Below are positions 1 through 58,436 of a stretch of 58,436 nucleotides of DNA, piece after piece. The position numbers were made by a program, and so were the translations under genes. The first letter of the stretch is position 1; each line of letters begins with the position of its first letter. Below the pieces are notes generated by a model. It saw only the letters and a list, made by a program, of their open reading frames with translations. It had not been told where the DNA came from and made no database searches. Origin of the DNA: Oscillospiraceae bacterium (GTDB lineage: Bacteria; Bacillota; Clostridia; Oscillospirales; CAG-272); contig SVRG01000004.1 in the NCBI GenBank assembly GCA_015064965.1, positions 1 through 58,436 of the forward strand, in the 5' to 3' direction.

Positions 1-1806
1 ATAGAAACAGGCGAGCTTGTTTACACCTATACATATTCAATCGGCGCAAATGCTGCACACACCGCTTGGAACAGCGGCACCGTAGGACTCCGCTTGAACG
101 GCACTTCCGGTTGCTTTGACAACTTTAGAATCATCTCTGCTGCAGAAGTGGAAGTTCCGTCAATCCTTCCCGCGGATGATTTTGGCGAAGGTATGACATT
201 TGGCGAACACACGGGCAGATATATGTTTGAAAAGGCACTCCCGTCAATGCCGCTCACCTTTGAGGCGACAATGTATTTCCCTTACAATACAACTTCCGAC
301 TACACACACATCATAATGTCTAACTTTGAGCGTACACAAACCGGATTTATTTTTGAGATAACCAAGGGCGGTCAGCCTTCGATTATGTTTTATGATGAAG
401 CGGATGTCAGAACACGCTACACCTTCTCAAACGTAAGTGTTTACAACGGCAAAAAAACACATATAGCTATTGCCGCAGATGTTAACGGCGGCAAGATTCA
501 TTGCTATGTCAACGGCGAAATAGCGCAGTCACTTGACCTTACAGTAAATCCCACAGATTTTGAAACTTCGCATATGGCATTCGGCACGGACAACCGCGAG
601 GTAAATCTCAACCTGTTCCGCGGTGCGCTTATAAATGTTGCGTGCTATGCAGACACCCGAACTGCGGATGAAATCAAGGCTGACATGACCGCGCAGGGAA
701 CCGATGACTTGATTTTGCACTTTGATATGTCAAAAATGAAATACGGCGAAGAAGCCATCGACCTCTCCGATAGCAAAAACAATGCGGTTTACGAGCAATA
801 TTGGTATGACGAAATTGATAATATCACCGATTATGCTTATTCAATCGCCGTTGTAGGCGACACTCAGCACAACGTACAGTATCAGCCCGAAACCTTTGCA
901 AAGCTTTATGATTGGCTTAAAGCAAATGCGGCTGACAAGAAAATGGCATTCATGCTCGGACTCGGCGATATCACCAATGATAATACCGATGAGCAGTGGA
1001 CATATTCTCTTGAAAATATCGCAAAACTTGACGGTGTTATCCCGTATGCACTCTCAAGAGGTAATCACGACGGCACCGCCGCAAGTTATTCTTCAAAATT
1101 TGACGATACCCCATATGCGGCGGCAATCGGAGAAAACTACTATTCAAACCGCGCAAACTCCTATCAGGAGTTTAAAGCGGGCAACGTAAACTACCTTGTA
1201 ATTACTCTCAACTATAACCCCTCGGATGCAGAACTTGCATGGGCAAAGGGGATTGCGGACGCACATCCTTATCACAGAGTAATTGCCATCACTCACTCAA
1301 ACCTTAGAGCCGATGGCGAATACAACATCCATGGCGAGAATGTATGGAACAAGTTCGCAAAGCTTTGTCCCAACGTTGAAATGGTGCTTTCCGGACACGT
1401 TTTCAATGACAAGATAATAAGAGTTGAAAGCGTTGGCGATGCAGGAAACGTCGTAAAACAGTTTATGATAAACGGTCAGTGTGCAGACTGCACACGTATC
1501 TACGACGATAAAGAAGCCGCAGGACTTGTTGCAATGTTCTACTTTGATGAAAGCGGCAAGAATTTAAAGGTTGAGTATTACTCCACTTCACTTAACAAAT
1601 ACTTCATGGAGTGCAACCAGTTTGAAACCACCGTCGGAAACACTGTTTGTGATACCAATTATGACGGAAGTGTTACTATTGCCGATGCTATGGATATAAT
1701 CAAATCAATATTAAATGATTCGGTATGCTATAACGGTGATGCAAACGGTGATTTAAAACTCGGACTTACGGATGTTTTGCGTGCAATTAAACAAATTGTA
1801 AAATAA
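1..1806 (+). CDS. Exported LamG-like jellyroll + calcineurin-like metallophosphoesterase + C-terminal dockerin (5' truncated)
   Basis: Frame 1 is open from base 1, so the true start lies upstream. LamG-like segment HIAIAAD..KIHCYVNG; MPP motifs GDTQ, GDIT, GNHD, ITHS, SGH; dockerin loops DTNYDGSVTIADA and DANGDLKLGLTDV. Confidence 0.85.
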   Translation: METGELVYTYTYSIGANAAHTAWNSGTVGLRLNGTSGCFDNFRIISAAEVEVPSILPADDFGEGMTFGEHTGRYMFEKALPSMPLTFEATMYFPYNTTSDYTHIIMSNFERTQTGFIFEITKGGQPSIMFYDEADVRTRYTFSNVSVYNGKKTHIAIAADVNGGKIHCYVNGEIAQSLDLTVNPTDFETSHMAFGTDNREVNLNLFRGALINVACYADTRTADEIKADMTAQGTDDLILHFDMSKMKYGEEAIDLSDSKNNAVYEQYWYDEIDNITDYAYSIAVVGDTQHNVQYQPETFAKLYDWLKANAADKKMAFMLGLGDITNDNTDEQWTYSLENIAKLDGVIPYALSRGNHDGTAASYSSKFDDTPYAAAIGENYYSNRANSYQEFKAGNVNYLVITLNYNPSDAELAWAKGIADAHPYHRVIAITHSNLRADGEYNIHGENVWNKFAKLCPNVEMVLSGHVFNDKIIRVESVGDAGNVVKQFMINGQCADCTRIYDDKEAAGLVAMFYFDESGKNLKVEYYSTSLNKYFMECNQFETTVGNTVCDTNYDGSVTIADAMDIIKSILNDSVCYNGDANGDLKLGLTDVLRAIKQIVK

Positions 1807-1810
1807 TACG

Positions 1811-1836
1811 AAAGCCTCTCGCAACGAGAGGCTTTT
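1811..1836 (+). terminator. Intrinsic terminator
   Basis: AAAGCCTCTCG-CAA-CGAGAGGCTTTT hairpin directly after the stop codon. Confidence 0.8.
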
Positions 1837-1856
1837 GTTATACTGAAATCTGTGCC

Positions 1857-1950
1857 TTTTCCTTACACTTGGTAGGATGCAAGACCGATGTTTGCCATGT
1901 TTTACTAAAAGCGATGGCGTTTAGCCATCGAGGCAAATTCTTATGCAACA
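1857..1950 (+). repeat. Degenerate copy of a tRNA-Asn-derived repeat with REP-like hairpins
   Basis: TTTTCCTTACACTTGGTAGGATGCAAGAC matches TTTTCCTTACACTCGGTAGAGCGCATGAC at 13879. A TTTGCC..GGCAAA stem encloses the hairpin CGATGGC-GTTTA-GCCATCG, and the GGCAAATTC..CAACA tail is shared with 14100-14118. Confidence 0.6.
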
Positions 1951-1972
1951 TTAAGTCTTTTATCCGATCACA

Positions 1973-3352
1973 TTAGTGGTCGGATTTTTTGTTTGTGACG
2001 ACAGAGTTATCAGTATTTTTAGTGGGCGATACTTTTAGCGTCAGATATAAAATCATGGTAAATACTGCACTCGCAGAGCAGGATGCGAGCGAGCTAAGCC
2101 AAACTCCGTTCAGCTTTAAAAAAGGCGTCATAATAAACAGGGCTGCTATAGGAAAGACAAGTGTACCGAAAAATGATGTAAACATTGAGCGCACCGGTCT
2201 CTCGAGTGCAGTAAAATATGAGGAAAGACACATATCCACCCAGCCGGTAATATAGGAAAGCGCAAACAATTTCATTGCGGTAATGCTTACAGTCAATAGT
2301 TCGGTATCTTCAGGTTTTATAAAGAGCGGTGCTACATACGGACCTGCAAAGAACATAAACAGTAAAGATGCGACTGACAGCACGATTGCTCCTAAAATAA
2401 CATGCCTGAGTATTGCTTTTACTTTATCTATGAGCCCTGCGCCATAGCAATAACTTATAGCAGGTTGCAAAGAATCAGCCATACCGAATACAAGCATTCC
2501 AACAATACTGTCTACATACATAATAACTGAGAATGCCGCAACAGCAGTTGTTCCGCCGTATTTTAACAAGAAGAAATTAAACACGATAGACATTATTGAC
2601 ATAGATATACTACTGAAAAATTCGCTGGAGCCGTTGACAAGAATGCGAAAGAAAACCGATTTTTTAATATTACCTTTGACGTAATACAAATCCATACGCT
2701 TTTTTCGGAACATAAAAAGAGTGATAACTGAGCCGAGAGCCATTGCAAGGCAGCTTGTAAATGCAGCCGCCCAAACTCCTTGACCGAGGAAGACAATCAG
2801 TATTACATCAAGAACAATATTCATCCCTTGCGTCAAAATGCTCAGCCACATAGAAAGGTTTTCCTTGCCGCAAACACGAAGATAGTTATCCGTTGCATGG
2901 TATATGAGCATAAGCGGTGCGAAAGCGGCATAGATACGGGTATAGGTGATGCCATATTCGATTGACAGTTCTGTAGCGCCGGGAGCTAAGAATCGCACAA
3001 AACTGTCGGTAAATGCAAGACCTAAAACACCGAGCAAACATGAAATCAAGAAAATAACTTTAAGCGTAAAAGTGAAAACTTTTGATGCTTCTTCTTGTTT
3101 TTTCTCGCCGAGCAGCACGGCAATACGCACTGATGCTCCGGTTGCAATCAGGTTGGCAAAGCCGAAAACAATCATAATAATAGGCATAATCAGGTTAACC
3201 GCAGCAAGGGCGTCGCCGCCGATAAAGCGACCTACAAACACCCCATCAGCGATTTGATAGAGTGCACCAAATGCCATTGTGATCATAGAAGGTACCGCAC
3301 AGCGAAAAAATAATTTCGATGGTGGTAGCGTTTCAAAAATCCTTGAATCCAT
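1973..3352 (-). CDS. MATE family efflux transporter (MepA-like)
   Basis: About 12 hydrophobic segments; motifs LYQIADGVFVGRFIGGDALAAVN and QPAISYCYGAG. Start moved to the ATG at 3352, which follows a GGAGG RBS. Confidence 0.92.
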   Translation of the reverse strand: MDSRIFETLPPSKLFFRCAVPSMITMAFGALYQIADGVFVGRFIGGDALAAVNLIMPIIMIVFGFANLIATGASVRIAVLLGEKKQEEASKVFTFTLKVIFLISCLLGVLGLAFTDSFVRFLAPGATELSIEYGITYTRIYAAFAPLMLIYHATDNYLRVCGKENLSMWLSILTQGMNIVLDVILIVFLGQGVWAAAFTSCLAMALGSVITLFMFRKKRMDLYYVKGNIKKSVFFRILVNGSSEFFSSISMSIMSIVFNFFLLKYGGTTAVAAFSVIMYVDSIVGMLVFGMADSLQPAISYCYGAGLIDKVKAILRHVILGAIVLSVASLLFMFFAGPYVAPLFIKPEDTELLTVSITAMKLFALSYITGWVDMCLSSYFTALERPVRSMFTSFFGTLVFPIAALFIMTPFLKLNGVWLSSLASCSASAVFTMILYLTLKVSPTKNTDNSVVTNKKSDH

Positions 3353-3359
3353 AATAACC

Positions 3360-3525
3360 TCCAAAAAACAAAAAAGCCCAGCAACGCTAAAAAGCGTAAC
3401 CGAGCTCACTCGACATCTTATCTGACAGGCGGCCTGCAAGCAGTTGCTTACGATCCCCTACACTACGGTGTACTGTCCTCCGATGACTTTTTACATATTA
3501 TAGCACGAGCAGATACATAAGTCAA
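3360..3525 (-). promoter_or_regulatory. Sigma-A promoter plus structured ~135-nt 5' leader ending in an intrinsic terminator (candidate attenuator or riboswitch)
   Basis: Minus strand TTGACT-17-TATAAT (3525-3497). Hairpins TACAC-CGTA-GTGTA and GTAAGC-AACT-GCTTGC. Terminator AGCTCGGTTACGCT-TTTT-AGCGTTGCTGGGCT-TTTTT just before the RBS. Confidence 0.65.
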
Positions 3526-3530
3526 TAGTT

Positions 3531-3619
3531 ACTGTTAATCATGATGACGCTGGTAGACGTTTCGCAAAGCGAAACTCTGCACGGTTGCGTAGCAGACGTT
3601 GCGAGCGTCCAGCAGGGGA
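3531..3619 (+). repeat. tRNA-Asn(GTT) 3' half with a 55-nt multi-hairpin segment in place of the T-loop
   Basis: ACTGTTAATCATGATG anticodon arm. T-stem GCTGG (3549-53) / CCAGC (3609-13) is intact and followed by AGGGGA. The loop contains GTTTCGC-AAA-GCGAAAC and other hairpins. Confidence 0.7.
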
Positions 3620-3694
3620 TTTACAACGGTAGCAGCGGTGTGGTATAATAAAGCCAAAAGTTTGATTAATTGGAATTTGACGGGTGATTTTGAT

Positions 3695-4198
3695 ATGGGT
3701 ATTATTATTGAAAAGGCAACTTTTGAAGATGCGGCCGAGATCCTGCATTATCTAAAACAGATAGGTATAGAAACAGATAATTTGACATTCGGTGCAGAAG
3801 GGCTGCCGATTACAACAGAATCAGAAGCGGCATACATTAGTCAAATTGAAAACTCTTGTGATGAAATTATGCTTATCGCAAAAGAGAATGGAAAAATCGT
3901 TGGAAATGCAAGTCTAAGTCGCTTGCCGCGACGAATGAAGCACCGAGGAGATTTTAGTGTATCTGTTCTGAAGGAGTACTGGAACAAAGGTATTGGAAGT
4001 CAGTTGTTACTTGAAGTGATCAATTTTGCTAAAGAGAATTCATTTGAAGTAATTGACTTGCAAGTTCGTAGTGACAATTTGTCGGCAATACATTTATATG
4101 AAAAGTTTGGTTTTAAGAAAATAGGAATGCACCCTGCTTTCTTTAAGATTGGTTGTGAAGAAATATCTTTTGATTATATGTACTTAAAGATACAGTAA
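3695..4198 (+). CDS. GNAT family N-acetyltransferase
   Basis: Acetyl-CoA motif SVLKEYWNKGIGSQLL and N..AIHLYEKFGF. Start moved to the ATG at 3695; TGGTATAAT extended -10 at 3651-3659. Confidence 0.9.
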   Translation: MGIIIEKATFEDAAEILHYLKQIGIETDNLTFGAEGLPITTESEAAYISQIENSCDEIMLIAKENGKIVGNASLSRLPRRMKHRGDFSVSVLKEYWNKGIGSQLLLEVINFAKENSFEVIDLQVRSDNLSAIHLYEKFGFKKIGMHPAFFKIGCEEISFDYMYLKIQ

Positions 4199-4225
4199 AT
4201 CAAATTCCAATATGGCTAACAGAAA

Positions 4226-4272
4226 GACTGTTAATCATGATGTCACAGGTTCGAGCCCTGTTCGGGGAACCA
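4226..4272 (+). repeat. tRNA-Asn(GTT) 3' fragment (att-like remnant, not an intact tRNA)
   Basis: GACT-GTT-AATCATGATGTC-ACAGG-TTCGAGC-CCTGT-TCGGGGA-A-CCA: anticodon loop, perfect T arm, acceptor 3' strand and CCA. No 5' acceptor strand or D arm upstream. Confidence 0.85.
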
Positions 4273-4275
4273 TGA

Positions 4276-4302
4276 AAAGCCTTGTATTTACAAGGCTTTT
4301 TT
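4276..4302 (+). terminator. Hairpin after the tRNA fragment
   Basis: AAAAGCCTTGTA-TT-TACAAGGCTTTT followed by further Ts. Confidence 0.6.
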
Positions 4303-4467
4303 CCATTTTTATGGCATGACTGTTGAATAAGTGAGAGGCTTGTTTTATGGGCGCTACTAACATCATTTTTAAATCAAATTTCTGCTGGACTTCTCCTAAA
4401 CCTTGTGGTATAGTGTTGCGTTGCAAGGAGGTGCAACACTATGAAGCACAGAAAACAACAAGTGAAG

Positions 4468-4562
4468 AAACGACCGTATTACCGGGGACATTACATCTCG
4501 GTGATGCGGTCGTTTTGATATAATAAGGAAGAGAATGGTAGAAAGATGATACTTGAAGAATT
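4468..4562 (+). repeat. ~95-bp direct repeat, copy A (hairpin + RBS + start of a DUF6809-like gene)
   Basis: AAACGACCGTATTACCG..CGGTGATGCGGTCGTTTT..AAGGAAGAGAA..AGAAAGATGATACTTGAAGAATT is nearly identical to 19995-20085. Confidence 0.85.
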
Positions 4563-4646
4563 ATGGTACGGAATCATCGGGAATTATTCAAATATGGATT
4601 TAGACTCGGATGCAGGATTATATTAGAGGTGACAGAAGTACGGTGA
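4546..4646 (+). pseudogene. Internally deleted DUF6809-like gene
   Basis: N-terminus MILEELWYG and, in another frame, C-terminus ELFKYGFRLGCRIILEVTEVR*. Both match DUF6809 ends as recalled; the middle of the gene is missing. Confidence 0.6.
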
Positions 4647-4670
4647 AGCATGCAAAGAGAACGAGAAAAT

Positions 4671-4704
4671 AAACAGAAGCCTTGCGTCTGCAAGGCTTCT
4701 GTTT
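4671..4704 (-). terminator. Terminator of the DeoR gene
   Basis: AAACAGAAGCCTTGC-GTCT-GCAAGGCTTCTGTTT abutting the stop codon. Confidence 0.75.
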
Positions 4705-5494
4705 ATTCACACTCAACAACGATGAGTTCTGTTTTGGTGTTTTCAAGTACTTTTAATATATCGTTTGGAACAGGGTTTTTATTATCGGTGATAATGCGGT
4801 CAAAGTCGGAGAGCCTTGCATACGTGCAGGTGGATTTTTTGCCGAGCTTAAAGCTTTCTACAAGCAGTACCGAAACCGCAGAGCGCTTTGCAACACGGGA
4901 GAAATATGCGCTATCGGTAGGGAGATATACAGATGCACCCTCGGCAGAAAGAGCGGTGCAGGAACAGATAGAAAGGTCAAAAGTATAGGTGTCAAGCACG
5001 TCCGTTGCGGCATTTCCTATAAGGCTGACAGTTTTTAGACAAAGTTCTCCGCCGGTCATAATAACGTTGCCGCTTATTTCACCGAGTCTGATTTTATCTG
5101 CAAGTTCTTCGGCAAGTGAAAGCGAATTTACAACGAAGGTGACATCGTTTAGTCCCGACAGTAGACTTGTCATTGTTGTTATTGATATTCCACGTGTAAG
5201 CGCAACAACCATATTGCTATGAAACATATTTGCAGCTTCATTACATATTGCAAGTCTTTCTGTTTGATTGTCGCTGTTTTTTCGCAGATATTCTTTCTCT
5301 TTTCTATAGGGAAGTTTTATAGCAGAAGCGCCGCCACGCACTTTTTTGAGAAGGTTTTTCTCGCTTAAGACGTTAATGTCACGGCGGATAGTTTCATCGG
5401 AAACGTCGAGCGCAGCAGCCGCCTCTAAAATAGAAACCGAGCCGTTTTTTTTGATAGCGTTTAATATATACTGATGTCTTTCTTCTGCACGCAT
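4703..5494 (-). CDS. DeoR/GlpR family transcriptional regulator
   Basis: HTH VSDETIRRDINVL..KVRGGA; C-terminal sugar-phosphate sensor domain (TGG, ESFKLG, FDRIITD). Start moved to MRAEERH after an AAAGGAG RBS. Confidence 0.93.
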   Translation of the reverse strand: MRAEERHQYILNAIKKNGSVSILEAAAALDVSDETIRRDINVLSEKNLLKKVRGGASAIKLPYRKEKEYLRKNSDNQTERLAICNEAANMFHSNMVVALTRGISITTMTSLLSGLNDVTFVVNSLSLAEELADKIRLGEISGNVIMTGGELCLKTVSLIGNAATDVLDTYTFDLSICSCTALSAEGASVYLPTDSAYFSRVAKRSAVSVLLVESFKLGKKSTCTYARLSDFDRIITDNKNPVPNDILKVLENTKTELIVVECE

Positions 5495-5544
5495 GTGTAA
5501 TTCTCCTTTTATATTATCTCTTGATTTGATTTTATAACATATTT

Positions 5545-5640
5545 TTGTGGTTTTCAATAGCAAAACCACAATTATCACCTATTTTTATAAAAAAACAAAC
5601 AAATCGCCTTTGGAAAAATAAAAAATACCACAAAACCACA
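5545..5640. promoter_or_regulatory. Candidate DeoR operator repeats in the divergent intergenic region
   Basis: Inverted repeat TTGTGGTTTT-7-AAAACCACAA (5545-5571) plus tandem ACCACAAAACCACA (~5627-5640). Confidence 0.45.
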
Positions 5641-5744
5641 CAATTTTTCGTCAAAAGGGAGAAAGGGAAGTCAACCACTTGAAAGCGATTTTTATAAAAA
5701 ATATAATAGAATTGGCGAAGAATTAATCAAAGGAGAACTATAAA

Positions 5745-6509
5745 ATGAAAGTGCTTTTAGTAGTGGTAGACGGAATGCGTCCTGATGCAATGGTGCAGAT
5801 TCCGAAAGCCCGTGAACTTATGAAAAAAGCAACGTATACACTAAACGGAAGAACTGTGTTTGTATCGGCGACTCTGCCTGCACATATGTCGCTATTCCAT
5901 AGTGTAGATACGGAAAGGCACGGAACAATACTTAATTCCTTTGTTCCGCAGGTTCGTCCTATAAATGGACTTAGCGAGGTGCTCAAGGCAAACGGAAAGA
6001 GCAGTGCCTTTTTTCACACGTGGGAGCTTTTGCGTGACTTGAACCGCCCCGGCTCTGTTGACTTTTCTTATTTCTATGCGGCAAAGGTTGTTGGATTTGA
6101 AAGGGCAAACAGCATTGTTACAGATGCCGCCATAAAGCACATATCGGAGTGGCACACGGATTTTGCATTCTTGTATCTCGCCAATACAGATACCGCCGGT
6201 CACAAATACGGATGGATGAGCAAGGAATATATGGAGTCAATGGCAGAAGCATTTGATAACATTGAAAGAATAATGCAAACTCTCGATAATGATTGGTCAG
6301 TAATTATCGTGTCCGACCACGGCGGAAATGGAAGACATCATGGCACGGATTCTAAGGAAGATATGACCATTCCGCTAATGTTTATAGGCAAGCCTTTTGA
6401 AATGGGAAAAGAACTTGAAACGGTAAGCATTAAAGACGTTGCGCCTACAATAACAACGCTCTTTGGTATTGAGCCTGACGAAGACTGGGAAGGAAAAAGC
6501 ATTATATAA
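5745..6509 (+). CDS. Alkaline phosphatase superfamily protein (nucleotide pyrophosphatase/phosphodiesterase-like)
   Basis: VVDGMRPD, catalytic Thr in SATLPAH, TDTAGH, SDHGG, HG, DVAPTI. No signal peptide. Confidence 0.88.
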   Translation: MKVLLVVVDGMRPDAMVQIPKARELMKKATYTLNGRTVFVSATLPAHMSLFHSVDTERHGTILNSFVPQVRPINGLSEVLKANGKSSAFFHTWELLRDLNRPGSVDFSYFYAAKVVGFERANSIVTDAAIKHISEWHTDFAFLYLANTDTAGHKYGWMSKEYMESMAEAFDNIERIMQTLDNDWSVIIVSDHGGNGRHHGTDSKEDMTIPLMFIGKPFEMGKELETVSIKDVAPTITTLFGIEPDEDWEGKSII

Positions 6510-6532
6510 ATATTATTTAAGGAGAAAAAACA

Positions 6533-8278
6533 ATGAAAAAAAGTACAATTGGTATCTTGCTTGTTTTTGTTTGCGCATGCATCTTCACCTGCGTTGCATT
6601 TGCGGCGGAAGACTGCATGACGTTTCAAAACTATGGCATTTACAAAACAGAGGAGCCGCTTGATGTGATTCCTGCAACTTATGAGGCATGGGTAAAAATC
6701 CCCGAGGGACGAACCGCTTCTTCAGGAATTGTTATGTCTAATGCACACTCGAGTGTGTATCCGTCATTCAGTATTTATGTATATACAAACGGCGCACCTA
6801 TCTTGAAATTTTTGAATAAGACTTCGGACGGGGATTACAGAGAGCAGAAAACATATACTTTTAGCAAAGTAAACCTTGCAACTGGAAAATGGGAACATCT
6901 TGCTTTTGTTCATGATACTGAAAGTGGATATGTTTACTGTTATGTAAACGGTGAACTTGCAGAAACACAGAAAATCTCATTTGAACCCATACTTTCACCT
7001 ATTCCTTTTGTGCTCGGTGGATCTGATACTTCCGGCAACGAGGATTATTTTAAGGGAGCTTTACGTAGCGCAACTCTTTATTCTGATGCTCGCTCTGCTG
7101 ATGAAATTAAAGCCGATATGGTATCGGTTGATGTGACTGACGAAAATCTTTTGGTGCATTATGATCTTACAAAGGCCGAGTGGGGAAAGGACATTCCCGA
7201 TGTGGCAGGCAATCAGGATATGATTTACAATCAATATTGGTATGACGAGGCACCTGCACTTCCCGAATACGCATATTCCATTGCGGTAATCGGTGACCAA
7301 CAGACACAGCTTTACAGATTTTCTGACACACTTCACTTTACATACGATTGGCTGCTCGCAAACAAGGATACAAAGAAAATCGGTTACGTTGTAAACGTAG
7401 GTGACTATACGCAGACGATAGCAGGAAAAACATCAGAATTTGAACTTGCAATTTCGCAATTTAAACGCCTTGCCGGAAAACTTCCTTTAATCGTAGCAAG
7501 AGGTAATCACGATTTACCCGCATATCACAATCAGTATTTGAATTATACGGGTTATACTTCGGATATTGTCGGAAAATATAATGACGAACTTGTTGATATT
7601 TATAAGACTGCGAGAATAGGCGATACGGACTATCTTTTTATCACTTTGGATTATGGACCTACTGATGAAGAAATTGCATGGGCGAACAAAGTTACCGAAG
7701 AGCATCCAAATCATAAGGTTATTGTCGTAACACATAGTTATATGTGGGAAGATGGCACTACTACCGATGAAAATGATGGAGCATCTCCTTCTTTGCACGG
7801 TTATCCTAACAATGGAAAAACACTTTGGGAGAAGTATGTTTCAAAGCACGAAAATATCGTGCTTGTGCTTTCGGGACATATTGATTCCGACTTTATCCGT
7901 GCTACCAAGGCGGTTGGCGAGAATGGCAACGTTGTTACACAAATGCTTATAGATCAGCAGGGTGTTGACCTTGATGTGCCCACAGGTCTTGTTTGCATGC
8001 TCTATTTCAGCGAGGACGGTAATATTGTAAATACACAGTATTATTCTACTGTGAGAAGACAGTATTTCCGCATTGAAGATAACAACTATACAATGTATCT
8101 CGGCGAGCGTAGCGGAGATTGCAACGGCGACGGTACTATTACCGTAGCAGATGCAATTGCGGCAATTTCGTCGGCAATGGGAGGCGAGATAAATAAGAAT
8201 GCAGACGTTAACGGTGACGGAAAAGTTACCTTAAATGATGCACTTGTCATCATGCAGACGGTGGCGAAAGGAGAATAA
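6533..8278 (+). CDS. Secreted LamG + metallophosphoesterase + dockerin protein (paralog of 1-1806)
   Basis: Signal peptide ending AFA; WEHLAFV..YVNGE LamG segment; GDQQ, GDY, GNHD, VTHS, SGH; dockerin loops GDCNGDGTITVADA and DVNGDGKVTLNDA. Confidence 0.88.
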   Translation: MKKSTIGILLVFVCACIFTCVAFAAEDCMTFQNYGIYKTEEPLDVIPATYEAWVKIPEGRTASSGIVMSNAHSSVYPSFSIYVYTNGAPILKFLNKTSDGDYREQKTYTFSKVNLATGKWEHLAFVHDTESGYVYCYVNGELAETQKISFEPILSPIPFVLGGSDTSGNEDYFKGALRSATLYSDARSADEIKADMVSVDVTDENLLVHYDLTKAEWGKDIPDVAGNQDMIYNQYWYDEAPALPEYAYSIAVIGDQQTQLYRFSDTLHFTYDWLLANKDTKKIGYVVNVGDYTQTIAGKTSEFELAISQFKRLAGKLPLIVARGNHDLPAYHNQYLNYTGYTSDIVGKYNDELVDIYKTARIGDTDYLFITLDYGPTDEEIAWANKVTEEHPNHKVIVVTHSYMWEDGTTTDENDGASPSLHGYPNNGKTLWEKYVSKHENIVLVLSGHIDSDFIRATKAVGENGNVVTQMLIDQQGVDLDVPTGLVCMLYFSEDGNIVNTQYYSTVRRQYFRIEDNNYTMYLGERSGDCNGDGTITVADAIAAISSAMGGEINKNADVNGDGKVTLNDALVIMQTVAKGE

Positions 8279-8280
8279 TA

Positions 8281-11200
8281 ATGCGTAGAATAATATTTTC
8301 AATATGTATTTTTGCACTTGCAGTTTCGCTTTCACTTTTTGCAGGTGCGGCTCAAATAGGCAGTGCTGATGAACTGCTCACGCTTATGAACACGCCTGCT
8401 ATGTGGGCAAATGATTATACGCTTACCGCAGATATAAATCTTTCGGATGCCACAAACGGACTTTCGCAAGCACCTATCGGCAGCGAGAGTATACCGTATA
8501 GCGGCACCTTTGACGGTGACGGCTATACAATAAGCGGCATCAATATCAGCGGTGCCGGAAATGTTGCATTGTTCGGTTTCGCAGGCGGCGCAACTATTAA
8601 GAATTTGACGGTAGACGGCACAGTTTCTTCTACTACCAACTGGGCGGCGGGTATTATTGCAAGAGTTTCGGCGGCAAGTATTACTGTAGAAAACTGTGTA
8701 AACCGTTGTACAGTAAGCGGCGTTGACTCTGTCGGCGGCATCGTGGGCAGACTTGAGCCAGGCTCACTAAACGCTACTATAAGCGGTTGTAAAAACGAAG
8801 GCACAATTACTGCTGCCCGTTACAGTGGCGGTATTGTGGGCTTCAGCTCACAGACAAGCGGTGCTACTGTTATTGAAAAATGCTGGAATGACGGTATTGT
8901 TAACGGTACACAGGGCGTAGCCGGTATTGTCGTATTTTTCAGAGTATATACAGGTTCAAGCGGCAAGTGTTATGTGCAGGACTGTATAAACACAGGTAAA
9001 GTTCATGCGACAACTGCATACGCAGGCGGTATTCTTGGCTGGGGACACAACAAGAATTTTGCATATACGGTAACACGTTGCTTTAACGGCGGTTCTGTTA
9101 CTTCTGATAAGGCATCATATGTTCGTCCGATAGCAGGAGTTATTTCCAAGGCGACCTATACCGCCGGTAACATGAACGCTTGCTACTACACAACTACCGA
9201 TGCATATACCTCCGAGAGCGATTGCTATGCAAATCTCTGTGAAACTTTTGTTGCAGATGCAACTGTAGCGACCACACTCACAGGACTTGGCGAAAACTTT
9301 GTAGTTGCTGATGGCTATGCACCTCAGCTTAAAAACTTCCATACACATGACTATAAATACAGCGCTATAGGCGCAGAGCATGAGTACGCTTGTTATTGCG
9401 GCGATGTTTCTCTTACAGAGGAACATACCTTTGTTGACGGCGTGTGCGATAAGTGCGGAGCCGAGGACATTCCTTGTGCGCACGATAACAAGTACGAGAT
9501 TGTTGAAAATGCAGCAACTTGCGCTTCGGTAGGCAGCAAATATGAATTTTGTCCCGATTGCCAAACCAAAGTGAGCGGAGATATTGAAATTGCTATTGAT
9601 GCAAATAATCATAGCGGCACTTTGACTATGGTGCTTGAAAACGGTGCACTTACATATATCTGTTCGGATTGTGATGCAGCAGCGTATACAGACAGTGCAC
9701 TTCTTGACACAGTTTATGTTTCACAAACCGGTGCAGAGCTTAAAGGAAACGTTTCGTCACAGATCGGTACAAGTGCAAATCCTTTCAAAAACTTTACCGA
9801 TGCTATGCAGTATGCGGCACTTGTGGGTAAGGATGTAACCGTTACAATTCTGGATACTGCAGAGGTTCCTGAAAAATATCATACGCCCGAATTTGAAAGC
9901 ACTGTTACTGTAACGGGCGGCACGCTTATTACGCATACCCGTTTCATAATGCACGGACCGATGGTGTTTGAGCATATTTGCTTTAAGGACAGCGGCAATC
10001 CCTTTATTGCGGCTCAGGAACACAAAGTCGTAATGGGAGAGGGAATCACCGTTTCAGGCGGAGGTATTTATCTTGTAGGCGGCTACGAAAACGGAACTGC
10101 CACGAACAGCGATATTCCCTCTACAGGATATTCCACGGATGTAACTGTACGCTCAGGTGTGTATCACGGAATTGCAGGTGCAAACCGTTATCTTGGCGGT
10201 GCATATTCCGGTACAGTCAAAGTAGTTCTTGGTAAGACTAACCCGAGTGATACACTTAAAATTACAAGCACTCTTGCTGTAGTAGGATTTAATTCCGAGG
10301 GCGGAGATGGTGTAAATGCAACGTTCATCTTTGAAGGTAACGTAGATGAGATTGCAAGTTTTTGCCCGATAAGCCATGCGAGCAATGCAACAGGTCGCTT
10401 TGATATTGATATCGTTGTACGCGGCGGTGCTGCTTTGGATAAAACCAAAGTCATCTATCGTGGAGCCAATGCGACTGTTAACGTGTATTCCGATTCCCGC
10501 ATAGAGGGTGCGGATGAACTTGCGGCAACTATAACGGATGCAGATAAAGTTCAGCCTTACAAACGCTATTGCCTCAAAGTAAACGGAGAGCATCCGGATG
10601 CAAATTCAGACGGTATTTGTGATAATTGCGGCGCTTCTACCGCTTGTGAGCATATTGACGGCGAGTGGCAGGAAACCATGTCGGCAAACTGTGCAGATAA
10701 GGCTGTTTATACCTGGTATTGCTATGACTGCAAAGAACTTGTCAATGACATGACCAAAGAGGGCGAAGCTCCCGACGCTGACAATCATGTAGCAGATAGT
10801 TTTGTATGGAACAATGACGGCGAAAAGTATTACTTTGTCTGCAATTCTTGCGGTGCCAAAGTGGAACAGACCGATGCTCCTTCGGTTTATGTATCTTCAA
10901 GCGGCAGTGATAAAAATGATGGCAGAACTGCAGAAAAAGCAGTGAAGACGCTTGCAGAAGCAGTAACGCGCATTGCAAATGTTGGTGGCAAGATTGTAAT
11001 TGTTTCCAACTACACTCTTGATGGAGACGTTGTACTTCCTGCATATACAAAGCCTATTTCTTTTGTTGGCTACGATGCAGATGACGGATATGTTCCCGGC
11101 GGTTTTACGGCATCGGCAAATGTTGTAATTTCTCTCGGCGGCAAAACAAGCTTCGAGGATATCACATTTGCAGGCGGCAAGCGTTATACAATCGTTGCAA

Positions 11201-12663
11201 ATTGGAACGACATCACTTTTGGAAGAGTTTATTCGTTAAGCGATTCATATTCCTATGTTGTTCTTGGCGGATACCCGATAACCGAGAGTGACAATGAGGC
11301 AAAGTCGGCTACACTTACAATTAAAGAAGATGTAACCCGTGCACGCACGCTTGACGGAACGGTTACAAGAGACCGTTTCTATACACGCATTTATCTCGGA
11401 AGCGTTTTCGGTGCTGATAATATCGGCGTTGCAAATAAGAGTGCTACACTTACTGCCACAAATGCAGATATCGGTGTGCTTTATACAATGTCTACATCCG
11501 GCTCGCATAAGCTTACCACAGCAAAAAACTGTGAAACTACAGTAAATCTTTATGGCAGAGCAACTGTAAATCAGGGTAGAACCGGCGACTACAACGTGGC
11601 GTATGCTACATCTAAGGGTTCACAGAAAAACTTAACATTGAATTTGTTTGATAATTCCGCAATTCTTACGAATTATTATATTCGAAACTGCGAGAATACT
11701 GTAATCAACGTTTCCACCAAGGCTGACGGAAGAACATTTATGATTGATATTCCGTTTACCTTCTATGCATTCGGCGACTTTGCGGCAAACGGTACGGCTA
11801 TTAATGTTGAAATCAACTACGGTGAGCACGGTTTTGCTCCTTCACTTGATACGCCTTGTGTGTTTGTCGATTCGGCAGATGAAATTAAGATTTATGAGGC
11901 TAATGCTGTCGAGGAGTGCGAATACGTTGAGAGTATAGCTCATGCGGCAACTCCAAAAGAAAAAGGAATGAAGCATTATTCCTGCACTTGCGGTAGATAC
12001 TACGATGAAGAATATGAGTATTCCTGCGAAGAAGCAACGCACATTTATACTGCATATGCAGACGGTACTTTTAAGTGCTCTGTATGTGAGAAAACCTTTA
12101 CAACACTCAGCGAAAATCTTGTTGTTAAAGCAACTTCTATAGCGGTTGCTGACGGAAAAGCAAGTGTAAATGTAAATATTACCGGTACATTTGCGGCAGC
12201 ACTTGTAAGTATTACTGCTCCTGAAGGATTTGAGCTTGCAGATGCAACACTTGCTGAAAATGCAGAACTCGTGTTTGCAGGCAATGAAGCAGACAGTGAA
12301 TATTATCTCACCGTTATGAGTGCGAGCGGTGCAGATAGAGAAATTAACGAAACGTTTGTTTTAACATATTCTGTGGCTGATTCCACTGCATATGGAAGTT
12401 ATATTCTTGACGTTGTTGCATCAGAGGTTTACAATGCAACCGGTGAAGCGCTTTGTATGACTCCCGTAAGTGCGGAAATCGTATATGCAGAAGAAACAGT
12501 TATAGGAGATGTGGACGGTGACGGTATTGTTACAGTTGCAGATGCTCTTGCAATTATCAGAGCATTGCTTGATGATATCAGTTTGCCTAATGCAGATCTT
12601 AACGGCGACGGCAAATTAGGTCTTTTCGATGTAATCAGAGCAATCAAGTTAATAGCGCAGTAA
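8281..12663 (+). CDS. Large secreted multidomain protein: GLUG/beta-helix repeats, Cys/His ribbons, cohesin-like module, dockerin
   Basis: Signal peptide; FDGDGYTISG and VGGIVG/CxNxG repeats; two VYVS..G..G....P.K beta-helix caps; CxH..CxxC linkers; beta-rich module at ~12115-12486; dockerin from 12505. Confidence 0.8.
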   Translation: MRRIIFSICIFALAVSLSLFAGAAQIGSADELLTLMNTPAMWANDYTLTADINLSDATNGLSQAPIGSESIPYSGTFDGDGYTISGINISGAGNVALFGFAGGATIKNLTVDGTVSSTTNWAAGIIARVSAASITVENCVNRCTVSGVDSVGGIVGRLEPGSLNATISGCKNEGTITAARYSGGIVGFSSQTSGATVIEKCWNDGIVNGTQGVAGIVVFFRVYTGSSGKCYVQDCINTGKVHATTAYAGGILGWGHNKNFAYTVTRCFNGGSVTSDKASYVRPIAGVISKATYTAGNMNACYYTTTDAYTSESDCYANLCETFVADATVATTLTGLGENFVVADGYAPQLKNFHTHDYKYSAIGAEHEYACYCGDVSLTEEHTFVDGVCDKCGAEDIPCAHDNKYEIVENAATCASVGSKYEFCPDCQTKVSGDIEIAIDANNHSGTLTMVLENGALTYICSDCDAAAYTDSALLDTVYVSQTGAELKGNVSSQIGTSANPFKNFTDAMQYAALVGKDVTVTILDTAEVPEKYHTPEFESTVTVTGGTLITHTRFIMHGPMVFEHICFKDSGNPFIAAQEHKVVMGEGITVSGGGIYLVGGYENGTATNSDIPSTGYSTDVTVRSGVYHGIAGANRYLGGAYSGTVKVVLGKTNPSDTLKITSTLAVVGFNSEGGDGVNATFIFEGNVDEIASFCPISHASNATGRFDIDIVVRGGAALDKTKVIYRGANATVNVYSDSRIEGADELAATITDADKVQPYKRYCLKVNGEHPDANSDGICDNCGASTACEHIDGEWQETMSANCADKAVYTWYCYDCKELVNDMTKEGEAPDADNHVADSFVWNNDGEKYYFVCNSCGAKVEQTDAPSVYVSSSGSDKNDGRTAEKAVKTLAEAVTRIANVGGKIVIVSNYTLDGDVVLPAYTKPISFVGYDADDGYVPGGFTASANVVISLGGKTSFEDITFAGGKRYTIVANWNDITFGRVYSLSDSYSYVVLGGYPITESDNEAKSATLTIKEDVTRARTLDGTVTRDRFYTRIYLGSVFGADNIGVANKSATLTATNADIGVLYTMSTSGSHKLTTAKNCETTVNLYGRATVNQGRTGDYNVAYATSKGSQKNLTLNLFDNSAILTNYYIRNCENTVINVSTKADGRTFMIDIPFTFYAFGDFAANGTAINVEINYGEHGFAPSLDTPCVFVDSADEIKIYEANAVEECEYVESIAHAATPKEKGMKHYSCTCGRYYDEEYEYSCEEATHIYTAYADGTFKCSVCEKTFTTLSENLVVKATSIAVADGKASVNVNITGTFAAALVSITAPEGFELADATLAENAELVFAGNEADSEYYLTVMSASGADREINETFVLTYSVADSTAYGSYILDVVASEVYNATGEALCMTPVSAEIVYAEETVIGDVDGDGIVTVADALAIIRALLDDISLPNADLNGDGKLGLFDVIRAIKLIAQ

Positions 12664-12667
12664 AATT

Positions 12668-12697
12668 AAAGCATCAAGCCATATGGCTTGATGCTTT
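12668..12697 (+). terminator. Bidirectional terminator, copy 1 of a duplicated hairpin
   Basis: AAAGCATCAAGCCA-TA-TGGCTTGATGCTTT; near-identical copy at 12859-12887. Confidence 0.8.
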
Positions 12698-12858
12698 AGC
12701 GTGTTGAAGAAGTGTTCTACACTCATAATATAATAAATTATGTTTTAGAGACGGACATGTGCCGGCTTTAAAACTCCTTAAAAACCGCGAGCGGTGAGCG
12801 AGTCGCGAGACTTGCGGTTTTGTATCCTGTCGAAAAACTTTAGTTTTTCGACAGACTG
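12698..12858. mobile_element. MITE-like non-autonomous element (IS1182-like ends) inserted at a terminator
   Basis: 161 bp flanked by a duplicated ~28-bp hairpin. Imperfect terminal IRs AGCGTGTTGAAGAA / TTTTTCGACAGACTG; subterminal palindrome CTGTCGAAAAAC-TTTA-GTTTTTCGACAG; no transposase ORF. Confidence 0.6.
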
Positions 12859-12888
12859 AGCATCAAGCCTTACAGCTTGATGCTTTTA

Positions 12889-13551
12889 CTATCTATTGAT
12901 AAGTTTCAAGAGTGTTTCACCTTCTGCTATGTATTCGGTGGCAATACCATGGATTTTGTCCTGCCCGAAATTGTGACGGTCATATATACCGACAGTTGGC
13001 ATACCGATTTTTGCAGCCGTTTCAATAGCGGTAAGCGAGTCTTCAAATACCCATGTTTCACAAGGCTTTTCTTGTAAGAACTTGCAAGCGTGTAAATAGA
13101 TATCCGGCTCCTCTTTGCCTTTGCCGATGGTTGCGCAGGAGAATATCGCTTCAAAGTATTTACCGATGCCGAGATGCTCAATAGCAGTGCTTAACAGGTC
13201 GGGAGCGGTTGCCGTGGCGAGGCACATTTTTACACCGTTTGTTTTACAGTGATTTAAAAACTCTAAAACACCGTCTTTAAGTGCAACTTTGTTAGCATAA
13301 AAGTCGTTCGTGATGCTATTTGCAAGTGTTAATAATTCTTCACAGCTTTCGCCGAGCCCATAATTTGTATGAATTAAATCCATAGCATCTCTCAAAGTGA
13401 GGGTACGCACTTTCTTGTTATCTTCGGGAGAAGGCTCGAATTTTTTATTGTTTAAATATTTATCGCCGAAAGCAGACCATAGCATATCCCACAGCATCAA
13501 AGAGTCGATGAGTGTGCCGTCCATATCAAATATCGCCGCTTTAAATTTCAT
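12889..13551 (-). CDS. HAD superfamily phosphatase (beta-PGM/CbbY-like)
   Basis: Motif I FDMDGTLIDS, motif II LATA, motif III K..PDIY, motif IV FEDS. Start moved to MKFKAAIF after GAGG. Confidence 0.92.
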   Translation of the reverse strand: MKFKAAIFDMDGTLIDSLMLWDMLWSAFGDKYLNNKKFEPSPEDNKKVRTLTLRDAMDLIHTNYGLGESCEELLTLANSITNDFYANKVALKDGVLEFLNHCKTNGVKMCLATATAPDLLSTAIEHLGIGKYFEAIFSCATIGKGKEEPDIYLHACKFLQEKPCETWVFEDSLTAIETAAKIGMPTVGIYDRHNFGQDKIHGIATEYIAEGETLLKLINR

Positions 13552-13677
13552 GTCGTTAACCTCATAGTCTGTATTGCAATTATTATACCATGCTTGCCTG
13601 CCGGTGTAAACGTCTAATGACATGATTGGGTGCTTTAGTGTTGCTTTTATTGACTTTTGCGACAATTTAAAGCAAGA

Positions 13678-13846
13678 TACATGTATAGAGAAGAACCGGA
13701 TCCCGACAGTAAGATGCCTGACAGCGGCTGGAGATTTTTTTGCCGGTGATGAAAATGACGAATATGTAAATGACCCAGATAATATAGGACTTTATTCATT
13801 AAATACGATAGCAAATTATGACAAAGATATAATTGTTGACGAGTGA
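13678..13846 (+). pseudogene. Frameshifted fragment of a DUF2185 (immunity-like) domain gene
   Basis: YMYREEPD..DSGWRFF, then a +1 shift in a T7 run (13735-13741) to AGDENDEYVNDPDNIGLYSLNTIANYDKDII. Matches the DUF2185 signature as recalled; both ends are missing. Confidence 0.65.
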
Positions 13847-13878
13847 AGTAAACAAACCACTGTTTTAGTTATTGTGTG

Positions 13879-14037
13879 TTTTCCTTACACTCGGTAGAGC
13901 GCATGACTTGAGTTTTCCAGTTTCGCTTTGCGAAATCGTCGGTGTTCAGCCGACGAAGGATAAACTCACAATGCGTCGCATAGCGACGCTATGTTGATAC
14001 ATGATGTCGCTGGTTCGAGCTCACGCTCGGGGAGCAA
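13879..14037 (+). repeat. Near full-length tRNA-Asn-derived element with an 84-nt hairpin insert in the anticodon loop
   Basis: ..CACTCGGTAGAGCGCATGACT | insert 13909-13992 | GTTGATACATGATGTCGCTGGTTCGAGC..TCGGGGAGCAA. The insert is a TGAGTTT..AAACTCA stem enclosing TTTCGC-TTT-GCGAAA and CGTCGG..CCGACG, plus GCGTCGC-ATA-GCGACGC. Confidence 0.75.
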
Positions 14038-14155
14038 GGCGACTCCGGCGACCATCTAAAACAATCTTCATATTCCGTCGCCTACTGAATTTGCCTTGCG
14101 GCAAATTCCTTTACAACATATGTGATATGTGATATCTGACATTTATTTGGAGCTT

Positions 14156-15022
14156 TTAATGTTCTTTTTCAAACCATTCTACGGCAAAGTTGATTAGTCT
14201 CATTGTAACTTCGCTTGGCTCGTATTCTTTCGGCCATGAAATATAGATGGAACGCTGAAGATTGAAATCACTAAGCGGAAGAGAAACAATTCCATCCTGC
14301 TGCACAGAACACCATGAAATTTCGGGATAGAAAGCAATTCCAAAGCCGCCCTTGACAAATTCGCTGACCGTGGCACGGTTTTCGCTTTCTGCAATAATAT
14401 CAGGCGAATACTCATTTGCCCCAAAATAAGATTGCATCAGTCTATACAGTTTGCTTCCGTCAAAAAGACCTATGACAGGGATTCCTCTTATGTCATCGAT
14501 GCATAATTCGGTTTTGCTTGCAAGCGGATCGTCAGCCGAAACCGCCACGAATATTCTCTCTTTGAAAAGCACCTTGGAATGATAATTCTCCTCTTTTTCA
14601 AAAGGCTTTGAAGATACAAGTACATCGAAAAAAACGTTTCCCTTGGCTCTGTCCGATTGCTTTGAAAAAGTAAAATCTATATCGGGATTTTGCCTTCTGA
14701 ATGCCGCAATTACAGGGATAGCGGCAGTGGCACCTTCCAACATTGATATGCGTATAGAGGCGTGCTGTTTCTTTTTGATAAGTTCTTTCCCTTTTTCAAG
14801 CTTGGTGAGGGACGCACTTACCTCGTTGAAAAATACCTTACCCGCTTCGTTTAAAAGCACCTTGTTGCCGCTGCGTGTGAAGAGTTTTATGCCGAGCTCA
14901 TCCTCAAGTCTTGAAATAGTATGGCTCACCGATGAAGGAGGAACCATGTAAAGCTCTGCCACTTTTGAGAAATTTTCCAAAATTGCCGCATCTTTAAAAT
15001 AATTAAGCTGTAAAAGTTCCAT
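14156..15022 (-). CDS. LysR family transcriptional regulator
   Basis: MELLQLNYF..NFSKVAE..PSSVSHTISRLEDELGIKLFTR HTH; C-terminal PBP2 domain; divergent from the 15138 operon. Confidence 0.95.
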   Translation of the reverse strand: MELLQLNYFKDAAILENFSKVAELYMVPPSSVSHTISRLEDELGIKLFTRSGNKVLLNEAGKVFFNEVSASLTKLEKGKELIKKKQHASIRISMLEGATAAIPVIAAFRRQNPDIDFTFSKQSDRAKGNVFFDVLVSSKPFEKEENYHSKVLFKERIFVAVSADDPLASKTELCIDDIRGIPVIGLFDGSKLYRLMQSYFGANEYSPDIIAESENRATVSEFVKGGFGIAFYPEISWCSVQQDGIVSLPLSDFNLQRSIYISWPKEYEPSEVTMRLINFAVEWFEKEH

Positions 15023-15137
15023 TTTGCGTCCTCACTATGACTTTGTTTACATAGTATTATACAATATCGTGTTGTTGATTTCAATATCTTCTTGTAATAA
15101 AATATAATTGTAAACAATATTTATTCAGGAGGACATT

Positions 15138-18100
15138 ATGAAAAAAATCGGCATATTTCTACTTGTTTTTTTACTTACCGCAATTTTGACGGTAAGTATC
15201 ATGGCTGAAGATGTTACCGTTTTTGTAGACGGTACGCTTACCGAAACGGGCAACGGCACGCTTGCTACGCCTTACAAGGCGATAAGTACGGCGGTAAATG
15301 CCATTAAGAGCACCGGCGGCACGATAGTGCTTACCGGTAAGACCACTGTAAACGTATTTGCCGTGCCTGCACATTCAAAACCGATTACTTATACATCGGT
15401 TTATGACGGTATAGACTATGCAGAGACAAACGGTGCGTGTCTTTCGCTTGGCGGACGTATGGTGCTTGGCGGCGAATCAACGTTTGAAAACATGATTATT
15501 GAATGTGCTACGTCAACCACTTCAAACGTAGGCGGTGTAATCTACGCATACGGCTACAAAACAACCTTTGGTGAGGGCATCACGTGTACAAATCCCAAAG
15601 GTGCTCTCATTTATCCCTCACTTTATGCGGGCGGCTACTCAAATAACGGCTCAAGAAATGCTGTCCTCACTGTAAAAAGCGGAACGTGGCGTGCGATTTT
15701 CGGCGGTAACGGCAACGGCGCATTTACAGGAAACAGTACGGTTAACTTTGAGGGTGGCACAGTAAAACTTTCTCTTGTTGGCGGCAACAATGCGGTTGGT
15801 AACTTTACAGGTAACACAACTCTTAACATAAGCGGCGGTAAGATTGAAAGCAACAACGGCGGCTACGGTATTGTAGGCTCCTCTCTTGGATATTCTGCGG
15901 CACTCACTTTCAAGGGTAATATTGCAATAAATATTTCGGGCAATCCCGTAATTGAAGCCCCTGTTCTCGGCGCTTCGAGAAGCGGTGCACCCGTAACCAC
16001 AAACGGTGATATCACTATTGATATAAGCGGCGGTACGTTTGCAAGTTGCAACGTCTACGGCGGCGGATACGGCAACGTCACCACGGGTGAAAACGGAATC
16101 CTCGTTAAACTCAGCGGCGACACCGTTACGTTTACGGGTACTCTCGGCAGCTACTCGATTTGCGGCGGTGCGCACAGCGGCACCGTTACGGGAGATGTTT
16201 CTGTTATTCTTGATGCTGACACAGCATACCGTGGCTCAATTCTCGGCGGCGGTTACAGCGGCAACGTTACAGGACACTCCTCTGTTATAATGTATAAAGG
16301 TACAGTTCCGGTTACTCTTACGGCAGGTTCACGCACAGGTACTGTAGGAAGTGCATCTGTTGAGATGTACGGCGGCAAAGTCGGATATCATACATCATCA
16401 TCTTATTTTGGCATCACAGGTAATGGCAGAAACGACACAAGCGGCACAGTTACCGGTGAATCGACTATTCTCCTTGACGGCGGCGACGTTGCCGGTGCAG
16501 TAGAACTCAACGCAAGCCAAATCGGAAGCGGAAGTGTAACGATAAAGAGCGGTAAGGCGGGAAGTGTCGAGGATAAAGCGGTAATCGACCTTTCGGGCGG
16601 CAAGTCACTTAGCCTCGGCGGCAACGTTTCGGCATCTTCATTTATAGGCGGCGGAACTCTTGTACTTGGCGCAACAGGTTCTATCACGGCCGACACAATG
16701 AGCGGTACGGTTGAATTTGAGATAGAAGGTGAGCCTGCCGCAAATCAAACCTATATTACGGTTCTTGACAAGGATTCGGATGCGGTTGTAAATTACACTG
16801 CAAAAGATGACGAAGCCCTCGTTCGCGAAGTGGGAGAAACCGTTACATATACTTTAAAGTATGACGGTCGATACGATACCACCCACGTGCGTGTTTACTA
16901 CTACAATCCGCACGGCGAAAACGAAACGCAACCGAACATAGTACTCTATAAGGGAACAACATCGTCCGATGACCGAGTTAAACTCACTCCCGAAAAGGGT
17001 AACGAAAACGGCAAAAACTTTATTGAAGCAGACCTTGCTCCCGGACTTTATTACTACAAGGTTTACTACGGCAACGGAAGCGGCGATTACGAAACACAGT
17101 ATTTCTATATAACTGGTAAGGATGAAAGCCTTACTTATGAAAAGCCTTATGAGCCTTATAAGGAAAACGGTTATATGGAGCAGTACACTGCAGTTGCAAC
17201 CTATCAGATGCTTGAAAAACTGCTCGGTACAAGCGACCTTCCTTATTACGAAAAACTTGATACTCCCGGTATTGCAAAACTCGATGAACCAACTCGTTCT
17301 TACATGACCAACGAAGAACTTTGTGATTATATCGAGGCACTCGACGAAAAGTGCGAATACTTATATGTATTCTATCCGTTTGATGAGTCGCCCGTATTCG
17401 GAAACAGAACTCCTGTAATGGTATTTACAAAGGATGAAATTCCAAACGGTGCAACCCTTGAAGAAGTTGCTGAAATTGTTCGTGGCGGCGGCGTAAGAGA
17501 AATTATGATGATTACCGGCGGCGTACACGGAAACGAGCCTGCCGGTGCAGAGGGCGTACTCAATTATGGCGTGCTTCTTGCAGGTGAGTACGGTGATAAC
17601 GCACTTGACAGTATAGGTGCGATAGTTCTTATGCCCGCATCCTGTCCCGACAATTTGCAAAGATTCAAGCGTTTGCACGCAAACGGTCACAACTACGCAA
17701 GAGATATGCTTTCGCTTTACGAGGTTGAGCCGCAGAATTACGTATCTCTCTACGATTTATTCAAGCCTACCGTGACGTGCGACTGTCATGAGGACAATAA
17801 CTACGTAAATTACGATACACCCGACAACTCAGCAGCAGATCTTCAGGACGTTGCTTTTCAGACCATAGGCTCGCCCAATCAGCCACTCCTTGATCCGTAC
17901 GGCGTTCTTACCGGTGAAAAACCGATGAGCGAAAGCCGTGCATATAAAATGTTGCCGACTCTTATTGAAAAGACTGCACAAATAGGACTTCGCAGCGGCA
18001 TGTATAAGAATTCCTATTTCAGCCCCGCATTTACCTTCTCCTATTCATCTACGAGAGGTTCGTATGCCTTCCTCATTGAAGTAATGCGTATATGGAGCGG

Positions 18101-18908
18101 TAAGGGCAGATATGAGAGAGCGGTTTACGCAATGCAACAGGGTCTCAAGACTCTAACAGACGAGGTTATTGCCACTAACGGCGAAATGGCAAGAGAGGTT
18201 TATGAGTCACGTGAGGCTGCAAAGGTAATTACCTTTGACGAAACAAATATTTTTGCCACAAAGATGTCAAGAAGCGGTAAGAGTGTGATTGTTGACGAAC
18301 TCATATCAGCATATCCCGACGGAACTTATAAAAACTTTGGAACAGAGTCGCACAGTCAGTATGATACAGTTGATTCATACCGTGCACTCCCGACAGCATA
18401 TATTCTCCCCGCAGACCTTGAGAATATAGATTCGGTACTTAATCTTCTCGATTTGCACGGAATTGAATATGAAAAAATGGCAAACGGTTCAAAATTGACA
18501 CTCCGCAAGTATTCTCTCGGCGATACGGTTTCACTCGGAGAAAGCGAAGAGGTTGTGCTTGAAAACGGCGCATACGCAGTCCTCACCGATACTGCGGACG
18601 TTTATCTTATAGCATTCTTGCTTGAGCCCGACAGTTATCCTCAACCTTCAAATCCTGACGACTACCTCTATAGTGACAATAACATCTATGATATGGGTTA
18701 TATTACCGATTCCGATGCATATTACCGTTCCGAAGCAGATTATATGCGTGATGTAATTGCAGGTATGGGTTACGTTGAAGGCGATGTTAACGGTGACGGC
18801 ATATTTAATATGGCAGATGTATTGGCGATGCTCAAAAAGGTAGTTAACGATGAAGATGGCTCGCTTATTGACGTATTGAGATTGCTTAAAACATTAGCAG
18901 AGGAATAA
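15138..18908 (+). CDS. Secreted Gly-rich beta-helix + M14 zinc carboxypeptidase + reduced dockerin
   Basis: Signal peptide; GGxxxG/ISGG repeats; M14 motifs GGVHGNEPAG (HxxE), NYARD, DCHE; C-terminal GDVNGDGIFNMADV with the second Ca loop missing. Confidence 0.82.
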   Translation: MKKIGIFLLVFLLTAILTVSIMAEDVTVFVDGTLTETGNGTLATPYKAISTAVNAIKSTGGTIVLTGKTTVNVFAVPAHSKPITYTSVYDGIDYAETNGACLSLGGRMVLGGESTFENMIIECATSTTSNVGGVIYAYGYKTTFGEGITCTNPKGALIYPSLYAGGYSNNGSRNAVLTVKSGTWRAIFGGNGNGAFTGNSTVNFEGGTVKLSLVGGNNAVGNFTGNTTLNISGGKIESNNGGYGIVGSSLGYSAALTFKGNIAINISGNPVIEAPVLGASRSGAPVTTNGDITIDISGGTFASCNVYGGGYGNVTTGENGILVKLSGDTVTFTGTLGSYSICGGAHSGTVTGDVSVILDADTAYRGSILGGGYSGNVTGHSSVIMYKGTVPVTLTAGSRTGTVGSASVEMYGGKVGYHTSSSYFGITGNGRNDTSGTVTGESTILLDGGDVAGAVELNASQIGSGSVTIKSGKAGSVEDKAVIDLSGGKSLSLGGNVSASSFIGGGTLVLGATGSITADTMSGTVEFEIEGEPAANQTYITVLDKDSDAVVNYTAKDDEALVREVGETVTYTLKYDGRYDTTHVRVYYYNPHGENETQPNIVLYKGTTSSDDRVKLTPEKGNENGKNFIEADLAPGLYYYKVYYGNGSGDYETQYFYITGKDESLTYEKPYEPYKENGYMEQYTAVATYQMLEKLLGTSDLPYYEKLDTPGIAKLDEPTRSYMTNEELCDYIEALDEKCEYLYVFYPFDESPVFGNRTPVMVFTKDEIPNGATLEEVAEIVRGGGVREIMMITGGVHGNEPAGAEGVLNYGVLLAGEYGDNALDSIGAIVLMPASCPDNLQRFKRLHANGHNYARDMLSLYEVEPQNYVSLYDLFKPTVTCDCHEDNNYVNYDTPDNSAADLQDVAFQTIGSPNQPLLDPYGVLTGEKPMSESRAYKMLPTLIEKTAQIGLRSGMYKNSYFSPAFTFSYSSTRGSYAFLIEVMRIWSGKGRYERAVYAMQQGLKTLTDEVIATNGEMAREVYESREAAKVITFDETNIFATKMSRSGKSVIVDELISAYPDGTYKNFGTESHSQYDTVDSYRALPTAYILPADLENIDSVLNLLDLHGIEYEKMANGSKLTLRKYSLGDTVSLGESEEVVLENGAYAVLTDTADVYLIAFLLEPDSYPQPSNPDDYLYSDNNIYDMGYITDSDAYYRSEADYMRDVIAGMGYVEGDVNGDGIFNMADVLAMLKKVVNDEDGSLIDVLRLLKTLAEE

Positions 18909-18909
18909 A

Positions 18910-19962
18910 ATGAACATTAGACTCCACAACCGCAAAATGATAAGAACCGAAAAGTATATAAAGGACTTTGTAGCGGCAGAACGTGCAGGCGACGTCGCAA
19001 TTGCTATCGGCGACAGTGAGGGAGAAGCATACCGCTTCTTCCATTCAAGCCGTGGCGATATTTTAAACGGCAAAACGCTCTGCGACATGATGTCGGTGTC
19101 CAAGGTTCTTGTTACTGCCCCTCTTTTTCATATGGCGATGGATGAAAAACTCATCTCTCCGCATGACACTCTCGGAAAGTTTTTTCCGTATGCTCCAAGC
19201 GACAAAAAGGATATTCCGCTATGGATGCTTTTGTCCCATCAAAGCGGAATGGGAAAAGTTGTTTTCCCCGATTTCTTTGGTCCTGACAGGCGTGAAGAGG
19301 CGATACGTTTTCAACTTTCTACACCGTTTCATTTTGAACCGGGTACGGGTTATCTCTATTCGTGCAGCGGTTTTATCCTACTCGGATTTATTCTTGAAAA
19401 GGTGTATAACAAACCGCTTGACCGACTTTTTGATGACCGCATAGCACGACCTCTCCGAATGAAAAATACTTCCTTTAATCCAAGTGAGGACGAAAACATT
19501 ATAAGATGTACACGCAAGGCGTACGATGGTGCAAATAAATGTTCGGATGACAACAATCACCGCTTGTACGGTGTCAGTGGTAATGCAGGCATCTTCTCAT
19601 GTATCGACGACATGACGCTTTTCGGTCGCTCACTATTGAACCGCCATGTAGGGTTGATAAGTGAAGAAACCTTTTCCGAAAGTATCAAAGACCTTTGTCC
19701 ATACGCCTTTGGAAGAGCACTTGGATACGTATATGTAGATGAGCGCTATGAGCAAGGCAGCGGACTTTATTCAAACGGAACAGTCGGTCACACCGGCTTT
19801 TCCGGCACAGAGTGCTTTGCCGACTTTGAAAAGGATATGTATGTAGTATCTCTGTCAAACACCGCATACTATGCCGCAAAAAACGGCGAAGGTTGCATGA
19901 CAGAGGTTGAAGAATTCCGTAAAGGATTACACAAAGCAATGAAAGAGGATTTGGAATATTAA
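18910..19962 (+). CDS. Serine hydrolase, beta-lactamase-related (class C/esterase VIII fold)
   Basis: SxxK (SVSK), LLSHQSG, F.PGT.YLYS, GHTGFSG. No signal peptide. Confidence 0.88.
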   Translation: MNIRLHNRKMIRTEKYIKDFVAAERAGDVAIAIGDSEGEAYRFFHSSRGDILNGKTLCDMMSVSKVLVTAPLFHMAMDEKLISPHDTLGKFFPYAPSDKKDIPLWMLLSHQSGMGKVVFPDFFGPDRREEAIRFQLSTPFHFEPGTGYLYSCSGFILLGFILEKVYNKPLDRLFDDRIARPLRMKNTSFNPSEDENIIRCTRKAYDGANKCSDDNNHRLYGVSGNAGIFSCIDDMTLFGRSLLNRHVGLISEETFSESIKDLCPYAFGRALGYVYVDERYEQGSGLYSNGTVGHTGFSGTECFADFEKDMYVVSLSNTAYYAAKNGEGCMTEVEEFRKGLHKAMKEDLEY

Positions 19963-19994
19963 ACTGCGCACCGTTTAAAAAACACAGAATAAAC

Positions 19995-20085
19995 AAACGA
20001 CCGTATTACCGGATACAATTTCGGTGATACGGTCGTTTTAATATAACAAGGAAGAGAAGGGCAGAAAGATGATACTTGAAGAATT
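19995..20085 (+). repeat. ~91-bp direct repeat, copy B; its hairpin probably serves as terminator between the convergent genes
   Basis: Matches 4468-4562. The DUF6809-like start (MILEEL) is cut off at the LuxR stop codon. Confidence 0.85.
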
Positions 20086-20088
20086 GCG

Positions 20089-21108
20089 TTACAACCATTT
20101 TGCAATCTCTATGAGCGCTTTGCGTGAGGACACGCCGAGCTTGCTGTAGAGATTTTTATTATGGAATTTGAGCGTATTTTCCTTTATATTCAGCGTAGCC
20201 AGAATTTCCTTGGTGGATTTGCCTTCAAGATAGAGATCATATATTGCTTTTTCGGTTGGGGTCAGCGTTTTCAGCCCTTGTACAAACAACTTCTGTTGCT
20301 CGATAAGCTCTTTTGTGGGCTTGATTTCGGGTGCTTGCGGTTCGGGCATGGGTGTGGCAAACAACTTTTCGCCGTCCTGAATTATCAGATACAGCCCAAG
20401 CAAAAAAATCTCGCTGATGATATATGATACAGAGAGGAATTCAAAATCAATTCTGACAAGCTGCTCAAGCAGCCAGACACCGAGGTTTGCAAATACGGCG
20501 GCTGCGAGAAAAACCGCCTGTATATGTGACGGAACACTCTTTTTTATTGCCGCGTGTAAAATGGCGGCAACCATTGCGGCAAAATATGCAAGCAGAAAGA
20601 CGAGATAGATCACATGCCACGGGCCGTACACTTTTTCAAGTACGGAGACACCGTTTACATTTTGCAAATAAACTTCCTTATAATAGATATCCGAGTATCC
20701 GGGACTTGCCGCAACAAAGAACACAAACAGGCTGATGCAAACGAGCAGATATGGCAGCCACTTGATATATCGCAAGCGACATACTTTTACGATAGTCAAT
20801 AGCATTGCCAAGGGTAAAAAGACCGAGCCGAGGTAGGAAACTCTGTTTGCCATAAGCGCGCCGTCAAGCGTAGTTGCCTTGGCAAGCGAAAGATAGCCGA
20901 TGTTGACTATCACTGCAGACGTAAAAAGCACCATCAGCCAAAACTCTTTTTTGCGAATAAGTGTAAGGTATCCAACCAGCATCAAAATGGAAAGAAGCGT
21001 TGTGACAACATAAACCGCTGACATATCCATTGCTTTGCCGCCGACGGCGGAGCATCCTGCAAAAAAGCAAAGAGGAAGTAACGCGGCACTACCGAAAATC
21101 TTCTTCAT
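20089..21108 (-). CDS. Membrane-integral 7TM sensor fused to a LuxR-type HTH regulator
   Basis: About 7 TM segments resembling HisKA_7TM; C-terminal LTPTEKAIYDLYLEGKSTKEI..IKENTLKFHNKNLYSKLGVSSR. Start moved to MKKIFG after AAGGAG. Confidence 0.88.
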   Translation of the reverse strand: MKKIFGSAALLPLCFFAGCSAVGGKAMDMSAVYVVTTLLSILMLVGYLTLIRKKEFWLMVLFTSAVIVNIGYLSLAKATTLDGALMANRVSYLGSVFLPLAMLLTIVKVCRLRYIKWLPYLLVCISLFVFFVAASPGYSDIYYKEVYLQNVNGVSVLEKVYGPWHVIYLVFLLAYFAAMVAAILHAAIKKSVPSHIQAVFLAAAVFANLGVWLLEQLVRIDFEFLSVSYIISEIFLLGLYLIIQDGEKLFATPMPEPQAPEIKPTKELIEQQKLFVQGLKTLTPTEKAIYDLYLEGKSTKEILATLNIKENTLKFHNKNLYSKLGVSSRKALIEIAKWL

Positions 21109-21149
21109 AAATCGCTCTCCTTGAAACAATTTACCTGTAAAACCCAAAA

Positions 21150-21220
21150 ACCACACCGTTTCCCACACTTTTTGCGCTAAAAACGGCGGCATCCCACACT
21201 TTTATTTTGCCTTTGTGTGG
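21150..21220. promoter_or_regulatory. Candidate LuxR operator repeats
   Basis: TCCCACACTTTT at 21161 and 21192 (31-bp spacing), CCACAC at 21151 and inverted GTGTGG at 21215. Confidence 0.5.
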
Positions 21221-21422
21221 CGACTTTGGGCTATTTTGTAATTTAATATTAAATTAAAGGGTATAGAAGGATGGTATATAACCTTGCCTTGTAAAAAGGG
21301 GTACCCCATTTACAAATTCATGTAAATGTCTCTGTGGCGCGCCAACGAAACAGAGACCGCCCCTAATAATTATAATTATATATTAACATAAATATATAGT
21401 TAAGTCAACGGAGGTATCCAAA

Positions 21423-24400
21423 ATGAAAAAACTTGGCAGAGTTTTGATTATGTGCCTGCTTGTCTTTTTGCTTGCCTTTACGGTGGTTGCAGAAGACGGC
21501 GACAACTGTATGTACTGCGGTGCATATCGCTTTGGCGATTGGCTTTGCGAATGCGGTCTTTGCAGCATTGAGGCAGAGCCCGCGGATTGCTGGGCAGCAA
21601 CGCACTGCTGGGAATGCGGTGCTTGCTTTAACACACGTTCCAAATTCTGCACCGAATGCCATCTTTGCGACGATTGCTACGTCGGCGAGGCATACCATTG
21701 CATGGGCTGTGAGGAGTGCTATGCCGGCGACCAGGATGCGCTATGCAGCATATGCTGGTTCTGTGAGAGCTGCGCCGGCGCATTATGTGATGATTGCGGC
21801 CGTTGCGAGAGCTGTCAGGAGTTTGAAGGCGGTGTGCATTGCCCCGAGTGCGGCTACTGCTATAACGCATACGGCGCATGCGAGGAAGATGGCGCCGAGC
21901 ACTGCAAGGAATGCTGCCTGCCTTGCGAAAAATGCGAGCGATGCGTTTTCGATGACGGTCTTGAACTCTGTGATGAATGTAATGCCTGCGAGGAATGCTG
22001 TGAGGCAGAAGCACAGAGTGAGGGCTGTGAGTGCGGCGAATACTGCGTGGAAGGCTCCGATTGGTATGACCATATCTGCCTTGACTGCGGAACTCCGTTT
22101 TGCGCAATAGAGCAATGCGATATCTGCGAGGTATGCCTTGACTGTTGCGAAGGAAACTCCGATTGCAGCGAGGGGCTTTGCGTAATGGACGATGAATATG
22201 ACGAGCATTTCTGCCTTGACTGCGGCGCGTGTTTCCATGATGTAGACGTATGCGAGATATGCTATGGTAACGGCGAGCTTCGCTGCGAGGACTGCTGCCG
22301 TATGTATGCCGAGGATGAAGGCTGCGATTGCGGTGACACCTGCGTGAGCGACCCTGACTTTGATATGCATGTTCTCACTGAGCATTCAAATGGCGGCGAA
22401 CACAGTGCAAAGCCGCAGAACACATGGTCATTTGACGAGACCTATCACTATGTGAGCTGCCGCTACTGCGACAGTGCGGCACACCTCACTGCAAAGGCAA
22501 AGCACACGCTTAACAAGTACGATATCTGTACAGTTTGCGGCTACAACACCAACACAAAGATACTTGTTCTTTCTCAACCGCAGAGCAGAGTTGTAAGCGT
22601 AAGCGATAATGAAGCAGATGCCGGCGACCCCTATAACATCGAGGACAACAAGGTTTCGTTTTCCGTTTTTGCCAAAGGAACAAGCAAACTCAGCTACCAG
22701 TGGTACGAAAGATACGGAAACGGAAAGTGGACGGCACTTGAGGACAATACATCCTCGTGGAACAATGGCAAAAAGTTCAACACCGTTCACGGTGCAAAGA
22801 CCGAAAAACTGACGATTTCTGTTCCGACGACGGTTTGCTATGGTGAGAACTCTTACCGTTGCGAGATTAAGGATGAGGACGGAAATACCGTATATTCTGC
22901 CGAAGCGTCTATTTTTTCCAAGCACATTTATAAAGAGTGTACCTACTATAAGGGCGCGCTGATTGGCATTATCCATCAGCCTAATAAGAATAACAACATC
23001 GGTGTGTATGAAAGCAAAGTACATGAAATAATCTGTCTTGGTGACGGCTGCGAGGCGGTAAAGGAATTGCCCCACAACTTCGGCAAGGCAGAGGGCGAGG
23101 TTACGGATAGCGTTGACGGCAGCGTATGGACAAAGTTCACCTGCCGTGACTGCGGATTTACTACACATATAAAGAATCACGACCACTATTTCTTCGATAA
23201 AGAAACAGGCGAGTGCGTGGTGGATTACACCTATAAAAACGGCACACAGCACCGTCTTAAGTGCCTCTATGACGGCTGTACCAAGACTACCTTGGAGAGC
23301 CACACATGGCTTGCATGGGGTAATCAGGGAACACCTCATACCGCATCAAACGGCATTGGCGCGCCGTACAAGGAATGCAGTCTTTGCTCCTATACCACAA
23401 CAGAGAAGCCGATGCGATTTGACAGCGTAAAAGAGGAGAACATTGCAACTGATTGGACAAAGTCAAATGACCTTGTATATGTACAGTACGGTCACGCATC
23501 AAGCGATATTTATGTTATGGGCGACAGTATTGAGATCACCTTTGCCCCCACTGTCAACGATAAAAACGATTACATCAAGATCAACAATCCGAGATGCCTT
23601 GCTTTCCGCGTATACTATAGCGGAAACGGCGTGAGTGACCTTGATGTAACGGGCTACGCAACCTCGGTAAAGCTTGAGGGCGAGCCAAAGTGGACTTTTA
23701 TTATCAAGAGCTTTAAGGAATACACAGGCGGCGGTATCTTCACATTTATCCCTGCAATTGATAAAGCCGAGTGTAAGCATCAAAGCGGCACAAGAATCTT
23801 CGGCGCATACAAGCCTGTCTGCGTAAAGGACGGCTACACCGGTGACCTTTGCTGCTGCGATTGCGGTTATGTTGTAAAATACGGTGAAACTATCGAGGGC
23901 GGCAAAGAGCATACAGGCACTCTCACACTTATTAAGAGCACTGTAGTAAAAGCAACATGCGAACAGCGCGGATACGAAGGCTCATACAAATGCTCGCATT
24001 GTGGCATGGTGGTTATGGGTGATACCACACCGAGACAGCATACGGGCAAGATAACCGTTAAAAATGCAAAATCGGCTACCTGTTTTGACTTTGGTTACAC
24101 AGGCGACACCTACTGCTCATGCGGCGACCTTGTAAAAGAGGGCAAACTCATAGCACCTACACATACCAAACTTCAGACACTTAACTATAAAGAGGCAAAC
24201 TGCCAGCATGACGGCTATACAGGCGATATAAAGTGTGCAGTGTGCGGAATTTATGTAAAATACGGCTACACGCAAAAGGGCACAGAGCATGCATTCTCCG
24301 TTTGGAAAGCACAGGACGGAGTAAATCACAGAAGCTACTGTACGGTAAGCGGATGTAACGAATTTAAAGTTGAGCCGCATACGGATGCTGACCGTGACCT

Positions 24401-25424
24401 TGTTTGCGATATATGCTCTTACTCTTTAGGCGAGGACGGAGAGTATATTTCGCTCATCTCTCTCAGTGTTACCGCTCCCGAAATCGGTGCAAAGGCTGAT
24501 TATACCAAATTTGATACCAAGCGTTTCTACAGTGATAATCTCGGTGACCGCTCAGGAAAGTATACGGACGGTATAAGCTGGATAAATGTTGAAACAGGCA
24601 AGAAAGTCAGCGTATTTGAAGAGGGCGGCGTTTATAAGCTTACCGTTTGCTTCAGAAGTAAAGAAAACTATTCCTTTACCGAAAATCTCACTGCCACCGT
24701 CAACGGTTCTGTAGCAGTTGCAGAGTATCTTGGTGCTGATTTTGCAAGCATTGAGTACACATTCCAAAAGCTTGGCCACGCTCATGATTACATCCTGATG
24801 CGTAACGAAAGCAGCCACCACTATGAGTGTCTTGTTTGCGGAGATGCAAAGGATGCAGGCAACCATGTGTTTGATGCAAACGGACGTTGCAAGAGCTGTG
24901 GCTACAACAAGAGCAACAATAACCCGTTTACCGACGTTAAGGCAAGCGATTACTTCTTTGATGCGGTGATGTGGGCAAAGGATACAGGCCTTACCGTAGG
25001 TACAACGGCGACTACCTTCTCGCCAAATGAAACATGTACAAGAGCGCAGGGAATAACATTCCTTTGGCGTGCGGCAGGCAAACCCGAACCCAAGTATTCT
25101 TCACCGTTTGTGGATGTAAAAGCCTTTACCGACGTAAAAGAGAGCGACTATTTTTACAAAGCAGTGTGCTGGGGCGTTGAACAGGGAATTATCGTGGGCA
25201 CATCCGCAACAACCTTTACGCCTCACCAGACCTGCTCAAGTGCGCACATTATGACAATGCTTTTCCGCGCAATGAAGATCGGCACTAACGGCTGGTACGA
25301 GGAAGCAAGGGATTGGGCAAAGAAAGAGGGACTCCTCAACGGAACAAAATTTGTTGTTTCTCCCGATGAGCCTTGTCCGAGAGCGGGAATTGCGTATTTC
25401 CTCTATATGTTTTACGAGAAATAA
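21423..25424 (+). CDS. SLH-anchored surface protein with an extremely Cys-rich N-terminal domain, Ig-like domain and Cys/His repeats
   Basis: Signal peptide; about 63 Cys in aa 29-307 (manual count); Ig-like SQPQS..SYQWY..YRCEI; ATC..GYTGD..C..CG repeats; C-terminal SLH (PFTDVKASDYFFDAV, FSPNETCTRAQ). Confidence 0.88.
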   Translation: MKKLGRVLIMCLLVFLLAFTVVAEDGDNCMYCGAYRFGDWLCECGLCSIEAEPADCWAATHCWECGACFNTRSKFCTECHLCDDCYVGEAYHCMGCEECYAGDQDALCSICWFCESCAGALCDDCGRCESCQEFEGGVHCPECGYCYNAYGACEEDGAEHCKECCLPCEKCERCVFDDGLELCDECNACEECCEAEAQSEGCECGEYCVEGSDWYDHICLDCGTPFCAIEQCDICEVCLDCCEGNSDCSEGLCVMDDEYDEHFCLDCGACFHDVDVCEICYGNGELRCEDCCRMYAEDEGCDCGDTCVSDPDFDMHVLTEHSNGGEHSAKPQNTWSFDETYHYVSCRYCDSAAHLTAKAKHTLNKYDICTVCGYNTNTKILVLSQPQSRVVSVSDNEADAGDPYNIEDNKVSFSVFAKGTSKLSYQWYERYGNGKWTALEDNTSSWNNGKKFNTVHGAKTEKLTISVPTTVCYGENSYRCEIKDEDGNTVYSAEASIFSKHIYKECTYYKGALIGIIHQPNKNNNIGVYESKVHEIICLGDGCEAVKELPHNFGKAEGEVTDSVDGSVWTKFTCRDCGFTTHIKNHDHYFFDKETGECVVDYTYKNGTQHRLKCLYDGCTKTTLESHTWLAWGNQGTPHTASNGIGAPYKECSLCSYTTTEKPMRFDSVKEENIATDWTKSNDLVYVQYGHASSDIYVMGDSIEITFAPTVNDKNDYIKINNPRCLAFRVYYSGNGVSDLDVTGYATSVKLEGEPKWTFIIKSFKEYTGGGIFTFIPAIDKAECKHQSGTRIFGAYKPVCVKDGYTGDLCCCDCGYVVKYGETIEGGKEHTGTLTLIKSTVVKATCEQRGYEGSYKCSHCGMVVMGDTTPRQHTGKITVKNAKSATCFDFGYTGDTYCSCGDLVKEGKLIAPTHTKLQTLNYKEANCQHDGYTGDIKCAVCGIYVKYGYTQKGTEHAFSVWKAQDGVNHRSYCTVSGCNEFKVEPHTDADRDLVCDICSYSLGEDGEYISLISLSVTAPEIGAKADYTKFDTKRFYSDNLGDRSGKYTDGISWINVETGKKVSVFEEGGVYKLTVCFRSKENYSFTENLTATVNGSVAVAEYLGADFASIEYTFQKLGHAHDYILMRNESSHHYECLVCGDAKDAGNHVFDANGRCKSCGYNKSNNNPFTDVKASDYFFDAVMWAKDTGLTVGTTATTFSPNETCTRAQGITFLWRAAGKPEPKYSSPFVDVKAFTDVKESDYFYKAVCWGVEQGIIVGTSATTFTPHQTCSSAHIMTMLFRAMKIGTNGWYEEARDWAKKEGLLNGTKFVVSPDEPCPRAGIAYFLYMFYEK

Positions 25425-25433
25425 GGAGCGACT

Positions 25434-28304
25434 ATGAAAAGATTAATTTCGATATTACTTGCGGCAGTTATGCTTGCAGTGACTGTTTTTGCAGACGATA
25501 CGCCTTGTCAGCATGAATTTTTGGCAATGAGAAATATGGTAAGCCACTATGAGGAATGCCAGAAGTGCTACACAGTTCAGAATGTGGGCAACCATGTAAT
25601 CAAAGACGGCAAATGCACAGTTTGCGGCTATGAGGGCGCAATGGCTGAAGATGTTCGCGGCGAGGGAGAGCACTCTCACAAGCTGATGAACGGCGCAGAC
25701 GCGGACTATCACTTTGAAGAATGTCAGGTCTGCTTTGAGCGCTTCAATGTAAAGGACCACACCTTTAAAGACGATAAATGCACAGTTTGCGGCTATGATA
25801 AATTTGCAAATCCCTTTATCGACGTAAGCGAGAGCGCATGGTTTTATAATGACGTGATCCGCGCATACTATGACGGACTTATCAACGGCAAAACCAAAAT
25901 GACCTTTGCGCCAGACCTCAATATTACATACGTTGAGGCAATCAAGCTTGCGGCTTGTATGTACCAGAAATATACCGAGGGCAAGGTAACTTTAACCGTT
26001 GGTAACCCCTGGTATAAGCCGTATCTCGATTATTGCATTGAAAACGGAATTCTCAAGGAAGACCACGGCTACGATTTGAACGCTCCTGCAACAAGACAGG
26101 GATATATGCGCATTTTTGCATATTCACTACCTGCAGAGGCACTTGAGGAGATAAACTACGTTGCCGAGGATGCAATTCCGGACGTGAAAAAAGACCCCGC
26201 TATCTACAAGCTTTACCGCGCAGGTATCGTTGGCGGCGTTGATGCAGCGCGCAACTGCAATCCCGAAGCAAACATCAAGAGAAGTGAAGTTGCGGCAGTT
26301 CTCACAAGAATGATGAACAAGAGCGCAAGAATTGAGTTCACTCTCGGCGAAAAGCCCGCACAAACCGCGCCGCTTGAATTTAAGGGCGCCACTTCATATC
26401 TGGAATTCGGAAAATATATATTCCTTGCGTCTGTTTCGGGTGGAGAAGCTCCTTATACATATACATGGTACTACAGCGACGGTGAAAAAGGCACAAAGCT
26501 TGCAAATGACAGCTTTGTAACCTTTACCGATGACGGCGCGGGCGGTGTAAGCGCAGTTTTCCTTTTCACCAAGGACAATCCGTATCTCGCAAAGCAGATA
26601 AAGCTTGCGGTTACAGATGCAAAGGGTGAAAAGATTGATTCCGGATATACCGATATTCCGGCATATTTTGATGTCGGGGAACCCGCAGATGAGCAGCCGG
26701 CAGAGACTTATTCAAAGCTTACAATTACCGAACAACCTGAGTATATTGCATCGGCAAAAGAGGGCGATTATGTAACATATTCGGTATTTGCCAAGGGCGG
26801 CAAGCAGCCATACAAATTTGAGTGGCTCTATTATACAGGCTACAAGGACCGGACCGATACTTTCAAAAATGACGGATATGCAATACTGAGCGGTGACGTT
26901 ATTACGCTTAAGTTTGATTTGGATAGCCCATATCTTGAAAAGAAGTTTTTCTGCAGGGTTACCGATGAAAACGGCGAAAGCGTAAATACAAACACCGTTA
27001 AAATGCCTGAAGCACCCTTTACAATGGAGCTTGAGGACATTGTAAAAAATTCGCTCGGAACTATAGTTGTCGGCACGGTTAAGACCGGCAAGATAACCGC
27101 CGGCGAACATCTTGTATTTTCTTTTGACGATAAATACACATACGGCAGCGGCAAGGTTGAAGCAATTGAAATGTTCCAAAAGCAGCTTGACGTGGCAACC
27201 GCAGGGGACAGAGTGGGACTTTTGTTTAAGGAAATCGGCACTATCAATACCCGTGCCGCAGTTCTTGATTACGACACGCAAAATCTTATCGGCGACAAAA
27301 AGAATATTGCTATCAAAGAGTCTTTAAGTGTAGGTGTAAGTTATACCCCAAGAGGAAATATCGGTGACTTTACAAAAATGACTGTATATGCTATGGGCGG
27401 CATGGAGCCCTATACATATGTTTGGCAGGCGCTTAAAGACGGCAAGCAAGCTTATAATATTGCCGCTATTGCAAAATCAGAAGAGTGGGCAAACGGAGTT
27501 GACAAAGATACGCTTAATATAAAGCTTACCGAAGCGCAGTTTGCATTCGGTATGTCATTCCGCTGTATGGTAACCGATGCGGCAGGCAATGTTGCGTATT
27601 CCAAGGCATATGTTCCCACAGTTCATAGCCTTGTTATTGCAAACCATCCCGAGAGCGTTTATGCAAACTACGGCGATAAAGTTGAGTTTAAGGTAAAAGC
27701 ATACGGTGCAAACGACAGCGCTCTTACCTATCAGTGGCGCTATATCTATGACGGCGCAAAGACCTTTAAGGATATTTTGCCCACTGACACATGGGCAAGC
27801 GGCTGTAATACCGATACACTTACAATTCAGGTGGAAAAGGCTGAGCTTACAAACCACGTATATTACCATTGCGTCGTTACCGATGCTGAGGGCAACAAGG
27901 CTATAACAGCGGCGGCGACAATTTCTCCCGAAAAGCCTTTTGTATCAAAGCAACCCGGTGTTGTGGCGGCAAAGCCTGACACCTACATCAAGTTCAGCGT
28001 GGAGGCGGACGGCAGATACAAGCCGCTTTCCTATAAGTGGTATTATTTTGTGGACGGTATGGGCTTCTTCTATCCCGTATCCAAGGACCATGAGTGGGCA
28101 GAGGGCGAGACCACAAACACTCTTACCGTAGGCGTTGACAGAAAGCATTTTGACGGCAGCTTTAAGTGCTATTGCCTTATAACAGATGCAAACGGCAACG
28201 AGGTCAAGAGTCTTGAGGGCAGTGTAACGCTCAGCGATGATGCAAACGTAAATCTCGAAACAGGTCACGCGCCTAAAGATGATATTCTTGTGCTTATCTG
28301 GTAG
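25434..28304 (+). CDS. SLH surface protein with tandem Ig-like domains and an EF-Tu domain II-like insert
   Basis: Signal peptide; two His/Cys ribbons; SLH repeats (PFIDV, FAPDLNITYVEA, NPEANIKRSEVA); about five GG..PY.Y.W..C.VTD Ig-like units; EF-Tu-like segment at 27015-27240. Confidence 0.85.
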   Translation: MKRLISILLAAVMLAVTVFADDTPCQHEFLAMRNMVSHYEECQKCYTVQNVGNHVIKDGKCTVCGYEGAMAEDVRGEGEHSHKLMNGADADYHFEECQVCFERFNVKDHTFKDDKCTVCGYDKFANPFIDVSESAWFYNDVIRAYYDGLINGKTKMTFAPDLNITYVEAIKLAACMYQKYTEGKVTLTVGNPWYKPYLDYCIENGILKEDHGYDLNAPATRQGYMRIFAYSLPAEALEEINYVAEDAIPDVKKDPAIYKLYRAGIVGGVDAARNCNPEANIKRSEVAAVLTRMMNKSARIEFTLGEKPAQTAPLEFKGATSYLEFGKYIFLASVSGGEAPYTYTWYYSDGEKGTKLANDSFVTFTDDGAGGVSAVFLFTKDNPYLAKQIKLAVTDAKGEKIDSGYTDIPAYFDVGEPADEQPAETYSKLTITEQPEYIASAKEGDYVTYSVFAKGGKQPYKFEWLYYTGYKDRTDTFKNDGYAILSGDVITLKFDLDSPYLEKKFFCRVTDENGESVNTNTVKMPEAPFTMELEDIVKNSLGTIVVGTVKTGKITAGEHLVFSFDDKYTYGSGKVEAIEMFQKQLDVATAGDRVGLLFKEIGTINTRAAVLDYDTQNLIGDKKNIAIKESLSVGVSYTPRGNIGDFTKMTVYAMGGMEPYTYVWQALKDGKQAYNIAAIAKSEEWANGVDKDTLNIKLTEAQFAFGMSFRCMVTDAAGNVAYSKAYVPTVHSLVIANHPESVYANYGDKVEFKVKAYGANDSALTYQWRYIYDGAKTFKDILPTDTWASGCNTDTLTIQVEKAELTNHVYYHCVVTDAEGNKAITAAATISPEKPFVSKQPGVVAAKPDTYIKFSVEADGRYKPLSYKWYYFVDGMGFFYPVSKDHEWAEGETTNTLTVGVDRKHFDGSFKCYCLITDANGNEVKSLEGSVTLSDDANVNLETGHAPKDDILVLIW

Positions 28305-28313
28305 GAGGTAAAT

Positions 28314-28772
28314 ATGAATTACATTGGCAAATGGGTGTTTCATTCCATCGGTGAGATGACCGAGGACGGCGAGCTTCGCTATATGAATGCTGAAGAATAC
28401 ATTGCATCTCCCATGCCTTATATTGATGAAAATGATGCAGAGGAGGTAGCAGATGAACTTGCCGAGCGCAAAAAGACGGTTGGCATGGAGCTCCGCGTGC
28501 TTTCTGACGGAACTCTCTACATGCTGATGCCGATTCCCGAGGGCGTAAGTAAGGAAGAGGTCGATGAGGCGGTTGCCGCAGGCGAGATAACTCTGTATGA
28601 CGGCATGATGTGCGACTCCCCGAAAAAATGGGAGGAGCGCGACGGCACACTCTGGTTTGACTCCGGCATTCACGGTGAAGTGTTTGGCGAAGCTGCCGAT
28701 CCATGGGTAAAGGCAACTGACGATGACGGATTTTTCAACTTTATGAGCTTTCGCTTTGTGAAAGGAGAGTAA
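28314..28772 (+). CDS. Hypothetical acidic protein
   Basis: AGGAGG RBS, operon-coupled spacing, YIGKW N-terminus. No function recognised. Confidence 0.75.
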   Translation: MNYIGKWVFHSIGEMTEDGELRYMNAEEYIASPMPYIDENDAEEVADELAERKKTVGMELRVLSDGTLYMLMPIPEGVSKEEVDEAVAAGEITLYDGMMCDSPKKWEERDGTLWFDSGIHGEVFGEAADPWVKATDDDGFFNFMSFRFVKGE

Positions 28773-28775
28773 AAT

Positions 28776-29375
28776 ATGAGCATTTTCGATTCCATAAAAA
28801 GAGCAATAGGCGCATCTCTTAAAAAAGAAGCGGCTAAAGTCGTAAATGAAGCGGTTTCCAATATCGGCAAGGGCAGAAATCACACCGAGAGCTTTACTTT
28901 TTCTGCTCTGCCCACAAGCGTAGCGGAGATTCAGGCACTTGAGGAGGGCTCGCTTGACAGCGCATTCAAGACCGCAGCACTGACAATTGCGGTGCTTTGC
29001 CACTATGAAAAGGATATAGACGCAACCCTTGCAATGCTTGATTTTCTCAAGGGCCCCGAAAGCGTAAGCCCCTATGAAAAGCAGTTCATCGGCGAGCGTC
29101 TGCGCGACAAGGGCTACAAGATGTATGCCTTTTTCAAGGGGGCAACACCGGAGAATAACTATACCCCCACTACACCGTACACCGTTGAGATAATAGAAAA
29201 TCCATACTCGTTTGACAACGAAAACTGGGCGACTTTGTGGGTAAAGAGCGGCGGCTCCGACAATCCGAGTTCTTTAAAATTCCGCAAGAAACCGTCAACA
29301 GGACAGTGGTTTTTAAACGATATTCAGTGCCTTTCCGACATCCGTTTGCCTGTGGCAAAGGATGATTGGGCATGA
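28776..29375 (+). CDS. Conserved hypothetical protein (DUF6935-like)
   Basis: FTFSALPTS..FKTAALTI..FFKGATPENNY.P..SGGSDNP..GQWFL..SDIR.P resembles DUF6935 as recalled. Confidence 0.7.
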   Translation: MSIFDSIKRAIGASLKKEAAKVVNEAVSNIGKGRNHTESFTFSALPTSVAEIQALEEGSLDSAFKTAALTIAVLCHYEKDIDATLAMLDFLKGPESVSPYEKQFIGERLRDKGYKMYAFFKGATPENNYTPTTPYTVEIIENPYSFDNENWATLWVKSGGSDNPSSLKFRKKPSTGQWFLNDIQCLSDIRLPVAKDDWA

Positions 29376-29392
29376 GGCGTGAGGCGATATTG

Positions 29393-29920
29393 ATGAGCAT
29401 ATTTTCAATATTGCTTTCGCTGTTTGAATGCGGTAAAAAGGCGCATATAAACACCTTTTTCCCCTCTCCGGTGCCGCTGCCTGCGGGGGAAACTCTCACC
29501 GGCCTTCACATGACAAGACAGGGCATGAGAAGCGGACTTTGCTATGTCATGTCTGTCGAGGGTGAGGACATATTTTTAAAGATGACAAACTGTCATCCGC
29601 TAGAAAAGGAGTACCGCTTTAATGCAAAGGAAATACTTAGCAAAAACGAAAAATGCGCTATCAAATCCACAAATGACATACAGGTACTGCGCGATATAGA
29701 AGAGGCGCTTGTTGATTGCGGCACGGTGGGGTGGGACGGATTTAACGAGACAATCATCATGAAAAACGTAACCGATACAGGCGAAAGATACGAAATTTAT
29801 CTGCGTTTTTCGGGTGGAAGTACCGTCAGCGTATATGGCATTGACATATGCCCCGACCGCTTTAACGAGGTGTTTAATCGCATTGCCGCTATTTTTCGCA
29901 GAACTGTCAAGTGGGAGTAG
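29393..29920 (+). CDS. Hypothetical protein (start 29372 or 29393)
   Basis: Operon-coupled ORF; C-terminal half resembles 30352-30852. Confidence 0.65.
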   Translation: MSIFSILLSLFECGKKAHINTFFPSPVPLPAGETLTGLHMTRQGMRSGLCYVMSVEGEDIFLKMTNCHPLEKEYRFNAKEILSKNEKCAIKSTNDIQVLRDIEEALVDCGTVGWDGFNETIIMKNVTDTGERYEIYLRFSGGSTVSVYGIDICPDRFNEVFNRIAAIFRRTVKWE

Positions 29921-29926
29921 TTTATA

Positions 29927-30355
29927 ATGAGTATTTTTAAAACGGATAGCTTCTGTATTACAGTTCCGCAGGGGTGGAAAGCTTTCAAGGTGAATGAAAG
30001 AGTAATACATATATGCAAGGGCGGAGAAAAGGATAGCGATATTCTCTCAAAACCGTATATGCAACTCAATTTTTCCGGCGAAGCATACATGATCCCGCCT
30101 TCGCGGTCAGGATACTATGACATCACCGATATTCCGCCGATCACGCTTGGCAACTACACCTGGCAGGGGTTTGAGTGCGAGAGCATGGGCTTTCGCGTGG
30201 CAATGATCTTTACAGGAGAGGGCAAGCGGCAGTTTCAGGTATCTGCCAATCTTGAAACTCCGATTGGCAAGATAGAAATGACGGATGCGGATGTGCAATC
30301 AATTCTTGCTTCTGTCACGCTGCTTGGTTCCGGCGAAGAAAGAGAGTCTATATGA
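29927..30355 (+). CDS. Hypothetical protein
   Basis: GGGAG RBS; F.ITVPQGW start and ILASVTL end are reminiscent of PsbP/DcrB-like folds (weak). Confidence 0.7.
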   Translation: MSIFKTDSFCITVPQGWKAFKVNERVIHICKGGEKDSDILSKPYMQLNFSGEAYMIPPSRSGYYDITDIPPITLGNYTWQGFECESMGFRVAMIFTGEGKRQFQVSANLETPIGKIEMTDADVQSILASVTLLGSGEERESI

Positions 30356-30852
30356 TAAGGTTGTTAAAGTCGCTTTTCAGAAAAAGACGCGCCGACACCG
30401 AGGACGGCGGTGTAAGAAAACGGATTTGGTATGATGCACCGAAAAAGATTGTTTCCGAGCAGATAATAAGCTTCAAATGTGAGTTTTCCACGGTGACAAT
30501 TGTTGATGACATCCCGATAGAACACGGCGTATACACGCTTTTTGCAAGACTTAAAGACGGAGCAGTCCGCGGAGCATATGAGCTGCGGACTCGCGACGGA
30601 AGCGGTGAACAATTTGACTTTCGCCAAAGCCATCGCTTTTTGAGAAGCGTGCAAAACGTTGTCAGCACATATGACATTGCAAAGCATAACGGCATGGAAT
30701 ACCGTGTCAGCGGACTTCCCGATATGTACGGCGCAAATATCAGCATTGTATATGCTTCGGGCGAACGTATTTATGCAAGCGACAATCAAAACAATTTTTT
30801 ATCAGTTGAGGCAATGGCGGAGCTTGTAAAACTGTTTTTGCAACAGAAATGA
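30352..30852 (+). CDS. Hypothetical protein
   Basis: ATGA overlap with the upstream stop; followed by a terminator. Confidence 0.7.
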   Translation: MIRLLKSLFRKRRADTEDGGVRKRIWYDAPKKIVSEQIISFKCEFSTVTIVDDIPIEHGVYTLFARLKDGAVRGAYELRTRDGSGEQFDFRQSHRFLRSVQNVVSTYDIAKHNGMEYRVSGLPDMYGANISIVYASGERIYASDNQNNFLSVEAMAELVKLFLQQK

Positions 30853-30856
30853 GCAT

Positions 30857-30887
30857 AAAAAGAGCAGGTCATATGGCCTGCTTTTTC
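30857..30887 (+). terminator. Intrinsic terminator ending the SLH operon
   Basis: AAAAGAGCAGGTCA-TA-TGGCCTGCTTTTTC. Confidence 0.8.
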
Positions 30888-30927
30888 TTAGAGCGGCATG
30901 GCAAAATTCAGCCGAAGATGGTTTTTG

Positions 30928-30957
30928 TTGACTTTCACCGCCTATCCGTGATATAAT
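30928..30957 (+). promoter_or_regulatory. Sigma-A promoter
   Basis: TTGACT-18-TATAAT with a TG extension, 38 nt before the GT2 ATG. Confidence 0.7.
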
Positions 30958-30995
30958 TATATGTAATATTCGGTGCAAAAATAAGGAGAGGTAAT

Positions 30996-31946
30996 ATGGA
31001 TAAGATAGCAGTTCTCATTCCTTGCTACAATGAAGCGAAAACTATCGAAAAAGTTGTAAAAGACTTTAAAGAGGTTCTTCCTGAAGCGGTAATCTATGTG
31101 TACGATAACAATTCGACTGACGGAACCGCTGAAATTGCACAAAAAGCCGGGGCTGTTGTGCGCCACGAATACCGCCAGGGAAAGGGAAACGTTGTGCGCA
31201 GAATGTTTCGTGAGATCAATGCACATTGTTATATCATGGCGGACGGCGACGACACATATCCTGCAGAGTATGCGCCCGAAATGGCATCACTTGTGCTTGA
31301 TAAAAAGGTGGATATGGTTGTCGGTGACAGACTTACATCCACATATTTTACAGAAAACAAGCGCCCCTTTCACAATTTTGGAAACTCATTTGTAAAGAAA
31401 ACTATAAACCTTCTTTTCAAGAGCGATATCAGGGATATTATGACAGGCTACAGAGCGTTCAGCTATCATTTTGTCAAGACATTCCCCGTGATTTCAAAGG
31501 GATTTGAAATTGAAACCGAAATGAGTATTTTTGCAATAGACAAAAATATGTATGTTGAAAACGTGGTTATTCAATACCGCGACAGAGTGGACGGCAGCGA
31601 ATCCAAATTGAATACATATGTTGACGGATTCAAGGTGATAAAGACAATTTTCAGACTCTTCCGCGACTACAAGCCGCTTGCATTTTTCGGTACGATTTTT
31701 GCAATACTTTCGCTGCTTGCCGTCGGTTTCTTTGTACCGATTCTGGTTCAGTATCTGCGCTCCGGCCTTGTGCCAAACTTCCCAACGCTGATCGTTTGCG
31801 GATTTGTAGAAGTGGCAGCGCTTTTGTCCCTTTGCGCGGGTATGATCCTCGAAAGCATCAAACTGAAGAACAGACAGGACTTTGAACTGCAGCTGATACA
31901 GGCGGAAAACACCGTCAGAGCGTTGGAAAATGAAGAAAATCATTGA
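30996..31946 (+). CDS. GT2 polyprenyl-phosphate glycosyltransferase (GtrB/DPM-like)
   Basis: IPCYNEA, YDNNSTDGT, DGD.TY, DIMTGYRAFS, GFEIETE; two C-terminal TM segments. Confidence 0.92.
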   Translation: MDKIAVLIPCYNEAKTIEKVVKDFKEVLPEAVIYVYDNNSTDGTAEIAQKAGAVVRHEYRQGKGNVVRRMFREINAHCYIMADGDDTYPAEYAPEMASLVLDKKVDMVVGDRLTSTYFTENKRPFHNFGNSFVKKTINLLFKSDIRDIMTGYRAFSYHFVKTFPVISKGFEIETEMSIFAIDKNMYVENVVIQYRDRVDGSESKLNTYVDGFKVIKTIFRLFRDYKPLAFFGTIFAILSLLAVGFFVPILVQYLRSGLVPNFPTLIVCGFVEVAALLSLCAGMILESIKLKNRQDFELQLIQAENTVRALENEENH

Positions 31947-32334
31947 TCTTTTCCGCCAGTTGTTTTCTTTTGGAATCGTTGGCGTAATCTGCTTTTTCAT
32001 AGATTTCGGGCTGATGGTTCTTCTCACCGACTGTTTTCATGTATGGTATATTATCTCCGGTGCGATCTCGTTTACTGTTTCTACGATAGTGAACTATCTT
32101 TTGAGCATGGCTTTTGTTTTTGTGCAGAGAAAAGCCATAAAAAAGCAGACGGAGTTTATTGTGTTTTGCATTATGAGCGTGATAGGGCTTGTGTTTAACG
32201 AGCTTCTTATGCTGCTTTTTGTCGAGACGTTTGCGCTTCACTATACCTTGTCAAAGATCATTACTACGGTAATCGTAATGATATATAATTTTGTCAGCAG
32301 AAAACTTATTTTTGAGAAAAAAGGAGCAAACTAA
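31930..32334 (+). CDS. GtrA family flippase
   Basis: 134 aa, 4 TM, FGIVG..IDFG..NYLLS..FVF..NFVSRKLIF. Confidence 0.9.
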   Translation: MKKIIDLFRQLFSFGIVGVICFFIDFGLMVLLTDCFHVWYIISGAISFTVSTIVNYLLSMAFVFVQRKAIKKQTEFIVFCIMSVIGLVFNELLMLLFVETFALHYTLSKIITTVIVMIYNFVSRKLIFEKKGAN

Positions 32335-32336
32335 AA

Positions 32337-34166
32337 ATGAAGTCGTTTTTTAAAAAATACTTTGGCGTCATTCTTTCGTCGCTGTTTGCAACCTATGCGG
32401 TTTATGAAAAATTCATGCTGCCGGAATTGCAGATCCCGATGATAGCTTCAATCATTTTTGTTGTTATTTTTGCAATTTTTTATAAGACCGATGCCGTAAT
32501 TACAAAGGTGCCTTTTTATGCAAAGCTTTCGTACTCTTTGTTTGCGTTTTTCTTCGTGGTTGGCGATAGCTTTAAGTATTACGGTTCATTCTTCGGCATT
32601 TTCGGCAACCCATTCAGAAACACTACTCTGGCGGTCGATTTGTTTGAGGATTTTGCATCGCTTTTCGGCTTTTTGAACGGAACTGCCGGCAATTTGCTGA
32701 TGATTCTGAGCGCGGTTTGCAAAACGGTGGGCTATTATTTCATTATTCGCTACACCTTTGAACTTATTAAGCATTACGGCACAAAAGCACTTGAAAAGGG
32801 CGCAAACGGCGCGTTGCCCACACGTATATTCTCCAAAAATAAAATATTTAAAGCGTTTTTGTTTTTGGTTATATGCTGGTTGCCCTATTTTATTATCAAA
32901 ATGCCCGTTGTTATTTCCAATGACGGCATGACGCAGATAAATCAGTTTTTAAAGAACGAAATCACCACGCATCATCCCTATTTTGTAACGCTTATTTACG
33001 GTAGCTTTGCAAAACTCGGCGTACTTTGCGGAAATATGTATATCGGCCTTACCGTGTACATAATTTTACAGTATGCTTTTATGGCAGGCTCGTTTGCATA
33101 CTGCATCTCAAAAGCTGATGATATGCATAACAATCATCTGTTCAGCTTTATCGTGCTGTTGCTGTTTGCGTTTTCACCTGCGGTTGCGAGCTATTCGACA
33201 ACTATTGTAAAGGATGCGCTGTATTCTACACTGGTTGTTTTGTATATTTTCCAGATTATCACAGTATTGTACAACACAAAAAACAACCTGAAAATCAACA
33301 AAAACATCGTTGCATTGAGCATTCTTGCAATTTTTGTTATTCTTACCCGCAACAACGGTATTTATGTAGTTGGCGCGTCGCTTGCATTCCTTTTGGTATG
33401 GCTTTTGTTCAGAAAGGGCGAAACTTTCAAGAGCAAAACGGCTTTTGCAGCATTGCTTGTACTCCCGATTGCTGTCTATATGGGCTTTAACTTTCTTCAG
33501 TATGACGTTATCGGACTTACCAAGGGCAGCGTGGCAGAGGTTTTGTCAATTCCGTTCCAGCAGACCGCAAGATATGTCAAAGAGCACCCCGAGGATGTTA
33601 CCGAAGAGGAAGCGGAGATCATCAATAAAGTGCTTGATTATGAAAGACTTGCTGAGTTGTATAATCCCATAGTTTCCGACCCGGTAAAAGCTACGTATAA
33701 AAAAGACGAATCAGCGCTCGGCGACTATTTCAAAGTTTGGTTTGAACAGTTAAAGAAGCATCCTCAGACATATTTTGAGGCAACGATACACTCCAATTAT
33801 TTTGCATTCTATCCGGATGAACCCAATATCAGAGCATATGCCATTCTTGGCGAAAACAGCGGCATCGCTATTTTAGACCTTCTGAAGTATGCGTTGCTTG
33901 TGTTCTCCATGGCTATTTCGCTTATTCCTATAGTTACTTGTGTAATAAATCCGGTCTTTTACGTTTGGATTTTCATTTATTTGCTTTTCAGGAGCTTCGC
34001 AAAGAAGGATTGGACATCGCTTGCCATCATGCTTGCGCTGACTGTGCAATTGCTCACTGTTATTGCAGGCCCCGGAGTGTTTAATCACCCGAGATATCTG
34101 TATCCGATAAGCTGGTCGATCCCCTTTGTTGTCGGATATTTTGCATTGCCCCAAAAGCGCACTTAA
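32337..34166 (+). CDS. Polytopic GT-C-type glycosyltransferase (DUF6020-like)
   Basis: Many TM segments; HHPY, KDALYS, RNNG, LSIPFQQTARY, YNP..SDPVK, PRYLYP. Confidence 0.75.
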   Translation: MKSFFKKYFGVILSSLFATYAVYEKFMLPELQIPMIASIIFVVIFAIFYKTDAVITKVPFYAKLSYSLFAFFFVVGDSFKYYGSFFGIFGNPFRNTTLAVDLFEDFASLFGFLNGTAGNLLMILSAVCKTVGYYFIIRYTFELIKHYGTKALEKGANGALPTRIFSKNKIFKAFLFLVICWLPYFIIKMPVVISNDGMTQINQFLKNEITTHHPYFVTLIYGSFAKLGVLCGNMYIGLTVYIILQYAFMAGSFAYCISKADDMHNNHLFSFIVLLLFAFSPAVASYSTTIVKDALYSTLVVLYIFQIITVLYNTKNNLKINKNIVALSILAIFVILTRNNGIYVVGASLAFLLVWLLFRKGETFKSKTAFAALLVLPIAVYMGFNFLQYDVIGLTKGSVAEVLSIPFQQTARYVKEHPEDVTEEEAEIINKVLDYERLAELYNPIVSDPVKATYKKDESALGDYFKVWFEQLKKHPQTYFEATIHSNYFAFYPDEPNIRAYAILGENSGIAILDLLKYALLVFSMAISLIPIVTCVINPVFYVWIFIYLLFRSFAKKDWTSLAIMLALTVQLLTVIAGPGVFNHPRYLYPISWSIPFVVGYFALPQKRT

Positions 34167-34174
34167 TATCGCAA

Positions 34175-34208
34175 AAACAACCTTGCCGAAAAATCGGCAA
34201 GGTTGTTT
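34175..34208 (+). terminator. Intrinsic terminator
   Basis: AAACAACCTTGCCGA-AAAA-TCGGCAAGGTTGTTT. Confidence 0.8.
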
Positions 34209-34349
34209 GCTTTTTAAGGCAGCAAAGAATTGTATGAAAAAGTAACAAATTTTGTAAATGGCATTGCAATATGTATGTTAAAGTGTTACAATAGATTAGA
34301 TATTTATATTATAATAGATATAATATGCTGTTTTAAGGAGCGAACGGAT

Positions 34350-35111
34350 ATGGAAAAGCAAGAAAGAAATCAGGGCGAATACTATTCGATTGACATGCTG
34401 CATATTTTGAAATCCTTGTGGCGGCGCGCGTGGCTTATTGCTTTAGTCGGACTTTTGGCGGCGGCTATCGGCTTTTCGATTGCGGCTTTTGCAATTGCCC
34501 CCACCTATTCATCGTCGATTATGCTGTATGTTAACAACAGTTCGTTTTCACTTGGCAACACAAGCTTCAGTATCAGTTCTTCGGAGATTACTGCGGCACA
34601 GAGCCTTGTTAAGACCTATGGCGAGATTTTGAATAACAGAACCACTCTTGAAAGAGTAATTGAGAGGGCGGGTATTTCGTATACATACAAACAGTTGTCA
34701 AAGATGATCAGTGCGGCTCCCTCAAATGAAACCGAGATCATGAGAGTTACGGTTAAAGCGGGAGACCCATACGAAGCGGCAAAAATCGCAAACTGCATTG
34801 CAGAGGTTCTTCCGATAAGAATTTCCGAAATTATCGACGGCGCTTCGATGGAGGTTGTCGATTCGGCAATACCGATTCTTGAAAAGGTTGCACCGAGTAT
34901 AACCAACTATACTGCAGTCGGTATGATTTTAGGTATATTGCTTGCGGCTATCATCCTTGTTATTGCGGCTGTTATGGACGATACGATCCATGACGAGGAC
35001 TATGTGCTCCAGAATTATGATTACCCGATTCTGGCAAAGGTACCAAACCTTCTGACAACAAGTACAAAGCAGTACGCATATTATCAAAGCGGCCGTTCGG
35101 CTAAGAATTAA
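34350..35111 (+). CDS. cpsC: Polysaccharide co-polymerase / BY-kinase activator (CpsC/Wzd)
   Basis: Two TM segments, PTYSSS.MLYV, VVDSA..VAPS. Start moved to the ATG after AAGGAG. Confidence 0.88.
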   Translation: MEKQERNQGEYYSIDMLHILKSLWRRAWLIALVGLLAAAIGFSIAAFAIAPTYSSSIMLYVNNSSFSLGNTSFSISSSEITAAQSLVKTYGEILNNRTTLERVIERAGISYTYKQLSKMISAAPSNETEIMRVTVKAGDPYEAAKIANCIAEVLPIRISEIIDGASMEVVDSAIPILEKVAPSITNYTAVGMILGILLAAIILVIAAVMDDTIHDEDYVLQNYDYPILAKVPNLLTTSTKQYAYYQSGRSAKN

Positions 35112-35131
35112 CGAAAGGCGGGTGAAAAAAT

Positions 35132-35896
35132 ATGGCTTCGGAAAAAAGACGCAAACACAGTCCGTTTTCGCTGAGCGAAAACCAAGGTACATTGCATAAA
35201 AATCTTGAGTTTACTGCAGTGGAGCAATACAAACTGCTCCGAACAAATCTTGACTTCACCCTGCCGGTTGGAGAAAAGTGCCCCATAATCGGTGTTACAA
35301 GTTCAATGCGCGGCGAAGGCAAAAGTACAACAGCGGTTAACCTTTCTTACGTTCTTGCCGAAAAGGGCAGCCGTGTGTTGCTTATCGACGGCGACCTCAG
35401 AATTCCCTCGATTGCAAAAAAGATGCAGATCGCAAGCACGCCCGGACTTACGGACTTTTTGATGGGCAAGGGCGCAAACTTTGCAAGTTTTCAGTCCGAG
35501 CTTTTGAAGAATTGGTTTATTCTTCCGTCGGGCAATATCCCGCCCAACCCCTCGGAGCTTCTCGGTTCAAAGAGAATGGAGGCGGTGCTCGCCGAACTCC
35601 GCGAGGCGTTTGACTATATCGTTATTGACCTTCCCCCTGTAAATATCGTATCTGATGCGTTGTCAATATCAAGTCTTATCACCGGAATGATTGTTGTAAT
35701 ACGCGAGGAGTACACAGAGAAAAAGGAACTTGAACGCTGTTTCAGGCAGCTCCGCCTCTCCAATGTCAACATCCTCGGCTGCGTTATGAACGAATCGCAA
35801 ATCGGCGGCGGCTCTTACGGAAAATACAAGAAGTACAAGTACTACAAGTATTACCGTTATTATCAGAGCGACCCCAAGAAAGAAGAAGACAAGTGA
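35132..35896 (+). CDS. cpsD: BY-kinase CpsD/Wze
   Basis: EQYKLLRTNL, Walker A GEGKST, LLIDGDLR, PPNPSELL, DLPP, C-terminal Tyr cluster YGKYKKYKYYKYYRYY. Confidence 0.93.
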   Translation: MASEKRRKHSPFSLSENQGTLHKNLEFTAVEQYKLLRTNLDFTLPVGEKCPIIGVTSSMRGEGKSTTAVNLSYVLAEKGSRVLLIDGDLRIPSIAKKMQIASTPGLTDFLMGKGANFASFQSELLKNWFILPSGNIPPNPSELLGSKRMEAVLAELREAFDYIVIDLPPVNIVSDALSISSLITGMIVVIREEYTEKKELERCFRQLRLSNVNILGCVMNESQIGGGSYGKYKKYKYYKYYRYYQSDPKKEEDK

Positions 35897-36591
35897 TAGA
35901 TTGGCACAGCCACATTCTTCCTGCGATGGATGATGGCAGCCGCGATGTGGCAGAGAGCGTATCTCTTGTAAAAATGCTTGGTGAGCAGGGTGCGGACACC
36001 GTGATAGCAACGCCGCATTTTTATGCAAACCATGAAAAGGTTGAGAGGTTTCTGTCCCGCCGCGCGGCATCGTTTGATTCCCTTATGTCAGCGATTGACG
36101 GCTCTGCTCCGAAAATACTGCTCGGCGCCGAGGTCAAGTACTACAGCGGCATCAGCCGCATGGAGGATTTAAAGGCGCTGACAATTGGTGGAGGCAATTT
36201 GCTTTTGCTTGAAATGCCAATGGCAAAATGGACCGAATATGCAGTAAGGGAAGTGCTTGAGCTTGCCTCAACAAGGGGAATAACTGTTGTGCTTGCTCAT
36301 ATTGAAAGGTACTATTCACTGCAAAAGCCGACCGTTTGGGAAAGGCTTTACCAAAGCGGCGTGTTGATGCAGGTTAATGCCGGATTCTTTACCGGTTTGC
36401 TCACAAGGCGAAAGGCGCTTGACATGCTTTGCGAAGGCGGAATTCATTTTATCGGCTCCGATTGCCACGGAGTTCGGTCAAGACCGCCGAAAATCGGAAA
36501 AGCTTTTGATATTATTCAAAAAAAGTTCGGCGCAGATTTTATTTGTCAAATGAACGGGTACGGAAAAAACGTGCTCGTCAAAAATATTTAA
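35893..36591 (+). CDS. cpsB: PHP-family tyrosine phosphatase CpsB/Wzh
   Basis: DWHSHILP..DDGS, ATPH, AHIERY, GSDCH. Confidence 0.93.
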   Translation: MIDWHSHILPAMDDGSRDVAESVSLVKMLGEQGADTVIATPHFYANHEKVERFLSRRAASFDSLMSAIDGSAPKILLGAEVKYYSGISRMEDLKALTIGGGNLLLLEMPMAKWTEYAVREVLELASTRGITVVLAHIERYYSLQKPTVWERLYQSGVLMQVNAGFFTGLLTRRKALDMLCEGGIHFIGSDCHGVRSRPPKIGKAFDIIQKKFGADFICQMNGYGKNVLVKNI

Positions 36592-36624
36592 AACTATTTA
36601 ATTTTTGAAAGGATGATATCCAAA

Positions 36625-37281
36625 ATGAAAAAGTTAGTTGCTATTGTTCTCACTCTTATCATTGCAGTTTGCGCTTGCGCAACAGTAGCTGCAACCGGTG
36701 GCTTTGTTTCAAGCCCTTCCAACAACCAGGCTCCTACGGTTGTCGGATTTAAGACTGACCTTGACGGTTGCCCTGCGGTAATTGTTTGTACCGCGTATGC
36801 AGACCGTGACGAGCTTAAAACCGAAACCCGCGAAAAGCTTGAAGATGCTTATGAAACCATCGTAAACACCTTGGACTTAAGCTTGCTCAATGAAGACCTT
36901 ACAGATGTTGCAAAACAGCTTGGCATCGACGTTAAGGATCTTGCAGTAAGCGATATGTTCGATATCAGCGCAATAGGCTGTGACCTCCACGAAAATCACG
37001 GTCACTTTGAAGTTGAGCTCAAGCCCACTTCTCTCAAAAACTTTGTAGCACTTATTCACTACTACAAGGGCGAATGGCGCATCGTTGAAGATGTTGAGAT
37101 TGACGAAGAAGGCAACCTTGTGTTTGAAGAAGATGAATTCTCTCCTTTCGCAATTGTTGTAGATATCGGCGAAGAGGAAAGCAGCCTTCTCTGGCTCTGG
37201 ATTCTCCTTGCAGTTCTTGCAACATTGATCATCTTCTTTGTTATTTGGAAAAAGTCCAAAAAAGACACAAAAGAAGCTTAA
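36625..37281 (+). CDS. Exported protein with a C-terminal membrane anchor
   Basis: Signal peptide, acidic body ending FSPFAIV, C-terminal TM and basic tail. Confidence 0.75.
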   Translation: MKKLVAIVLTLIIAVCACATVAATGGFVSSPSNNQAPTVVGFKTDLDGCPAVIVCTAYADRDELKTETREKLEDAYETIVNTLDLSLLNEDLTDVAKQLGIDVKDLAVSDMFDISAIGCDLHENHGHFEVELKPTSLKNFVALIHYYKGEWRIVEDVEIDEEGNLVFEEDEFSPFAIVVDIGEEESSLLWLWILLAVLATLIIFFVIWKKSKKDTKEA

Positions 37282-37307
37282 ATAATTAATTAAAGGGAAT
37301 ATGTGTT

Positions 37308-38303
37308 ATGAAAACACACGTGAATAACAAAAGGCTCTATTTAAAATACGGTTTATTGGCTTTTTTAGTTGTTGTTCTCATTGCTGCAGCACTTTTCGGA
37401 CTGAAAATGTGGGAAAAACAGCGTGGCAGATTCCCCGAATTGACTTTTGAAGAAAAAACTTTATCGTTTGGCGGAAAGGAATATAAGCGCAAGGACAATA
37501 TAGAAACATTCCTTGTGATGGGCCTTGACAAGTTTGAAGGCGATTCTGTTTCCGATTCGTACAACAATGACAAGCAAGCCGACTTTCTGATGCTTTTTGT
37601 GTTTGACAACGAAGCTAAAAAGTGTACGGCTTTGCAAATCAATCGCGATACCATGACGGATGTAAATGTTCTGGGCGTTGCCGGTAATAGGATTGATACA
37701 CTTACAAGTCAAATTGCGCTTGCCCATACATACGGCAACGGCAGGGGTGTAAGCTGCCGCAACACTGCGGATTCTGTTTCTGCGCTTTTGCTTGGCGGAA
37801 AGATAAATCATTACATTTCGCTCACCATGGACTCCGTTGCGGTGTTCAATGATCTTGTCGGCGGCGTAGAGGTTGAAGTGCTTGATGATTTTTCGGGCAT
37901 TGATGACACTCTTGTAAAGGGCGAAAAAGTCACACTCATGGGTGAGCATTCGCTCAACTATGTGCGCACGCGCCGCGGTCTTGATGACAGTACAAACAAT
38001 ACGCGCATGAAGCGTCAGCATCAGTATATTGATGCGCTTTATGAAAAAACAATGCAAAAGGTCGAGGAGGACGAGGAGTTTTTCATTGATGCGTCACTTG
38101 AAATGGCGGATTATATAGTTTCCGACCGCTCCGTTACCCAGCTTCAGGACCTTGCAAACAAATTCGTCGAATATGAGTTCGAAAGAATGGACGATATTGA
38201 AGGCGAAACAGTGCGTGGAGAAAAGTTTATGGAGTTTTATCCCGATGAAGAATCGGTGTTCAAAACCGTAATTGCTCTTTTCTACGAGCCTGTAATAAAA
38301 TAG
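37308..38303 (+). CDS. LCP (LytR-CpsA-Psr) glycopolymer transferase
   Basis: N-terminal TM; LVMGLD, QADFLML, INRDT, DLVGGV, YVRTR, RMKRQ. Confidence 0.92.
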   Translation: MKTHVNNKRLYLKYGLLAFLVVVLIAAALFGLKMWEKQRGRFPELTFEEKTLSFGGKEYKRKDNIETFLVMGLDKFEGDSVSDSYNNDKQADFLMLFVFDNEAKKCTALQINRDTMTDVNVLGVAGNRIDTLTSQIALAHTYGNGRGVSCRNTADSVSALLLGGKINHYISLTMDSVAVFNDLVGGVEVEVLDDFSGIDDTLVKGEKVTLMGEHSLNYVRTRRGLDDSTNNTRMKRQHQYIDALYEKTMQKVEEDEEFFIDASLEMADYIVSDRSVTQLQDLANKFVEYEFERMDDIEGETVRGEKFMEFYPDEESVFKTVIALFYEPVIK

Positions 38304-38327
38304 TTTTTAAGGAGGGTATGCTTTAAT

Positions 38328-39005
38328 ATGAAATTAAAAGATAGAATATACGACATACCCTCCGAAAAATTTGCGGAGCCGATAAAGGTTTCAAAGAAAC
38401 CTTTATATACAGTTTTAAAGCGATTTTTTGACATTGTGTTCTCGCTGCTTGGCTTGCTTGTGCTTGCCCTTCCGCTTGCTTTAATGTCTTTGATTATTGT
38501 AATAGACAGCCCGGGTGCTTCTCCCATTTATGCGCAGGACCGCGTGGGTAAAAACGGTAAAGTGTTTAAGTTTTACAAGTTCCGTTCAATGGTGCCGGGT
38601 GCGGACAAGATGCTTGAAGAGCTGCTTGATAAAAACGAGATGGACGGGCCTGCATTTAAAATGAAGGAAGATCCGAGAATCACCCGTCTTGGCAAGTTTA
38701 TGCGCAAAACCAGCATTGACGAGCTTCCCCAGCTGTGGAACGTGCTCAAAGGAGATATGAGCCTTGTAGGACCGCGTCCGCCGCTTCCGCGAGAGGTGGA
38801 GCAGTACACAGGTTATCAAAAGCAAAGGCTGCTTGTAACTCCGGGAATCACCTGCTATTGGCAGGTGCAGCCGCGCCGCAATGACCTCACATTTGATGAG
38901 TGGCTGGCGCTTGATCTGAAATACATAACTGACCGTAGTCTTAAAAACGATTTTAAGATTCTGCTTGCAACTGTTGGAGCAGTATGCGGTATGGAGGGCG
39001 AGTAA
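38328..39005 (+). CDS. Priming phosphoglycosyl transferase (Bac_transf)
   Basis: KRFFDI, FYKFRSM, DPRIT.LG.F.RKTSIDELPQL.NVLKGDMSLVGPRP. Confidence 0.95.
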   Translation: MKLKDRIYDIPSEKFAEPIKVSKKPLYTVLKRFFDIVFSLLGLLVLALPLALMSLIIVIDSPGASPIYAQDRVGKNGKVFKFYKFRSMVPGADKMLEELLDKNEMDGPAFKMKEDPRITRLGKFMRKTSIDELPQLWNVLKGDMSLVGPRPPLPREVEQYTGYQKQRLLVTPGITCYWQVQPRRNDLTFDEWLALDLKYITDRSLKNDFKILLATVGAVCGMEGE

Positions 39006-40144
39006 TGCCCGAAAACAAGGATAAAAAATTGCGTATTGCAATGCTCGGACACAAGCGGATCCCGTCACGCGAAGGCGGAGTTGAAATTGTGGTAGAGTCA
39101 CTTGCCACGCGTATGAGTTCGCTCGGTCACAACGTGACTTGCTATAATCGGAGCGGACATCATGTCAGCGGCGCCGATTTTGACGGCGCAAAACTTAAAG
39201 AACACAAGGGTGTGCGTATCAAAAACGTATGGACACTTGACCGACGCGGACTTGCGGCAATGACGGCTTCTTTTTCTGCTGCGGTATGTGCTGCGTTTGG
39301 TAAATATGATGTTGTGCATTTTCACGCGGAGGGACCGTGTGCAATGCTTTGGTTGCCAAAGCTTTTTGGCAAAAGGTGTATCGCAACGGTACACGGCCTT
39401 GACCATCAGCGTGCAAAGTGGGGACGCTTTGCATCGTGGTATATCCGCACGGGCGAAAAATGTGCGGTGCGTTTTGCCGATGAGATAATCGTGCTCAGCG
39501 AGGGCGTAAAACAGTATTTTAAAGAAACCTACGGCAGAGAAACTGTGTTTATTCCAAACGGAGTAACGCGCCCGGAAACGGTGGATGCCGATGAGATCTC
39601 AAAACTTTACGGACTGAAAAAAGACAGTTACATCCTTTATCTCGGGCGTCTTGTGCCTGAAAAGGGTATTAAATATTTAATTGAAGCATTCAAAGGTGTT
39701 GCAAGCGACAAAAAGCTTGTGATTGCAGGCGGTGCTTCGGATAGCGGCGAGTATGCGGCACAGTTGAAAGAACTTGCAAAAGGCGATGAGCGCATAATTT
39801 TTACCGGATTTGTCGAGGGTAGAACGCTTTTTGAACTTTATTCAAATGCATATCTCTATGTGCTCCCCTCCGACCTTGAGGGAATGCCGCTAAGTTTGCT
39901 TGAGGCAATGAGCTACGGCAATATGTGTCTTACATCCGATATTGCAGAGTGCGCCGATGTTATCGGTGAGTGCGGCGCTACTTTTAAGCGCGGTGACGTT
40001 TCGGATTTAAAGAAAACTTTGCAAAAGCTTTGCGATGATCCCGATAGCGTTAAGTCATACAAAGATATGGCGGCAGATTACATTTGCTCAAAATACAATT
40101 GGGACGATGTAACCGAGCAAACTCTTATGCTATATAGGAAATAA
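39005..40144 (+). CDS. GT4 glycosyltransferase
   Basis: IPSREGGVE, GRLVPEKG, PSDLEGMPLSLLEAM. Start moved to the ATG at 39005. Confidence 0.92.
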   Translation: MPENKDKKLRIAMLGHKRIPSREGGVEIVVESLATRMSSLGHNVTCYNRSGHHVSGADFDGAKLKEHKGVRIKNVWTLDRRGLAAMTASFSAAVCAAFGKYDVVHFHAEGPCAMLWLPKLFGKRCIATVHGLDHQRAKWGRFASWYIRTGEKCAVRFADEIIVLSEGVKQYFKETYGRETVFIPNGVTRPETVDADEISKLYGLKKDSYILYLGRLVPEKGIKYLIEAFKGVASDKKLVIAGGASDSGEYAAQLKELAKGDERIIFTGFVEGRTLFELYSNAYLYVLPSDLEGMPLSLLEAMSYGNMCLTSDIAECADVIGECGATFKRGDVSDLKKTLQKLCDDPDSVKSYKDMAADYICSKYNWDDVTEQTLMLYRK

Positions 40145-40145
40145 T

Positions 40146-41342
40146 ATGAAAATATTACTTGTAAATAAGTTTTTGTACCCCAAGGGCGGCGCAGAAACTT
40201 ATGTATTCAAACTTGGCGAAACTTTAGAAAAATACGGACATTCGGTGCAGTATTTTGGGCTTGACAATCCCAAAAACATTGTTTTTAACAATGCCGGGGC
40301 ATATGTATCCGATATGGATTTTGGCGCAGGTGTTGCGAAAAATCTTACTGCTCCTTTCCGTATTATATATTCAGCCGAGGCGCGTAGAAAGATACGCAAG
40401 GTTCTTCTTGATTTTGAGCCGGATGTTGTTCATCTTAATAATATACAATTCCACCTTACGCCAAGTATAATTCTCGAAGTTGAAAAGTACCGCAAAAAAG
40501 CCAAGCGCGATGTGAAAATAATCTATACCGCGCACGATTACCAGCTTGTGTGTCCCAGTCACGGGCTTTTTGACACCGAGGTAAGTATTTGCGAGAAGTG
40601 CCTTGGCGGAAACTATACGCACTGTTTTAAAACGAAGTGTATGAAAAATTCGCGCGCAAAAAGTTTGCTTGCAATGCTTGATGCGTACTTCTGGAAGTTT
40701 AAAAAAGCATATGATTATATTGATACTATCATATGCCCATCAAACTTTTTAAAAAACAAGCTTGATACAGATCCTCGGTTTGCTAAAAAAACTGTTGCAC
40801 TGCACAATTTTATTGAAAAGCAGGAGTTTTCGGCGGTAGAAAAGGGAGATTATGTATTGGAATTCGGGCATTTGTCACGCGACAAAGGCACGCTCACTCT
40901 TCTTGAGGTGGCAAAGCGTATGCCAAATGTTCGTTTTGTATTTGCAGGATACGGTGATGCAGAAGCGGAAATTGCAAAGGTTGAAAACGCCGAGTTTGTC
41001 GGATTTAAGACGGGGGACGAGCTGAAAGAGCTTATACAAAAGGCGCTTTGCAGTGTTTATCCGTCAGAGTGGTATGAAAATTGCCCGTTTTCGGTGGTTG
41101 AGTCGCAGATGTGCGGCACTCCTGTTGTCGCATCGCGTATGGGTGGTATTCCCGAACTTTTATGCGAGGGGAAAAGCGGACTTTTGTTTGAGGCAGGCAA
41201 TGCCGATGACCTTGCAGAAAAGCTGAAATATCTGCTTGGCGATGCAGAAAGACTGAAGTTTTTCACAGAAAACTGCGCAAATGTCGCTTTTGAATCCCCA
41301 AAAACTTATTACGAAAAGCTAATGCGTATTTACGGAGTTTAA
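40146..41342 (+). CDS. GT4 glycosyltransferase with an internal Cys cluster
   Basis: KGGAE, TAHDYQLVCP..CEKC..C..KC, PSEWYENCPFSVVES. Confidence 0.9.
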   Translation: MKILLVNKFLYPKGGAETYVFKLGETLEKYGHSVQYFGLDNPKNIVFNNAGAYVSDMDFGAGVAKNLTAPFRIIYSAEARRKIRKVLLDFEPDVVHLNNIQFHLTPSIILEVEKYRKKAKRDVKIIYTAHDYQLVCPSHGLFDTEVSICEKCLGGNYTHCFKTKCMKNSRAKSLLAMLDAYFWKFKKAYDYIDTIICPSNFLKNKLDTDPRFAKKTVALHNFIEKQEFSAVEKGDYVLEFGHLSRDKGTLTLLEVAKRMPNVRFVFAGYGDAEAEIAKVENAEFVGFKTGDELKELIQKALCSVYPSEWYENCPFSVVESQMCGTPVVASRMGGIPELLCEGKSGLLFEAGNADDLAEKLKYLLGDAERLKFFTENCANVAFESPKTYYEKLMRIYGV

Positions 41343-41344
41343 AA

Positions 41345-42520
41345 ATGAAGATATACGAAATAGGCACAGGCTATACCCCGATCCCCGCGCAGATGGGCGC
41401 AGCTACAGAGATAGTTGTTGAGGAGTTGACACGCGCCCTTATCAAAAACGGCGAGGACGCTGAAATTATAGATATAAAGGCACGCGCAAGAGCAAAAAAT
41501 CAACTTCCGATTACTGAGGTTAATGTCCCGTCAATGTTTACAAAGACCGATGTCAGCCTTGGAATTATGCACAAACTCAAGAGAGTGGTGTATTCGGTTG
41601 CGCTCGCCTCAAAGCTTAAAAAGATTTTGAAAAGCACTAAAGAAAAGGTTGTTTTTCATTTTCACAATCAGTACAATATGTTCTTCTTTTTGAAACTTGT
41701 GCCGAAAAAGCTTCGCGAAAAGGCGATTTTAGCATATACTGTGCATTCATATATATGGGGCACAGAGTGGGAGAAGATAGAGGCAACTGTAAAAAAGAAG
41801 TATTTTCAAGAGGTTTTCTCTGTTAAAAATGCGGATGCGGTTTTTGTGCTCAATGATATAACTATTGACCATTTTGTAAATCGCCTTTCAGTGAATAAAG
41901 AGAAGATCCACAAGGTTTTGAACGGTGTGAATGTTGAGCGATATGCACCGCTCCCAGTTGACGAGGTTGATGCGTTCAAACGCGAGCTTTCGCTTGACGG
42001 AAAAAAGGTGATCTTTCAGGTCGGCTCTGTTTGCGACAGAAAAAGTCAACTTGGTTCGCTTATGATGCTTTGCGACTATCTTAAAGCCCACAGCGATACG
42101 GTTTATATGTATGCAGGCGGTATTATCGACGGAGATTATCAGCAGTCAATAATAAACTTTGCCAAAGAGAATGGCATTGAAGAGCAGGTGAAATATGTGG
42201 GCGAGCTTGCTCCGGGCGAAGAGCTTAACAAGTATTATAACGCTGCTGACGTGAGTGTATTTACATCGACGCTTGAGTCATTCGGACTTGTTATTATCGA
42301 GGCAATTTCATCGGGCACACCTGTGATAATCGGGAAAAACCTGATGTTTGATCTAAAGAGCGGTTTTTATATGTATCACAGTGAAGAAGAGTTTGTTTCC
42401 CTTGTGGCAAGCATACTTGACGGCGGAAAAACTGCAGATTTTGACGGCAGCGAGGTAGTGGGAAAATACAACTGGAATGCGGTTGCAAAAACCCATAGCG
42501 AACTGTTTGAAAAGCTTTAA
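41345..42520 (+). CDS. GT4 glycosyltransferase
   Basis: MGAATE, NGV, RKSQ, ESFGLVIIEAISSGTPV. Confidence 0.9.
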   Translation: MKIYEIGTGYTPIPAQMGAATEIVVEELTRALIKNGEDAEIIDIKARARAKNQLPITEVNVPSMFTKTDVSLGIMHKLKRVVYSVALASKLKKILKSTKEKVVFHFHNQYNMFFFLKLVPKKLREKAILAYTVHSYIWGTEWEKIEATVKKKYFQEVFSVKNADAVFVLNDITIDHFVNRLSVNKEKIHKVLNGVNVERYAPLPVDEVDAFKRELSLDGKKVIFQVGSVCDRKSQLGSLMMLCDYLKAHSDTVYMYAGGIIDGDYQQSIINFAKENGIEEQVKYVGELAPGEELNKYYNAADVSVFTSTLESFGLVIIEAISSGTPVIIGKNLMFDLKSGFYMYHSEEEFVSLVASILDGGKTADFDGSEVVGKYNWNAVAKTHSELFEKL

Positions 42521-42541
42521 AATTTTGTATTGGAGTAAAAA

Positions 42542-43627
42542 ATGGCAAAAAAACTTAACGGCACAGTTATAGTTACATACCGATGCAATGCAAAATGCAC
42601 CATGTGCAACAGATATAAGGTTCCGTCAAAGCCGGAGGACGAGCTTTCGATCGAAACCATAAAAAAGCTCCCTGAAATGTATTTTACAAACATCACGGGC
42701 GGCGAACCCTTTATGCGCGAGGACCTCAAAGATGTTGTTCGCGAGCTTTATAAAAAGAGCGAAAGAATTGTTATTTCCACAAACGGATTTTATACCGACA
42801 GAATCGTGGATCTTTGCAAGGAGTTTCCGAATATCGGTATCAGAATTTCCATTGAGGGACTTGAGAAGACCAACAACGAGATACGCGGACTTGAGGACGG
42901 ATTCAACCGCGGCTACACCACGCTTAAAACCCTGGTTGAGATGGGGATGAAGGACGTTGGCTTTGGCATGACCGTTCAGGATAAAAACGCTCCCGACCTT
43001 GTTGCACTTTACAACATTTCCGACGAGATGGGTATGGAGTTTGCCACGGCATCTTTGCACAACAGCTTCTACTTCGTGGAGTCGAATAATATCATTCATG
43101 ACCGTCTTATGGTGGCGCAGAACTTTGAGGATCTTGTAAACAGACTGCTTGAGTCAAACAGCCCTAAAAAGTGGTTCCGCGCATACTTCAACCACGGACT
43201 TATAAATTACATATTCAGTCAAAAGCGTCTGCTCCCATGTGACATGAGCTTTGACACATTCTTTATTGATCCGTTTGGCGATGTTATGCCATGTAACGGC
43301 ACTAAAGAAAAGGAAGTTATGGGCAATCTCAATGAGCAAACATGGGATGAGCTCTGGAACAGCGAAGCGGCAGAAATCGTGCGCAAAAAGGTTCGCGCTT
43401 GCGACAGAAACTGTTGGATGATAGGCTCCGTGTCGCCCGCTATGCATAAATACATATTGACGCCCGCACTTTGGGTGATCAAGCACAAATTCCTTTCTTT
43501 CGGCAAGAAAAAGAAATATTCGATGTACGAAAATAAAATCGTGCGCGACTATCGCGACGGCAAGGTTTCAAAAGAAGAACTTGATGCTTGCTCAACCTGC
43601 GAGGGATGCGCGGTGGAACGTGTATAA
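42542..43627 (+). CDS. Radical SAM/SPASM protein
   Basis: CNAKCTMC (CxxxCxxC), TGGEP, STNG; SPASM-like PC..IDPFGDVMPC..MGNL..C..NC. Confidence 0.92.
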   Translation: MAKKLNGTVIVTYRCNAKCTMCNRYKVPSKPEDELSIETIKKLPEMYFTNITGGEPFMREDLKDVVRELYKKSERIVISTNGFYTDRIVDLCKEFPNIGIRISIEGLEKTNNEIRGLEDGFNRGYTTLKTLVEMGMKDVGFGMTVQDKNAPDLVALYNISDEMGMEFATASLHNSFYFVESNNIIHDRLMVAQNFEDLVNRLLESNSPKKWFRAYFNHGLINYIFSQKRLLPCDMSFDTFFIDPFGDVMPCNGTKEKEVMGNLNEQTWDELWNSEAAEIVRKKVRACDRNCWMIGSVSPAMHKYILTPALWVIKHKFLSFGKKKKYSMYENKIVRDYRDGKVSKEELDACSTCEGCAVERV

Positions 43628-44646
43628 TGTTGATATTATCAAATTGCCTTACAAAGGTTGTTGACGAAGGTTGTATAAAGGTTGCAAACAGCCTTGTAAA
43701 AAGACTTAAAAATAACTCGGACAACCATTTTGTTGTTACTTATGAGAGGGAAAGTGCGCTTTCGGATGAGCATTTAAGTCTGAATAAGTTTTTGATTAGT
43801 AAAAGGCTGTTTTCGCTCATCAAGGAGCGCGGAGAGAGGGTGCTGTACCTACCGTTTCCGGCAAAACCGATTTCAACAGCGATACGTGTATTCATTTTGT
43901 CGCTTTTTGCAAAATGTGGCATGGATGTTTTAATAACCATGCAAAATGAGTGCGATTTTGTTTCAAAATTGCTTTTTAAGCTAAGCGGCGCAAATTTTGT
44001 GTTTTTGTCCGCACCGGCAGCGGCGCGTTTTAGCAAGCACGTCGGCGAAAAGCGTGTAAAGCATCTCAAGTGCGGTGTTGATACAAAACGTTTTTTGCCG
44101 GTTGACCAAGATAAGGCGCGGGCGCTTAAAGAAAAATACGGACTTGATAGCGACCGTGCGGTGGTGCTTCATGTGGGGCATCTTAACCGTGGCAGAAATG
44201 TGGCAGAACTTTTAAAGCTTGCCGATGAGTTTACGGTGTTGCTTGTCACAAGCACGCTTACAAAAAGCGAGCAGGACAAAGAGCTTCGTGCCTCGCTTGA
44301 AGCGGCAAATATAAAGATTATTGACGATTATATCCCCGACATAGAGGAGATTTATCAGCTTTCGGATGTTTACTTTTTTCCGGTTGTTGAGTACGGCAAA
44401 TGTATAGACGTTCCGCTTTCCTGCCTGGAGGCGGCGGCATGCAACAAGTGCGTTGTTACTACCGACTATGGCGAGATGAAGGAGTTTTGCGGCAAAGACG
44501 GATTTTATTTTATTGATTCGTTTGAAAAAGACGATTTAAAGACTCTTGTTAAAAAGGCGATTTCTTCAAAGGCTCAAACGAGGAGCGCAGTGCTTGAATA
44601 CGATTTTGACAACGCGGCTTTATATTTCGGTTTGGACGGTGAATGA
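43627..44646 (+). CDS. GT-B fold glycosyltransferase
   Basis: GVDTKRF.P, HVGHL..GRN, IDVPLSCLEAAAC. Start at 43627 overlaps the upstream stop. Confidence 0.82.
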   Translation: MLILSNCLTKVVDEGCIKVANSLVKRLKNNSDNHFVVTYERESALSDEHLSLNKFLISKRLFSLIKERGERVLYLPFPAKPISTAIRVFILSLFAKCGMDVLITMQNECDFVSKLLFKLSGANFVFLSAPAAARFSKHVGEKRVKHLKCGVDTKRFLPVDQDKARALKEKYGLDSDRAVVLHVGHLNRGRNVAELLKLADEFTVLLVTSTLTKSEQDKELRASLEAANIKIIDDYIPDIEEIYQLSDVYFFPVVEYGKCIDVPLSCLEAAACNKCVVTTDYGEMKEFCGKDGFYFIDSFEKDDLKTLVKKAISSKAQTRSAVLEYDFDNAALYFGLDGE

Positions 44647-45224
44647 TGGGTATTTCAACGAAAAAGGAATTAAAAGAATGTCTTGAAAAAGAGCGAGAAT
44701 TCTATCTTCCAAAAAAATTTGCCTTGGAGTGGAAGCTTACATCGGACAATAAATATAAACTCTATCAATATGTGCGTTTGCTTCGACTGACAGAGTACCA
44801 TTATAATACCAGAAAGAACCCCATACACAAGCTGCTGTACGCATGGTACAGAAGAAGAAAGAATATAGCGGGTAGAAAACTTGGTATTGAAATGTGGGAA
44901 AACACATTTGCAAGCGGACTTAAGATTGAGCATGCCGGCAATATTGTTGTAAACGGTCATTCAAAAATTGGCGAAAACTGCATCCTTTACGGCAGCAACT
45001 GCATAGGAAATGACGGCTTATCATCCCCATGCCCGAGAATTGGCAAAAATGTCAGGATCGGTGTTGGTGCCGTGGTGATTGGCGATGTTGAAATTGCAGA
45101 CAACGTAACCGTGGCGGCGGGAGCGGTAGTAGTAAAATCGTGCACCACCGAAGGGGCGGTGCTTGCAGGCGTACCTGCAAAAATCGTTAAAATCAATGTA
45201 AAAGCAGGAGAAACTAATGAATAA
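44643..45224 (+). CDS. Left-handed beta-helix O-acetyltransferase (SAT/WcaB-like)
   Basis: Hexapeptide repeats IGENC, IGKNVRIGVGAVVIGDVEIADNVTVAAGAVV, AGVPAK. Confidence 0.9.
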   Translation: MMGISTKKELKECLEKEREFYLPKKFALEWKLTSDNKYKLYQYVRLLRLTEYHYNTRKNPIHKLLYAWYRRRKNIAGRKLGIEMWENTFASGLKIEHAGNIVVNGHSKIGENCILYGSNCIGNDGLSSPCPRIGKNVRIGVGAVVIGDVEIADNVTVAAGAVVVKSCTTEGAVLAGVPAKIVKINVKAGETNE

Positions 45225-46230
45225 TCCAAAGGTTTCTGTTGTTGTTCCGGTTTACAATGTGGAAAAGTATCTTGAGCGGTGTGTTTTGTCAATTGTAAAT
45301 CAGACATATAAGAATATAGAGATAATTCTGGTGGATGACGGTTCCCCCGACTCATGCCCTGCAATGTGTGACAGCTTTGCGGCACACGATGAGCGCATAA
45401 TAGCCGTTCACAAGCAAAATGCGGGACTCGGAATGGCACGCAATACCGGAATGGAGCACGCAAGCGGCGACTATATCATGTTTGTTGACAGTGATGACTA
45501 TATTGATATAACCGCTGTGGAAAAATGCGTTGCTGAAATTTTGAAAACCGATGCGGATATAGTAATGTTTGGCAGAAACAATGTATCCGCAGACGGAAAT
45601 ATAATAAAGAAGGAAATCACCGCGGTCAAAACTGTTTTTGAAAAAGAAGAACTCGGTGATTTGCTGAGCGGACTCTTTACCTACAAGCTCGGCATCGGTA
45701 TAAGCGCTTGGGGCAAACTCTACAATATGGATGTTTTTCGCAAAGGCGGAATAGAATTCTTTTCCGAGCGTGAGGTGCTTGCCGAGGACGCAATGTTTAT
45801 GTTGCTGTTTTTTGCACATGCAAAAAAAGCAACAGTTCTTGCAGAGAATATGTACTATTATATTCAAAACGATGCATCGCTTTCGAGAGCATATAAAAAA
45901 GGATATCAATCCCGCGCGGATGTGTTTGTGCAGCGTGGCAGAGAGCTTTGCCGCACACTTGGACTTCCCAAGACGGTAGGAAATGGGCTTTGCGCAAGAT
46001 ATCTCATGTTCTCAATTTCAGGTATGAAGAAGATTTTGGGCTCCTCGCTTTCAAAAAAAGAAAAAAAAGCGGAGCTGAAAACGATTTTTAGCGATAGCAT
46101 ACTGCTTGACTCAATAAATAAAGATGTTTTAAATCTTTGCAACAGTGCTTCAAAGGTGTTTTGGCAATTGTTTAAGCTCAAGATGTATCATCTTTGCGTG
46201 CTGATGCTTTGGAGTAAAATTAAGAAATAG
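45217..46230 (+). CDS. GT2 glycosyltransferase
   Basis: VPVYNVEKYL, VDDGSPD, ARNTG, FVDSDD, ED. Confidence 0.93.
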   Translation: MNNPKVSVVVPVYNVEKYLERCVLSIVNQTYKNIEIILVDDGSPDSCPAMCDSFAAHDERIIAVHKQNAGLGMARNTGMEHASGDYIMFVDSDDYIDITAVEKCVAEILKTDADIVMFGRNNVSADGNIIKKEITAVKTVFEKEELGDLLSGLFTYKLGIGISAWGKLYNMDVFRKGGIEFFSEREVLAEDAMFMLLFFAHAKKATVLAENMYYYIQNDASLSRAYKKGYQSRADVFVQRGRELCRTLGLPKTVGNGLCARYLMFSISGMKKILGSSLSKKEKKAELKTIFSDSILLDSINKDVLNLCNSASKVFWQLFKLKMYHLCVLMLWSKIKK

Positions 46231-46244
46231 TTTTTGGAGAATTT

Positions 46245-47549
46245 ATGGTCACGAAACGAGAGGTAGGAAAACTTTATATCAAAAAACGGTCACTACCTGA
46301 GTGGATGACCTTGTATATATTTGTTTTTCCTTTTATAATTTCATTTTTGATAGGCATGTTAAAGTTACCGTCTTTGTTTAAATACACTGTCGATGCAGTG
46401 TGGCTTATTATGATGGTATTGATTTTTGCCAGGAGAAATATAGTTATCAAAAGAAAGCTTAAACCGATTGTGTCTTTCGCCGGCATATTTTTGCTTTATA
46501 CGTTGATAACATATATATTCCATTTCCAATCGCCGTTTTATTATTTATGGGGATTTAGAAACAACTTCAGATATTATGCCGCGTTTATAGCGTTTGTTAC
46601 TTTTTTAAACGAAGAAGACGGAAAGAGCTGTTTTAAGTTTATAGATATTCTTTTTTGGATAAATATATCGGTTTCACTATACCAGTTCTTTGTTATGGGG
46701 CTCGAGCAGGACTATCTCGGAGGCATTTTCGGAATTGAAAGAGGATGCAACAGCTATTCGATTTTGCTTTTTGCAATAGTGCTCAGTAAATCGTTGCTTT
46801 TATATATGGAAGGAAAAGAAGGCGCAGTTTCGTGCTTTGCAAAATGCGGTTGCGCGCTTGTTCTTGCCGCGATGGCAGAACTTAAATTATTCTTTTTGAT
46901 TTTCGTTTTCATTCTTGTGTTTTCTTCAATTCTCACAAGATTTTCCGTTAGAAAATTTGTAATGCTTTTTGTTTCTGCACTTCTTTTATTTGTTGCAAGT
47001 TCGGTTTTGACAAGTGTATTTGGAATGGCGCAAGAGCTTTCTTTTGACCGTATCGTACAGCTTGTAACCGCAACAAACTATGCTTCTGCCGAGGATCTTG
47101 GCCGCTTTACCGCGCTGCCTACAATATCTAAAACTATTCTCACAGATGTTAGTGACAAAATATTTGGCATGGGACTTGGCAATTGTGATACTTCTGCTTT
47201 TGCAATTTGCAACACTCCGTTTTTTGAGACACATCAAAAACTGCATTACACCTGGTTTTCAAGTGCATTTTTGTTTCTTGAAACAGGGTATATCGGGCTT
47301 ACTTTGAATTTAACGTTTTATGTCATCTGCTGTTTAATATCATTTAAACTGTTTAAAAACGGAAAGTCTGACCGACTGTTTTGCCAGCTTGGAATGATAG
47401 TGTCGTTACTGGCAATTATAATGGTGTTTTACAATTCATCGCTTCGTACAGAGGCTGGATACATGGTGTATTTTGTGCTTTCTCTTCCGCTTGTAGCATC
47501 GCGCGAATGGAGCGGAGCTGCAATTTCTGAAAAAACGATAAAAAATTAA
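46245..47549 (+). CDS. wzy: Putative Wzy polysaccharide polymerase
   Basis: About 11 TM segments, FGMGLG and LETGYIGL loop motifs, position in the cps locus. Confidence 0.7.
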   Translation: MVTKREVGKLYIKKRSLPEWMTLYIFVFPFIISFLIGMLKLPSLFKYTVDAVWLIMMVLIFARRNIVIKRKLKPIVSFAGIFLLYTLITYIFHFQSPFYYLWGFRNNFRYYAAFIAFVTFLNEEDGKSCFKFIDILFWINISVSLYQFFVMGLEQDYLGGIFGIERGCNSYSILLFAIVLSKSLLLYMEGKEGAVSCFAKCGCALVLAAMAELKLFFLIFVFILVFSSILTRFSVRKFVMLFVSALLLFVASSVLTSVFGMAQELSFDRIVQLVTATNYASAEDLGRFTALPTISKTILTDVSDKIFGMGLGNCDTSAFAICNTPFFETHQKLHYTWFSSAFLFLETGYIGLTLNLTFYVICCLISFKLFKNGKSDRLFCQLGMIVSLLAIIMVFYNSSLRTEAGYMVYFVLSLPLVASREWSGAAISEKTIKN

Positions 47550-47575
47550 ATAAAATTTTTTAGGAGGATAAAACT

Positions 47576-50500
47576 ATGAAAAAGTTTCTCTGCGCGGCAT
47601 TGGCGGTACTTATGGTATTGTCGGTACTTCCTATGTCGGTTTTCGCATCTGATTTTGATGCGGCGGTTACCGGGGATTACTTTAAAGTAATTTCAGAGGA
47701 AACTTACACCCTCGCACCCGGCGCAACCGAAACAGAACTGGTAGTCAACAATGCAGAAGGTAACGACCGTAAGGTTGTTCACTATTTTGAGGTTGACACC
47801 AAAAACGAAAACATTGAGGTTATGCCCGGTTATTACAGAATCGACAAGCTCGATCCCGACAACCTCAAGCTCGACGGCGTAGCCGATAAGACACAGTATT
47901 GGAAAGCCGAACAGCTCACCAAGACTGTAGCTTACTACGAGGGCATGGGCTACAATGTTGTAGGTGCTATGAATACCGCACTTGCATACGACTCCGATGC
48001 TCCTTACGGCTACATGGTATGGCAGGGCGTTGTTCTCGGCGGTCCCGAGGTACACAAGGGCGCACAGACCTACCTTGCAATTGACCGTGAAGGCAACTGC
48101 GAGCTTCGCTCGATGAGCACTCCTCTTAACGGAACTGAGTACACTGCAATTCCTGCAAACTTTGGCTGGCTTGTTAAAGACGGCGAACTTGTAAGCAAGA
48201 CTGTTGAGCGTACTTCTTCTGATGCATCCCGCTCGATGATTGGTATTAAGGCTGACGGCACACTTGTGTTCTGCCAGGTAGACGGACGTAACGCGCCCTT
48301 CTCCAGCGGTCTTTCCAACTACGAAATGGGCGAAATGATGCTTGCTATCGGCTGCGTTAATGCGGTTAACTGCGACGGCGGCGGATCTTCCACATTTGTA
48401 TCAAAGCGTGAGGGCGAAACAGTAAATACCATGCGTTCCGTTCCTTCCGACGGCTCTGAGCGTGCAACCATCAACAGCGTAGTTTTGGTTTCCAAGGCAA
48501 AGGCAACAGGTGAGTTTGACCACGCGGTTCTTGACAGCGAATATGACTATATTGCTCCCGGCGCAACCGTTACCGTTAGCGCAAAGGGTGTTGACGCTGC
48601 GGGCAGCCCTGCTGAAGTACCCGAAGAGGGCATCACCTGGGCGGTTGACGGCGAAGGCACTGTAAGCGGCGGCAAGTTTACTGCCGGTTCTGCTAAGGGT
48701 GATGTAACTGTTCAGATGCTTTACAACGGTGAGGTTGTTGGCACCAAGACACTTAAAGTTGTTGACCCCGATGTATTTGCACTGACACTTGACGAGACCG
48801 TACTTCCTTATGGCAAGGAAATGACTATTGACTTTGCTTGTACTTACGGCGCGGATAGCTGGGGTGTATGCGTTGACGGCGCATATTCACTTACTCTCTC
48901 CGACGAAAGTGCTGCAACTCTTAATGGCAACGTACTTAAGGCTTCCTCCGACGAGAGCGTTAAGGGCGTAAATGTTACTGCTACCTATCTTCCCAGTCCC
49001 GAAGTTACCGATGTTCTCAAGGTTGAATACGGCAAGGGCTCCGAAATCATCTATGACTTTGAAGACGGCGAGCTTTCCGGCTTTGTAGGTTTTGATGAAG
49101 CAAAGGCATACAGTGCTGAAAACGGCATTAGCAACACCCTCGTTGGTGACGATCCTCTTGCAGGTCAGTTCAGCGAGCAGGTTGACAGCTGGACAACTGT
49201 TGCAACCAAGGAAAACGGACAGGTAAGAAACGGAGAATATGCTCTTGCATGGCATGTTGATAACACCGACGCAGGCTTCTCCGGCTGGACTTACAATGTG
49301 ATTTTCAACATTGGTGAAACTATAGTTCTCCGCGATACAGCAAACGGACTGAATGCAACCACGCTCGGCATGTGGCTCTATATTCCTGAGGGCGCTACCG
49401 GACTTGCATTCCAGTCACAGCTTTATGCAAAGAATGATAATGGCACATACACCTGCAAGCAGGACCATTTTATGTTTGAAACCGTTTCAGGCGTAAGAAA
49501 GAATCTCAACTCCTGCACCGAGGCAGATATTCCCGAGTCCAGATGGGTATATGCAACAGTTGATATTTCAAAATACGATTATATTTGTACTCCGGTTGTA
49601 AGTGATAGCAGCAACTCACGTTCTCCCTCGTTTATCCGTACATATATCAAGCCCATGCTCCCCGCAATACACACCTTCTACATTGATGATATCACTCTCG
49701 ACTACAGCTCAGCTGTTGATGACAGAGTTCTTCCCAAAATCACCGATGTAAGCTATACCACCGCGGATGAGTCTGTGGCTCTTGCGAACGATGCAACGAT
49801 CAGCGGCAACAATGTAGCGTTCTCCGCAGTTGTTTCCGATAACATTAAGCTTGACGGTGAAAGCGGCAAGATTTATGTTGACGGTGTAGCACTTGACAGC
49901 GTAGCGGTTTCCGGCAAGTATCTTGCAAGCGAAAGCGTTACTCTTACAAGCGGCAAGCATACTGTTGTGTTTGAGATCAAAGATGCTCTCGGAAATCCTG
50001 CAAGAGTTATCAGAAACTTCACCATCACAGGCGATTCTGTAATTACTCTTGACGGTCACAACGACTCCGGCGCACTTGCAGAGTATGGCTCTGTATACTA
50101 TGCTGACGTTAAGGTTGCTGATATTACCGATATCAACAAGCTCACCGTAGCACTCAGACTTCAGAATGCCAACACCTGGGAACCTGAAGGTCTTACCGTT
50201 GCAGAAGGCTTTGATGCAACATACACTCTTGACTCTGTTGCAAATGTTCTCACTGTAACTGTAGAGAGAAATGACGATGACGTTGATGAAGATGCAACAA
50301 CCCTAATCAGCGCGCCTATCCGCCTTTGGGTTTGGGATGCAATTGACCACGTTACAGGTCTTGCTGTTACTCCCGAAGTACAGTATAAGACCGGCAACTG
50401 CCCTGTAGTTACCATTGACTGCAGAGTTACAAACGGTGAAGTTGAATTTGCAGGCGATGAGTACAAGAATACTCTTGGCGTATTTGGCGGCAGTTTTGTA

Positions 50501-52924
50501 GTTGATACAATGATCAACGACATTGTAAATCCTTGGCACTGCCACGATGAAGAACTCACCACACTCAATAAGGCGGCTACATGTGTATCCGGCGGCTACG
50601 AAAACAGAACATATTGTGAAACCTGTAAGTCCGTGATCGACTGGGGTACTGCTACCGATGCAGCAGGTCACAACTTTGTTGACGGCGTATGTACCGGATG
50701 CGGCAAGGAAAACACCGTTACCGGTCTTGTAGAGGAAAATGGCAACTGGTACTACTATGTAAGCGGCAAGCCTGTTACCGGCTGGCAGATGATCGGCACC
50801 GATTGGTACTACTTCGATGAAACCACTGCCATTGGCGCAGAGGGCGACACCGAGCTTGCATCTGTTACATTTAATTTTGAAAACGGCAGACTCACAAGCG
50901 GTGTTTGGGTTCCTACACTCTTCGGTACCAGATATTACTATGGCCCCGGTTATTACAATGACCGCGGTAGCTGGAGAGTTATCGACGGCAAAAACTATTA
51001 CTTCGAAAAGGGTGTTCGTCTTGAAGGCGGCTGGCAGCTTTTGTTTGAAAACCAGATCAACAGAAACTGGTATTACTTCAATGAAGACGGCACTTGCGAT
51101 AAGAGCGTAAAGCCTGAAGATGGCTTCTACACTGATAGAAACGGCTATGCTTACGCAAAGGATGGCCAGGGACTTCTCGGCGAGCAGGTGATTGATGGCA
51201 AGTACTATCACTTCGATCTCAAAGGCTATGCCGAGAATAACGGAACATATGTTGGACGTCTGTATAAAGACGAATACAGTGCATTTACCGGATTTATGGA
51301 AAAGGACGGCACGCTCCTTTATTACACAAACGGTAAGACTGCAGCTTACGGTCTCCATGAAATTGACGGTGACTACTACTTTATCAACTGGGGCGGCGTT
51401 GTAATGGCAGACGGCAAGTACTACGTTGGCTCCACAAACTGCGATCTTAACGCAGGCACATACACCTTTGGCGCAGACGGAAAGGCACTAAATGGCATCG
51501 TTGAAAAGGACGGTGTGCGTTACCTTTACAAGAACGGTCTCACCACCACTTACGGTCTTTACGAAATCAAGGGCGACTATTATTTCGCTGACTGGGGCGG
51601 TGTACTTAAGGCAGACGGCAGATACTATGTGGGCACTACCTTCTGCGACCTTCCTGCAGGCAACTATACATTTGGCGCTGACGGTACAATGCTTAACGGC
51701 ATTGAAGAGATTGACGGCACACTTTATCTCTATAAGAACGGTACAACCGAAACTTACGGTCTTTACAAGATCGATGGCGACTACTACTATGTATACTGGG
51801 GCGGCGTGATCCGTACCGATGATAAGTATTATGTAAGCACAAGCTTCTGCGACCTTCCCGCAGGCAACTACGAGTTTGGCGCAGACGGCAAAATGCTCAA
51901 CGGTATCGTTGATATCGGCGGCACCAAGTTCCTCTATTTCAACGGCGTTACCGCAACCAAGGGTCTTTACAAGATCGACGGCGAGTATTATTATTCGTTC
52001 TGGGGCGGCGAAATCCGTACAAACGGCAAGTACTTTGTAGATACCACCTTCTGCGATCTCCCTGCAAGCCATTATACCTTTGACGAAAACGGTAAGATGC
52101 TTGACGGCATCGTTGAAAGAGACGGCGAGCTCTATCTCTATCAGAACGGTATAACATCTACATGCGGATTGTTTGAAGTTGACGGCGCTTACTATTATGC
52201 ATACTGGGGCGGCTTGATCAAGACTGACGGCAGATACTTTGTAAGCACCACATACTGCGATCTCCCTGCAAGCAACTACACATTCGGCAAGGACGGTAAG
52301 ATGCTTGACGGTATCGTTGATATCGACGGCACACTCTATCTCTACGAAAACGGCACAACCGTGACCAAGGGTCTCTTTGAAATTGACGGCGAGTACTATT
52401 TTGCTGATTGGGGCGGCGTGCTCAAGACTGGCGGCAAGTACTTTGTTGATCGCACCTTCTGTGACATCGGAAACGGCAACTATGAATTTGATGAAAACGG
52501 CAAGATGCTCAACGGTATCGTAGAAAAAGACGGTGTACTTTATCTCTATATCAACGGTGTTACTGCAACCAACGGCCTTTACAAGATTGGCGATGACTAC
52601 TACTACTCCGATTGGGGCGGCGTACTCAAGACTGGCGGCAGATACTATGTAGGACGCACCTTCTGCGACCTTCGCCCAAGCAACTATACCTTTGATGAAA
52701 ACGGTAAGATGCTTAACGGCTTTGTAACCATTGATGGCGTGAAGTATTATTATGTAAACGGTAATACCCCAAGCCCCGGTATTATCAAGGTTGACGGCGA
52801 CTATTACTTCGTAAGTTGGAGCGGCGTAGTTATTGTTAACCAGCGTTTCTTCGCATGGGAGGGCAACGGCTACACCATTCCTATGAACTACTTGGCGGAC
52901 GAAAACGGCAAGATTATCGGCTAA
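47576..52924 (+). CDS. Secreted phosphodiester glycosidase (NAGPA-like) with a CBM-like middle region and cell-wall-binding repeats
   Basis: Signal peptide; SRSMIGI..VDGR..AVNCDGGGSS; Ig-like region; LGMWLYIP..FYIDDI CBM-like segment; aromatic CW-type repeats. Confidence 0.85.
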   Translation: MKKFLCAALAVLMVLSVLPMSVFASDFDAAVTGDYFKVISEETYTLAPGATETELVVNNAEGNDRKVVHYFEVDTKNENIEVMPGYYRIDKLDPDNLKLDGVADKTQYWKAEQLTKTVAYYEGMGYNVVGAMNTALAYDSDAPYGYMVWQGVVLGGPEVHKGAQTYLAIDREGNCELRSMSTPLNGTEYTAIPANFGWLVKDGELVSKTVERTSSDASRSMIGIKADGTLVFCQVDGRNAPFSSGLSNYEMGEMMLAIGCVNAVNCDGGGSSTFVSKREGETVNTMRSVPSDGSERATINSVVLVSKAKATGEFDHAVLDSEYDYIAPGATVTVSAKGVDAAGSPAEVPEEGITWAVDGEGTVSGGKFTAGSAKGDVTVQMLYNGEVVGTKTLKVVDPDVFALTLDETVLPYGKEMTIDFACTYGADSWGVCVDGAYSLTLSDESAATLNGNVLKASSDESVKGVNVTATYLPSPEVTDVLKVEYGKGSEIIYDFEDGELSGFVGFDEAKAYSAENGISNTLVGDDPLAGQFSEQVDSWTTVATKENGQVRNGEYALAWHVDNTDAGFSGWTYNVIFNIGETIVLRDTANGLNATTLGMWLYIPEGATGLAFQSQLYAKNDNGTYTCKQDHFMFETVSGVRKNLNSCTEADIPESRWVYATVDISKYDYICTPVVSDSSNSRSPSFIRTYIKPMLPAIHTFYIDDITLDYSSAVDDRVLPKITDVSYTTADESVALANDATISGNNVAFSAVVSDNIKLDGESGKIYVDGVALDSVAVSGKYLASESVTLTSGKHTVVFEIKDALGNPARVIRNFTITGDSVITLDGHNDSGALAEYGSVYYADVKVADITDINKLTVALRLQNANTWEPEGLTVAEGFDATYTLDSVANVLTVTVERNDDDVDEDATTLISAPIRLWVWDAIDHVTGLAVTPEVQYKTGNCPVVTIDCRVTNGEVEFAGDEYKNTLGVFGGSFVVDTMINDIVNPWHCHDEELTTLNKAATCVSGGYENRTYCETCKSVIDWGTATDAAGHNFVDGVCTGCGKENTVTGLVEENGNWYYYVSGKPVTGWQMIGTDWYYFDETTAIGAEGDTELASVTFNFENGRLTSGVWVPTLFGTRYYYGPGYYNDRGSWRVIDGKNYYFEKGVRLEGGWQLLFENQINRNWYYFNEDGTCDKSVKPEDGFYTDRNGYAYAKDGQGLLGEQVIDGKYYHFDLKGYAENNGTYVGRLYKDEYSAFTGFMEKDGTLLYYTNGKTAAYGLHEIDGDYYFINWGGVVMADGKYYVGSTNCDLNAGTYTFGADGKALNGIVEKDGVRYLYKNGLTTTYGLYEIKGDYYFADWGGVLKADGRYYVGTTFCDLPAGNYTFGADGTMLNGIEEIDGTLYLYKNGTTETYGLYKIDGDYYYVYWGGVIRTDDKYYVSTSFCDLPAGNYEFGADGKMLNGIVDIGGTKFLYFNGVTATKGLYKIDGEYYYSFWGGEIRTNGKYFVDTTFCDLPASHYTFDENGKMLDGIVERDGELYLYQNGITSTCGLFEVDGAYYYAYWGGLIKTDGRYFVSTTYCDLPASNYTFGKDGKMLDGIVDIDGTLYLYENGTTVTKGLFEIDGEYYFADWGGVLKTGGKYFVDRTFCDIGNGNYEFDENGKMLNGIVEKDGVLYLYINGVTATNGLYKIGDDYYYSDWGGVLKTGGRYYVGRTFCDLRPSNYTFDENGKMLNGFVTIDGVKYYYVNGNTPSPGIIKVDGDYYFVSWSGVVIVNQRFFAWEGNGYTIPMNYLADENGKIIG
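51290..52921 (+). repeat. Eight tandem 204-bp (68-aa) intragenic repeats
   Basis: Unit consensus GIVEIDG.LYLY.NG.T...GLY.IDGDYY...WGG...T.G.Y.V..TFCDLP..NYTF..DGKMLN; unit starts at 51290, 51494, 51698 and so on. Confidence 0.9.
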
Positions 52925-52939
52925 TAAACCACGCATTTA

Positions 52940-52967
52940 TGCCAACCCGACTTTTGTCGGGTTGGCA
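52940..52967 (+). terminator. Stem-loop after the NAGPA gene (terminator or processing hairpin)
   Basis: TGCCAACCCGAC-TTTT-GTCGGGTTGGCA; no strong U-tail on the + strand. Confidence 0.55.
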
Positions 52968-53000
52968 AAATGCTGTTTATTGTGATGAGGAGACGAGAGC

Positions 53001-54536
53001 GTGAAAGATACCAAAAAGATAAAATACAATCTAATAGTTGGTATTGTCGGGCAGGTTGTCATGCTCATACTTGGCATCGTTGTGCCAAAGCTTGTTTTGA
53101 CAAACTACGGCTCCGAAATCAACGGTCTTCTTTCGTCGGTAACCAACATTTATGCATATATCGCTCTTGTTGAGGCGGGAATTTCTGCGGCATCATGTCA
53201 GGCACTTTATAAAGCGTTTGCCGATAAGGACCGCGGACAGATTAACCGTGTGCTTTCAGCAACCAACAAGTATTATCACAAAACGGGATTTATTTATCTT
53301 GCTTTGGTAATTGCGTTTGCGACGCTGTACGGCGTGATTGTCAAATCAGGTATTCCGTATCATATTATATTTTTAGTTGTAATATTCAATGGCATTGGAA
53401 ATGTAATCAATTACTTTTTCCACGGAAAATATCTTATTCTTCTTAAAGCGGACGGAAAAAACTATGTCCGCACCGGCGTAGATGTTTTCACCACATCGCT
53501 CAAGCAGATTTCCAAGATAGTTTTAATATCTCTTGGATATGATGTTGTTTTTGTACAGTTTGCCGCGATGCTTGTAAGCCTGGCACAGATGATTTACATT
53601 GTCTGCTATATAAATAAAAAGTATTCGTGGATAGATTTAAAGGCAGAGCCGGATTATAAATCAATTTCTCAAAGTAAAAATGTTATCGTTCACCAGATAA
53701 ACTATCTGGTGGTATCCAATACTGATACGGTATTGCTGACTGCTTTTTCCACACTCAAGGTGGTAAGCGTTTATTCAATGTATGCGCTGCTTTTCAACAT
53801 GGTGGACAAGGTTTTACATGTTGTCAGGGATGCGCTTGAATTTAAAATTGCAAATTACTTTCATTCAAACAAAGAGCGTTTTTTAAAGTTCTTTCGGGCG
53901 TATGAAGTTTATTATATCGCATTTTCTTTTGCTATGTACTCAATAGTGGACATGTTCGTATTGCCGTTTTTGTCCTTATATACCGCAGATGTAACAGATA
54001 TCAATTATGTCATAGCATATTTGCCGCTTTTCTTTGCGCTTGTAAAACTGTTTAATGCCGCAAGATATCCATATGATGCCATGGTGTACATAGCGGGGCA
54101 TTTTAAGGAAACGCAAAACTATGCCATAGCCGAGTCGGTGATAAATATTGTGATTTCGCTTGTGCTTGTGAGCCGTTTTGGCATAGCGGGCGTACTTGCA
54201 GGAACGATAATTGCATCGTTTATCCACGCAAATTGTCTTGTGCTTTATGTGTACAAGAAAAAAATAGTTGACAGCAATGTGCTAAGTTCGTATAAGAGCC
54301 TTTTTATTAATTTTGCGTTGTTTGTCTCCATTGACATATTGGGAGGGTTTATAAAACTTTCGCCCGCTTCGTATTTCGAGATCGTGCTTTTGTGCATTCC
54401 CTATGCGATTGTGATTGTTTTGTTATACCTCGTCATAAATTCGCTGTTTGAGCCGGCATCGTTCAGACTTGTGTGCGATACGGTTAGATCTGCCGTGAAA
54501 AAGCGCATGGTGAGAGGCAAAAATGAGGAGAGCTAA
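53001..54536 (+). CDS. wzx: Wzx flippase (MOP superfamily)
   Basis: 12-14 TM segments; YGSEINGL, EAGI, HQI..V..NTD; cps context. Confidence 0.85.
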   Translation: MKDTKKIKYNLIVGIVGQVVMLILGIVVPKLVLTNYGSEINGLLSSVTNIYAYIALVEAGISAASCQALYKAFADKDRGQINRVLSATNKYYHKTGFIYLALVIAFATLYGVIVKSGIPYHIIFLVVIFNGIGNVINYFFHGKYLILLKADGKNYVRTGVDVFTTSLKQISKIVLISLGYDVVFVQFAAMLVSLAQMIYIVCYINKKYSWIDLKAEPDYKSISQSKNVIVHQINYLVVSNTDTVLLTAFSTLKVVSVYSMYALLFNMVDKVLHVVRDALEFKIANYFHSNKERFLKFFRAYEVYYIAFSFAMYSIVDMFVLPFLSLYTADVTDINYVIAYLPLFFALVKLFNAARYPYDAMVYIAGHFKETQNYAIAESVINIVISLVLVSRFGIAGVLAGTIIASFIHANCLVLYVYKKKIVDSNVLSSYKSLFINFALFVSIDILGGFIKLSPASYFEIVLLCIPYAIVIVLLYLVINSLFEPASFRLVCDTVRSAVKKRMVRGKNEES

Positions 54537-55522
54537 TGGATAAAATCAGTGTTATTGTTCCTGTGTACAATGTAGAGCAATATCTTGATGAGTGCGTTTT
54601 GAGCATTGCAAATCAAACTCACAAAAACATAGAGATCATCCTGGTTGATGATGGAAGCACGGATAATTCGCCGCGTATTTGCGATGAATGGGCAAAGCGT
54701 GACTCTCGCGTGGTTGTTTTGCATAAGGAAAACGGCGGTGCCGCCGCGGCGCGCAACGCAGGGCTTGATATTGCCACCGGAGATTATATAGGTTTTGCAG
54801 ACAGTGACGATGTTCTTTGCACTGATATGTATGAAATTCTTTTGTCATCGCTGAAAAAAGGGAACAAAAAGCTTGCGTGCTGTCTGACAAACTTTATTTT
54901 TGAGGACGGCAGTATTGCATCGGATGCAAGAAAAGAGGATAGTGACCTTGTACTTGATGTGAGAGAAGCGCTTGACGAAAGCTTTTACAAAAGAGCAGGG
55001 AATGCTGTGTGGTGCAAGCTGCATGAAAAAACACTTTTTGACAATATGCGGTTTATCGAGGGCGGTATCAGCGAGGATTTTCCTGTTATCATCCCAAGCA
55101 TTGTGGCGGCAGACGGCATGGTGCTTGTGCGCCGTCCGCTTTACTATTACAGAAAAAGAAGCGGCAGTATCACAAGTCGCGCTTCTTTAGCAACGGTTTC
55201 TCTTGCCAGCGCAAAAGCCGTATTGAGCAATCTGAGTGTTATGGAAAAACAGGTGGTTGAAAACAAACTTTCCTGCCGGAAAAGCTTTAATTTTTTCAGG
55301 GCTCGTGTAGCTTTCAGCATGGCACTTACTATGGAAAAAGCAATTGACCGAATTGATGAAGAAGTAAAAACGGAGCTTAAAAGATATAAAAAACTTATGG
55401 GCAGGCATTGGGCAAATTTTTTGTTTTCCAAGCACGCTTCAACAAAGGACAAGGTGTTGTATTTGCTGGTTTTAAGCAAAACTTTGCGTTTGGTATACAG
55501 AGTAACTAAAAAAGACCTGTAA
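54536..55522 (+). CDS. GT2 glycosyltransferase
   Basis: VPVYNVEQYL, VDDGSTD, ARNAG, FADSDD, SED, YYYRKR. Confidence 0.93.
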   Translation: MDKISVIVPVYNVEQYLDECVLSIANQTHKNIEIILVDDGSTDNSPRICDEWAKRDSRVVVLHKENGGAAAARNAGLDIATGDYIGFADSDDVLCTDMYEILLSSLKKGNKKLACCLTNFIFEDGSIASDARKEDSDLVLDVREALDESFYKRAGNAVWCKLHEKTLFDNMRFIEGGISEDFPVIIPSIVAADGMVLVRRPLYYYRKRSGSITSRASLATVSLASAKAVLSNLSVMEKQVVENKLSCRKSFNFFRARVAFSMALTMEKAIDRIDEEVKTELKRYKKLMGRHWANFLFSKHASTKDKVLYLLVLSKTLRLVYRVTKKDL

Positions 55523-55545
55523 GCCATTAACGGGAGGGAATATTT

Positions 55546-56898
55546 ATGGAGAATAAAAACAATATTCAACAGAGCATAGATGAGGCTATTGAAAATAGCG
55601 AAAAAGAAGAAACCGCTTTAAATAGCGGTGAGCATCATCATCACCATCATCACAGTCATAGGCATCATCACCGCAGGCGCAGTAATTCTGCCAAGAAAAA
55701 AGACAAAAGGTTAATAAAGTTTTTCAAGAGGAACAAGAGTGTAATTATCAATATCGTGGCTTGCCTTATTGCGGTGGTGTTACTTGTGTTGCTTGCTGTA
55801 AACCGCGACGGTGAAAAGCCGGTTATTATACCAAGCGATGATACCCCCATTGAGCTTACGCAGACAACTTTTAAGATTGAGAGCACACTTTATACCGAAG
55901 AAGTACCGCTTGTGCACCAGGCGATTTTTAGCTATATGGATGAGAATAACAAGGACTCTGCACATGATGTTTTCGGTACATATCAAGGTTATCGCAACCG
56001 TCTTGATAACGGTGTACCGTTAACCTACAACTACAGTGTTATTGGAATGCCAAGCAATATCAGTACAGAAAGCGCAGTTTTGGAAATATCCGAAAATGAT
56101 AGTTTTTCTTCTCCGATAAGCTATGTGCTGGACCTTGGCAACGGAAGTATTGATATATATAATTTAAAGACCGGCACGCAGTATTATTACAAGTTATTGC
56201 TTACACTTTCAAATGGGGATGTTGTAAGTACCGGCGGAGAATTTGTCACTGCCGATTCGCCTCGATTTTTGAATATCGAAGGTGCTGTAAACGTGCGTGA
56301 TTTTGGCGGACGGCTTACAGAAAGCGGCAAACGTATTCCTTTGGGACTGCTTTTCAGAGGCAGTGAACTGGATGGTGCAGTTGAAAGCAAGTATTCGATC
56401 ACAAAGGAAGGACAAAGCGAACTTGTTTTAAATCTCGGTGTGCGCTTTGATATGGACCTTCGCTCTGAGACCGTCAATGCAGTGGAAACTAATGCACTTG
56501 GCAAAGGGGTTGTGCACAGATATTATGATGCCCCACAGTATGACGGTATTTTTGAGGAAGTCAACACAAAATCAATCAGAAACGTGTTTGCCGATCTTGC
56601 CGATGAGGAGAATTATCCGATTTATATGCATTGCACCTATGGCCGCGACCGTACCGGTACTATGTGTTATTTGCTCGGCGCTCTTCTCGGCATGTCAAAA
56701 GACGATTTGTATAGGGACTATGAACTCAGCGCGTTTGTTGACTCTTATGTAGACGATAAGGCAATGGCGGTATTTATAGCGCGTCTTGAATTGCTTGAGG
56801 GCGACAGCATGAAGGAAAAGGTAGAAAACTATCTGACATCAATCGGTGTAACTGAAGCGGAAATTCAAAGCATAAGAAATATTTTCCTTGGAGAATAA
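55546..56898 (+). CDS. Membrane-anchored Cys-dependent tyrosine/inositol phosphatase-like protein (Y_phosphatase3) with a His-rich N-terminus
   Basis: His/Arg tract, one TM segment, FN3-like NLKTGTQYYY, NVRDFGG, DLR, P-loop HCTYGRDRTG. Confidence 0.85.
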   Translation: MENKNNIQQSIDEAIENSEKEETALNSGEHHHHHHHSHRHHHRRRSNSAKKKDKRLIKFFKRNKSVIINIVACLIAVVLLVLLAVNRDGEKPVIIPSDDTPIELTQTTFKIESTLYTEEVPLVHQAIFSYMDENNKDSAHDVFGTYQGYRNRLDNGVPLTYNYSVIGMPSNISTESAVLEISENDSFSSPISYVLDLGNGSIDIYNLKTGTQYYYKLLLTLSNGDVVSTGGEFVTADSPRFLNIEGAVNVRDFGGRLTESGKRIPLGLLFRGSELDGAVESKYSITKEGQSELVLNLGVRFDMDLRSETVNAVETNALGKGVVHRYYDAPQYDGIFEEVNTKSIRNVFADLADEENYPIYMHCTYGRDRTGTMCYLLGALLGMSKDDLYRDYELSAFVDSYVDDKAMAVFIARLELLEGDSMKEKVENYLTSIGVTEAEIQSIRNIFLGE

Positions 56899-56938
56899 AA
56901 AAATCCTTGCAAAAGTCTTACTTTTGCAAGGATTTTTT
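56898..56938. terminator. Bidirectional terminator between convergent genes
   Basis: AAAAAATCCTTGCAAAAGT-CTT-ACTTTTGCAAGGATTTTTT. Confidence 0.85.
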
Positions 56939-56944
56939 AAAATC

Positions 56945-57100
56945 TTATTCTGCTGAGAACTGATCTTTGCCTACACCGCAGAGGGGGCATTCAAAATCTT
57001 CGGGGAGATCCTCCCACTTGGTGCCGGCCTCAATGCCGTTGTCAGGATCGCCGAGTTCCTCATCATAAACGTAGCCGCAAACTTCGCAAACGTATTTCAT
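56945..57100 (-). CDS. Rubredoxin (51 aa; not listed in the ORF track)
   Basis: Manual translation [51 protein letters not shown]; AAAGGAG RBS. Confidence 0.95.
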
Positions 57101-57129
57101 AGTAAAAGTCTCCTTTAAATTGATTTAAA

Positions 57130-58275
57130 TTACAGCATCTCTTTTGCAAGAGCTTTAATTTGTTCAATGTTTTCATCCTTCACGCCGGAATGGATGGTAA
57201 CGGTTGTATCCGCAAATGTGATTTCTTTGCACTCTTCAAGGGCCTTTTTGATGATTCTGGCAGCCACCGGTGCCCAGCTTCCGTTTTCAATGATACCCAC
57301 TTTGCGCTTTTTATATCCGCGTTCGGCGAGCTCGCTTAAAAATGTTCTCATAAATGGGAAGATTTCGCCATTATATGTGGTAGTGGCAAGCACTATCTTG
57401 CCGTAGCGGAAAGCATCCTCAACGGCTTCAGCCATATCGCAGCGTGCAAGATCATTTACAGCAACCTTTGCGCAGCCAAGAGCCTCAAGCTCGTCTGCAA
57501 GCATAAGAGCAGCCTTTTTTGTGTTGCCGTAAACCGAGGTGTAGCAAATTACCACGCCCTCGCTTTCAACACCGTAGGATGACCATGTGTTGTACAAATC
57601 GAGATAATAGCCGAGGTTTTCATCGAGAATAGGACCGTGGAGGGGGCAGATGGTTTCAATTTCAAGACCGCTTGCTTTTTTGAGCACAGCCTGAACCTGC
57701 GCGCCGTATTTGCCAACGATGCCAAAGTAGTATCTGCGCGCTTCACAAGCCCAGTCTTCATCAACGTCAAGTGCGCCGAATTTGCCAAAACCGTCGGCAG
57801 AGAAGAGCGCCTTTGCTGTGCTGTCATATGTCATTATAACTTCGGGCCAGTGAACCATGGGCGCCGCAACAAACGAGAGCGTATGCGTACCGAGTGAAAG
57901 TGTGTCGCCGTCTTTAACTGCAAGCTTACGCTCTGTAAAGTCAACCGAGAAAAACTTGTTCATCATGACAAATGCTTTGTCAGATGCAACCACTGTTGCA
58001 TCGGGGTACGCCTTTGTAAAAGCTGCTATACCCGATGAATGGTCGGGCTCCATGTGCTGAACGATAAGGTAGTCGGGGCACTTTTCGCCGATTGCCGCCT
58101 TTATGTTTTCCAGCCATTTATCAACAAAGCGTGCATCCACAGTGTCAAAAACAGCAACCTTTTCGTCATTTATTATGTAAGAATTATATGCCATGCCGTT
58201 TGGAACATCGTACTGTCCTTCAAACAAATCAATGTCATGGTCATTTACGCCGATATAGATTATGTCCTTGTGCAT
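57130..58275 (-). CDS. fprA: Flavodiiron protein (A-type flavoprotein)
   Basis: YNSY, HMEPDHS, VHWPE, FSADGFG, CPLHGP, flavodoxin SVYGNT and NGSW. Confidence 0.95.
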   Translation of the reverse strand: MHKDIIYIGVNDHDIDLFEGQYDVPNGMAYNSYIINDEKVAVFDTVDARFVDKWLENIKAAIGEKCPDYLIVQHMEPDHSSGIAAFTKAYPDATVVASDKAFVMMNKFFSVDFTERKLAVKDGDTLSLGTHTLSFVAAPMVHWPEVIMTYDSTAKALFSADGFGKFGALDVDEDWACEARRYYFGIVGKYGAQVQAVLKKASGLEIETICPLHGPILDENLGYYLDLYNTWSSYGVESEGVVICYTSVYGNTKKAALMLADELEALGCAKVAVNDLARCDMAEAVEDAFRYGKIVLATTTYNGEIFPFMRTFLSELAERGYKKRKVGIIENGSWAPVAARIIKKALEECKEITFADTTVTIHSGVKDENIEQIKALAKEML

Positions 58276-58354
58276 TTTAAACCTCCAAAGTGGTATATAC
58301 CAATTCTATCATAATGCAGCAAAAAAATAAAGAGTTTTTTTATACAATATTTGC

Positions 58355-58436
58355 AAAAAAACGGCACCGCATTCGCGGTACCGTTTTTTCTATTTTACAA
58401 TGGCTTTTAAAATAGAAAAAACGGTACCGCGAATGC
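58355..58436. repeat. Inverted doublet of a hairpin element (at least 29-bp perfect inverted repeat), cut by the window end
   Basis: 58369-58397 is the exact reverse complement of 58408-58436 with a 10-nt spacer. The first copy itself forms AAAAAACGGCACCGC-ATTC-GCGGTACCGTTTTTT. Confidence 0.8.

Follow-up and report, generated by a model that had tools for sequence, protein, structure and literature searches.

The window examined in this study is a 58,436-nucleotide stretch of an Oscillospiraceae bacterium genome (contig SVRG01000004.1 of assembly GCA_015064965.1), and its plus strand between positions 1857 and 14118 carries four intergenic pieces that resemble tRNA-Asn(GTT). What process would leave fragments of a tRNA gene between unrelated genes, and why are two of the copies interrupted by hairpins? 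The original prediction was a dispersed, tRNA-derived family, either SINE- or REPIN-like or serving as a recombination handle, with hairpin repeats lodged in the tRNA loops. Our analysis retains the dispersed family, the handle and the hairpin repeat, but not the SINE and REPIN/RAYT identities. It seems probable that two things are superimposed at this locus, namely attachment-site scars of tRNA-Asn genes and copies of a small structured repeat. Hereafter, G000 denotes the genome that holds the window (80% complete), other G numbers denote other genomes, and C numbers denote contigs.

tRNA-Asn fragments mark the borders of accessory gene blocks

No tRNA is called within the window by ARAGORN, and the two true tRNA-Asn(GTT) genes of G000 (C37:45-120 and C139:252-327) both reside off the window's contig. 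All four pieces nevertheless match these two genes when compared by BLAST with a word size of 7. The pieces and the features that border them are as follows.

1857..1886, plus strand: degenerate 5′ remnant of a tRNA-Asn copy (BLAST to the copy at 13879)
1962..1985, plus strand: terminator-like hairpin between a junction module (see below) and the MATE gene
1973..3439, minus strand: MATE efflux gene, the cargo of one block (Pfam MatE, 5e-42)
3531..3619, plus strand: 3′ remnant of a tRNA-Asn copy, starting at the anticodon loop (BLAST, six-copy alignment)
3599..4198, plus strand: GNAT acetyltransferase cassette (Pfam Acetyltransf_1, 1e-19)
4226..4272, plus strand: clean 3′ half of a C139-type tRNA-Asn, positions 30-76 including CCA
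4273..4577, plus strand: C139-type tRNA-Asn terminator and a multi-copy downstream module with a small ORF
13879..13908, plus strand: 5′ remnant of a tRNA-Asn copy that has the altered 5′ end seen at 1857 (BLAST)
13993..14037, plus strand: 3′ remnant of a tRNA-Asn copy, starting at the anticodon (BLAST, alignment)
14038..14118, plus strand: downstream module ‘B’, formed by a long-range stem and a 9-bp hairpin

The fragment at 4226-4272 is 98% identical to positions 30-76 of the C139 gene (E 5e-13), and 3531-3554 matches tRNA positions 31-54 at 96% identity. The two parts of the 13879 copy are more diverged: 13882-13908 corresponds to tRNA positions 4-33 (87%), with the match extending to U33, and 13992-14035 corresponds to positions 33-74 (86%), with a broken T stem and an acceptor 3′ strand that lacks CCA. 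The fragment at 1857 has an altered 5′ end and continues through the D arm and the 5′ half of the anticodon stem, stopping at the anticodon loop. As proposed originally, its altered 5′ end is held in common with the 13879 copy (83% over 29 bases for 1857-1885), and it recurs at C138:3708-3745 (100% over 38 bases) and in five congeners (G002, G003, G004, G012 and G014). The 1857 fragment also lies directly 3′ of the orthologous gene in G002:C70, G012:C8 and G014:C55. BLAST and alignments thus reveal a dispersed, related family rather than four independent decays.

Further copies are plentiful, as evident by the 16 tRNA-Asn matches in G000. Among the 19 genomes compared, G002 and G010 likewise yield 16 each, G012 yields nine, G006 yields eight, and the remaining 14 congeners yield between zero and four. 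Fragment ends concentrate at tRNA positions 30-38 and 46-55, which are the anticodon-loop and T-arm zones. For these zones we invoke the two-sublocation scheme that Williams is said to have described in 2002. Upstream of true tRNA-Asn genes, the leader plus the first 30-55 tRNA bases is repeated in tandem (C139:1-251, G002:C57 and G010:C27), with almost nothing separating the units. The copies are 68-80% identical, and are therefore called old. Intact genes on other contigs of G000 largely explain the tRNA parts of the pieces as ordinary attachment-site scars, an explanation that does not extend to the inserts.

The original prediction also placed each piece at a border between unrelated accessory genes, and these borders prove to be breaks in synteny. 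The nearest congener carries the same gene blocks in a different order, and the breakpoints coincide with the tRNA-Asn pieces, which fits the reading of the pieces as recombination handles. Window positions 4-1876 correspond to G002:C70:3232-5110 (92%), where they are joined directly to the counterpart of 14002-14119 (90%). Positions 1962-3546 are found in G002:C71 (98%), 4665-13631 in G002:C46:19922-28699, and 14125-16000 in G002:C46:7830-9705, the last behind another tRNA 3′ half. In G014:C55 the flanks are the same, and a different small gene takes the place of MATE. The tRNA-Asn copy of G002 is without 8-9 bases of the anticodon arm. Window positions 1887 to about 13992 would constitute one composite inside a tRNA-Asn copy whose G002 counterpart is uninterrupted, but the difference between the two genomes could equally be a deletion in G002.

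The cargo of the blocks (GNAT, MATE, a methyltransferase, LysR-type regulators and thioredoxin) is typical island content, and Pfam reveals no mobility gene in the 12-kb stretch between the pieces. The GNAT cassette, with a likely ATG at 3695, is bounded by two tRNA-Asn 3′ pieces. The first of these (3531..3619) is placed between divergent, strong promoter-like sites (3525->3497 on the minus strand and 3620-3649 on the plus strand), each with 11 of 12 hexamer matches. Downstream of the second, 4273-4426 matches the C139-type terminator and downstream module at 92%; this module has eight matches in G000 and is multi-copy in congeners as well. Module ‘B’ (fold z -3.64) accompanies 3′ pieces of the 13993..14037 type, with copies at 81-86% in C37, C35 and C7 and at 91-92% in G002 and G006. 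The 33 bases at the hairpin 1962..1985 are identical in G002:C70.

Genes for a tyrosine integrase or a large serine recombinase adjoin tRNA-Asn pieces in two congeners, G006 and G010. A 395-amino-acid integrase and a Gp49-like ORF precede tRNA positions 35-76 in G010:C86, and the same pair plus a helicase precedes positions 29-75 in G006:C48. A 522-amino-acid serine recombinase precedes positions 12-76 in G010:C67. Relatives of these enzymes were not found by tblastn in the 80%-complete G000, whose only PF00589 matches are in C118 and C66, the latter beside tRNA-Ser. Given that congener breakpoints fall at the pieces and that recombinases sit beside such pieces, the fragments are best read as attachment-site scars.

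The inserts contain a covarying three-way junction

Two of the tRNA-Asn copies are interrupted, and related modules are located as follows.

1885..1948, plus strand: diverged three-way-junction module (covariance model R1, 61.5 bits)
3554-3608, plus strand: hairpin insert of 55 bases in the T-loop region (positions read off the sequence)
13907..13973, plus strand: three-way junction (R1, 73.3 bits)
13909/10-13992, plus strand: anticodon-loop insert of 83-84 bases (anticodon triplet at 13993-13995)
13973..13989, plus strand: fourth hairpin, P4 (alignment), present after the junction in almost every copy

At 3531 the 5′ strand of the T stem occupies 3549-3553 and its 3′ strand begins at 3609. 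The insert thus lies at the T-loop as predicted, though it had been described as a 55-nucleotide replacement. On our reading of the six-copy alignment, the final ~12 bases resemble a degenerate T-loop, and therefore the event seems to have been an insertion of ~45 bases just before a T-loop that was retained. The 84-nucleotide insert between U33 and GTT is borne out, as the tRNA match ends at 13908 and the anticodon resumes at 13993. A small hairpin is common to both inserts on opposite strands (22 bases, 95%), although its orientation can be told only by the 3-base loop because the stem is palindromic. The copies that we read have neither a target duplication at the tRNA-loop insertions nor the duplicated core around the junction insert that is expected of an integrase product.

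The junction at 13907..13973 is formed by P1 (13910-13918 with 13958-13967), P2 (13920-13936) and P3 (13937-13955), the last capped by a 5-base loop (13944-13948). The single-strand fold of 13899-14010 has a z of -4.87, with none of 200 shuffles as good. In the diverged module at 1885..1948, P1 pairs 1890-1896 with 1932-1938 and P3 pairs 1912-1918 with 1924-1930 (fold z -2.64), and an orthologous copy is present in G014:C55. Genome-wide E values with R1 for these two regions are 1e-13 to 1e-17. Among 38 distinct junction copies, 91.4% of cells are paired and 14 of 19 pairs have changed on both sides, a level reached by none of 500 shuffles, and slid controls are 38-53% paired. The same holds in other genera, where 32 distinct copies that had no part in building the model are 92.7% paired, with 17/19 pairs and 0/500 shuffles. 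Pairing is kept while the surrounding tRNA bodies decay, as evident by the broken T stems of the window copy, C7 and C99. This covariation is equally compatible with RNA function or with folded DNA.

The distribution of the junction confirms that the inserts are part of a hairpin repeat that is dispersed: the covariance model gives nine matches in G000, and of 151 genomes of the family, from 97 genera, 28 genomes in 23 genera have matches. Congeners carry from zero to 61 copies. In some of them the junction is the core of a ~200-base MITE-like unit present at 37-61 copies, and 21 aligned copies of this unit share sharp ends and have terminal hairpins that resemble each other in inverted orientation. 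No target-site duplication or exact empty site could be defined for this unit. A diverged junction lies 59-60 bases after true tRNA-Asn genes in G017:C14, G018:C45, G018:C50 and G001:C41 (twice), followed by a copy of the tRNA's tail from the T-loop to CCA. Another genus has the same layout after tRNA-Tyr, with four tandem units in G155:C19. Outside the genus, a tRNA gene lies within 1.5 kb of the best junction match in only 4 of the 22 genomes with a retrievable best match, two of these four being in one genus, so that association with tRNA amounts to a tendency rather than a rule.

Alternative explanations

The conserved fold invites the proposal that these loci are non-coding RNA genes, in which a tRNA-Asn-like body (leader, acceptor, D and T arms) serves expression, processing and stability and the anticodon-loop junction and T-loop hairpins are the functional RNA part. 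Full-length units do exist, in which a leader and a terminator of tRNA type enclose both inserts (C5:8091-8349, with a 93% counterpart in G012:C8:3668-3879 whose 7-bp acceptor stem is intact). Moreover, the junction covaries strongly, and the tRNA-linked copies that we read are all in the sense orientation to the tRNA, with G002:C70 as the sole exception. However, the C5 acceptor is mismatched, the tRNA body has decayed in most copies, and unrelated sequence replaces the 5′ end at 1857, 13879 and C138. The junction itself is mostly free-standing, being away from tRNA in 18 of 22 best matches and multiplied in the MITE-like units. The true tRNA and the unit downstream of it have a strong terminator between them, and no consensus promoter was found on the plus strand just upstream of 13879. 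We therefore view this proposal as the most credible rival, but an unlikely one. Slightly less credible is that no site-specific system was involved, and that one hairpin-bearing tRNA-Asn locus spread by segmental duplication, after which ordinary recombination between its copies, homologous or illegitimate, shuffled the neighbouring genes. The tandem leader units suggest unequal crossing-over more than element integration, and the age of the copies and the lack of a recombinase among G000 sequences agree with this. Yet the fragment ends gather in two zones instead of spreading along the gene, recombinase genes abut fragments in two congeners, and sequences only 68-80% identical recombine poorly by homologous recombination.

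Two further proposals concern mobile elements. An origin from REPIN/RAYT or IS200/IS605 (PATE-like) elements, with hairpin ends recognized by a single-copy Y1 HUH transposase and spread via single-stranded DNA into hairpin loops, would account for a conserved fold and loop whose stems are free to vary and for tRNA-loop insertions that lack target duplications. Single Y1_Tnp genes are indeed present in G017, G001 and G007. Nevertheless, we judge it quite improbable given that G007 has the Y1 gene but no junction copies, and G018 has 61 copies with no Y1 match at 74% completeness. Furthermore, no part of the repeat lies within ~1.5 kb of any of the four Y1 loci examined, and the aligned ~200-base units contain no inverted REP doublets. 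A SINE-like retroelement copied via RNA would also be tRNA-derived and dispersed, but it is highly improbable here. The copies are fragments that end at the anticodon loop or T arm in the manner of attachment sites, some include the non-transcribed leader, and those that we read carry neither A-rich tails nor target duplications.

Relationship to known mobile elements

Bacterial REP, BIME and MITE sequences, such as the BIMEs of E. coli and the BOX elements of pneumococci, are natural comparators for the junction repeat. Like them, it is short, non-coding, hairpin-forming and intergenic, is modular with modules that also occur alone, varies from no copies to tens among close relatives, and can form a ~200-base unit with inverted terminal hairpins. 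Unlike them, its core is a covarying three-way junction spread over 23 of the 97 sampled genera rather than a simple palindrome, it is repeatedly associated with the loops and tails of tRNA copies, and neither a RAYT link nor a target duplication was established. CIMEs (cis-mobilizable elements), defined by work on Streptococcus thermophilus, lie between att sites and derive from integrative elements, but have no integrase. The units described here are similarly bounded by copies of tRNA att regions, encode no recombinase and form tandem arrays next to the target gene (G155:C19 and G001:C41), but they span only about 110-175 bases and have a conserved fold instead of genes. IS1397, ISKpn1 and IS110-family members target the hairpin loops of REP/PU repeats. 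Entry into an inverted-repeat loop is a shared trait, as both the anticodon arm and the T arm form inverted repeats at the DNA level, although the unit inserted here is non-coding and is not linked to such a transposase.

The tRNA-Asn fragments more closely recall islands at tRNA genes. According to the two accounts consulted, displaced tDNA fragments mark island ends (Islander database, PMC4383910), partial tRNAs flank the tandem islands of tycheposon type (bioRxiv 10.1101/2020.12.28.424599), serial integration displaces older elements inward, and both tyrosine and large serine recombinases are in use (both sources). The likeness to these systems extends to partial tRNA copies that bound accessory blocks with several scars in series, to fragments that break off at the anticodon loop or the T arm, to congener fragments that adjoin either class of recombinase, and to the existence of integrase-less remnants. 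Our system differs in that G000 yielded no recombinase at 80% completeness, many blocks are single genes with their own promoter, and leader-bearing 5′ fragments are repeated besides 3′ fragments. A structured repeat within scar loops is likewise not mentioned in the texts consulted.

A model for the locus

We propose that the tRNA-Asn pieces are displaced fragments and decaying gene copies that arose in one subclade of the genus by site-specific recombination, and then rearrangement, at tRNA-Asn genes. Elements would recombine at the anticodon loop or the T arm and leave a cut gene copy at the border of a block. Serial events and recombination between copies may then have generated strings of small, self-promoted accessory blocks bounded by pieces. 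We infer that recombinases of the type found in congeners made the scars of G000. Such an island system with attachment-site scars is of a known kind.

The new part of the finding is the junction insert, which covaries strongly and whose core has no match in Rfam. In the repeat, a three-way junction whose five-base loop (GUUYA) is conserved is followed by one more hairpin. It presumably moves by itself as a non-autonomous unit, which a trans-acting enzyme would recognize in the form of a folded single strand, most likely DNA rather than RNA. This unit may tend to enter, or to travel with, the loops and tails of tRNA gene copies, and in some congeners it has been amplified as the core of the MITE-like unit. 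Many genera of the family share its fold, and it is this fold rather than the sequence of the stems that is conserved.

Pieces of tRNA-Asn genes in the window

The assembly of the source genome (G000; 2.06 Mb, 148 contigs, ~80% complete, 44% G+C) includes the window as one entire contig (C69), where encoded dockerin and SLH proteins suggest that the source is a clostridial bacterium that degrades fibre. ARAGORN identifies no tRNA genes within the window and two true tRNA-Asn(GTT) genes in the genome, at C37:45-120 and C139:252-327, distinguishable from each other by the T stem and a single acceptor pair. BLAST matches to these genes bear out the tRNA-Asn likeness of all four pieces named in the original prediction, which are built as follows.

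Pieces of tRNA-Asn(GTT) sequence in the window
1857-1886, + strand: same 5′ piece as in the copy at 13879, more degenerate, followed by a diverged counterpart of that copy's insert
3531-3553, + strand: tRNA positions 31-53, then a 55-base hairpin stretch, the T stem's 3′ strand and a portion of the acceptor
4226-4272, + strand: 98% identical to the C139 tRNA-Asn over its positions 30-76, running on into that gene's terminator and downstream module
13879-14037, + strand: D arm and 5′ strand of the anticodon stem to U33, an insert of 83-84 bases, then the anticodon and 3′ part

The hairpin insert between U33 and the anticodon of the last copy is present as predicted. The piece at 3531 likewise carries a hairpin insert, but this insert precedes the T-loop rather than replacing its seven nucleotides, as evident by the resemblance of the end of the 55-base stretch to a decayed T-loop. 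Compensatory change is seen in only one of the 22 predicted pairs of this T-loop insert among six copies, and its fold is therefore without covariation support. A GNAT gene lies between direct repeats formed by the pieces at 3531 and 4226, and a stretch of 12 kb is likewise enclosed by those at 1857 and 13879. Directly before the 13879 unit lies a 74-amino-acid ORF (13622-13846) that matches only positions 32-64 of the 87 in the Imm33 profile and is probably a gene fragment.

A dispersed family at the boundaries of accessory-gene blocks

The proposal that these pieces belong to a dispersed family holds within the source genome, where BLAST and a module map place further copies, with identities of 68-98%, on C5, C7, C35, C37, C99, C137, C138 and C139. 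Five copies (on C69, C37, C99, C7 and C5) carry the insert in the anticodon loop. The complete unit, C5:8091-8349, consists of a tRNA-type leader, both inserts and a tRNA-type terminator; C37:228-400 has the same build but a diverged insert type. Both intact tRNA-Asn genes reside on short contigs, where each is preceded or followed by the same modules, and contig ends separate both from the window. Because many of the contigs that bear copies are short, the data suggest that these repeats cause breaks in the assembly.

Tandem arrangements were also observed. At C139:1-251, two units composed of the leader and the first 30 bases of tRNA-Asn precede the true gene, and tandem units of the leader and 5′ part lie upstream of an intact gene in two congeners (locus L226 of G002:C57, 280-670; locus L218 of G010:C27, reverse strand). 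Among these three arrays, the units extend 30-55 bases into tRNA-Asn and are only 35-100 bases apart. A separate multi-copy module, at 4315-4577 and also at 19979-20085, follows the C139-type tRNA-Asn terminator and includes a small ORF with its own promoter-like site; the 4315-4577 module has eight matches in the source genome (C139, two on C5, C79, C108, C6 and two in the window) and several in congeners.

A 251-base query from the window matches 18 of 41 genomes, the source included, and 16 of 18 congeners; the sample also contains six genomes from other genera of this family, none of which is matched. Matches to tRNA-Asn are most numerous in G000 and the congeners G002 and G010 (16 each), followed by G012 (nine) and G006 (eight), and number 0-4 in the other 14 congeners. 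Among the fragments listed for 19 genomes, the ends are concentrated at tRNA positions 30-38 and 46-55, which are the anticodon-loop and T-loop zones.

That the pieces lie at the boundaries of accessory blocks is supported by comparison with the nearest congener, G002, with which synteny is broken at them. The counterpart of window positions 4-1876, comprising the gene that ends at 1806 and the 5′ tRNA piece, is joined directly on G002:C70 to the counterpart of 14002-14119, and the blocks between 1876 and 14002 are found in G002 on other contigs or in a different order. In the congener G014, a different small gene takes the place of the MATE gene between unchanged flanks. These presence/absence differences from G002 and G014 fall exactly at tRNA-Asn fragments and could reflect either gain or loss.

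Ahead of the MATE gene is a conserved leader of ~180 bases (3350-3530, − strand) with a strong promoter-like site (3525 to 3497) and a terminator-like hairpin. A 91% copy in G014:C55 precedes a different small gene, and the leader has no Rfam match. It may be an attenuator or riboswitch candidate. A different three-hairpin repeat, of ~130 bases, lies at 12725-12857 between a gene for a 1460-amino-acid dockerin protein and a HAD gene; it is numerous in two congeners, G013 and G006, with several of the G006 copies at contig ends, and the source genome has four partial copies on other contigs.

The tRNA parts as probable attachment-site scars

The tRNA parts are best read as attachment-site scars of integrative elements, a known kind, because recombinases beside tRNA-Asn fragments in congeners match the pattern of tRNA-linked genomic islands as outlined in PMC4383910. 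The tandem islands of the tycheposon type, as outlined in bioRxiv 10.1101/2020.12.28.424599, are matched likewise. In such islands, partial copies of the target tRNA form direct repeats around the inserted DNA, as is also seen in the window. Such islands are also expected to have a recombinase beside the fragment, which is seen in congeners G010 and G006 but not in the source genome. Specifically, a 395-amino-acid integrase and a Gp49-like ORF adjoin a tRNA-Asn 3′ fragment at G010:C86, the same pair is separated from a fragment by a helicase gene at G006:C48, and a 522-amino-acid serine recombinase adjoins a fragment at G010:C67. The source genome, at ~80% completeness, yields four recombinase-type profile matches (two to PF00589 and two to PF00239, resolvase), none of which adjoins a tRNA-Asn piece, and no close homologue of the three proteins tested from beside the congener fragments, the integrase and the serine recombinase among them.

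The cargo, which includes GNATs, a methyltransferase, a C26 peptidase, LysR, TetR and AraC regulators, a thioredoxin and a barnase-like RNase domain, is of the island type and therefore also fits attachment-site scars. The tRNA scars need no new mechanism. The blocks of the window type differ from typical integron cassettes in having their own promoters, and no integrase was found at the cassette-like arrays examined. The cassette whose protein has the barnase-type ribonuclease domain (Pfam PF00545, 1.5e-11), on C37 (locus L001, 830-1366, − strand), is flanked by two tRNA-Asn-like units and has a small ORF beside it.

A three-way junction maintained by compensatory changes

When aligned, the anticodon-loop inserts form a three-way junction in which P1 encloses P2 and P3; a fourth hairpin comes next. 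A covariance model of this junction (R1), built from 21 copies, has nine matches in the source genome. Of the 151 family genomes searched, 28 are matched, representing 23 of 97 genera, often several times per genome and at times in tandem. Among 38 distinct junction copies, 91.4% of cells are paired and 14 of 19 pairs have changed on both sides, while none of 500 shuffles scores as high and slid partners are only 38-53% paired; the 32 distinct copies from other genera, which took no part in model building, give 92.7% paired, 17 of 19 pairs and again none of 500 shuffles, both alignments having been fitted to R1 and hence being biased towards its structure. Pairing in P3 reaches 99%, and the five bases of its loop hardly vary.

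Searches of Rfam 15 at the gathering score returned no matches in the window, and a search with E up to 1, covering eight loci and window positions 1-15200, recovered the two true tRNAs and otherwise no more than weak, unrelated matches. No such repeat is described among the papers listed in literature searches on miniature inverted repeats of Oscillospiraceae and on tandem tRNA fragments and islands of Firmicutes, our sole literature basis. Thus the junction repeat and its habit of occupying tRNA loops are not described in the papers and catalogues searched. A sequence-pattern search of contigs matched at least 119 stretches, of which none of the 80 loci examined fits R1, as the pattern was too degenerate. 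A separate pattern search of viral contigs gave one match, which lies within a long ORF with no junction around it and is attributable to chance.

Amplification and placement of the junction in other genomes

In the congeners G018, G017 and G001, the junction sits centrally in a unit of ~200 bases that has sharp boundaries and is made of hairpin modules that also occur singly. BLAST matches to this unit number 45, 54 and 33, respectively, and R1 identifies 61, 37 and 15 junction copies. In 21 aligned copies, the unit is MITE-like in its length and copy number, in its sharply defined ends and in the inverted orientation of its terminal hairpins. Neither a target-site duplication, which a MITE would be expected to have, nor an exact empty site could be defined for the unit. 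One spacer of 494 bases in G018 corresponds to 146 in G017 and 121 in G015, and these are too diverged for the borders to be placed. The strand bias of 28 copies relative to flanking ORFs has no clear pattern, the crude ORF calls being unreliable in GC-rich DNA. In contrast to the whole MITE-like unit, the window copies represent its core module only. The junctions of the source genome are exclusively low-copy and diverged, and seven of the nine lie within or beside tRNA-Asn-like sequence.

In G017, G018 and G001, five tRNA-Asn genes each have a diverged junction 59-60 bases downstream, followed by a hairpin, a copy of the tRNA tail from T-loop to CCA, and a terminator; in G001, such units of junction and tail copy are tandem. 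A genome of another genus (G155:C19, locus L235, 130-830) has the same layout behind tRNA-Tyr, with four tandem units of ~175 bases in which two junction variants alternate. By eye, the stems of these variants differ by compensatory changes, and the linker, fourth hairpin and tail copy are nearly identical. Further junctions lie near tRNA-Gly, tRNA-Pro and tRNA-Ser genes. The link is not general beyond the genus, as a tRNA gene lies within 1.5 kb of the best junction match in four of the 22 non-congener genomes whose best match was examined, and not in the other 18.

Ahead of the junction, a mirrored copy of the tRNA tail was also considered as a candidate feature. This candidate is weakly supported, as evident by the fact that 8-27 of 300 shuffles reach its score in four of ten junction-linked cases and that the other six are no better than shuffles; the signal derives partly from a terminator arm that pairs with the tRNA end.

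How the junction might spread

The original prediction of a SINE- or REPIN-like element or a recombination handle is, as a whole, partly supported. A SINE-like retroposon is not supported by the nature of the copies, which are gene fragments, some with the upstream leader, and no A-rich 3′ tails occur in the tRNA-Asn copies read. Mobilization in the manner of REPINs by a Y1_Tnp (RAYT-type) transposase fares no better, since none of four Y1 loci holds the repeat; G007 has a Y1 gene but no junction copies, and G018 has its 61 copies but no Y1 match. An origin of the junction as an integrase product is disfavored because its borders have no duplicated core. Near the junction in other genera, none of 18 flanking ORFs scanned encodes an integrase. 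From the lineage-specific amplification, the sharp ends of the unit, its modular build and the conserved loop with free stems, we infer that the junction is a non-autonomous unit recognized as a folded single strand of DNA. Alternatively, the units could encode a tRNA-scaffolded RNA, a reading that we regard as improbable.

We also offer a broader proposal that is speculative and, on balance, rather doubtful. The junction and its hairpin would constitute undescribed, gene-less mini-elements defined by structure, which would home to tRNA gene copies, specifically to their loops and 3′ tails. The folded single-stranded unit would be recognized by a recombinase acting in trans, and the portable recombination sites seeded in this way would permit single-gene cassettes to be gained, lost and reshuffled on tRNA copies in gut Clostridia, in the fashion of integrons.

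The tRNA pieces alone are ordinary, and they mark tRNA-Asn genes as a hot spot for the exchange of small accessory genes in these gut or rumen Clostridia. The main point is the insert, a small fold kept by compensatory changes in roughly one in four of the genera sampled from a large family of anaerobes. If the junction is a mobile recombination signal, it would explain the movement of cassettes that have no integrase and would give annotators a marker of variable regions. If it functions as RNA, it would represent a new and widespread RNA family. Under either reading, an explanation is available for the assembly breaks and pseudo-tRNA calls of these genomes.

Follow-up and report, generated by a model that had tools for sequence, protein, structure and literature searches.

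A membrane-bound LuxR-type sensor, an operator of repeated boxes and a structured 5′ leader appear to form one regulatory unit ahead of an operon for surface and envelope proteins, and this unit recurs as a conserved, undescribed regulon; we give this reading a probability of roughly 55%. The locus lies in the window, the whole 58,436-nucleotide stretch of Oscillospiraceae DNA analysed here. Its regulatory logic is well supported by comparison with related loci; its biological role would be inducible surface display or envelope remodelling, with the operon presumably co-transcribed and induced. The initial annotation took the system to be undescribed, and in the searched literature no paper mentions DUF6935 and none has both "HisKA_7TM" and "LuxR". 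The roles that it named (adhesion, metal handling, defence) are guesses.

A membrane regulator divergent from a seven-gene operon

The genes and the operon end are as follows.

20089..21108, minus strand: regA, one-component membrane regulator with a lipobox-like signal, seven TM segments and a C-terminal GerE/LuxR HTH
21423..25424, plus strand: SLH1, with a signal peptide; the N-terminal ~330 aa are rich in Cys, the long ectodomain has His/Cys motifs, and two SLH domains are C-terminal
25434..28304, plus strand: SLH2, which carries a signal peptide, Ig-like repeats, a single SLH domain and His/Cys motifs; residues ~520-603 resemble the barrel of EF-Tu domain 2
28314..28772, plus strand: p4, no predicted TM segment, weakly supported lipocalin-like barrel
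28776..29375, plus strand: p5, DUF6935 (PF22043), an N-terminal helix (MSIFD..K) and a putative NTF2-like domain
29372..29920, plus strand: p6, lipoprotein family, ATGA overlap with the p5 stop
29927..30355, plus strand: p7, small, no predicted TM segment, no named family
30352..30852, plus strand: p8, conserved domain with a VSGLPDMYG motif
30863..30890, plus strand: terminator-like hairpin (30863-30882, then the TTTTTCTT T tract), the operon end
30928-30957: separate promoter-like site, 11/12 matches

The gene arrangement reported earlier, a 7TM-LuxR sensor divergent from a tight seven-gene operon with a single hairpin end, was borne out, with intergenic gaps of 9, 9, 3, −4, 6 and −4 nt (none above 9 nt, two −4 overlaps). 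The long ORF of the regulator covers 20089-21192 on the minus strand. Translation probably begins at the ATG at 21108 (MKKIF...), which has the RBS AAGGAGAG just 5′, and this start leaves the repeated boxes intergenic, outside the coding sequence. Pfam matched HisKA_7TM at 56.2 bits (cut-off 28.6) and the GerE HTH (PF00196) at 51.1 bits (cut-off 23.5), spanning 309-364 in the numbering of the long ORF, and a hydropathy scan gave seven TM segments plus one signal-like segment. No receiver domain (Response_reg) was matched by Pfam, the N-terminus being HisKA_7TM, and NCBIfam matches covered the HTH alone, at scores far under their cut-offs.

Putative operator repeats overlap the predicted promoter

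The spacer between regA and the operon contains the following elements.

21151..21224, no strand: operator region with direct CCACAC/TCCCACAC repeats at 21151, 21161 and 21192 and an inverted repeat
21193-21199 and 21215-21224: inverted repeat, CCCACAC and GTGTGGCGAC, abutting the −35 position
21244..21249, plus strand: candidate −10 box TAATAT
21260..21368, plus strand: EL, structured 5′ leader, covariance model R1 score 120.8 bits

The 12-mer TCCCACACTTTT has exactly two occurrences in the whole 2.06-Mb assembly (21161 and 21192) and is confined genome-wide to the regA/operon spacer; given the start at 21108, the boxes do lie between sensor and operon, as was originally noticed. They are joined by CCACAC at 21151 and, in inverse orientation, by GTGTGG at 21215-21220. 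In a by-eye alignment of upstream regions, TAATAT aligns with the TATAAT/TAAAAT of relatives, where the inverted repeat lies ~17 nt 5′ of TATAAT, and the transcript would start a few bases 5′ of 21260.

This operator layout is repeated in 20 or more related loci, with boxes kept across genera. When the recognition helix of the HTH was set against the half-site (CCCACAC type), four helix types matched four half-site types. Repeats that overlap −35 and a half-site that covaries with the HTH make up the comparative pattern that an operator near a regulated promoter would give, and the cross-genus conservation, −35 overlap and covariation together support the boxes behaving as operator sites. A paralogue of regA on contig C79 of the same genome shares merely 67% protein identity with regA, whereas the spacers of the two loci are 83% identical over 270 nt. 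Intergenic blastn matched the spacer to this paralogue and to a same-genus locus only, and more distant copies were located by eye and then by covariance model.

A conserved candidate leader RNA

Directly 3′ of the predicted promoter is an element of ~110 nt (EL), missing from the inventory of the initial annotation, of which 34 copies were collected from one order of gut Clostridia. Besides AAGGAGGGUAUA and the closing helix GGGGU/GCCCC, it has two hairpins, one of them variable and the other with the loop GCGCGCCAACGAA (also given as GCGCGCCAA). GGGUA at the 5′ end and UACCC could form a pseudoknot. Over the 34 copies, pairing is kept in 96.3% of pair cells, against 80.9% for shuffled and ~50% for slid alignments, and compensatory changes occur at 16 of 25 pairs, with 0 of 500 shuffles equally good; these figures come from an alignment fitted to the covariance model, a procedure that favours the structure. 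Rfam 15 (4227 families), searched over 19900-31100, gave no match at E ≤ 1 overlapping 21260-21368. We infer that EL is an RNA, an uncatalogued candidate for a cis-regulatory one. A leader peptide was considered as an explanation and rejected because across the copies the candidate TTG and the conserved blocks are not spaced by multiples of three.

At family level, R1 detected the element in 16 of 151 genomes and 14 of 97 genera. At order level it was present in 5 of 151 genomes: the genome of the window itself (G000), two other members of its family (f1), and 2 of the 143 outside f1, belonging to two other families. The exact EL pattern, which picks up canonical copies only, was found at 16 loci among 185,579 species, every one in a Clostridia MAG, as well as in one metagenome contig.

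Surface proteins of the operon

SLH1 contains 109 Cys, 61 of them within residues 1-300, and 32 CxxC motifs; with its two SLH stretches (PF00395, 64 bits), it fully deserves its first description as a Cys-rich SLH protein. SLH2 has one such stretch (48.6 bits), and each of the two proteins carries an N-terminal hydrophobic segment. SLH1 is a member of a family that we call big900 (local family HMM, E = 9e-249), whose other members end in SLH domains or in a C-terminal TM helix with a Lys tail. Wall-polysaccharide genes sit just downstream in the window.

SLH2 had been described as an EF-Tu-domain protein. A resemblance to domain 2 at ~520-603 stands, at 28.7 bits in Pfam (under the cut-off of 30.3), E = 2.2e-6 against EF-Tu in the PDB and E = 1.4e-8 in NCBIfam (34 bits against a cut-off of 449); membership of the EF-Tu family does not, as the ~80 aligned residues cover domain 2 alone, and the GTPase domain and domain 3 were not found in SLH2. 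The Ig repeats of SLH2 resemble the PHROG Hoc-like family (E = 3e-20).

Five small proteins of mixed classes

The small proteins were initially treated as five uncharacterised products, one of them "DUF6935-like". That wording had the family of p5 right and understated the match: p5 is a full DUF6935 member in Pfam, at 175 bits against a gathering score of 27 over profile positions 2-157 of 158. The other four are hypotheticals, as had been stated, with zero Pfam or NCBIfam matches for p4, p6, p7 and p8. The five are of different kinds. A lipoprotein (p6) stands beside p8, which is membrane- or lipid-anchored in relatives, and beside p4, p5 and p7, which have neither a predicted TM segment nor an evident signal peptide and are taken as cytoplasmic.

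The p5 model (pLDDT 86.7) gave a VIA list of mostly NTF2-like folds with a weak top Z of 7.5 (3gwr, rmsd 3.5, 106 aligned), and Foldseek of the DUF6935 model against the PDB gave no match at E ≤ 0.001. The best VIA matches of the p4 model (pLDDT 90.9) are lipocalin-like and weak (Z ≤ 5.5). Homologues of p7 were found in loci L022, L073, L082 and L104, and in the Atlas p7 fell into unnamed clusters only, plus a DUF3805 lead. Sequence and profile searches of the PDB with SLH1, p8, p6 and DUF6935 gave nothing under E = 0.3, and hhalign among p4 to p8 indicated no kinship, every probability being < 1%. Complex prediction for DUF6935 with p4 scored 0.01, which counts neither for nor against a partnership.

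The lipobox of p6, LFGC in the aligned relatives, is a non-canonical LFEC here, and p8, which has an N-terminal TM helix or a lipobox in relatives, has neither in this genus. These two features raise the possibility that some of the accessory genes are in decay in this genus.

Recurrence in other genomes

Every genome compared is a MAG, and relatives among them cannot be counted as independent samples. Locus maps were drawn with family HMMs, the DUF4428 profile having been built from non-SPFH members; DUF4428 and SPFH proteins have a zinc ribbon in common. In the same-genus genome G003, SLH1-SLH2-p4 to p8 is present at 61-87% identity. The gene order of the window is also found in L082, with cut versions in L083 and L095, and genome G132 (L073) has all five small genes in a different order together with SPFH, DUF4428, ZnR and TPM genes. 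At L094, SLH1-SLH2 is present and the small genes were undetected in the following ~2 kb. The gene-neighbourhood analysis suggested at the outset thus shows the set recurring, and since the genes co-occur elsewhere, the refutation envisaged there, that they do not, fails.

A LuxR-HTH regulator adjoins the leader in 31 of the 34 copies, as regA (7TM-LuxR) in 14 and as a solute-binding (SBP) lipoprotein with a membrane LuxR protein (regB) in 17; of the remaining three copies, two sit at the end of their contigs and the third lacks any regulator within 19.9 kb. The cargo 3′ of the 34 leaders includes big900/Cys-rich genes in at least 21, DUF6935 in at least 14, DZR in at least 11, p8 in at least 9, p4 in at least 8, p6 in at least 6, SPFH in at least 5 and p7 in at least 4, all floors because many contigs end early. 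The protein p4 was detected in 8 of the 34 leader-bearing loci and also in DUF6935-seeded loci without a detected leader (L024, L032, L101, L104, L105); at L032, boxes and cargo are present and the leader is absent. In 10 of 18 class-level DUF6935 loci, no other family of the set turned up within ~10 kb, so DUF6935 is not exclusive to this system.

Fuller relatives add an SPFH/Zn-ribbon/TPM trio, DUF4428 and double-zinc-ribbon genes. The adjacent trio, of SamGHI type, was found in L073, L091, L033, L028, L070 and L032, and none of its three genes is present in the window operon. The system is not self-contained, contrary to the first proposal: the locus is a pared-down version within a larger family and, in the preferred reading, one copy of an undescribed regulon in gut Oscillospirales-type Clostridia.

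Proposed mechanism and alternative explanations

We propose that the sensor responds to a cue from the membrane or from outside the cell and that its LuxR HTH would bind the CCCACAC direct and inverted repeats over the −35 region and so activate the divergent operon, probably along with the regulator's own gene. The leader RNA would add a second, post-initiation control through ligand or protein binding, stabilisation of the 5′ end or masking of the RBS. The operon would then place at the surface two SLH wall-anchored proteins (the Cys-rich SLH1, and SLH2 with its Ig-like repeats) and would supply accessory envelope proteins: the lipoprotein p6, p8 (extracytoplasmic in relatives), and the putatively cytoplasmic p5 (predicted NTF2-like), p4 (predicted lipocalin-like) and p7. 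Since the operon of fuller relatives encodes a SamGHI-like SPFH/Zn-ribbon/TPM scaffold, the accessory proteins most likely act at the membrane, in export, anchoring or membrane upkeep that serves the giant surface protein. A bolder form, which we offer tentatively and consider rather unlikely, would make the leader an RNA of a new class that senses a ligand or a protein and forms an AND-type switch with the membrane LuxR sensor. The switch would control a hitherto unrecognised envelope-spanning machine (p4, DUF6935, p6, p7 and p8, with the SamGHI-like scaffold in fuller versions) which, in gut Clostridia associated with fibre, would export, anchor or maintain giant surface proteins rich in Cys and His.

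The locus could instead belong to an envelope-stress or membrane-maintenance regulon of Psp/SamGHI type, in which the sensor detects damage to the membrane or wall, the small proteins serve as adaptors of an SPFH scaffold, and the job of the surface proteins is to strengthen the wall rather than display or adhesion. DUF6935, p4, p6, p7 and p8 are indeed co-operonic with a Band_7_1 SPFH protein, a C-terminally anchored Zn-ribbon protein and TPM (L073, L091, L032, L024), DUF6935 adjoins TPM or Band_7_1 in many loci, and SamGHI acts in the membrane-stress response according to excerpts of its description (PMC13713150). We nevertheless regard this as an unlikely alternative: no PspA-family gene appeared in Pfam scans of the neighbourhoods, the SBP-coupled sensors suggest a solute cue rather than damage, and in the genome of the window the SamGHI-like genes are unlinked (SPFH on contig C145, ZnR and TPM on C40) with no boxes upstream.

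Less probable still is that EL acts at the DNA level, for instance as a set of nested palindromes to which the regulator, or some other protein, binds. The element does contain the palindromes GGGGTACCCC and GGCGCGCC, a DNA-binding regulator accompanies 31 of the 34 copies, and in L028 and L033 the spacer has partial copies on its regulator side. Against this, its orientation is fixed in all 34 copies, 3′ of the −10 box and 5′ of the first gene; the helices stay paired despite G-C to G-U substitutions and changes that are fully compensatory, and the length and sequence of the hairpin are free to vary; and the separate CCCAC repeats already account for an operator.

We find it improbable to a yet greater degree that the system handles metal (zinc) or redox, with the Cys-rich ectodomain and zinc-ribbon proteins binding or buffering metal at the surface. 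The 109 Cys and 32 CxxC motifs of SLH1 would fit, as would the DZR, DUF4428, ZnR361 and C-terminal SPFH ribbons encoded by relatives; yet many big900 relatives have few Cys (10-40), the sensors are LuxR proteins or sugar-type SBPs, and neither a metal transporter nor a metal-sensing regulator was seen in the loci.

A polymorphic-toxin/immunity array or anti-phage island, with the large proteins as effectors and the small genes conferring immunity, is very improbable: several small unrelated genes do trail a large secreted protein, and NTF2-like and lipocalin-like folds occur in some immunity proteins (Tai3 and BtaiB stand low in the VIA lists), but the large proteins end in SLH or TM anchors with no recognisable toxin domain, small-gene synteny is kept across genera and two of the small proteins are extracytoplasmic, PADLOC 2.0 found no system among 15 proteins scanned (two marginal HTH-region matches, E = 0.003-0.004), PHROGs matches are limited to the Ig-like and HTH parts, and the exact leader pattern had 0 matches in viral contigs.

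The preferred reading, a sensor-operator-leader circuit for a surface/envelope operon, would matter in several ways. The hosts are uncultured or little-studied herbivore-gut Clostridia, in which control of the surface is a barely known subject. Sensor, operator and leader form a directly testable circuit with natural variants in which helix and operator change together, and the strong covariation of the leader and its narrow, defined regulon make a search for its ligand or partner feasible. The locus also supplies a genomic setting for DUF6935 and four nameless protein families, and ties the operon family of these giant surface proteins to the SPFH/SamGHI membrane scaffold.

Comparison with known systems

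Like other LuxR/GerE one-component regulators, regA has a C-terminal GerE HTH, and it differs from them in having no receiver or autoinducer domain. Class II activators have inverted-repeat operators that overlap the −35 region, a placement that the predicted operators at the regA locus and its relatives share. In Ruminiclostridium cellulolyticum, excerpts of the CuaSR sugar-sensing work describe CuaD, a solute-binding protein coupled to its kinase (PMC10384115), and the 17 loci that pair a dedicated solute-binding lipoprotein with a membrane sensor resemble that arrangement. Here a kinase/response-regulator pair is absent, and the HTH forms a direct fusion with the 7TM domain (HisKA_7TM) or with a single-protein membrane sensor.

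SLH1 and SLH2 share the signal peptide and SLH domains of other SLH-anchored wall proteins of Clostridia, and are set apart by the Cys-rich N-terminus of SLH1, His/Cys motifs throughout and the EF-Tu-domain-2-like barrel of SLH2. As in cis-regulatory leader RNAs, EL would lie at the 5′ end of the mRNA and fold around a multi-helix junction, the bases of loop and junction being invariant and the stems variable and covarying. Stabilisers of the STAB-SD type have an SD-like sequence near the 5′ end, and EL has AAGGAGG in such a position. It differs from known riboswitches and protein-binding leaders in matching no Rfam 15 family and in having no terminator 3′ of it.

The trio of the fuller relatives corresponds to SamI, SamG and SamH of Bacillus subtilis, whose architecture is given in excerpts of two reports (PMC13713150; PMC11237479), the likeness being one of matched architecture rather than direct alignment to the Bacillus proteins. 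The Band_7_1 SPFH protein is cytosolic, lacks a TM helix and carries its zinc ribbon at the C-terminus, like SamI; the zinc-ribbon protein has one C-terminal TM helix, like SamG; and the TPM protein has a signal peptide and a TM helix, like SamH. The pspA-samGHI (ydjFGHI) operon differs in its PspA gene, the Pfam scans having shown none near the relatives, and big900, DUF6935, p4, p6, p7, p8, DUF4428 and DZR are outside the Bacillus operon. Control differs as well, lying with sigma-W there and with LuxR-type membrane sensors and a leader here.

Regulator, operon and encoded proteins

The genes reported for this region in the initial annotation are present in the window, where a 7TM-LuxR regulator gene diverges from a plus-strand run of seven genes with gaps of 9, 9, 3, -4, 6 and -4 nt.

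Features of the regulator and operon
20089-21192, minus strand: regulator ORF, HisKA_7TM plus GerE/LuxR HTH
21161 and 21192: two TCCCACACTTTT boxes
30863-30890, plus strand: operon-end hairpin and T tract
30928-30957: strong promoter-like site for the following genes

A hydropathy scan gave the regulator seven TM segments and a lipobox-like signal. AAGGAGAG stands 5' of its ATG at 21108; judging by the sequence, the product therefore likely starts with MKKIF at this position, which would make both TCCCACACTTTT boxes intergenic. This 12-mer has no copy outside the two sites in the 2.06-Mb, 148-contig assembly.

Two SLH matches were obtained in SLH1 (1333 aa), which also contains 109 Cys and 32 CxxC motifs; SLH2 (956 aa) has a single SLH match together with Ig-like repeats and about 80 residues similar to EF-Tu domain 2 only. 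Over 83 aa, this stretch of the secreted SLH2 (residues ~520-603, window 26990-27245) shares 36% identity with a chromosomal match on contig C91, probably the genome's own EF-Tu gene. The p5 product, previously called DUF6935-like, is a full DUF6935 member; its model (pLDDT 86.7) comprises an N-terminal helix and a probably NTF2-like domain, and NTF2-like entries dominate its list of VIA matches (top match 3gwr, Z = 7.5, rmsd 3.5, 106 aligned). No family in Pfam or NCBIfam matched p4, p6, p7 or p8. The best matches of the p4 model (pLDDT 90.9) are lipocalin-like with Z <= 5.5, and the Atlas neighbours of p7 and p8 are all unnamed. Where relatives of p6 carry an LFGC lipobox, p6 of the window and its genus has LFEC (29414-29431), and the anchor of p8, a TM helix or lipobox in relatives, is absent in the window's genus (window 30352-30400); either these accessory genes are decaying or their products have changed localisation.

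The operon is followed by a long surface-polysaccharide cluster (30996-56898) that includes GT2, GtrA, DUF6020, Wzz, a tyrosine-kinase-like ATPase, CpsB, LytR-CpsA-Psr, a sugar transferase and two further genes:

47576-52924: 1782-aa protein with NAGPA and choline-binding repeats
55546-56898: tyrosine-phosphatase-family protein with a His-rich N-terminus

Upstream (6533-12663 and 15138-19962), the genes encode secreted proteins that bear dockerins and in which LamG and metallophosphatase domains occur, and a secreted 1256-aa protein without a Pfam match, whose gene is translationally coupled to a beta-lactamase-family gene; the pair is 92-96% identical in the same-genus genome G003.

The module occurs a second time in the same genome:

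C79:5027-8233 (L044): regulator, spacer with boxes and leader, SLH1-family gene truncated by the contig end

Its regulator is a 67% identical 7TM-LuxR paralogue facing this other SLH1-family gene, and the spacers between regulator and SLH1 are 83% identical over 270 nt. The G003 orthologue of L044 is directly upstream of the LysR, 1256-aa and beta-lactamase-like genes that in the window come before the regulator.

Co-occurrence in other genomes

DUF6935 is found in 47 of 201 genomes sampled from the window's GTDB family and in 35 of 400 sampled across the class. G003 carries the complete cassette from SLH1 and SLH2 through p4 to p8 at 61-87% identity. Neighbourhoods were inspected around 20 family-level copies of DUF6935, and those in other genera hold 7TM-LuxR genes, SLH or Cys-rich proteins, p4- and p8-like genes, and Band_7_1 SPFH, TPM and DUF4428/zinc-ribbon proteins. 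Homologues of p6 and p8 were masked by poor ORF calls and revealed by local profile searches. All five small genes are present in G132, where a large secreted SLH1-family protein precedes the order p8, DUF6935, p6, SPFH, DUF4428, p4, p7, ZnR, TPM. The G003 cassette, the G132 small genes and the family-level neighbourhoods therefore show that the genes do co-occur, the opposite of what would have refuted the system first proposed. Between DUF6935 and SPFH, loci of three genomes (L028, L033, L036) also carry 483-486 aa ORFs, next to DUF6935, of a conserved family without a Pfam match (f483).

A conserved structured leader

Reading the spacers of related loci revealed a common leader core, GAGGGTATA..CTTGCC..AAGGGGTACCCC, followed by a variable hairpin, a hairpin with loop GCGCGCCAA, and CCGCCCC. 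A covariance model built on six copies found the leader in 16 of 151 family genomes (14 of 97 genera) and in 5 of 151 at order level, these being the window's own genome, two more of its family and 2 of 143 outside it, from two other families. The exact three-block pattern occurs at 16 loci among 185,579 species, all in MAGs labelled Clostridia, Eubacteriales, Oscillospiraceae or Candidatus Flemingiibacterium, as well as in one metagenome contig and no viral contig.

In an alignment that had been fitted to the model, 96.3% of pair cells in 34 distinct copies are standard pairs, against 80.9% when shuffled and ~50% with slid partners; both sides have changed in 16 of 25 pairs, and none of 500 shuffles attains any of the pairing measures. 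GGGU close to the 5' end may pair with ACCC after the P1 strand, as a candidate pseudoknot or alternative helix (98.8% paired; one pair is GC in 18 sequences and AU in 2). Folded as a single sequence, the entire 5' UTR exceeds shuffled versions of itself in stability (z = -4.1). Rfam 15 gave no match at E <= 1.

Partial second copies, with the GCGCGCCAA hairpin and the TGCCTTTTCC block, are placed between regulator start and boxes in two loci (L028:10664-10842, L033:8757-8935); their orientation is that of the full copy, which makes them antisense to the 5' UTR of the regulator.

Cargo downstream of 34 leader loci (counts are lower bounds; many contigs end early)
SLH1-type (big900/Cys-rich): at least 21/34
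DUF6935: at least 14/34
Double-zinc-ribbon genes (DZR): at least 11/34
p8: at least 9/34
p4: at least 8/34
p6: at least 6/34
SPFH: at least 5/34
p7: at least 4/34

The big900 proteins combine a signal peptide and a large ectodomain with a C-terminus that carries SLH domains in 7TM-LuxR loci and a TM helix plus Lys tail in loci of the solute-binding lipoprotein type.

Proposed operator and regulator linkage

Just upstream of the leader, all copies have a TATAAT-like box, and ~17 nt upstream of this box lies the 3' half of an inverted repeat (CCCACAC-N15-GTGTGGCGAC in the window), beyond which are two or three more direct repeats. Fourteen of the 34 leader copies adjoin a 7TM-LuxR gene and 17 an SBP_bac_8 lipoprotein with a ~550-aa membrane protein bearing a C-terminal GerE HTH; two of the remaining three are at contig ends, and one is without a nearby regulator:

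G098:C50, 7892-11922 (L070): SPFH-ZnR-TPM preceded by boxes and leader

This arrangement therefore implies control in trans. Another contig of G098 carries a 7TM-LuxR with its own leader (L069), which suggests that one regulator controls both operons.

Recognition-helix types and their half-site types
ENTLKF/YHNKN: CCCACAC...GTGTGG
ESTLKYHNHN: CCCCACC...GGGTGGGG
ESTVRF/YHNK/RN: CCTATC...GGGG
ENTMKYHNKN: CTACCC...GGGTAG

As a sequence correlation, this pairing of four helix types with four half-site types would fit direct recognition, although both traits are inherited in common among related genomes.

Function and comparison with known systems

Comparative evidence gives good support to a predicted regulatory part made up of membrane LuxR sensor, operator, promoter and structured leader. 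For the whole we favour a surface or envelope programme induced by a cue, in which the SLH-anchored proteins would be displayed and the small proteins would work at the membrane.

An envelope-stress response of the SamGHI type is the closest rival reading. In fuller loci, the SPFH protein combines Band_7_1 with a C-terminal ribbon and lacks a TM helix; ZnR361 pairs a ribbon at its N-terminus with a single TM helix at its C-terminus; and in the TPM protein, TPM is accompanied by a signal peptide and a TM helix. The published architecture of B. subtilis SamI, SamG and SamH is the same (PMC13713150; PMC11237479). The window's genome has these genes, but they are unlinked, with SPFH on contig C145 and ZnR plus TPM on C40, and no boxes upstream of either. 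Toxin-immunity has little support as a reading, as have defence and metal handling, both of which the initial annotation had entertained.

The literature searched held no paper on 'DUF6935' and none joining 'HisKA_7TM' and 'LuxR'. The LuxR HTH, SLH proteins, SPFH scaffold and leader RNA are parts of already-known kinds; their combination is undescribed, as are the RNA motif and four protein families without names.

Follow-up and report, generated by a model that had tools for sequence, protein, structure and literature searches.

A Conserved Cysteine- and Histidine-Rich Head Domain on Clostridial Surface Proteins as a Candidate Zinc-Type Metal Array

Firmicutes tend to export proteins with little cysteine: about 70% of those of aerobic and 33% of those of anaerobic Firmicutes contain no cysteine at all (PMC2823432), so that an exported domain with 22.6% cysteine is a striking exception. 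The closest described counterparts are the Giardia VSPs and related CxxC-rich protist proteins, which are likewise exported, surface-located, intestinal and built on repeated CxxC motifs. VSPs become protease-sensitive upon treatment with metal chelators or reductants, regain their resistance with metal, and are anchored by one transmembrane helix at the C-terminus that carries a conserved cytoplasmic tail (PMC6341118). Treble-clef modules (LIM, RING, PHD, CHY/Pirh2) offer a second comparison, with H/C-x2-C-x2-C runs in which consecutive CxxC pairs serve neighbouring zincs. Metallothioneins are by definition small, cysteine-rich and essentially devoid of aromatic residues or histidine, and they have no fixed fold when metal-free. 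SbsB, Sap and EA1, finally, are SLH-anchored S-layer and adhesin proteins with a string of beta-sandwich domains, and to our knowledge none of them carries a Cys/His-rich head or small His/Cys modules.

The window analysed here, a stretch of 58,436 nucleotides from an Oscillospiraceae bacterium, contains a plus-strand open reading frame (21423..25424) for a protein of 1333 amino acids. The features of the locus are as follows.

20089..21192, minus strand: membrane regulator with 7TM sensor region and LuxR/GerE helix-turn-helix, divergent (Pfam)
21410..21414, plus strand: Shine-Dalgarno sequence GGAGG, 8 nt upstream of the start codon ATG, 21423 (read from the sequence)
21423..21491, plus strand: putative Sec-type signal peptide, residues 1–23, MKKLGRVLIMCLLVFLLAFTVVA followed by ED (read from the sequence)
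21507..22403, plus strand: Cys/His-rich acidic head domain, residues 29–327, about nine tandem units
22404..24917, plus strand: conserved stalk, residues 328–1165, Ig-like/beta-sandwich domains with small invariant His/Cys modules
23814..24302, plus strand: four tandem modules of about 40 aa within the stalk, residues 798–960, C-x3-GY[TE]G-x3,4-C-x1,2-C-G ... H
24924..25424, plus strand: SLH wall-anchor region and stop codon (Pfam SLH)
25434..28304, plus strand: 956-aa SLH/Ig protein (Pfam SLH, Ig_3, GTP_EFTU_D2)

An initial annotation had singled out the interval 21507..22343, which lies in frame and covers residues 29–307, as an exported acidic domain of about 280 residues with some 63 cysteines in a CxxCxxCxxC periodicity, and the acidity, the cysteine count and the periodicity were borne out. 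Cysteine makes up 63 of the 279 residues (22.6%), an odd number, and Asp and Glu make up 68 (24.4%) against only 9 Lys and Arg, giving a pI of 4.05; 8 histidines and 27 aromatic residues (13 Tyr, 9 Phe, 5 Trp) complete the picture. The spacing C-x2-C occupies 32 of the 62 gaps between neighbouring cysteines, compared with 8.4±2.7 and a maximum of 19 in 10,000 shuffles of the same residues. The 2.06-Mb genome has 1813 open reading frames that reach 150 aa, and among their 280-aa windows this one is the densest in cysteine, with 63 against 35 for the runner-up; a paralogue search of the same genome found the head domain in a single copy. Since the conserved His316, His321 and His327 belong to the domain, we moved its end from residue 307 to 327.

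An exhaustive search yielded 148 cluster representatives of the head domain, derived from gut and rumen Clostridia as judged from the record titles. The domain is always N-terminal in these homologs and follows what reads as a Sec-type signal peptide in large surface proteins, with anchors that are interchangeable (SLH, dockerin, choline-binding and others). Flintibacter porci and Pseudoruminococcus massiliensis are cultured carriers of the family, which makes the question accessible to bench testing. The alignment comprised 228 proteins, of which 125 span the head fully, and on these 125 we defined 75 Cys/His columns, 62 of them occupied by Cys or His in at least 90% of the sequences. Identity to the present protein amounts to 94% in the Cys/His columns and 29% in the remaining columns, and the protein itself fills 72 of the 75. 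Rather than low-complexity sequence, the cysteine-rich stretch is a genuine, conserved domain. His34 and His36 are jointly absent in 48 sequences (49 and 50 when counted singly), and Cys51 is missing together with His34/His36 in 29, this protein being among such cases; we count this loss in sets in favour of metal sites.

Six columns alternate between Cys and His, namely 42 (105 Cys/15 His), 165 (99/10), 217 (10/107), 272 (16/73), 303 (94/21) and 204 (67/7, plus Asp, Glu and Ser). Such a swap is open to metal ligands and closed to disulfide partners, so the interchange points to metal ligands. It also bears on the view that the head is knotted by dense intra- and perhaps intermolecular disulfides, in the manner of EGF, TNFR or VSP domains, with metal being non-essential. 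This view has the extracellular location of the domain on its side, and extracellular cysteine-rich repeats elsewhere are usually disulfide-bonded; nevertheless, it would have to accommodate the six swapping columns, seven histidine columns conserved in register with the cysteines, the odd cysteine count and the dominance of C-x2-C, a spacing typical of metal knuckles and redox pairs rather than of structural disulfides. Moreover, the hosts are gut and rumen anaerobes, and their representative here, whose assembly is only 79.7% complete, gave no match to the DSBA, DsbB or VKOR families; that incompleteness means an oxidase may have been missed, and some Clostridia do encode working DsbA/VKOR homologues (PMC12453122). 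The reading by disulfides and the reading by metal are not mutually exclusive, because metal coordination and/or disulfides, hence both types of cross-link, are reported for Giardia VSPs (PMC6341118). Weighing these points, we consider a purely disulfide-knotted head improbable.

Regarding the internal architecture, the initial annotation had counted about six imperfect units, each led by a histidine. This was roughly right, since seven unit-leading histidines are conserved (61, 92, 139, 160, 217, 262 and 316), and both unit strings that it quoted are present, at residues 61–85 and 92–117. Its exact unit pattern, however, is matched by only two units, and profile comparison with hhalign supports about nine related units of two sizes, roughly 30 and roughly 45 aa. 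Two pairs of units gave probabilities of 98.7 (U8/U9) and 97.3 (U2/U3), scores that composition may inflate between short cysteine-rich profiles. Homologs gain or lose whole units: for example, P0038 has an additional HCxxCxxC-x7-CxxCxxCxxC unit, while P0076 is without residues 219–262.

AlphaFold2 modelling of the head from 33 sequences gave a mean pLDDT of 90.5. The model consists of coil and short helices, each starting from a unit's final CxxC as is the habit of zinc fingers. Structural comparison of the head returned weak rows, mostly zinc modules, comprising C2H2 arrays (ZFP568, CTCF), LIM, PHD, RING, CHY and FYVE domains, the ClpX zinc-binding domain and zinc-ribbon ribosomal proteins, besides a few U-boxes without metal. 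Most of these rows are of the treble-clef and related kinds, with which the head shares the helices modelled to start from the last CxxC and the conserved Cys/His sets tolerant of exchange (75 columns, six mixed); at the level of sequence profiles, LIM, RING and PHD families gave no Pfam match to the head at E≤10. Indeed, Pfam assigned no family to the head, neither in the whole protein nor with the head alone at E≤10, NCBIfam likewise had no match for it, and single-sequence and profile searches of the PDB found no relative of the head, only the SLH anchor and one non-significant motif. The latter is 5fi3, tetrahydroalstonine synthase (E 0.04, 36 residues), and the match falls on the structural Zn(Cys)4 lobe that medium-chain alcohol dehydrogenases possess, with which the head has in common the C-x2-C-x2-C-x7-C spacing at Cys62–Cys76 but no dehydrogenase fold or domain. 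In the ESM Atlas the best score was 0.81, to an unnamed cluster and too low for us to treat it as more than a lead, and in the literature outside subscription journals we found no paper on this domain family. The initial annotation had named a match to a well-characterised family as evidence against its view; the Pfam, NCBIfam and PDB searches found none. Its proposal that one His and several Cys per unit form tetrahedral metal sites fits the co-conserved columns, the swaps, the confident model and the predominance of zinc-finger rows.

A surface metal sponge was one suggestion of the initial annotation: comparable to a zincophore or to a metallothionein on a tether, it would exist for the metal itself and would capture, store or detoxify thiophilic ions such as Zn, Cu or Cd at the cell surface. 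The very high ligand density and the acidity of the domain agree with it, and Corynebacterium diphtheriae has wall-located zinc-binding proteins that modulate zinc import (PMC12445094). With metallothioneins the head has in common the extreme cysteine content and the CxxC and CC strings. On the other hand, the head measures 280–300 aa within a 1333-aa wall protein, carries conserved histidines and 27 aromatic residues, and gave no match to the metallothionein families of Pfam at E≤10. The ligand register is fixed over the 125 homologs and an ordered fold is predicted, which argues for structural sites rather than a sponge. In addition, 79 of 80 loci combine the head with the same stalk, the head occurs once per genome, and a scan of 38 open reading frames in the window showed no genes of Zur type or for the uptake or efflux of metals. 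A sponge is conceivable, yet we give it little credence.

Still less credible is an extracellular Fe-S or redox wire, in which the cysteine clusters would hold Fe-S centres and relay electrons off the cell. Dense CxxC runs in an anaerobe and two CxxCxxCxxxC strings (residues 183 and 232) may bring it to mind. However, Fe-S proteins loaded with their cofactor leave the cell folded, via Tat, whereas this leader reads as a Sec signal peptide, by eye showing MKK..R, a hydrophobic core and VVA in front of ED. The homologs have a similar leader and then a conserved [DA][YW]EDG at the mature end, and a loose Tat-like motif occurs in only 2 of the 228 family members. As the initial annotation had observed, the ferredoxin motif CxxCxxCxxxCP is absent from the head (0 occurrences) and CxxCH occurs once only, at Cys76, its His80 lying outside the conserved Cys/His columns of the family; multihaem c-type cytochromes, by comparison, have multiple CxxCH motifs. 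No Fer4-type or cytochrome family of Pfam matched the head at E≤10, 4Fe-4S sites do not typically have conserved His ligands or exchange Cys with His, and electron-transfer genes were not seen near the gene. All this makes a redox wire, which the initial annotation had also put forward, very improbable. The cysteine-rich domain of DnaJ gave no Pfam match to the head and requires four CxxCxGxG repeats, of which the head contains one.

Disulfide knot, sponge and Fe-S wire are thus weaker readings than a zinc array, and the head is most likely a dense zinc-type metal stack, a kind that has so far gone undescribed among the exported proteins of bacteria. In its specific form, about nine duplicated units in tandem would provide tetrahedral Zn(Cys/His) sites, as many as about 18 by arithmetic on 72 ligand residues (one site per 16–17 residues) and not by a structural count, and would make up a rigid head at the far end of an Ig-like stalk; this reading is one that we favour with some reserve. 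The data establish the composition and periodicity, the conserved and interchanging ligand columns, the internal duplication, the confident ordered prediction, the architecture and the distribution, whereas the binding of metal, its identity as zinc, the count of sites and the function of the head are what we infer.

The stalk of about 850 aa is predicted by AlphaFold2 with a pLDDT of 74.7 and a predominance of strands, and Foldseek found 143 PDB matches for it at E≤1e-3, all of them multi-Ig or beta-sandwich surface proteins, including SbsB (4aq1) and EA1 (8opr). Interspersed in it are at least nine additional small modules of His and Cys; each of the four tandem modules of about 40 aa has three Cys and one His as read from the translation, and an alignment shows their Cys, Gly and His positions to be conserved. 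At the C-terminus, Pfam detects SLH (PF00395) with E 1.2e-17 and 64 bits against a cut-off of 20.8, in two stretches from residue 1168, and a PDB search with the family profile brought up Sap and SbsB through their SLH domains. The beta-sandwich string is common to SbsB, Sap, EA1 and the present protein, where SLH is C-terminal. The initial annotation had not recognised that the head constitutes a single conserved family, joined to a conserved stalk with swappable anchors.

We picture a fibrillar surface protein that would be exported via Sec and anchored via SLH, with the Cys/His domain as its N-terminal, cell-distal head. After export, the 72 conserved ligands would wrap around the metal ions, most likely Zn2+, in up to about 18 tetrahedral sites by the above arithmetic. 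The metal–thiolate cross-links would replace disulfides, which would be neither made nor stable in a reducing habitat. The resulting head would be rigid and compact, very acidic and probably able to withstand proteases, and it would be held off the wall by the Ig-like stalk studded with its smaller His/Cys modules. We count the location at the tip of an Ig-like stalk and the interchangeable anchors in favour of the metal-array head. From the tip position and from the many kinds of anchor to which the head is fused, one may suspect a role in adhesin-like binding or in shielding.

The Giardia VSPs serve as the working analogy for such a metal-cross-linked protective or adhesive coat, and the likeness to protist CxxC surface proteins that the initial annotation had seen is reasonable at this level, as is, again as an analogy, its idea of a protease-resistant stalk. 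Kinship in sequence is not found: the head matches no Pfam family at E≤10, PF03302 included. VSPs contain about 12% cysteine. The head has about twice that share, and a conserved His ligand is integral to it. Its protein ends in SLH, or in dockerin or choline-binding modules among homologs, in place of a transmembrane helix, and it is encoded once per genome, whereas VSPs form a switching repertoire.

Turning to the neighbouring genes, the divergent regulator matches HisKA_7TM (E 5.9e-15) and GerE (E 1e-13) in Pfam, and among the 64 related loci with at least 1600 nt of upstream flank, a homolog of it lies divergent within 2.5 kb upstream of the cysteine-rich gene in 19. Oxidants destroy zinc–thiolate sites, and the head could therefore be an element sensitive to oxygen or oxidants, whose state might be read by the adjacent 7TM-LuxR regulator. 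Taken together, the proposal that the head is the founding bacterial extracellular poly-zinc domain and, with up to about 18 ions or about one per 16–17 residues, the densest structural-metal array that we know of, that zinc knuckles replace disulfides in the exported proteins of anaerobes, and that the head may be oxidant-sensitive is speculative and, as a whole, rather doubtful to us; the part concerning the knuckles fits the at least nine His/Cys modules of the stalk. Downstream, the gene for the 956-aa SLH/Ig protein begins 10 nt past the stop codon of the cysteine-rich gene and is probably co-transcribed with it; among 24 sequencing runs listed for the sequence, no RNA run appeared. We rejected this protein as a dedicated partner across the family, as it is kept downstream only in the four closest loci (L002–L005, 66–86% identity). 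A radical-SAM/SPASM gene was likewise rejected as the source of a cysteine-modifying enzyme: it is not adjacent but sits 17 kb downstream in a polysaccharide cluster, and it was not among the neighbours found near homologs, for which eight flanking proteins were tested.

If the metal reading is true, the head shows bacteria using zinc-finger chemistry outside the cell in a new way, and Pfam and structural biology gain an uncatalogued domain family that is confidently modelled and lacks a relative in the PDB. The surface of gut and rumen Clostridia may then also carry a sizeable pool of bound zinc, with a bearing on metal competition in the gut. Should the broader poly-zinc proposal hold, strict gut anaerobes would systematically rigidify their exported proteins by zinc–thiolate knuckles instead of disulfides. 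One may also think of the head as a possible display scaffold for reducing environments, being compact, disulfide-free and possibly protease-resistant. A last observation, which we count in favour of the metal array, concerns natural variation: in four faecal metagenome runs there co-occurs a variant, about 92% identical at the nucleotide level, that differs in 35 codons, 13 of them non-synonymously, and in which six Cys codons are changed, all six synonymously.

The Cys-rich protein is encoded on the forward strand behind a Shine-Dalgarno sequence:

21410-21414, + strand: Shine-Dalgarno GGAGG, upstream of the Cys-rich ORF
21423..25424, + strand: ORF of the Cys-rich gene, 1333 aa

Residues 1-23 look like a Sec-type signal peptide, with MKK..R followed by a hydrophobic core and VVA|ED. 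The stretch 21507..22343 lies in frame with this ORF as residues 29-307 and contains 63 Cys in 279 aa (22.6%), 68 Asp+Glu (24.4%), 9 Lys+Arg and 8 His; the head domain has a pI of 4.05. The spacing C-x2-C occupies 32 of the 62 gaps between successive cysteines, compared with 8.4±2.7 (maximum 19) in 10,000 shuffles of the same residues. We counted 32 CxxC, 16 CxxCxxC and 6 CxxCxxCxxC motifs in the head, together with one haem-type CxxCH; the motif count gave no ferredoxin-type CxxCxxCxxxCP. The organism's own genome (2.06 Mb, 79.7% complete) contains 1813 ORFs of 150 aa or more, and across these the head is the top 280-aa window for Cys, with 63 versus 35 for the runner-up; one copy of the gene is present in this assembly. 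The exported, CxxC-periodic Cys-rich stretch described in the initial annotation is thus borne out, and both strings quoted there as examples are found in the protein.

Of the 257 candidates (733-2333 aa) raised by a word-indexed search with residues 24-320, 107 reached E<=1e-3, and an exhaustive phmmer search over 1.84 billion cluster representatives matched the head 148 times at E<=1e-3, 98 times at E<=1e-10 and 37 times at E<=1e-30. The head is a conserved domain rather than a low-complexity region. Among the matches listed, the Cys-rich region comes after a signal-peptide-like leader and usually holds 60-70 Cys per about 310 aa, with expanded heads of about 80, roughly 100 and as many as 177 Cys; the few source-given names are 'S-layer homology domain-containing protein', 'hypothetical protein' and 'leucine-rich repeat protein'. 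When one genome per species was scanned, relatives were encoded in 95 of 105 pattern-matched stretches, and 80 were kept as loci. They belong to gut and rumen MAGs labelled Clostridia, Oscillospiraceae, Ruminococcaceae, Acutalibacteraceae or Lachnospiraceae, and at three loci to cultured isolates: Flintibacter porci (1736-aa ORF with an SLH end), Pseudoruminococcus massiliensis (1422-aa ORF with a terminal hydrophobic helix followed by a basic tail) and Hominimerdicola aceti. The last homolog (7887-9578 of its locus) is an apparently truncated ORF of only 563 aa that stops inside the stalk; it may have been frameshifted, decayed to a pseudogene or been misassembled. The distribution is patchy, the gene being found at E<=1e-10 in 2 of 300 other genomes sampled from the same order and in none of the 17 sampled from the same family.

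The stalk follows the head faithfully, residues 321-1160 co-occurring with it in 79 of the 80 loci. The C-termini vary: the protein studied here ends in an SLH anchor, and precomputed Pfam annotation places SLH, dockerin, choline-binding repeats, CW_binding_2, Flg_new, fn3, BspA-type LRR or Big_2 at the ends of its homologs. Head and stalk thus act as a conserved cargo, hung by each host on an anchoring system of its own.

For the next analysis, 228 family proteins were aligned to the head profile, of which 125 cover the domain fully; within residues 29-327, a column was taken as a ligand column when 50% or more of these 125 have Cys or His there. There are 75 such columns, 62 of them at least 90% Cys/His, and mean identity of the 125 homologs to the Cys-rich protein is 94% at these positions versus 29% at all others. 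Conserved His residues lead the units at 61, 92, 139, 160, 217, 262 and 316, and six columns are mixed:

Mixed Cys/His columns of the head
Column 42: 105 C/15 H
Column 165: 99 C/10 H
Column 204: 67 C/7 H, plus Asp, Glu and Ser
Column 217: 10 C/107 H
Column 272: 16 C/73 H
Column 303: 94 C/21 H

Such an exchange is tolerated by metal ligands and not by disulfide partners. The case for a head held by a disulfide knot is also weakened by the conserved His columns, the odd Cys count and the reducing habitat, and no DSBA, DsbB or VKOR matches were found in the organism's own incomplete genome. PMC12453122 does describe a working DsbA/VKOR in some Clostridia, and Giardia VSPs appear, from PMC6341118, to combine metal and disulfide cross-links; on balance we regard the knot as unlikely.

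Ligands also vanish in sets. His34 and His36 are jointly absent in 48 sequences (the totals for each one being 49 and 50), and Cys51 is lost along with both in 29. The Cys-rich protein, with Ala34, Arg36 and Ala51, carries one of these set-wise losses, so that one putative site of most relatives is probably absent here. It retains 72 of the 75 ligand residues, which by arithmetic could fill 18 four-coordinate sites at most; this is no structural count.

AlphaFold2 predicted residues 24-346 with a mean pLDDT of 90.5 and a pTM of 0.65 (33 aligned sequences) as coil and short helices, several of which start at the last CxxC of a unit, a habit of zinc fingers. Foldseek gave no match to solved structures at E<=1e-3 (best E 0.086). 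The weak rows are mostly zinc modules, namely C2H2 zinc-finger arrays (ZFP568, CTCF), LIM, PHD, RING, CHY, ClpX ZBD, FYVE and zinc-ribbon ribosomal proteins, with a few non-metal U-boxes; this is a tendency, no match. Pfam returned nothing for the head even at E<=10, nor did NCBIfam. Its sole PDB sequence match covers 36 residues (E 0.04) in the structural-zinc lobe of an alcohol dehydrogenase-type enzyme, and the family profile found only SLH proteins in the PDB.

Because Cys and His are conserved jointly, swap with each other and are lost in sets, and because the head is predicted to be ordered, a metal-knuckle array is our best reading of the head, held with moderate confidence. Zinc would be the likeliest ion, since export by Sec would deliver the protein unfolded, Zn(Cys/His)4 sites assemble by themselves, and Tat-like motifs are nearly absent. 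A Tat motif would be expected of an Fe-S protein, and even a loose one occurs in only 2 of the 228 family members. The metal sites proposed in the initial annotation are likely, while the Fe-S wire it also considered is the weakest rival and highly improbable.

By function, the nearest known system is found in Giardia and other protists, in a CxxC-rich surface coat whose protease resistance, as described in PMC6341118, is removed by chelators or reductants and brought back by metal. The head shows no sequence membership there (Pfam, E<=10), its anchor differs, and His is integral to it. By chemistry, eukaryotic intracellular multi-zinc modules are nearest; no profile of theirs matches the head at the same threshold. 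Cysteine is generally scarce in exported Firmicutes proteins, being absent from 70% of them in aerobes and 33% in anaerobes (PMC2823432), which makes the head family an outlier. We found no description of it in the literature outside subscription journals. We rate zinc-knuckle chemistry and CxxC surface proteins as already known, and the head family, its Cys density and its extracellular bacterial setting as new.

Whole units are gained or lost among homologs: P0038 has an additional H-C-x2-C-x2-C-x7-C-x2-C-x2-C-x2-C block, P0076 lacks residues 219-262 and P0073 carries a Cys/His insert of 45 residues. Profile-profile comparison of nine sub-alignments, whose scores short Cys-rich profiles can inflate and which call for caution, related several units:

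Kinship of head units (probability)
217-261 vs 262-315: 98.7
183-216 vs second half of 217-261 and 262-315: about 98
61-91 vs 92-121: 97.3

The head is thus a tandem array that arose by duplication, with units of about 30 aa in the first half and 45-54 aa in the second.

Besides the two runs that may be its source, the gene is present in four faecal metagenome runs. In these the head region also occurs in another version, with about 92% nucleotide identity over 21487-22066. Within 21374-22201, its 5' end has 110 other letters in place of 21375-21486, and its contig ends near 22170/22201. It probably stems from a co-resident related strain or species and perhaps encodes the 91%-identical protein P0003. 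The 40 of 45 differences listed alter 35 codons (22 synonymous, 13 non-synonymous), including six Cys codons, all by synonymous TGT/TGC changes; none of them replaces a Cys or a conserved His.

The stalk model (pLDDT 74.7) is nearly all beta and has 143 matches at E<=1e-3 to strings of Ig-like/beta-sandwich domains of adhesins, S-layer proteins and cell-adhesion molecules, GhpA, titin, DSCAM, SbsB and EA1 among them; no enzyme-like domain appeared among these structure matches. The stalk (22404-24917, residues 328-1165) contains repeated small His/Cys sets, invariant across homologs and matched by no Pfam model:

Residues 534, 610 and 969: H-x3-C-x4-C-x7-H
Residues 342 and 1132: H-x3-C-x2-C ... 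H ... C-x2-C
Residues 798-960, four in tandem: C-x3-GY[TE]G-x3,4-C-x1,2-C-G...H

Next to the units of the head, they look like two further kinds of small extracellular metal site. Position and architecture suggest that the head may serve as an adhesive or shielding tip. A metal sponge, likewise raised in the initial annotation, is possible given the ligand density and acidity; the fixed register, obligatory stalk and neighbourhood speak against it, and we consider it improbable. No metal-homeostasis or electron-transfer genes were seen among the 38 window ORFs scanned.

The Cys-rich gene lies next to a divergent upstream 7TM-LuxR one-component regulator, a homolog of which holds the same position in 19 of the 64 loci with enough upstream sequence. 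In the intergenic region common to both genes sits an inverted repeat, GTCTCTGT ... ACAGAGAC (21330-21359, 8-bp arms, 14-nt spacer), which could serve as an operator or form a hairpin in the 5' UTR. Downstream, a gene for a 956-aa SLH/Ig protein (25434-28304) begins 10 nt past the stop and is kept only in the four closest loci. Besides an Ig_3 stretch, this protein has a beta-barrel resembling elongation factor Tu domain 2, odd for a surface protein (the Pfam GTP_EFTU_D2 hit, at E 1.8e-6, misses its cut-off, and the NCBIfam EF-Tu rows, at E about 1e-8, fall far short of theirs). The wider window contains dockerin proteins and a large polysaccharide-synthesis cluster, amid whose glycosyltransferases a radical-SAM/SPASM enzyme is encoded (42542-43627). 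Two paralogous Laminin_G_3 and calcineurin-like phosphoesterase proteins (94-1806 and 6533-8278), one with a dockerin, are accompanied by a dockerin protein of 1460 aa in which Pfam recognises nothing else (8281-12663). Given the dockerin and SLH proteins in the window, the organism has both SLH and cohesin-dockerin display systems.

Follow-up and report, generated by a model that had tools for sequence, protein, structure and literature searches.

Why does the gene of a wall-anchored surface protein contain a beta-barrel of the kind otherwise found in EF-Tu, and what would the barrel do there? The question is raised by the window, the whole stretch of 58,436 nucleotides of DNA from an Oscillospiraceae bacterium that was analyzed here, in which positions 25434..28304 of the plus strand form one ORF (stop included) that encodes a 956-aa SLH-anchored surface protein. 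An AAGGAG, 6 nt ahead of the ATG, shares bases with the stop codon of the preceding gene. The N-terminus, read by eye, consists of MKR, a 15-residue hydrophobic run and VFA ahead of DD, which predicts the Sec pathway as the most likely route of export. The protein contains the following parts, all on the plus strand.

25434..28304 (+), surface-protein gene, defined by the ORF list and the translation; 10 homologue clusters share the architecture
25434..25493 (+), signal-peptide-like N-terminus (aa 1-20), read by eye from the translation and kept in 10 of 10 homologues
25509..25799 (+), two Cys/His-rich repeats (aa 26-122), CxxC...CxxC in each repeat
25809..26348 (+), SLH cell-wall anchoring region (aa 126-305), PF00395 at E 7.7e-13 in two stretches (aa 128-305)
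26376..26663 (+), Ig-like module 1 (aa 315-410), from the full-length model, with a SprB repeat motif in Pfam
26721..26993 (+), Ig-like module 2 (aa 430-520), from the full-length model
27015..27269 (+), EF-Tu domain II-type beta-barrel (aa 528-612), from Pfam, NCBIfam, PDB profile, BLASTP, AF2, Foldseek and ESM Atlas
27270..27320 (+), linker 3' of the barrel (aa 613-629), low in pLDDT and conserved
27321..27608 (+), Ig-like module 3 (aa 630-725), from the full-length model
27633..27929 (+), Ig-like module 4 (aa 734-832), from the model, with Pfam Ig_3 / I-set (best stretch 735-826)
27939..28238 (+), Ig-like module 5 (aa 836-935), from the full-length model
28245..28301 (+), C-terminal tail (aa 938-956), unstructured yet conserved in the homologue alignment and the full-length model

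The SLH region is the best-conserved portion of the protein (dN/dS 0.03–0.07), while Ig-like module 1 is missing from 4 of 10 homologues. The linker that follows the barrel contains the motif LIGDxKNIxIK, which is invariant among orthologues. A Pfam scan of the Cys/His-rich repeats gave no family at E<=0.01. In the full-length model the barrel lies mid-chain, with two Ig modules before it and three after. An earlier sequence-only reading of the locus had noticed the barrel between Ig-like domains, and this placement holds: the peptide that it quoted is the exact translation of 27015-27240 (+), in frame within the ORF, and the Pfam matches (Ig_3, SprB and I-set) and the modeled beta-sandwiches lie on both sides of aa 528–612. 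The model carries the barrel to about 27269, some 30 nt beyond the end first given. That reading also called the host an S-layer protein; the PF00395 match bears out the SLH anchor, whereas the label S-layer exceeds the data. Two minus-strand ORFs that run across the barrel (26712-27281 and 26840-27247) have no Pfam family and were treated as shadows of the conserved plus frame.

The proposed homology to EF-Tu domain II is confirmed by Pfam, NCBIfam, BLASTP, the PDB profile and the fold, and the similarity is far above chance. The suggested comparison with PF03144 (GTP_EFTU_D2; curated cut-off 30.3 bits) gives 33.0 bits (E 8e-8) for the 75-aa piece alone, which passes, and 32.8 bits, again above the cut-off, when the profile is searched across the genome; the entire 956-aa protein scores slightly below it (28.7 bits, E 1.8e-6). 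EF-Tu and EF-1alpha models rank first among the NCBIfam models for the whole protein, and the EF-Tu models (E 1.4e-8 to 8.5e-8) align aa 520–602 with EF-Tu positions 204–285. The genome has a separate, normal tuf gene of 400 aa on contig C91. In BLASTP, the barrel and the EF-Tu of this genome (L001:814-2016) share 36% identity across 83 aa (E 2e-10), and the barrel core of the window's branch is 28–33% identical to that of the host EF-Tu. A profile of 10 orthologous barrels has 77 matches at E<=0.01 among all PDB sequences (best 2.1e-10), and the best 60 of the 77 are without exception EF-Tu or eEF1A. When a profile of 54 surface barrels is applied, the own EF-Tu scores 75.9 bits, two other GTPases score 22.9 and 18.3 bits, and the remainder have no score. 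By these sequence comparisons, the barrel is of the EF-Tu type rather than of the EF-G, IF2 or LepA type. It carries a Tyr/Gly-rich loop that is invariant across orthologues and that EF-Tu does not have.

As modeled, the barrel folds like EF-Tu domain II. The AF2 model of the barrel has a pLDDT of 82.7 and a pTM of 0.76, and Foldseek returns 164 PDB matches for it at E<=1e-3 (best 4.8e-6, TMq 0.65). The best 49 of the 164 are all EF-Tu, mitochondrial EF-Tu or eEF1A, with TMq values of 0.58–0.66 for the top-ranked ones. The ESM Atlas's own model superimposes on EF-Tu domain II clusters with TM values of 0.72–0.74, and a feature search of the ESM Atlas with the barrel gave no usable match. A prediction of the barrel as a two-copy complex from alignment A2 gave a score of 0.00 and a mark of 0.42, values that count neither for nor against a homodimer. 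The 823-aa form P0003, which is 100% identical to the window's protein, was excluded from alignments A1 and A2.

A barrel of this kind within a surface protein could be an artefact of chance similarity, of a mis-assembled chimera of tuf and a surface gene, or of a dead gene. The source assembly is fragmented and incomplete (148 contigs, 79.7% complete, 4.6% contamination), and the seven sequencing runs that hold the stretch or part of it are all DNA metagenomes and none is RNA, both of which leave some room for such an artefact. Against it, four independent comparisons give E values of 1e-8 to 2e-10, the frame is intact and preceded by a Shine-Dalgarno sequence, and dN/dS is well under 1. A chimeric assembly, which the sequence-only reading had named as a possible refutation, is contradicted by Logan contigs from three separate runs that span the Ig-to-barrel junction with 0 differences, although two of the three may be the source of this DNA. 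The same gene is present on independent contigs and in at least six other MAGs, and orthologues with 64–87% identity occur in other assemblies. The low identity of the barrel to the tuf gene of this genome (36%) makes a recent mis-join impossible. The artefact explanation is refuted as far as sequence data allow, and we give it a negligible probability.

The barrel stands apart from the rest of EF-Tu. No GTPase domain is present, as had been noted from the sequence: the protein has no GTP_EFTU (PF00009) match, and a profile of EF-Tu domain I made for this analysis misses the ORF and matches none of the SLH ORFs. Domain III is also absent from the window's protein, which has no PF03143 match and none with a domain III profile of our own. 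According to one study, the aminoacyl pocket of EF-Tu includes Glu226, Asp227, Phe229, Thr239 and Asn285 of domain II (PMC4329189). The window barrel has E, D, V, V and R at these five positions (two of five kept), where the equivalence of numbering is deduced from the alignment with the host EF-Tu together with the coordinates of the PDB profile matches. Among seven window-type barrels, the pocket Glu is kept in all and the Asp in six, and none retains the Phe, the Thr or the Asn. In the branch that has domains II and III together (the II-III branch), each of the five positions is kept in 5 of 6 sequences.

The pocket bears directly on whether the barrel has retained nucleic-acid or aminoacyl-ester binding and recognizes an acceptor-end-like ligand, such as extracellular RNA or DNA or an aminoacyl ester. 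Its ancestry in a tRNA acceptor-end-binding domain would favor such a role, as would the invariant Glu226 equivalent and a weak match of the piece to the archaeal Pbp11 model (E 7.1e-4, 19.5 bits versus a cut-off of 100). However, 7 of 7 window-type barrels have other residues at the equivalents of Phe229, Thr239 and Asn285, and the protein lacks both domain III and the residue that domain I adds to the pocket, His67. The loss of three of the five pocket residues and of domains I and III argues against a tRNA-type ligand for the window's protein, which makes this explanation highly improbable, and likewise argues that the barrel is not translational.

The neighborhood of the gene contains the following features.

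21423..25424 (+), upstream gene for a 1333-aa protein with a C-terminal SLH, ending 9 nt before the surface-protein gene; synteny in L008, L009, L011 and L012
20089..21192 (-), divergent membrane regulator with HisKA_7TM and GerE/LuxR, conserved beside barrel-bearing SLH genes
28314..29375 (+), downstream 152-aa ORF and DUF6935 protein; the pair recurs after barrel genes in L048 and L035

The regulator adjoins barrel-bearing SLH genes in 5 of the 10 other loci scanned. In the ESM Atlas, the upstream 1333-aa protein matches only unnamed clusters under 0.9. A promoter and terminator scan of 20900-31200 gave counts no higher than in shuffles, and the conserved neighborhood contains no toxin, immunity or antibiotic genes.

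This neighborhood is relevant to a further explanation, in which the barrel is a surface decoy or sponge that captures agents directed at EF-Tu domain II, for instance EF-Tu-docking interbacterial toxins, phage proteins or thiopeptide antibiotics, before they reach the cytoplasm. The barrel is still of the EF-Tu type in sequence and fold, the II-III branch keeps the pocket residues, and the structural matches include, judged by entry title, EF-Tu complexes with CdiA toxins, Tse6 and thiopeptide analogues; one paper reports a CDI toxin that requires EF-Tu (PMC9071432). In the window's branch, however, three of five pocket positions have changed, identity to the host barrel core has fallen to 28–33%, and none of the conserved neighbors points to toxins, immunity or antibiotics. 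Known EF-Tu-dependent toxins, moreover, encounter EF-Tu inside the target cell, and we consider the decoy improbable.

The search for proteins that combine SLH and EFTU_D2, which the sequence-only reading had called for, uncovered a family: 53 ORFs in 34 of 77 related loci from uncultured gut Clostridia join SLH with an EF-Tu-type barrel. The combination was confirmed in 14 of 14 ORFs scanned with Pfam and in 9 of 32 top matches scanned from 1.84 billion representatives, and 10 of 10 close homologue clusters have SLH, Ig_3 and PF03144. Two to three barrel genes are adjacent in 16 of the 34 barrel-carrying loci. In 14 ORFs, the protein is anchored at its N-terminal end and has the barrel as its very last domain. 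Nine related SLH proteins have domains II and III together; the pair is located at the C-terminal end in L052:4030-8082, L014, both L117 ORFs, L032 and P0134, and is appended to a phospholipase C + PLAT enzyme in two genomes. Positions conserved over all subfamilies are largely the fold signature (F, GRV, G, MF.K.lD, G), and this conservation is therefore no pointer to a binding site. The C-terminal barrels (14 ORFs), the terminal II-III pairs, the enzyme fusions and the orthologue-invariant Tyr/Gly-rich loop are possible hints of a binding role, whereas the mid-chain barrel of the window's protein fits a structural module equally and in this respect speaks against a binding head.

The SLH proteins with an EF-Tu-type barrel are an undescribed family. 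The full-text literature, with subscription journals outside the coverage, yielded neither an SLH or S-layer protein with a translation-factor barrel nor an exaptation of EF-Tu domain II. Among five clusters looked up in public records, the two named members are both called 'hypothetical', so the family is currently invisible in annotation.

The layout of the family could also be purely architectural, with the barrel as a rigid spacer or as a contact with the lattice or a neighbor in an S-layer or S-layer-associated array, without an external ligand. S-layer genes are paired in other Bacillota, which the two to three adjacent paralogous SLH genes in 16 of 34 loci resemble. The mid-chain position between Ig-like modules with linkers on either side, the fold-core nature of the cross-subfamily conservation and an arrangement of SLH and beta-domains that is typical of S-layer-type proteins would all suit such a role. 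In contrast, the barrel is retained in 10 of 10 homologues while the Ig modules come and go, is distal or attached to an enzyme in many relatives, has a dN/dS that is the same as or below that of the flanking Ig modules, and carries the extra loop that is invariant in orthologues. We hold the architectural role to be possible, at a tentative level that falls clearly short of an even chance.

The dN/dS of the barrel is about 0.04–0.24, compared with 0.13–0.28 for Ig module 2 and 0.09–0.32 for Ig module 3, and by this measure the window's barrel is under purifying selection. Sequence trees support a single origin of the surface barrels. Constraining all 63 surface barrels to one group gives a tree that exceeds the unconstrained quick tree by 26.5 lnL (p-AU 0.78), and the nine II-III SLH proteins form a single clade with support of 99. 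In the phylogeny against EF-Tu that had been proposed as a check, the surface barrels of the II-III tree branch off outside the EF-Tu clade of Clostridia, with a long stem (1.06), whereas the domain II tree (95 columns, with 55 of 128 branches under support 80) is a polytomy at its base. The polytomy of the one tree and the long stem of the other leave no EF-Tu donor assignable. The least diverged, most EF-Tu-like branch is the one that keeps domains II and III together. Because the basal tree is polytomous, the order in which II-III came first and domain III was lost later is inference only.

Of 101 genomes sampled from the same order, just two, the window's and one other, had long-frame barrels; in this query, four other genomes of the same family had only EF-Tu-length frames or a shorter one. 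The distribution of long-frame barrels across the 101 genomes is patchy. Short-frame matches in three genomes of one genus were rejected as non-GTPase barrels, the two that were fetched being EF-Tu genes cut by contig ends.

The sequence-only reading had proposed that a translation-factor domain was recruited, without its GTPase, as a dedicated surface module; sequence, fold, architecture, conservation and the whole family agree with this view. Regarding function, we favor, with a probability of roughly 0.5, a putative non-translational extracellular binding or contact module on an SLH/Ig surface protein, derived from a piece of tuf. The functional reading of the barrel draws on its position and conservation. 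Under the favored reading, a tuf-derived II-III piece would have been inserted once into an SLH/Ig surface-protein gene and would then have spread among paralogues within one fast-diversifying surface-protein locus, and the window's lineage would later have dispensed with domain III and with most of the aminoacyl pocket. In the exported protein, the SLH region near the N-terminus would hold the chain on the cell wall, and the five Ig-like beta-sandwiches would form an outer stalk that is interrupted by the barrel derived from EF-Tu domain II. The barrel would no longer serve in translation and may act as a rigid extracellular recognition head displayed on the stalk, with a putative partner that may belong to host or dietary material, to another cell or to a neighboring surface protein.

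The family is a clear and datable case in which a core translation domain has been exapted for extracellular use in a lineage of gut bacteria: EF-Tu barrels were built into genes that also encode a putative export signal and a wall anchor, and were then kept and multiplied under purifying selection. It enlarges the known set of modules of SLH surface proteins, and its small, stable barrels offer an experimental handle for expression and ligand screening. A more specific proposal, which we consider unlikely, is that the surface barrels, ancestrally II-III, are dedicated adhesins that use a binding capacity intrinsic to EF-Tu beta-barrels. If this were true, the family would be genetic evidence that EF-Tu has genuine, selectable roles outside the cell, its Sec-exported, wall-anchored genes would hard-wire an activity that others obtain by the moonlighting of EF-Tu, and its members would be clean GTPase-free barrel reagents for finding the ligands. 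In a bolder form of this proposal, the II-III branch, which retains the pocket, may trap at the cell surface agents directed against EF-Tu domain II.

Several known systems share one or more of these properties. EF-Tu domain II itself (PF03144) is like the window's barrel in fold and sequence signature and is its best match by profile, BLAST and structure. The window's barrel differs in that it has neither a G domain nor domain III, resides in a probably exported SLH/Ig protein, is 28–33% identical in the core, keeps two of five pocket residues and has the extra Tyr/Gly-rich loop. Stand-alone EF-Tu-type barrels, such as archaeal Pbp11 or PF0907-like proteins, are similar in having a barrel without a GTPase, and the tandem-D2, D2+CSD, D2+caspase and L12+SEC-C+D2+D3 proteins seen here combine the barrel with other domains. 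None of these other GTPase-free barrel proteins that were scanned has SLH or Ig domains, and their barrels lie apart from the surface barrels in the tree, where basal support is weak. The SLH-anchored S-layer and S-layer-associated proteins of Bacillota share the N-terminal export signal, which in the window's protein is putative, the SLH region, the string of beta-sandwiches and the side-by-side paralogues; the window's protein adds a translation-factor barrel.

The closest parallel in location is moonlighting EF-Tu, likewise an EF-Tu-derived polypeptide at the bacterial surface. Whole EF-Tu on bacterial surfaces is reported to bind fibronectin, mucin, plasminogen and others. It is the product of tuf without a signal motif and its export route is debated, and because EF-Tu has no export signal, whether its presence on the surface is functional or accidental is contentious (PMC6822514, PMC5593925). 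In contrast, the window has a gene distinct from tuf, in which the barrel is the sole part of EF-Tu and is accompanied by a signal-peptide-like N-terminus and an SLH anchor.

The surface gene is an ORF of 956 codons, in which 27015-27240 on the forward strand lies in frame and encodes the peptide that the sequence-only reading had placed there. Its ATG is preceded, at 6 nt, by a Shine-Dalgarno sequence (AAGGAG) that overlaps the upstream gene's stop codon. The N-terminus, in the translation read by eye, carries a putative Sec signal (MKR, a hydrophobic run and VFA before DD). Pfam detected SLH, Ig_3 (E 2.7e-12) and a SprB-repeat motif in the whole protein. The full-length model averages pLDDT 62: confidence is low over the first third of the chain, and most 10-residue blocks within the beta part score 70-93. 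The features below from aa 315 onwards are taken from this model.

25434..28304, +: surface gene, 956-codon ORF
25509-25799 (aa 26-122): two Cys/His-rich repeats, CxxC...CxxC each, between signal peptide and SLH
aa 126-305: SLH region (Pfam SLH, E 7.7e-13)
aa 315-410 and 430-520: beta-sandwiches before the barrel
aa 528-612: barrel
aa 614-627: linker, low confidence
aa 630-725, 734-832 and 836-935: beta-sandwiches after the linker
28245-28301 (aa 938-956): C-terminal tail, disordered yet conserved

With beta-sandwiches on either side in the model and Ig_3 in Pfam, the barrel indeed lies between Ig-like domains, as had been read from the sequence. The Cys/His-rich repeats match no Pfam family at E<=0.01; in this putatively exported protein they are zinc ribbon-like, and the first is absent from three of ten homologues. 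The tail follows the last Ig-like module with the motif LETGHAPKD and then a short hydrophobic end, which we take to be loosely sorting signal-like, although the long hydrophobic stretch and the charged end typical of such signals are missing.

The segment belongs to the EF-Tu domain II (D2) barrel family by sequence and by fold. Pfam GTP_EFTU_D2 aligns to aa 542-602 of the whole protein with E 1.8e-6 and 28.7 bits, below the cut-off of 30.3 bits; taken by itself, the 75-aa piece rises to 33.0 bits, and the barrel reaches 32.8 bits, also above the cut-off, in a genome-wide search with this family. NCBIfam full-length EF-Tu models cover aa 520-602 with EF-Tu positions 204-285 (E 1.4e-8 to 8.5e-8). 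Against the EF-Tu of the host, whose tuf lies on a different contig as an ordinary gene of 400 aa, the segment shows 36% identity over 83 residues (E 2e-10). A profile of the barrel segment of ten orthologues yielded 77 matches at E<=0.01 (best 2.1e-10) among all PDB sequences, and the 60 of them listed are all EF-Tu or eEF1A, fusion constructs included. The AlphaFold2 model built on the same alignment is all-beta and confident (pLDDT 82.7, pTM 0.76). Foldseek returned 164 PDB matches to it at E<=1e-3 (best 4.8e-6, TMq about 0.65); those listed to rank 49 are all EF-Tu, mitochondrial EF-Tu or eEF1A, and rank 50 is an archaeal single-domain barrel protein. An independent ESM Atlas model of the surface protein gives TM 0.72-0.74 to EF-Tu domain II clusters. 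Searched over the whole host genome, a profile of 54 surface barrels (53 family barrels and the window's own) scores 112 bits for the surface gene, 75.9 for EF-Tu, 22.9 and 18.3 for two other GTPases, and matches nothing further, which indicates that the barrel is EF-Tu-type. The resemblance and the barrel fold are thus borne out. The whole surface protein has no Pfam match to GTP_EFTU or GTP_EFTU_D3, and a G domain was found in none of the SLH ORFs, in agreement with the claimed absence of a GTPase domain.

A chimeric assembly, the artefact that might have produced such a gene, is ruled out by Logan contigs across the junction and by orthologues (66–87% identity) in other MAG assemblies. Contigs of two runs, both possible sources of the assembled DNA, span 25300-28400 with 0 differences; that of a third run, not flagged as a possible source, covers 25300-27290 with 0 differences and takes in the Ig-to-barrel junction and the entire barrel. 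Ten homologue clusters, 60–100% identical in the barrel region, have the precomputed SLH + Ig_3 + PF03144 architecture in common.

The ten-orthologue profile found 653 matches at E<=1e-3 among 1.84 billion cluster representatives. Among 32 top matches picked for Pfam scanning by lengths or repeat counts unlike EF-Tu, nine are SLH + D2 proteins, mostly with SprB or Ig_3 too, 13 are other non-GTPase D2 proteins, and five have a G domain; the remaining five, without a G domain, comprise one with D2 and domain III (D3) only, one with SLH and Ig without a Pfam D2, and three without a Pfam D2. The non-GTPase architectures include tandem D2, Sel1 + D2 + TerB, two D2 with a cold-shock domain or a caspase, and a ribosomal L7/L12 C-domain with SEC-C, D2 and D3; such barrels, in protein matches P0014-P0017, P0020, P0038 and P0059, are in probably cytoplasmic proteins.

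A full-length alignment scan of species-representative genomes gave 77 loci, 76 from MAGs titled Clostridia, Eubacteriales, Oscillospiraceae, Feifaniaceae, Ruminococcus and similar, many with isolate names that suggest ruminant guts; the one other comes from a Peptoniphilus isolate genome (L037). By six-frame hmmsearch the barrel was located in 53 ORFs of 34 loci, and many of the 77 are cut by contig ends, so that the other 43 are not to be taken as barrel-less. Pfam scans of 14 of these ORFs found SLH together with GTP_EFTU_D2 in every one. Two or three barrel genes are adjacent in 16 loci. A recurring pair (L064, L067, L073, L075, L084, L038, L045, L048 and others) consists of a protein of ~800 aa with SLH, Ig and a mid-chain barrel, directly followed by a 520-670-aa SLH protein with the barrel at its very C-terminus; in L067 and L073 a TPM-domain protein is encoded upstream of the pair. 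The taxonomic distribution is patchy: among 101 sampled same-order genomes, long-frame barrels occur only in the window's genome and one other (G110), and the four other same-family genomes gave, with the query used, only EF-Tu-length frames or one shorter frame.

In one branch of the family D3 directly follows D2, as found by Pfam in L052:4030-8082, L014 and L063. A D3 profile built from 29 Clostridia EF-Tu identified six ORFs, and two G110 ORFs and the protein match P0134 bring the II-III proteins to nine. This branch is the closest to EF-Tu, being 36–47% identical to the host barrel core, versus 28–33% for the window type (barrels of the window's branch). Each of the five D2 pocket residues, as listed in PMC4329189, is kept in five of six II-III branch sequences; in the window type Glu is kept in 7/7 and Asp in 6/7, and all seven have other residues in place of Phe, Thr and Asn. 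In a II-III tree the nine II-III proteins form one clade with support of 99 and a long stem, outside the sampled EF-Tu. In a D2 tree (134 rows, 95 columns) the surface barrels split into four or more clades that form a polytomy with EF-Tu and are separate from EF-G/LepA-type barrels. Because a tree constrained to unite all 63 surface barrels gains 26.5 log-likelihood units over the free quick search (p-AU 0.78), a single capture, as judged from these alignments, is the best tree found and compatible with the data, though not proven. We propose that an SLH/Ig surface-protein gene may have acquired a tuf II-III piece in a single event, that copies would then have spread among paralogues, and that D3 and the pocket would have been lost in most branches, the window's included. 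The central idea of a translation-factor domain recruited as a surface module is supported.

L014:2458-7482 and L117:1475-6484, from different genomes, encode proteins of roughly 1670 aa with a Zn-dependent phospholipase C and PLAT, SLH, one Ig-like module and C-terminal EF-Tu II+III. The next gene in L117 encodes a 674-aa SLH/Ig protein, likewise with II+III.

The surface gene is flanked by the following features.

20089-21192, -: divergent 7TM (HisKA_7TM) + GerE/LuxR-type regulator, upstream
21423-25424, +: 1333-aa protein with C-terminal SLH region, 9 nt upstream
28314-29375, +: 152-aa ORF and DUF6935 protein, downstream

The regulator adjoins barrel genes of several subtypes (L008, L012, L045, L048, L035), and the pair of a ~150-aa ORF and DUF6935 lies downstream of barrel genes in L048 and L035, a locus frame conserved irrespective of barrel subtype. 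Since common flanks surround differing barrels, the barrel-bearing SLH genes seem to take one another's place at a single surface-protein locus that is diversifying. The SLH region is the sole recognisable part of the 1333-aa protein, which is syntenic in four orthologous loci and falls only in unnamed ESM Atlas clusters. Elsewhere in the window are two more large proteins of surface or secreted type, one of 1460 aa with a type I dockerin at its end (8281-12663) and one of 1782 aa that combines a NAGPA (phosphodiester glycosidase) domain with choline-binding repeats (47576-52924); after the barrel locus comes a polysaccharide-synthesis cluster (GT2, DUF6020, Wzz).

Judging from its sequence, the surface barrel cannot act in translation, because D1 and D3 are absent, the protein is putatively exported and only Glu and Asp of the pocket are kept. 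We favour an extracellular recognition or contact module, with a probability of about 0.5, because of the distal positions, enzyme attachment, constant presence and invariant loop of the barrels. In 14 ORFs the protein is anchored at its N-terminus and the barrel forms its extreme C-terminal domain; the II-III pair ends several proteins and is appended to the phospholipase C + PLAT enzyme in two genomes, the manner in which accessory binding modules are usually attached to enzymes. The main rival, in which the barrel would be solely architectural within an array of S-layer type, is a less probable alternative to which the mid-chain barrel of the window's own protein and the coincidence of family-wide conservation with the fold core both point. 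The recognition or contact reading draws further on a Tyr/Gly-rich loop, invariant in orthologues and missing from EF-Tu, and on the presence of the barrel in 10/10 homologues, across which Ig module number varies (module 1 is missing from 4/10). Pairwise Nei-Gojobori dN/dS among the surface gene and six orthologues is 0.04-0.24 for the barrel, 0.13-0.28 for Ig2, 0.09-0.32 for Ig3 and 0.03-0.07 for SLH. A decoy or nucleic-acid-binding role, also suggested from the sequence, is possible, with little support for the window's branch.

Searches of full-text literature, subscription journals aside, turned up neither an SLH protein described as bearing a translation-factor barrel nor an EF-Tu domain II exapted for secretion. 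Family members named in public records are labelled 'hypothetical', and the SLH + barrel family is invisible in current annotation. Two reviews of surface EF-Tu emphasise that export signals are absent from EF-Tu and that the way in which it gets to the surface is under debate (PMC6822514, PMC5593925), which makes a dedicated, putatively exported and anchored EF-Tu-derived module noteworthy, as a new architecture from known parts. By G domain, D3 and pocket the surface protein is not an EF-Tu, and it differs from moonlighting surface EF-Tu in not being the tuf product; its layout is similar to that of SLH-anchored S-layer-associated proteins.
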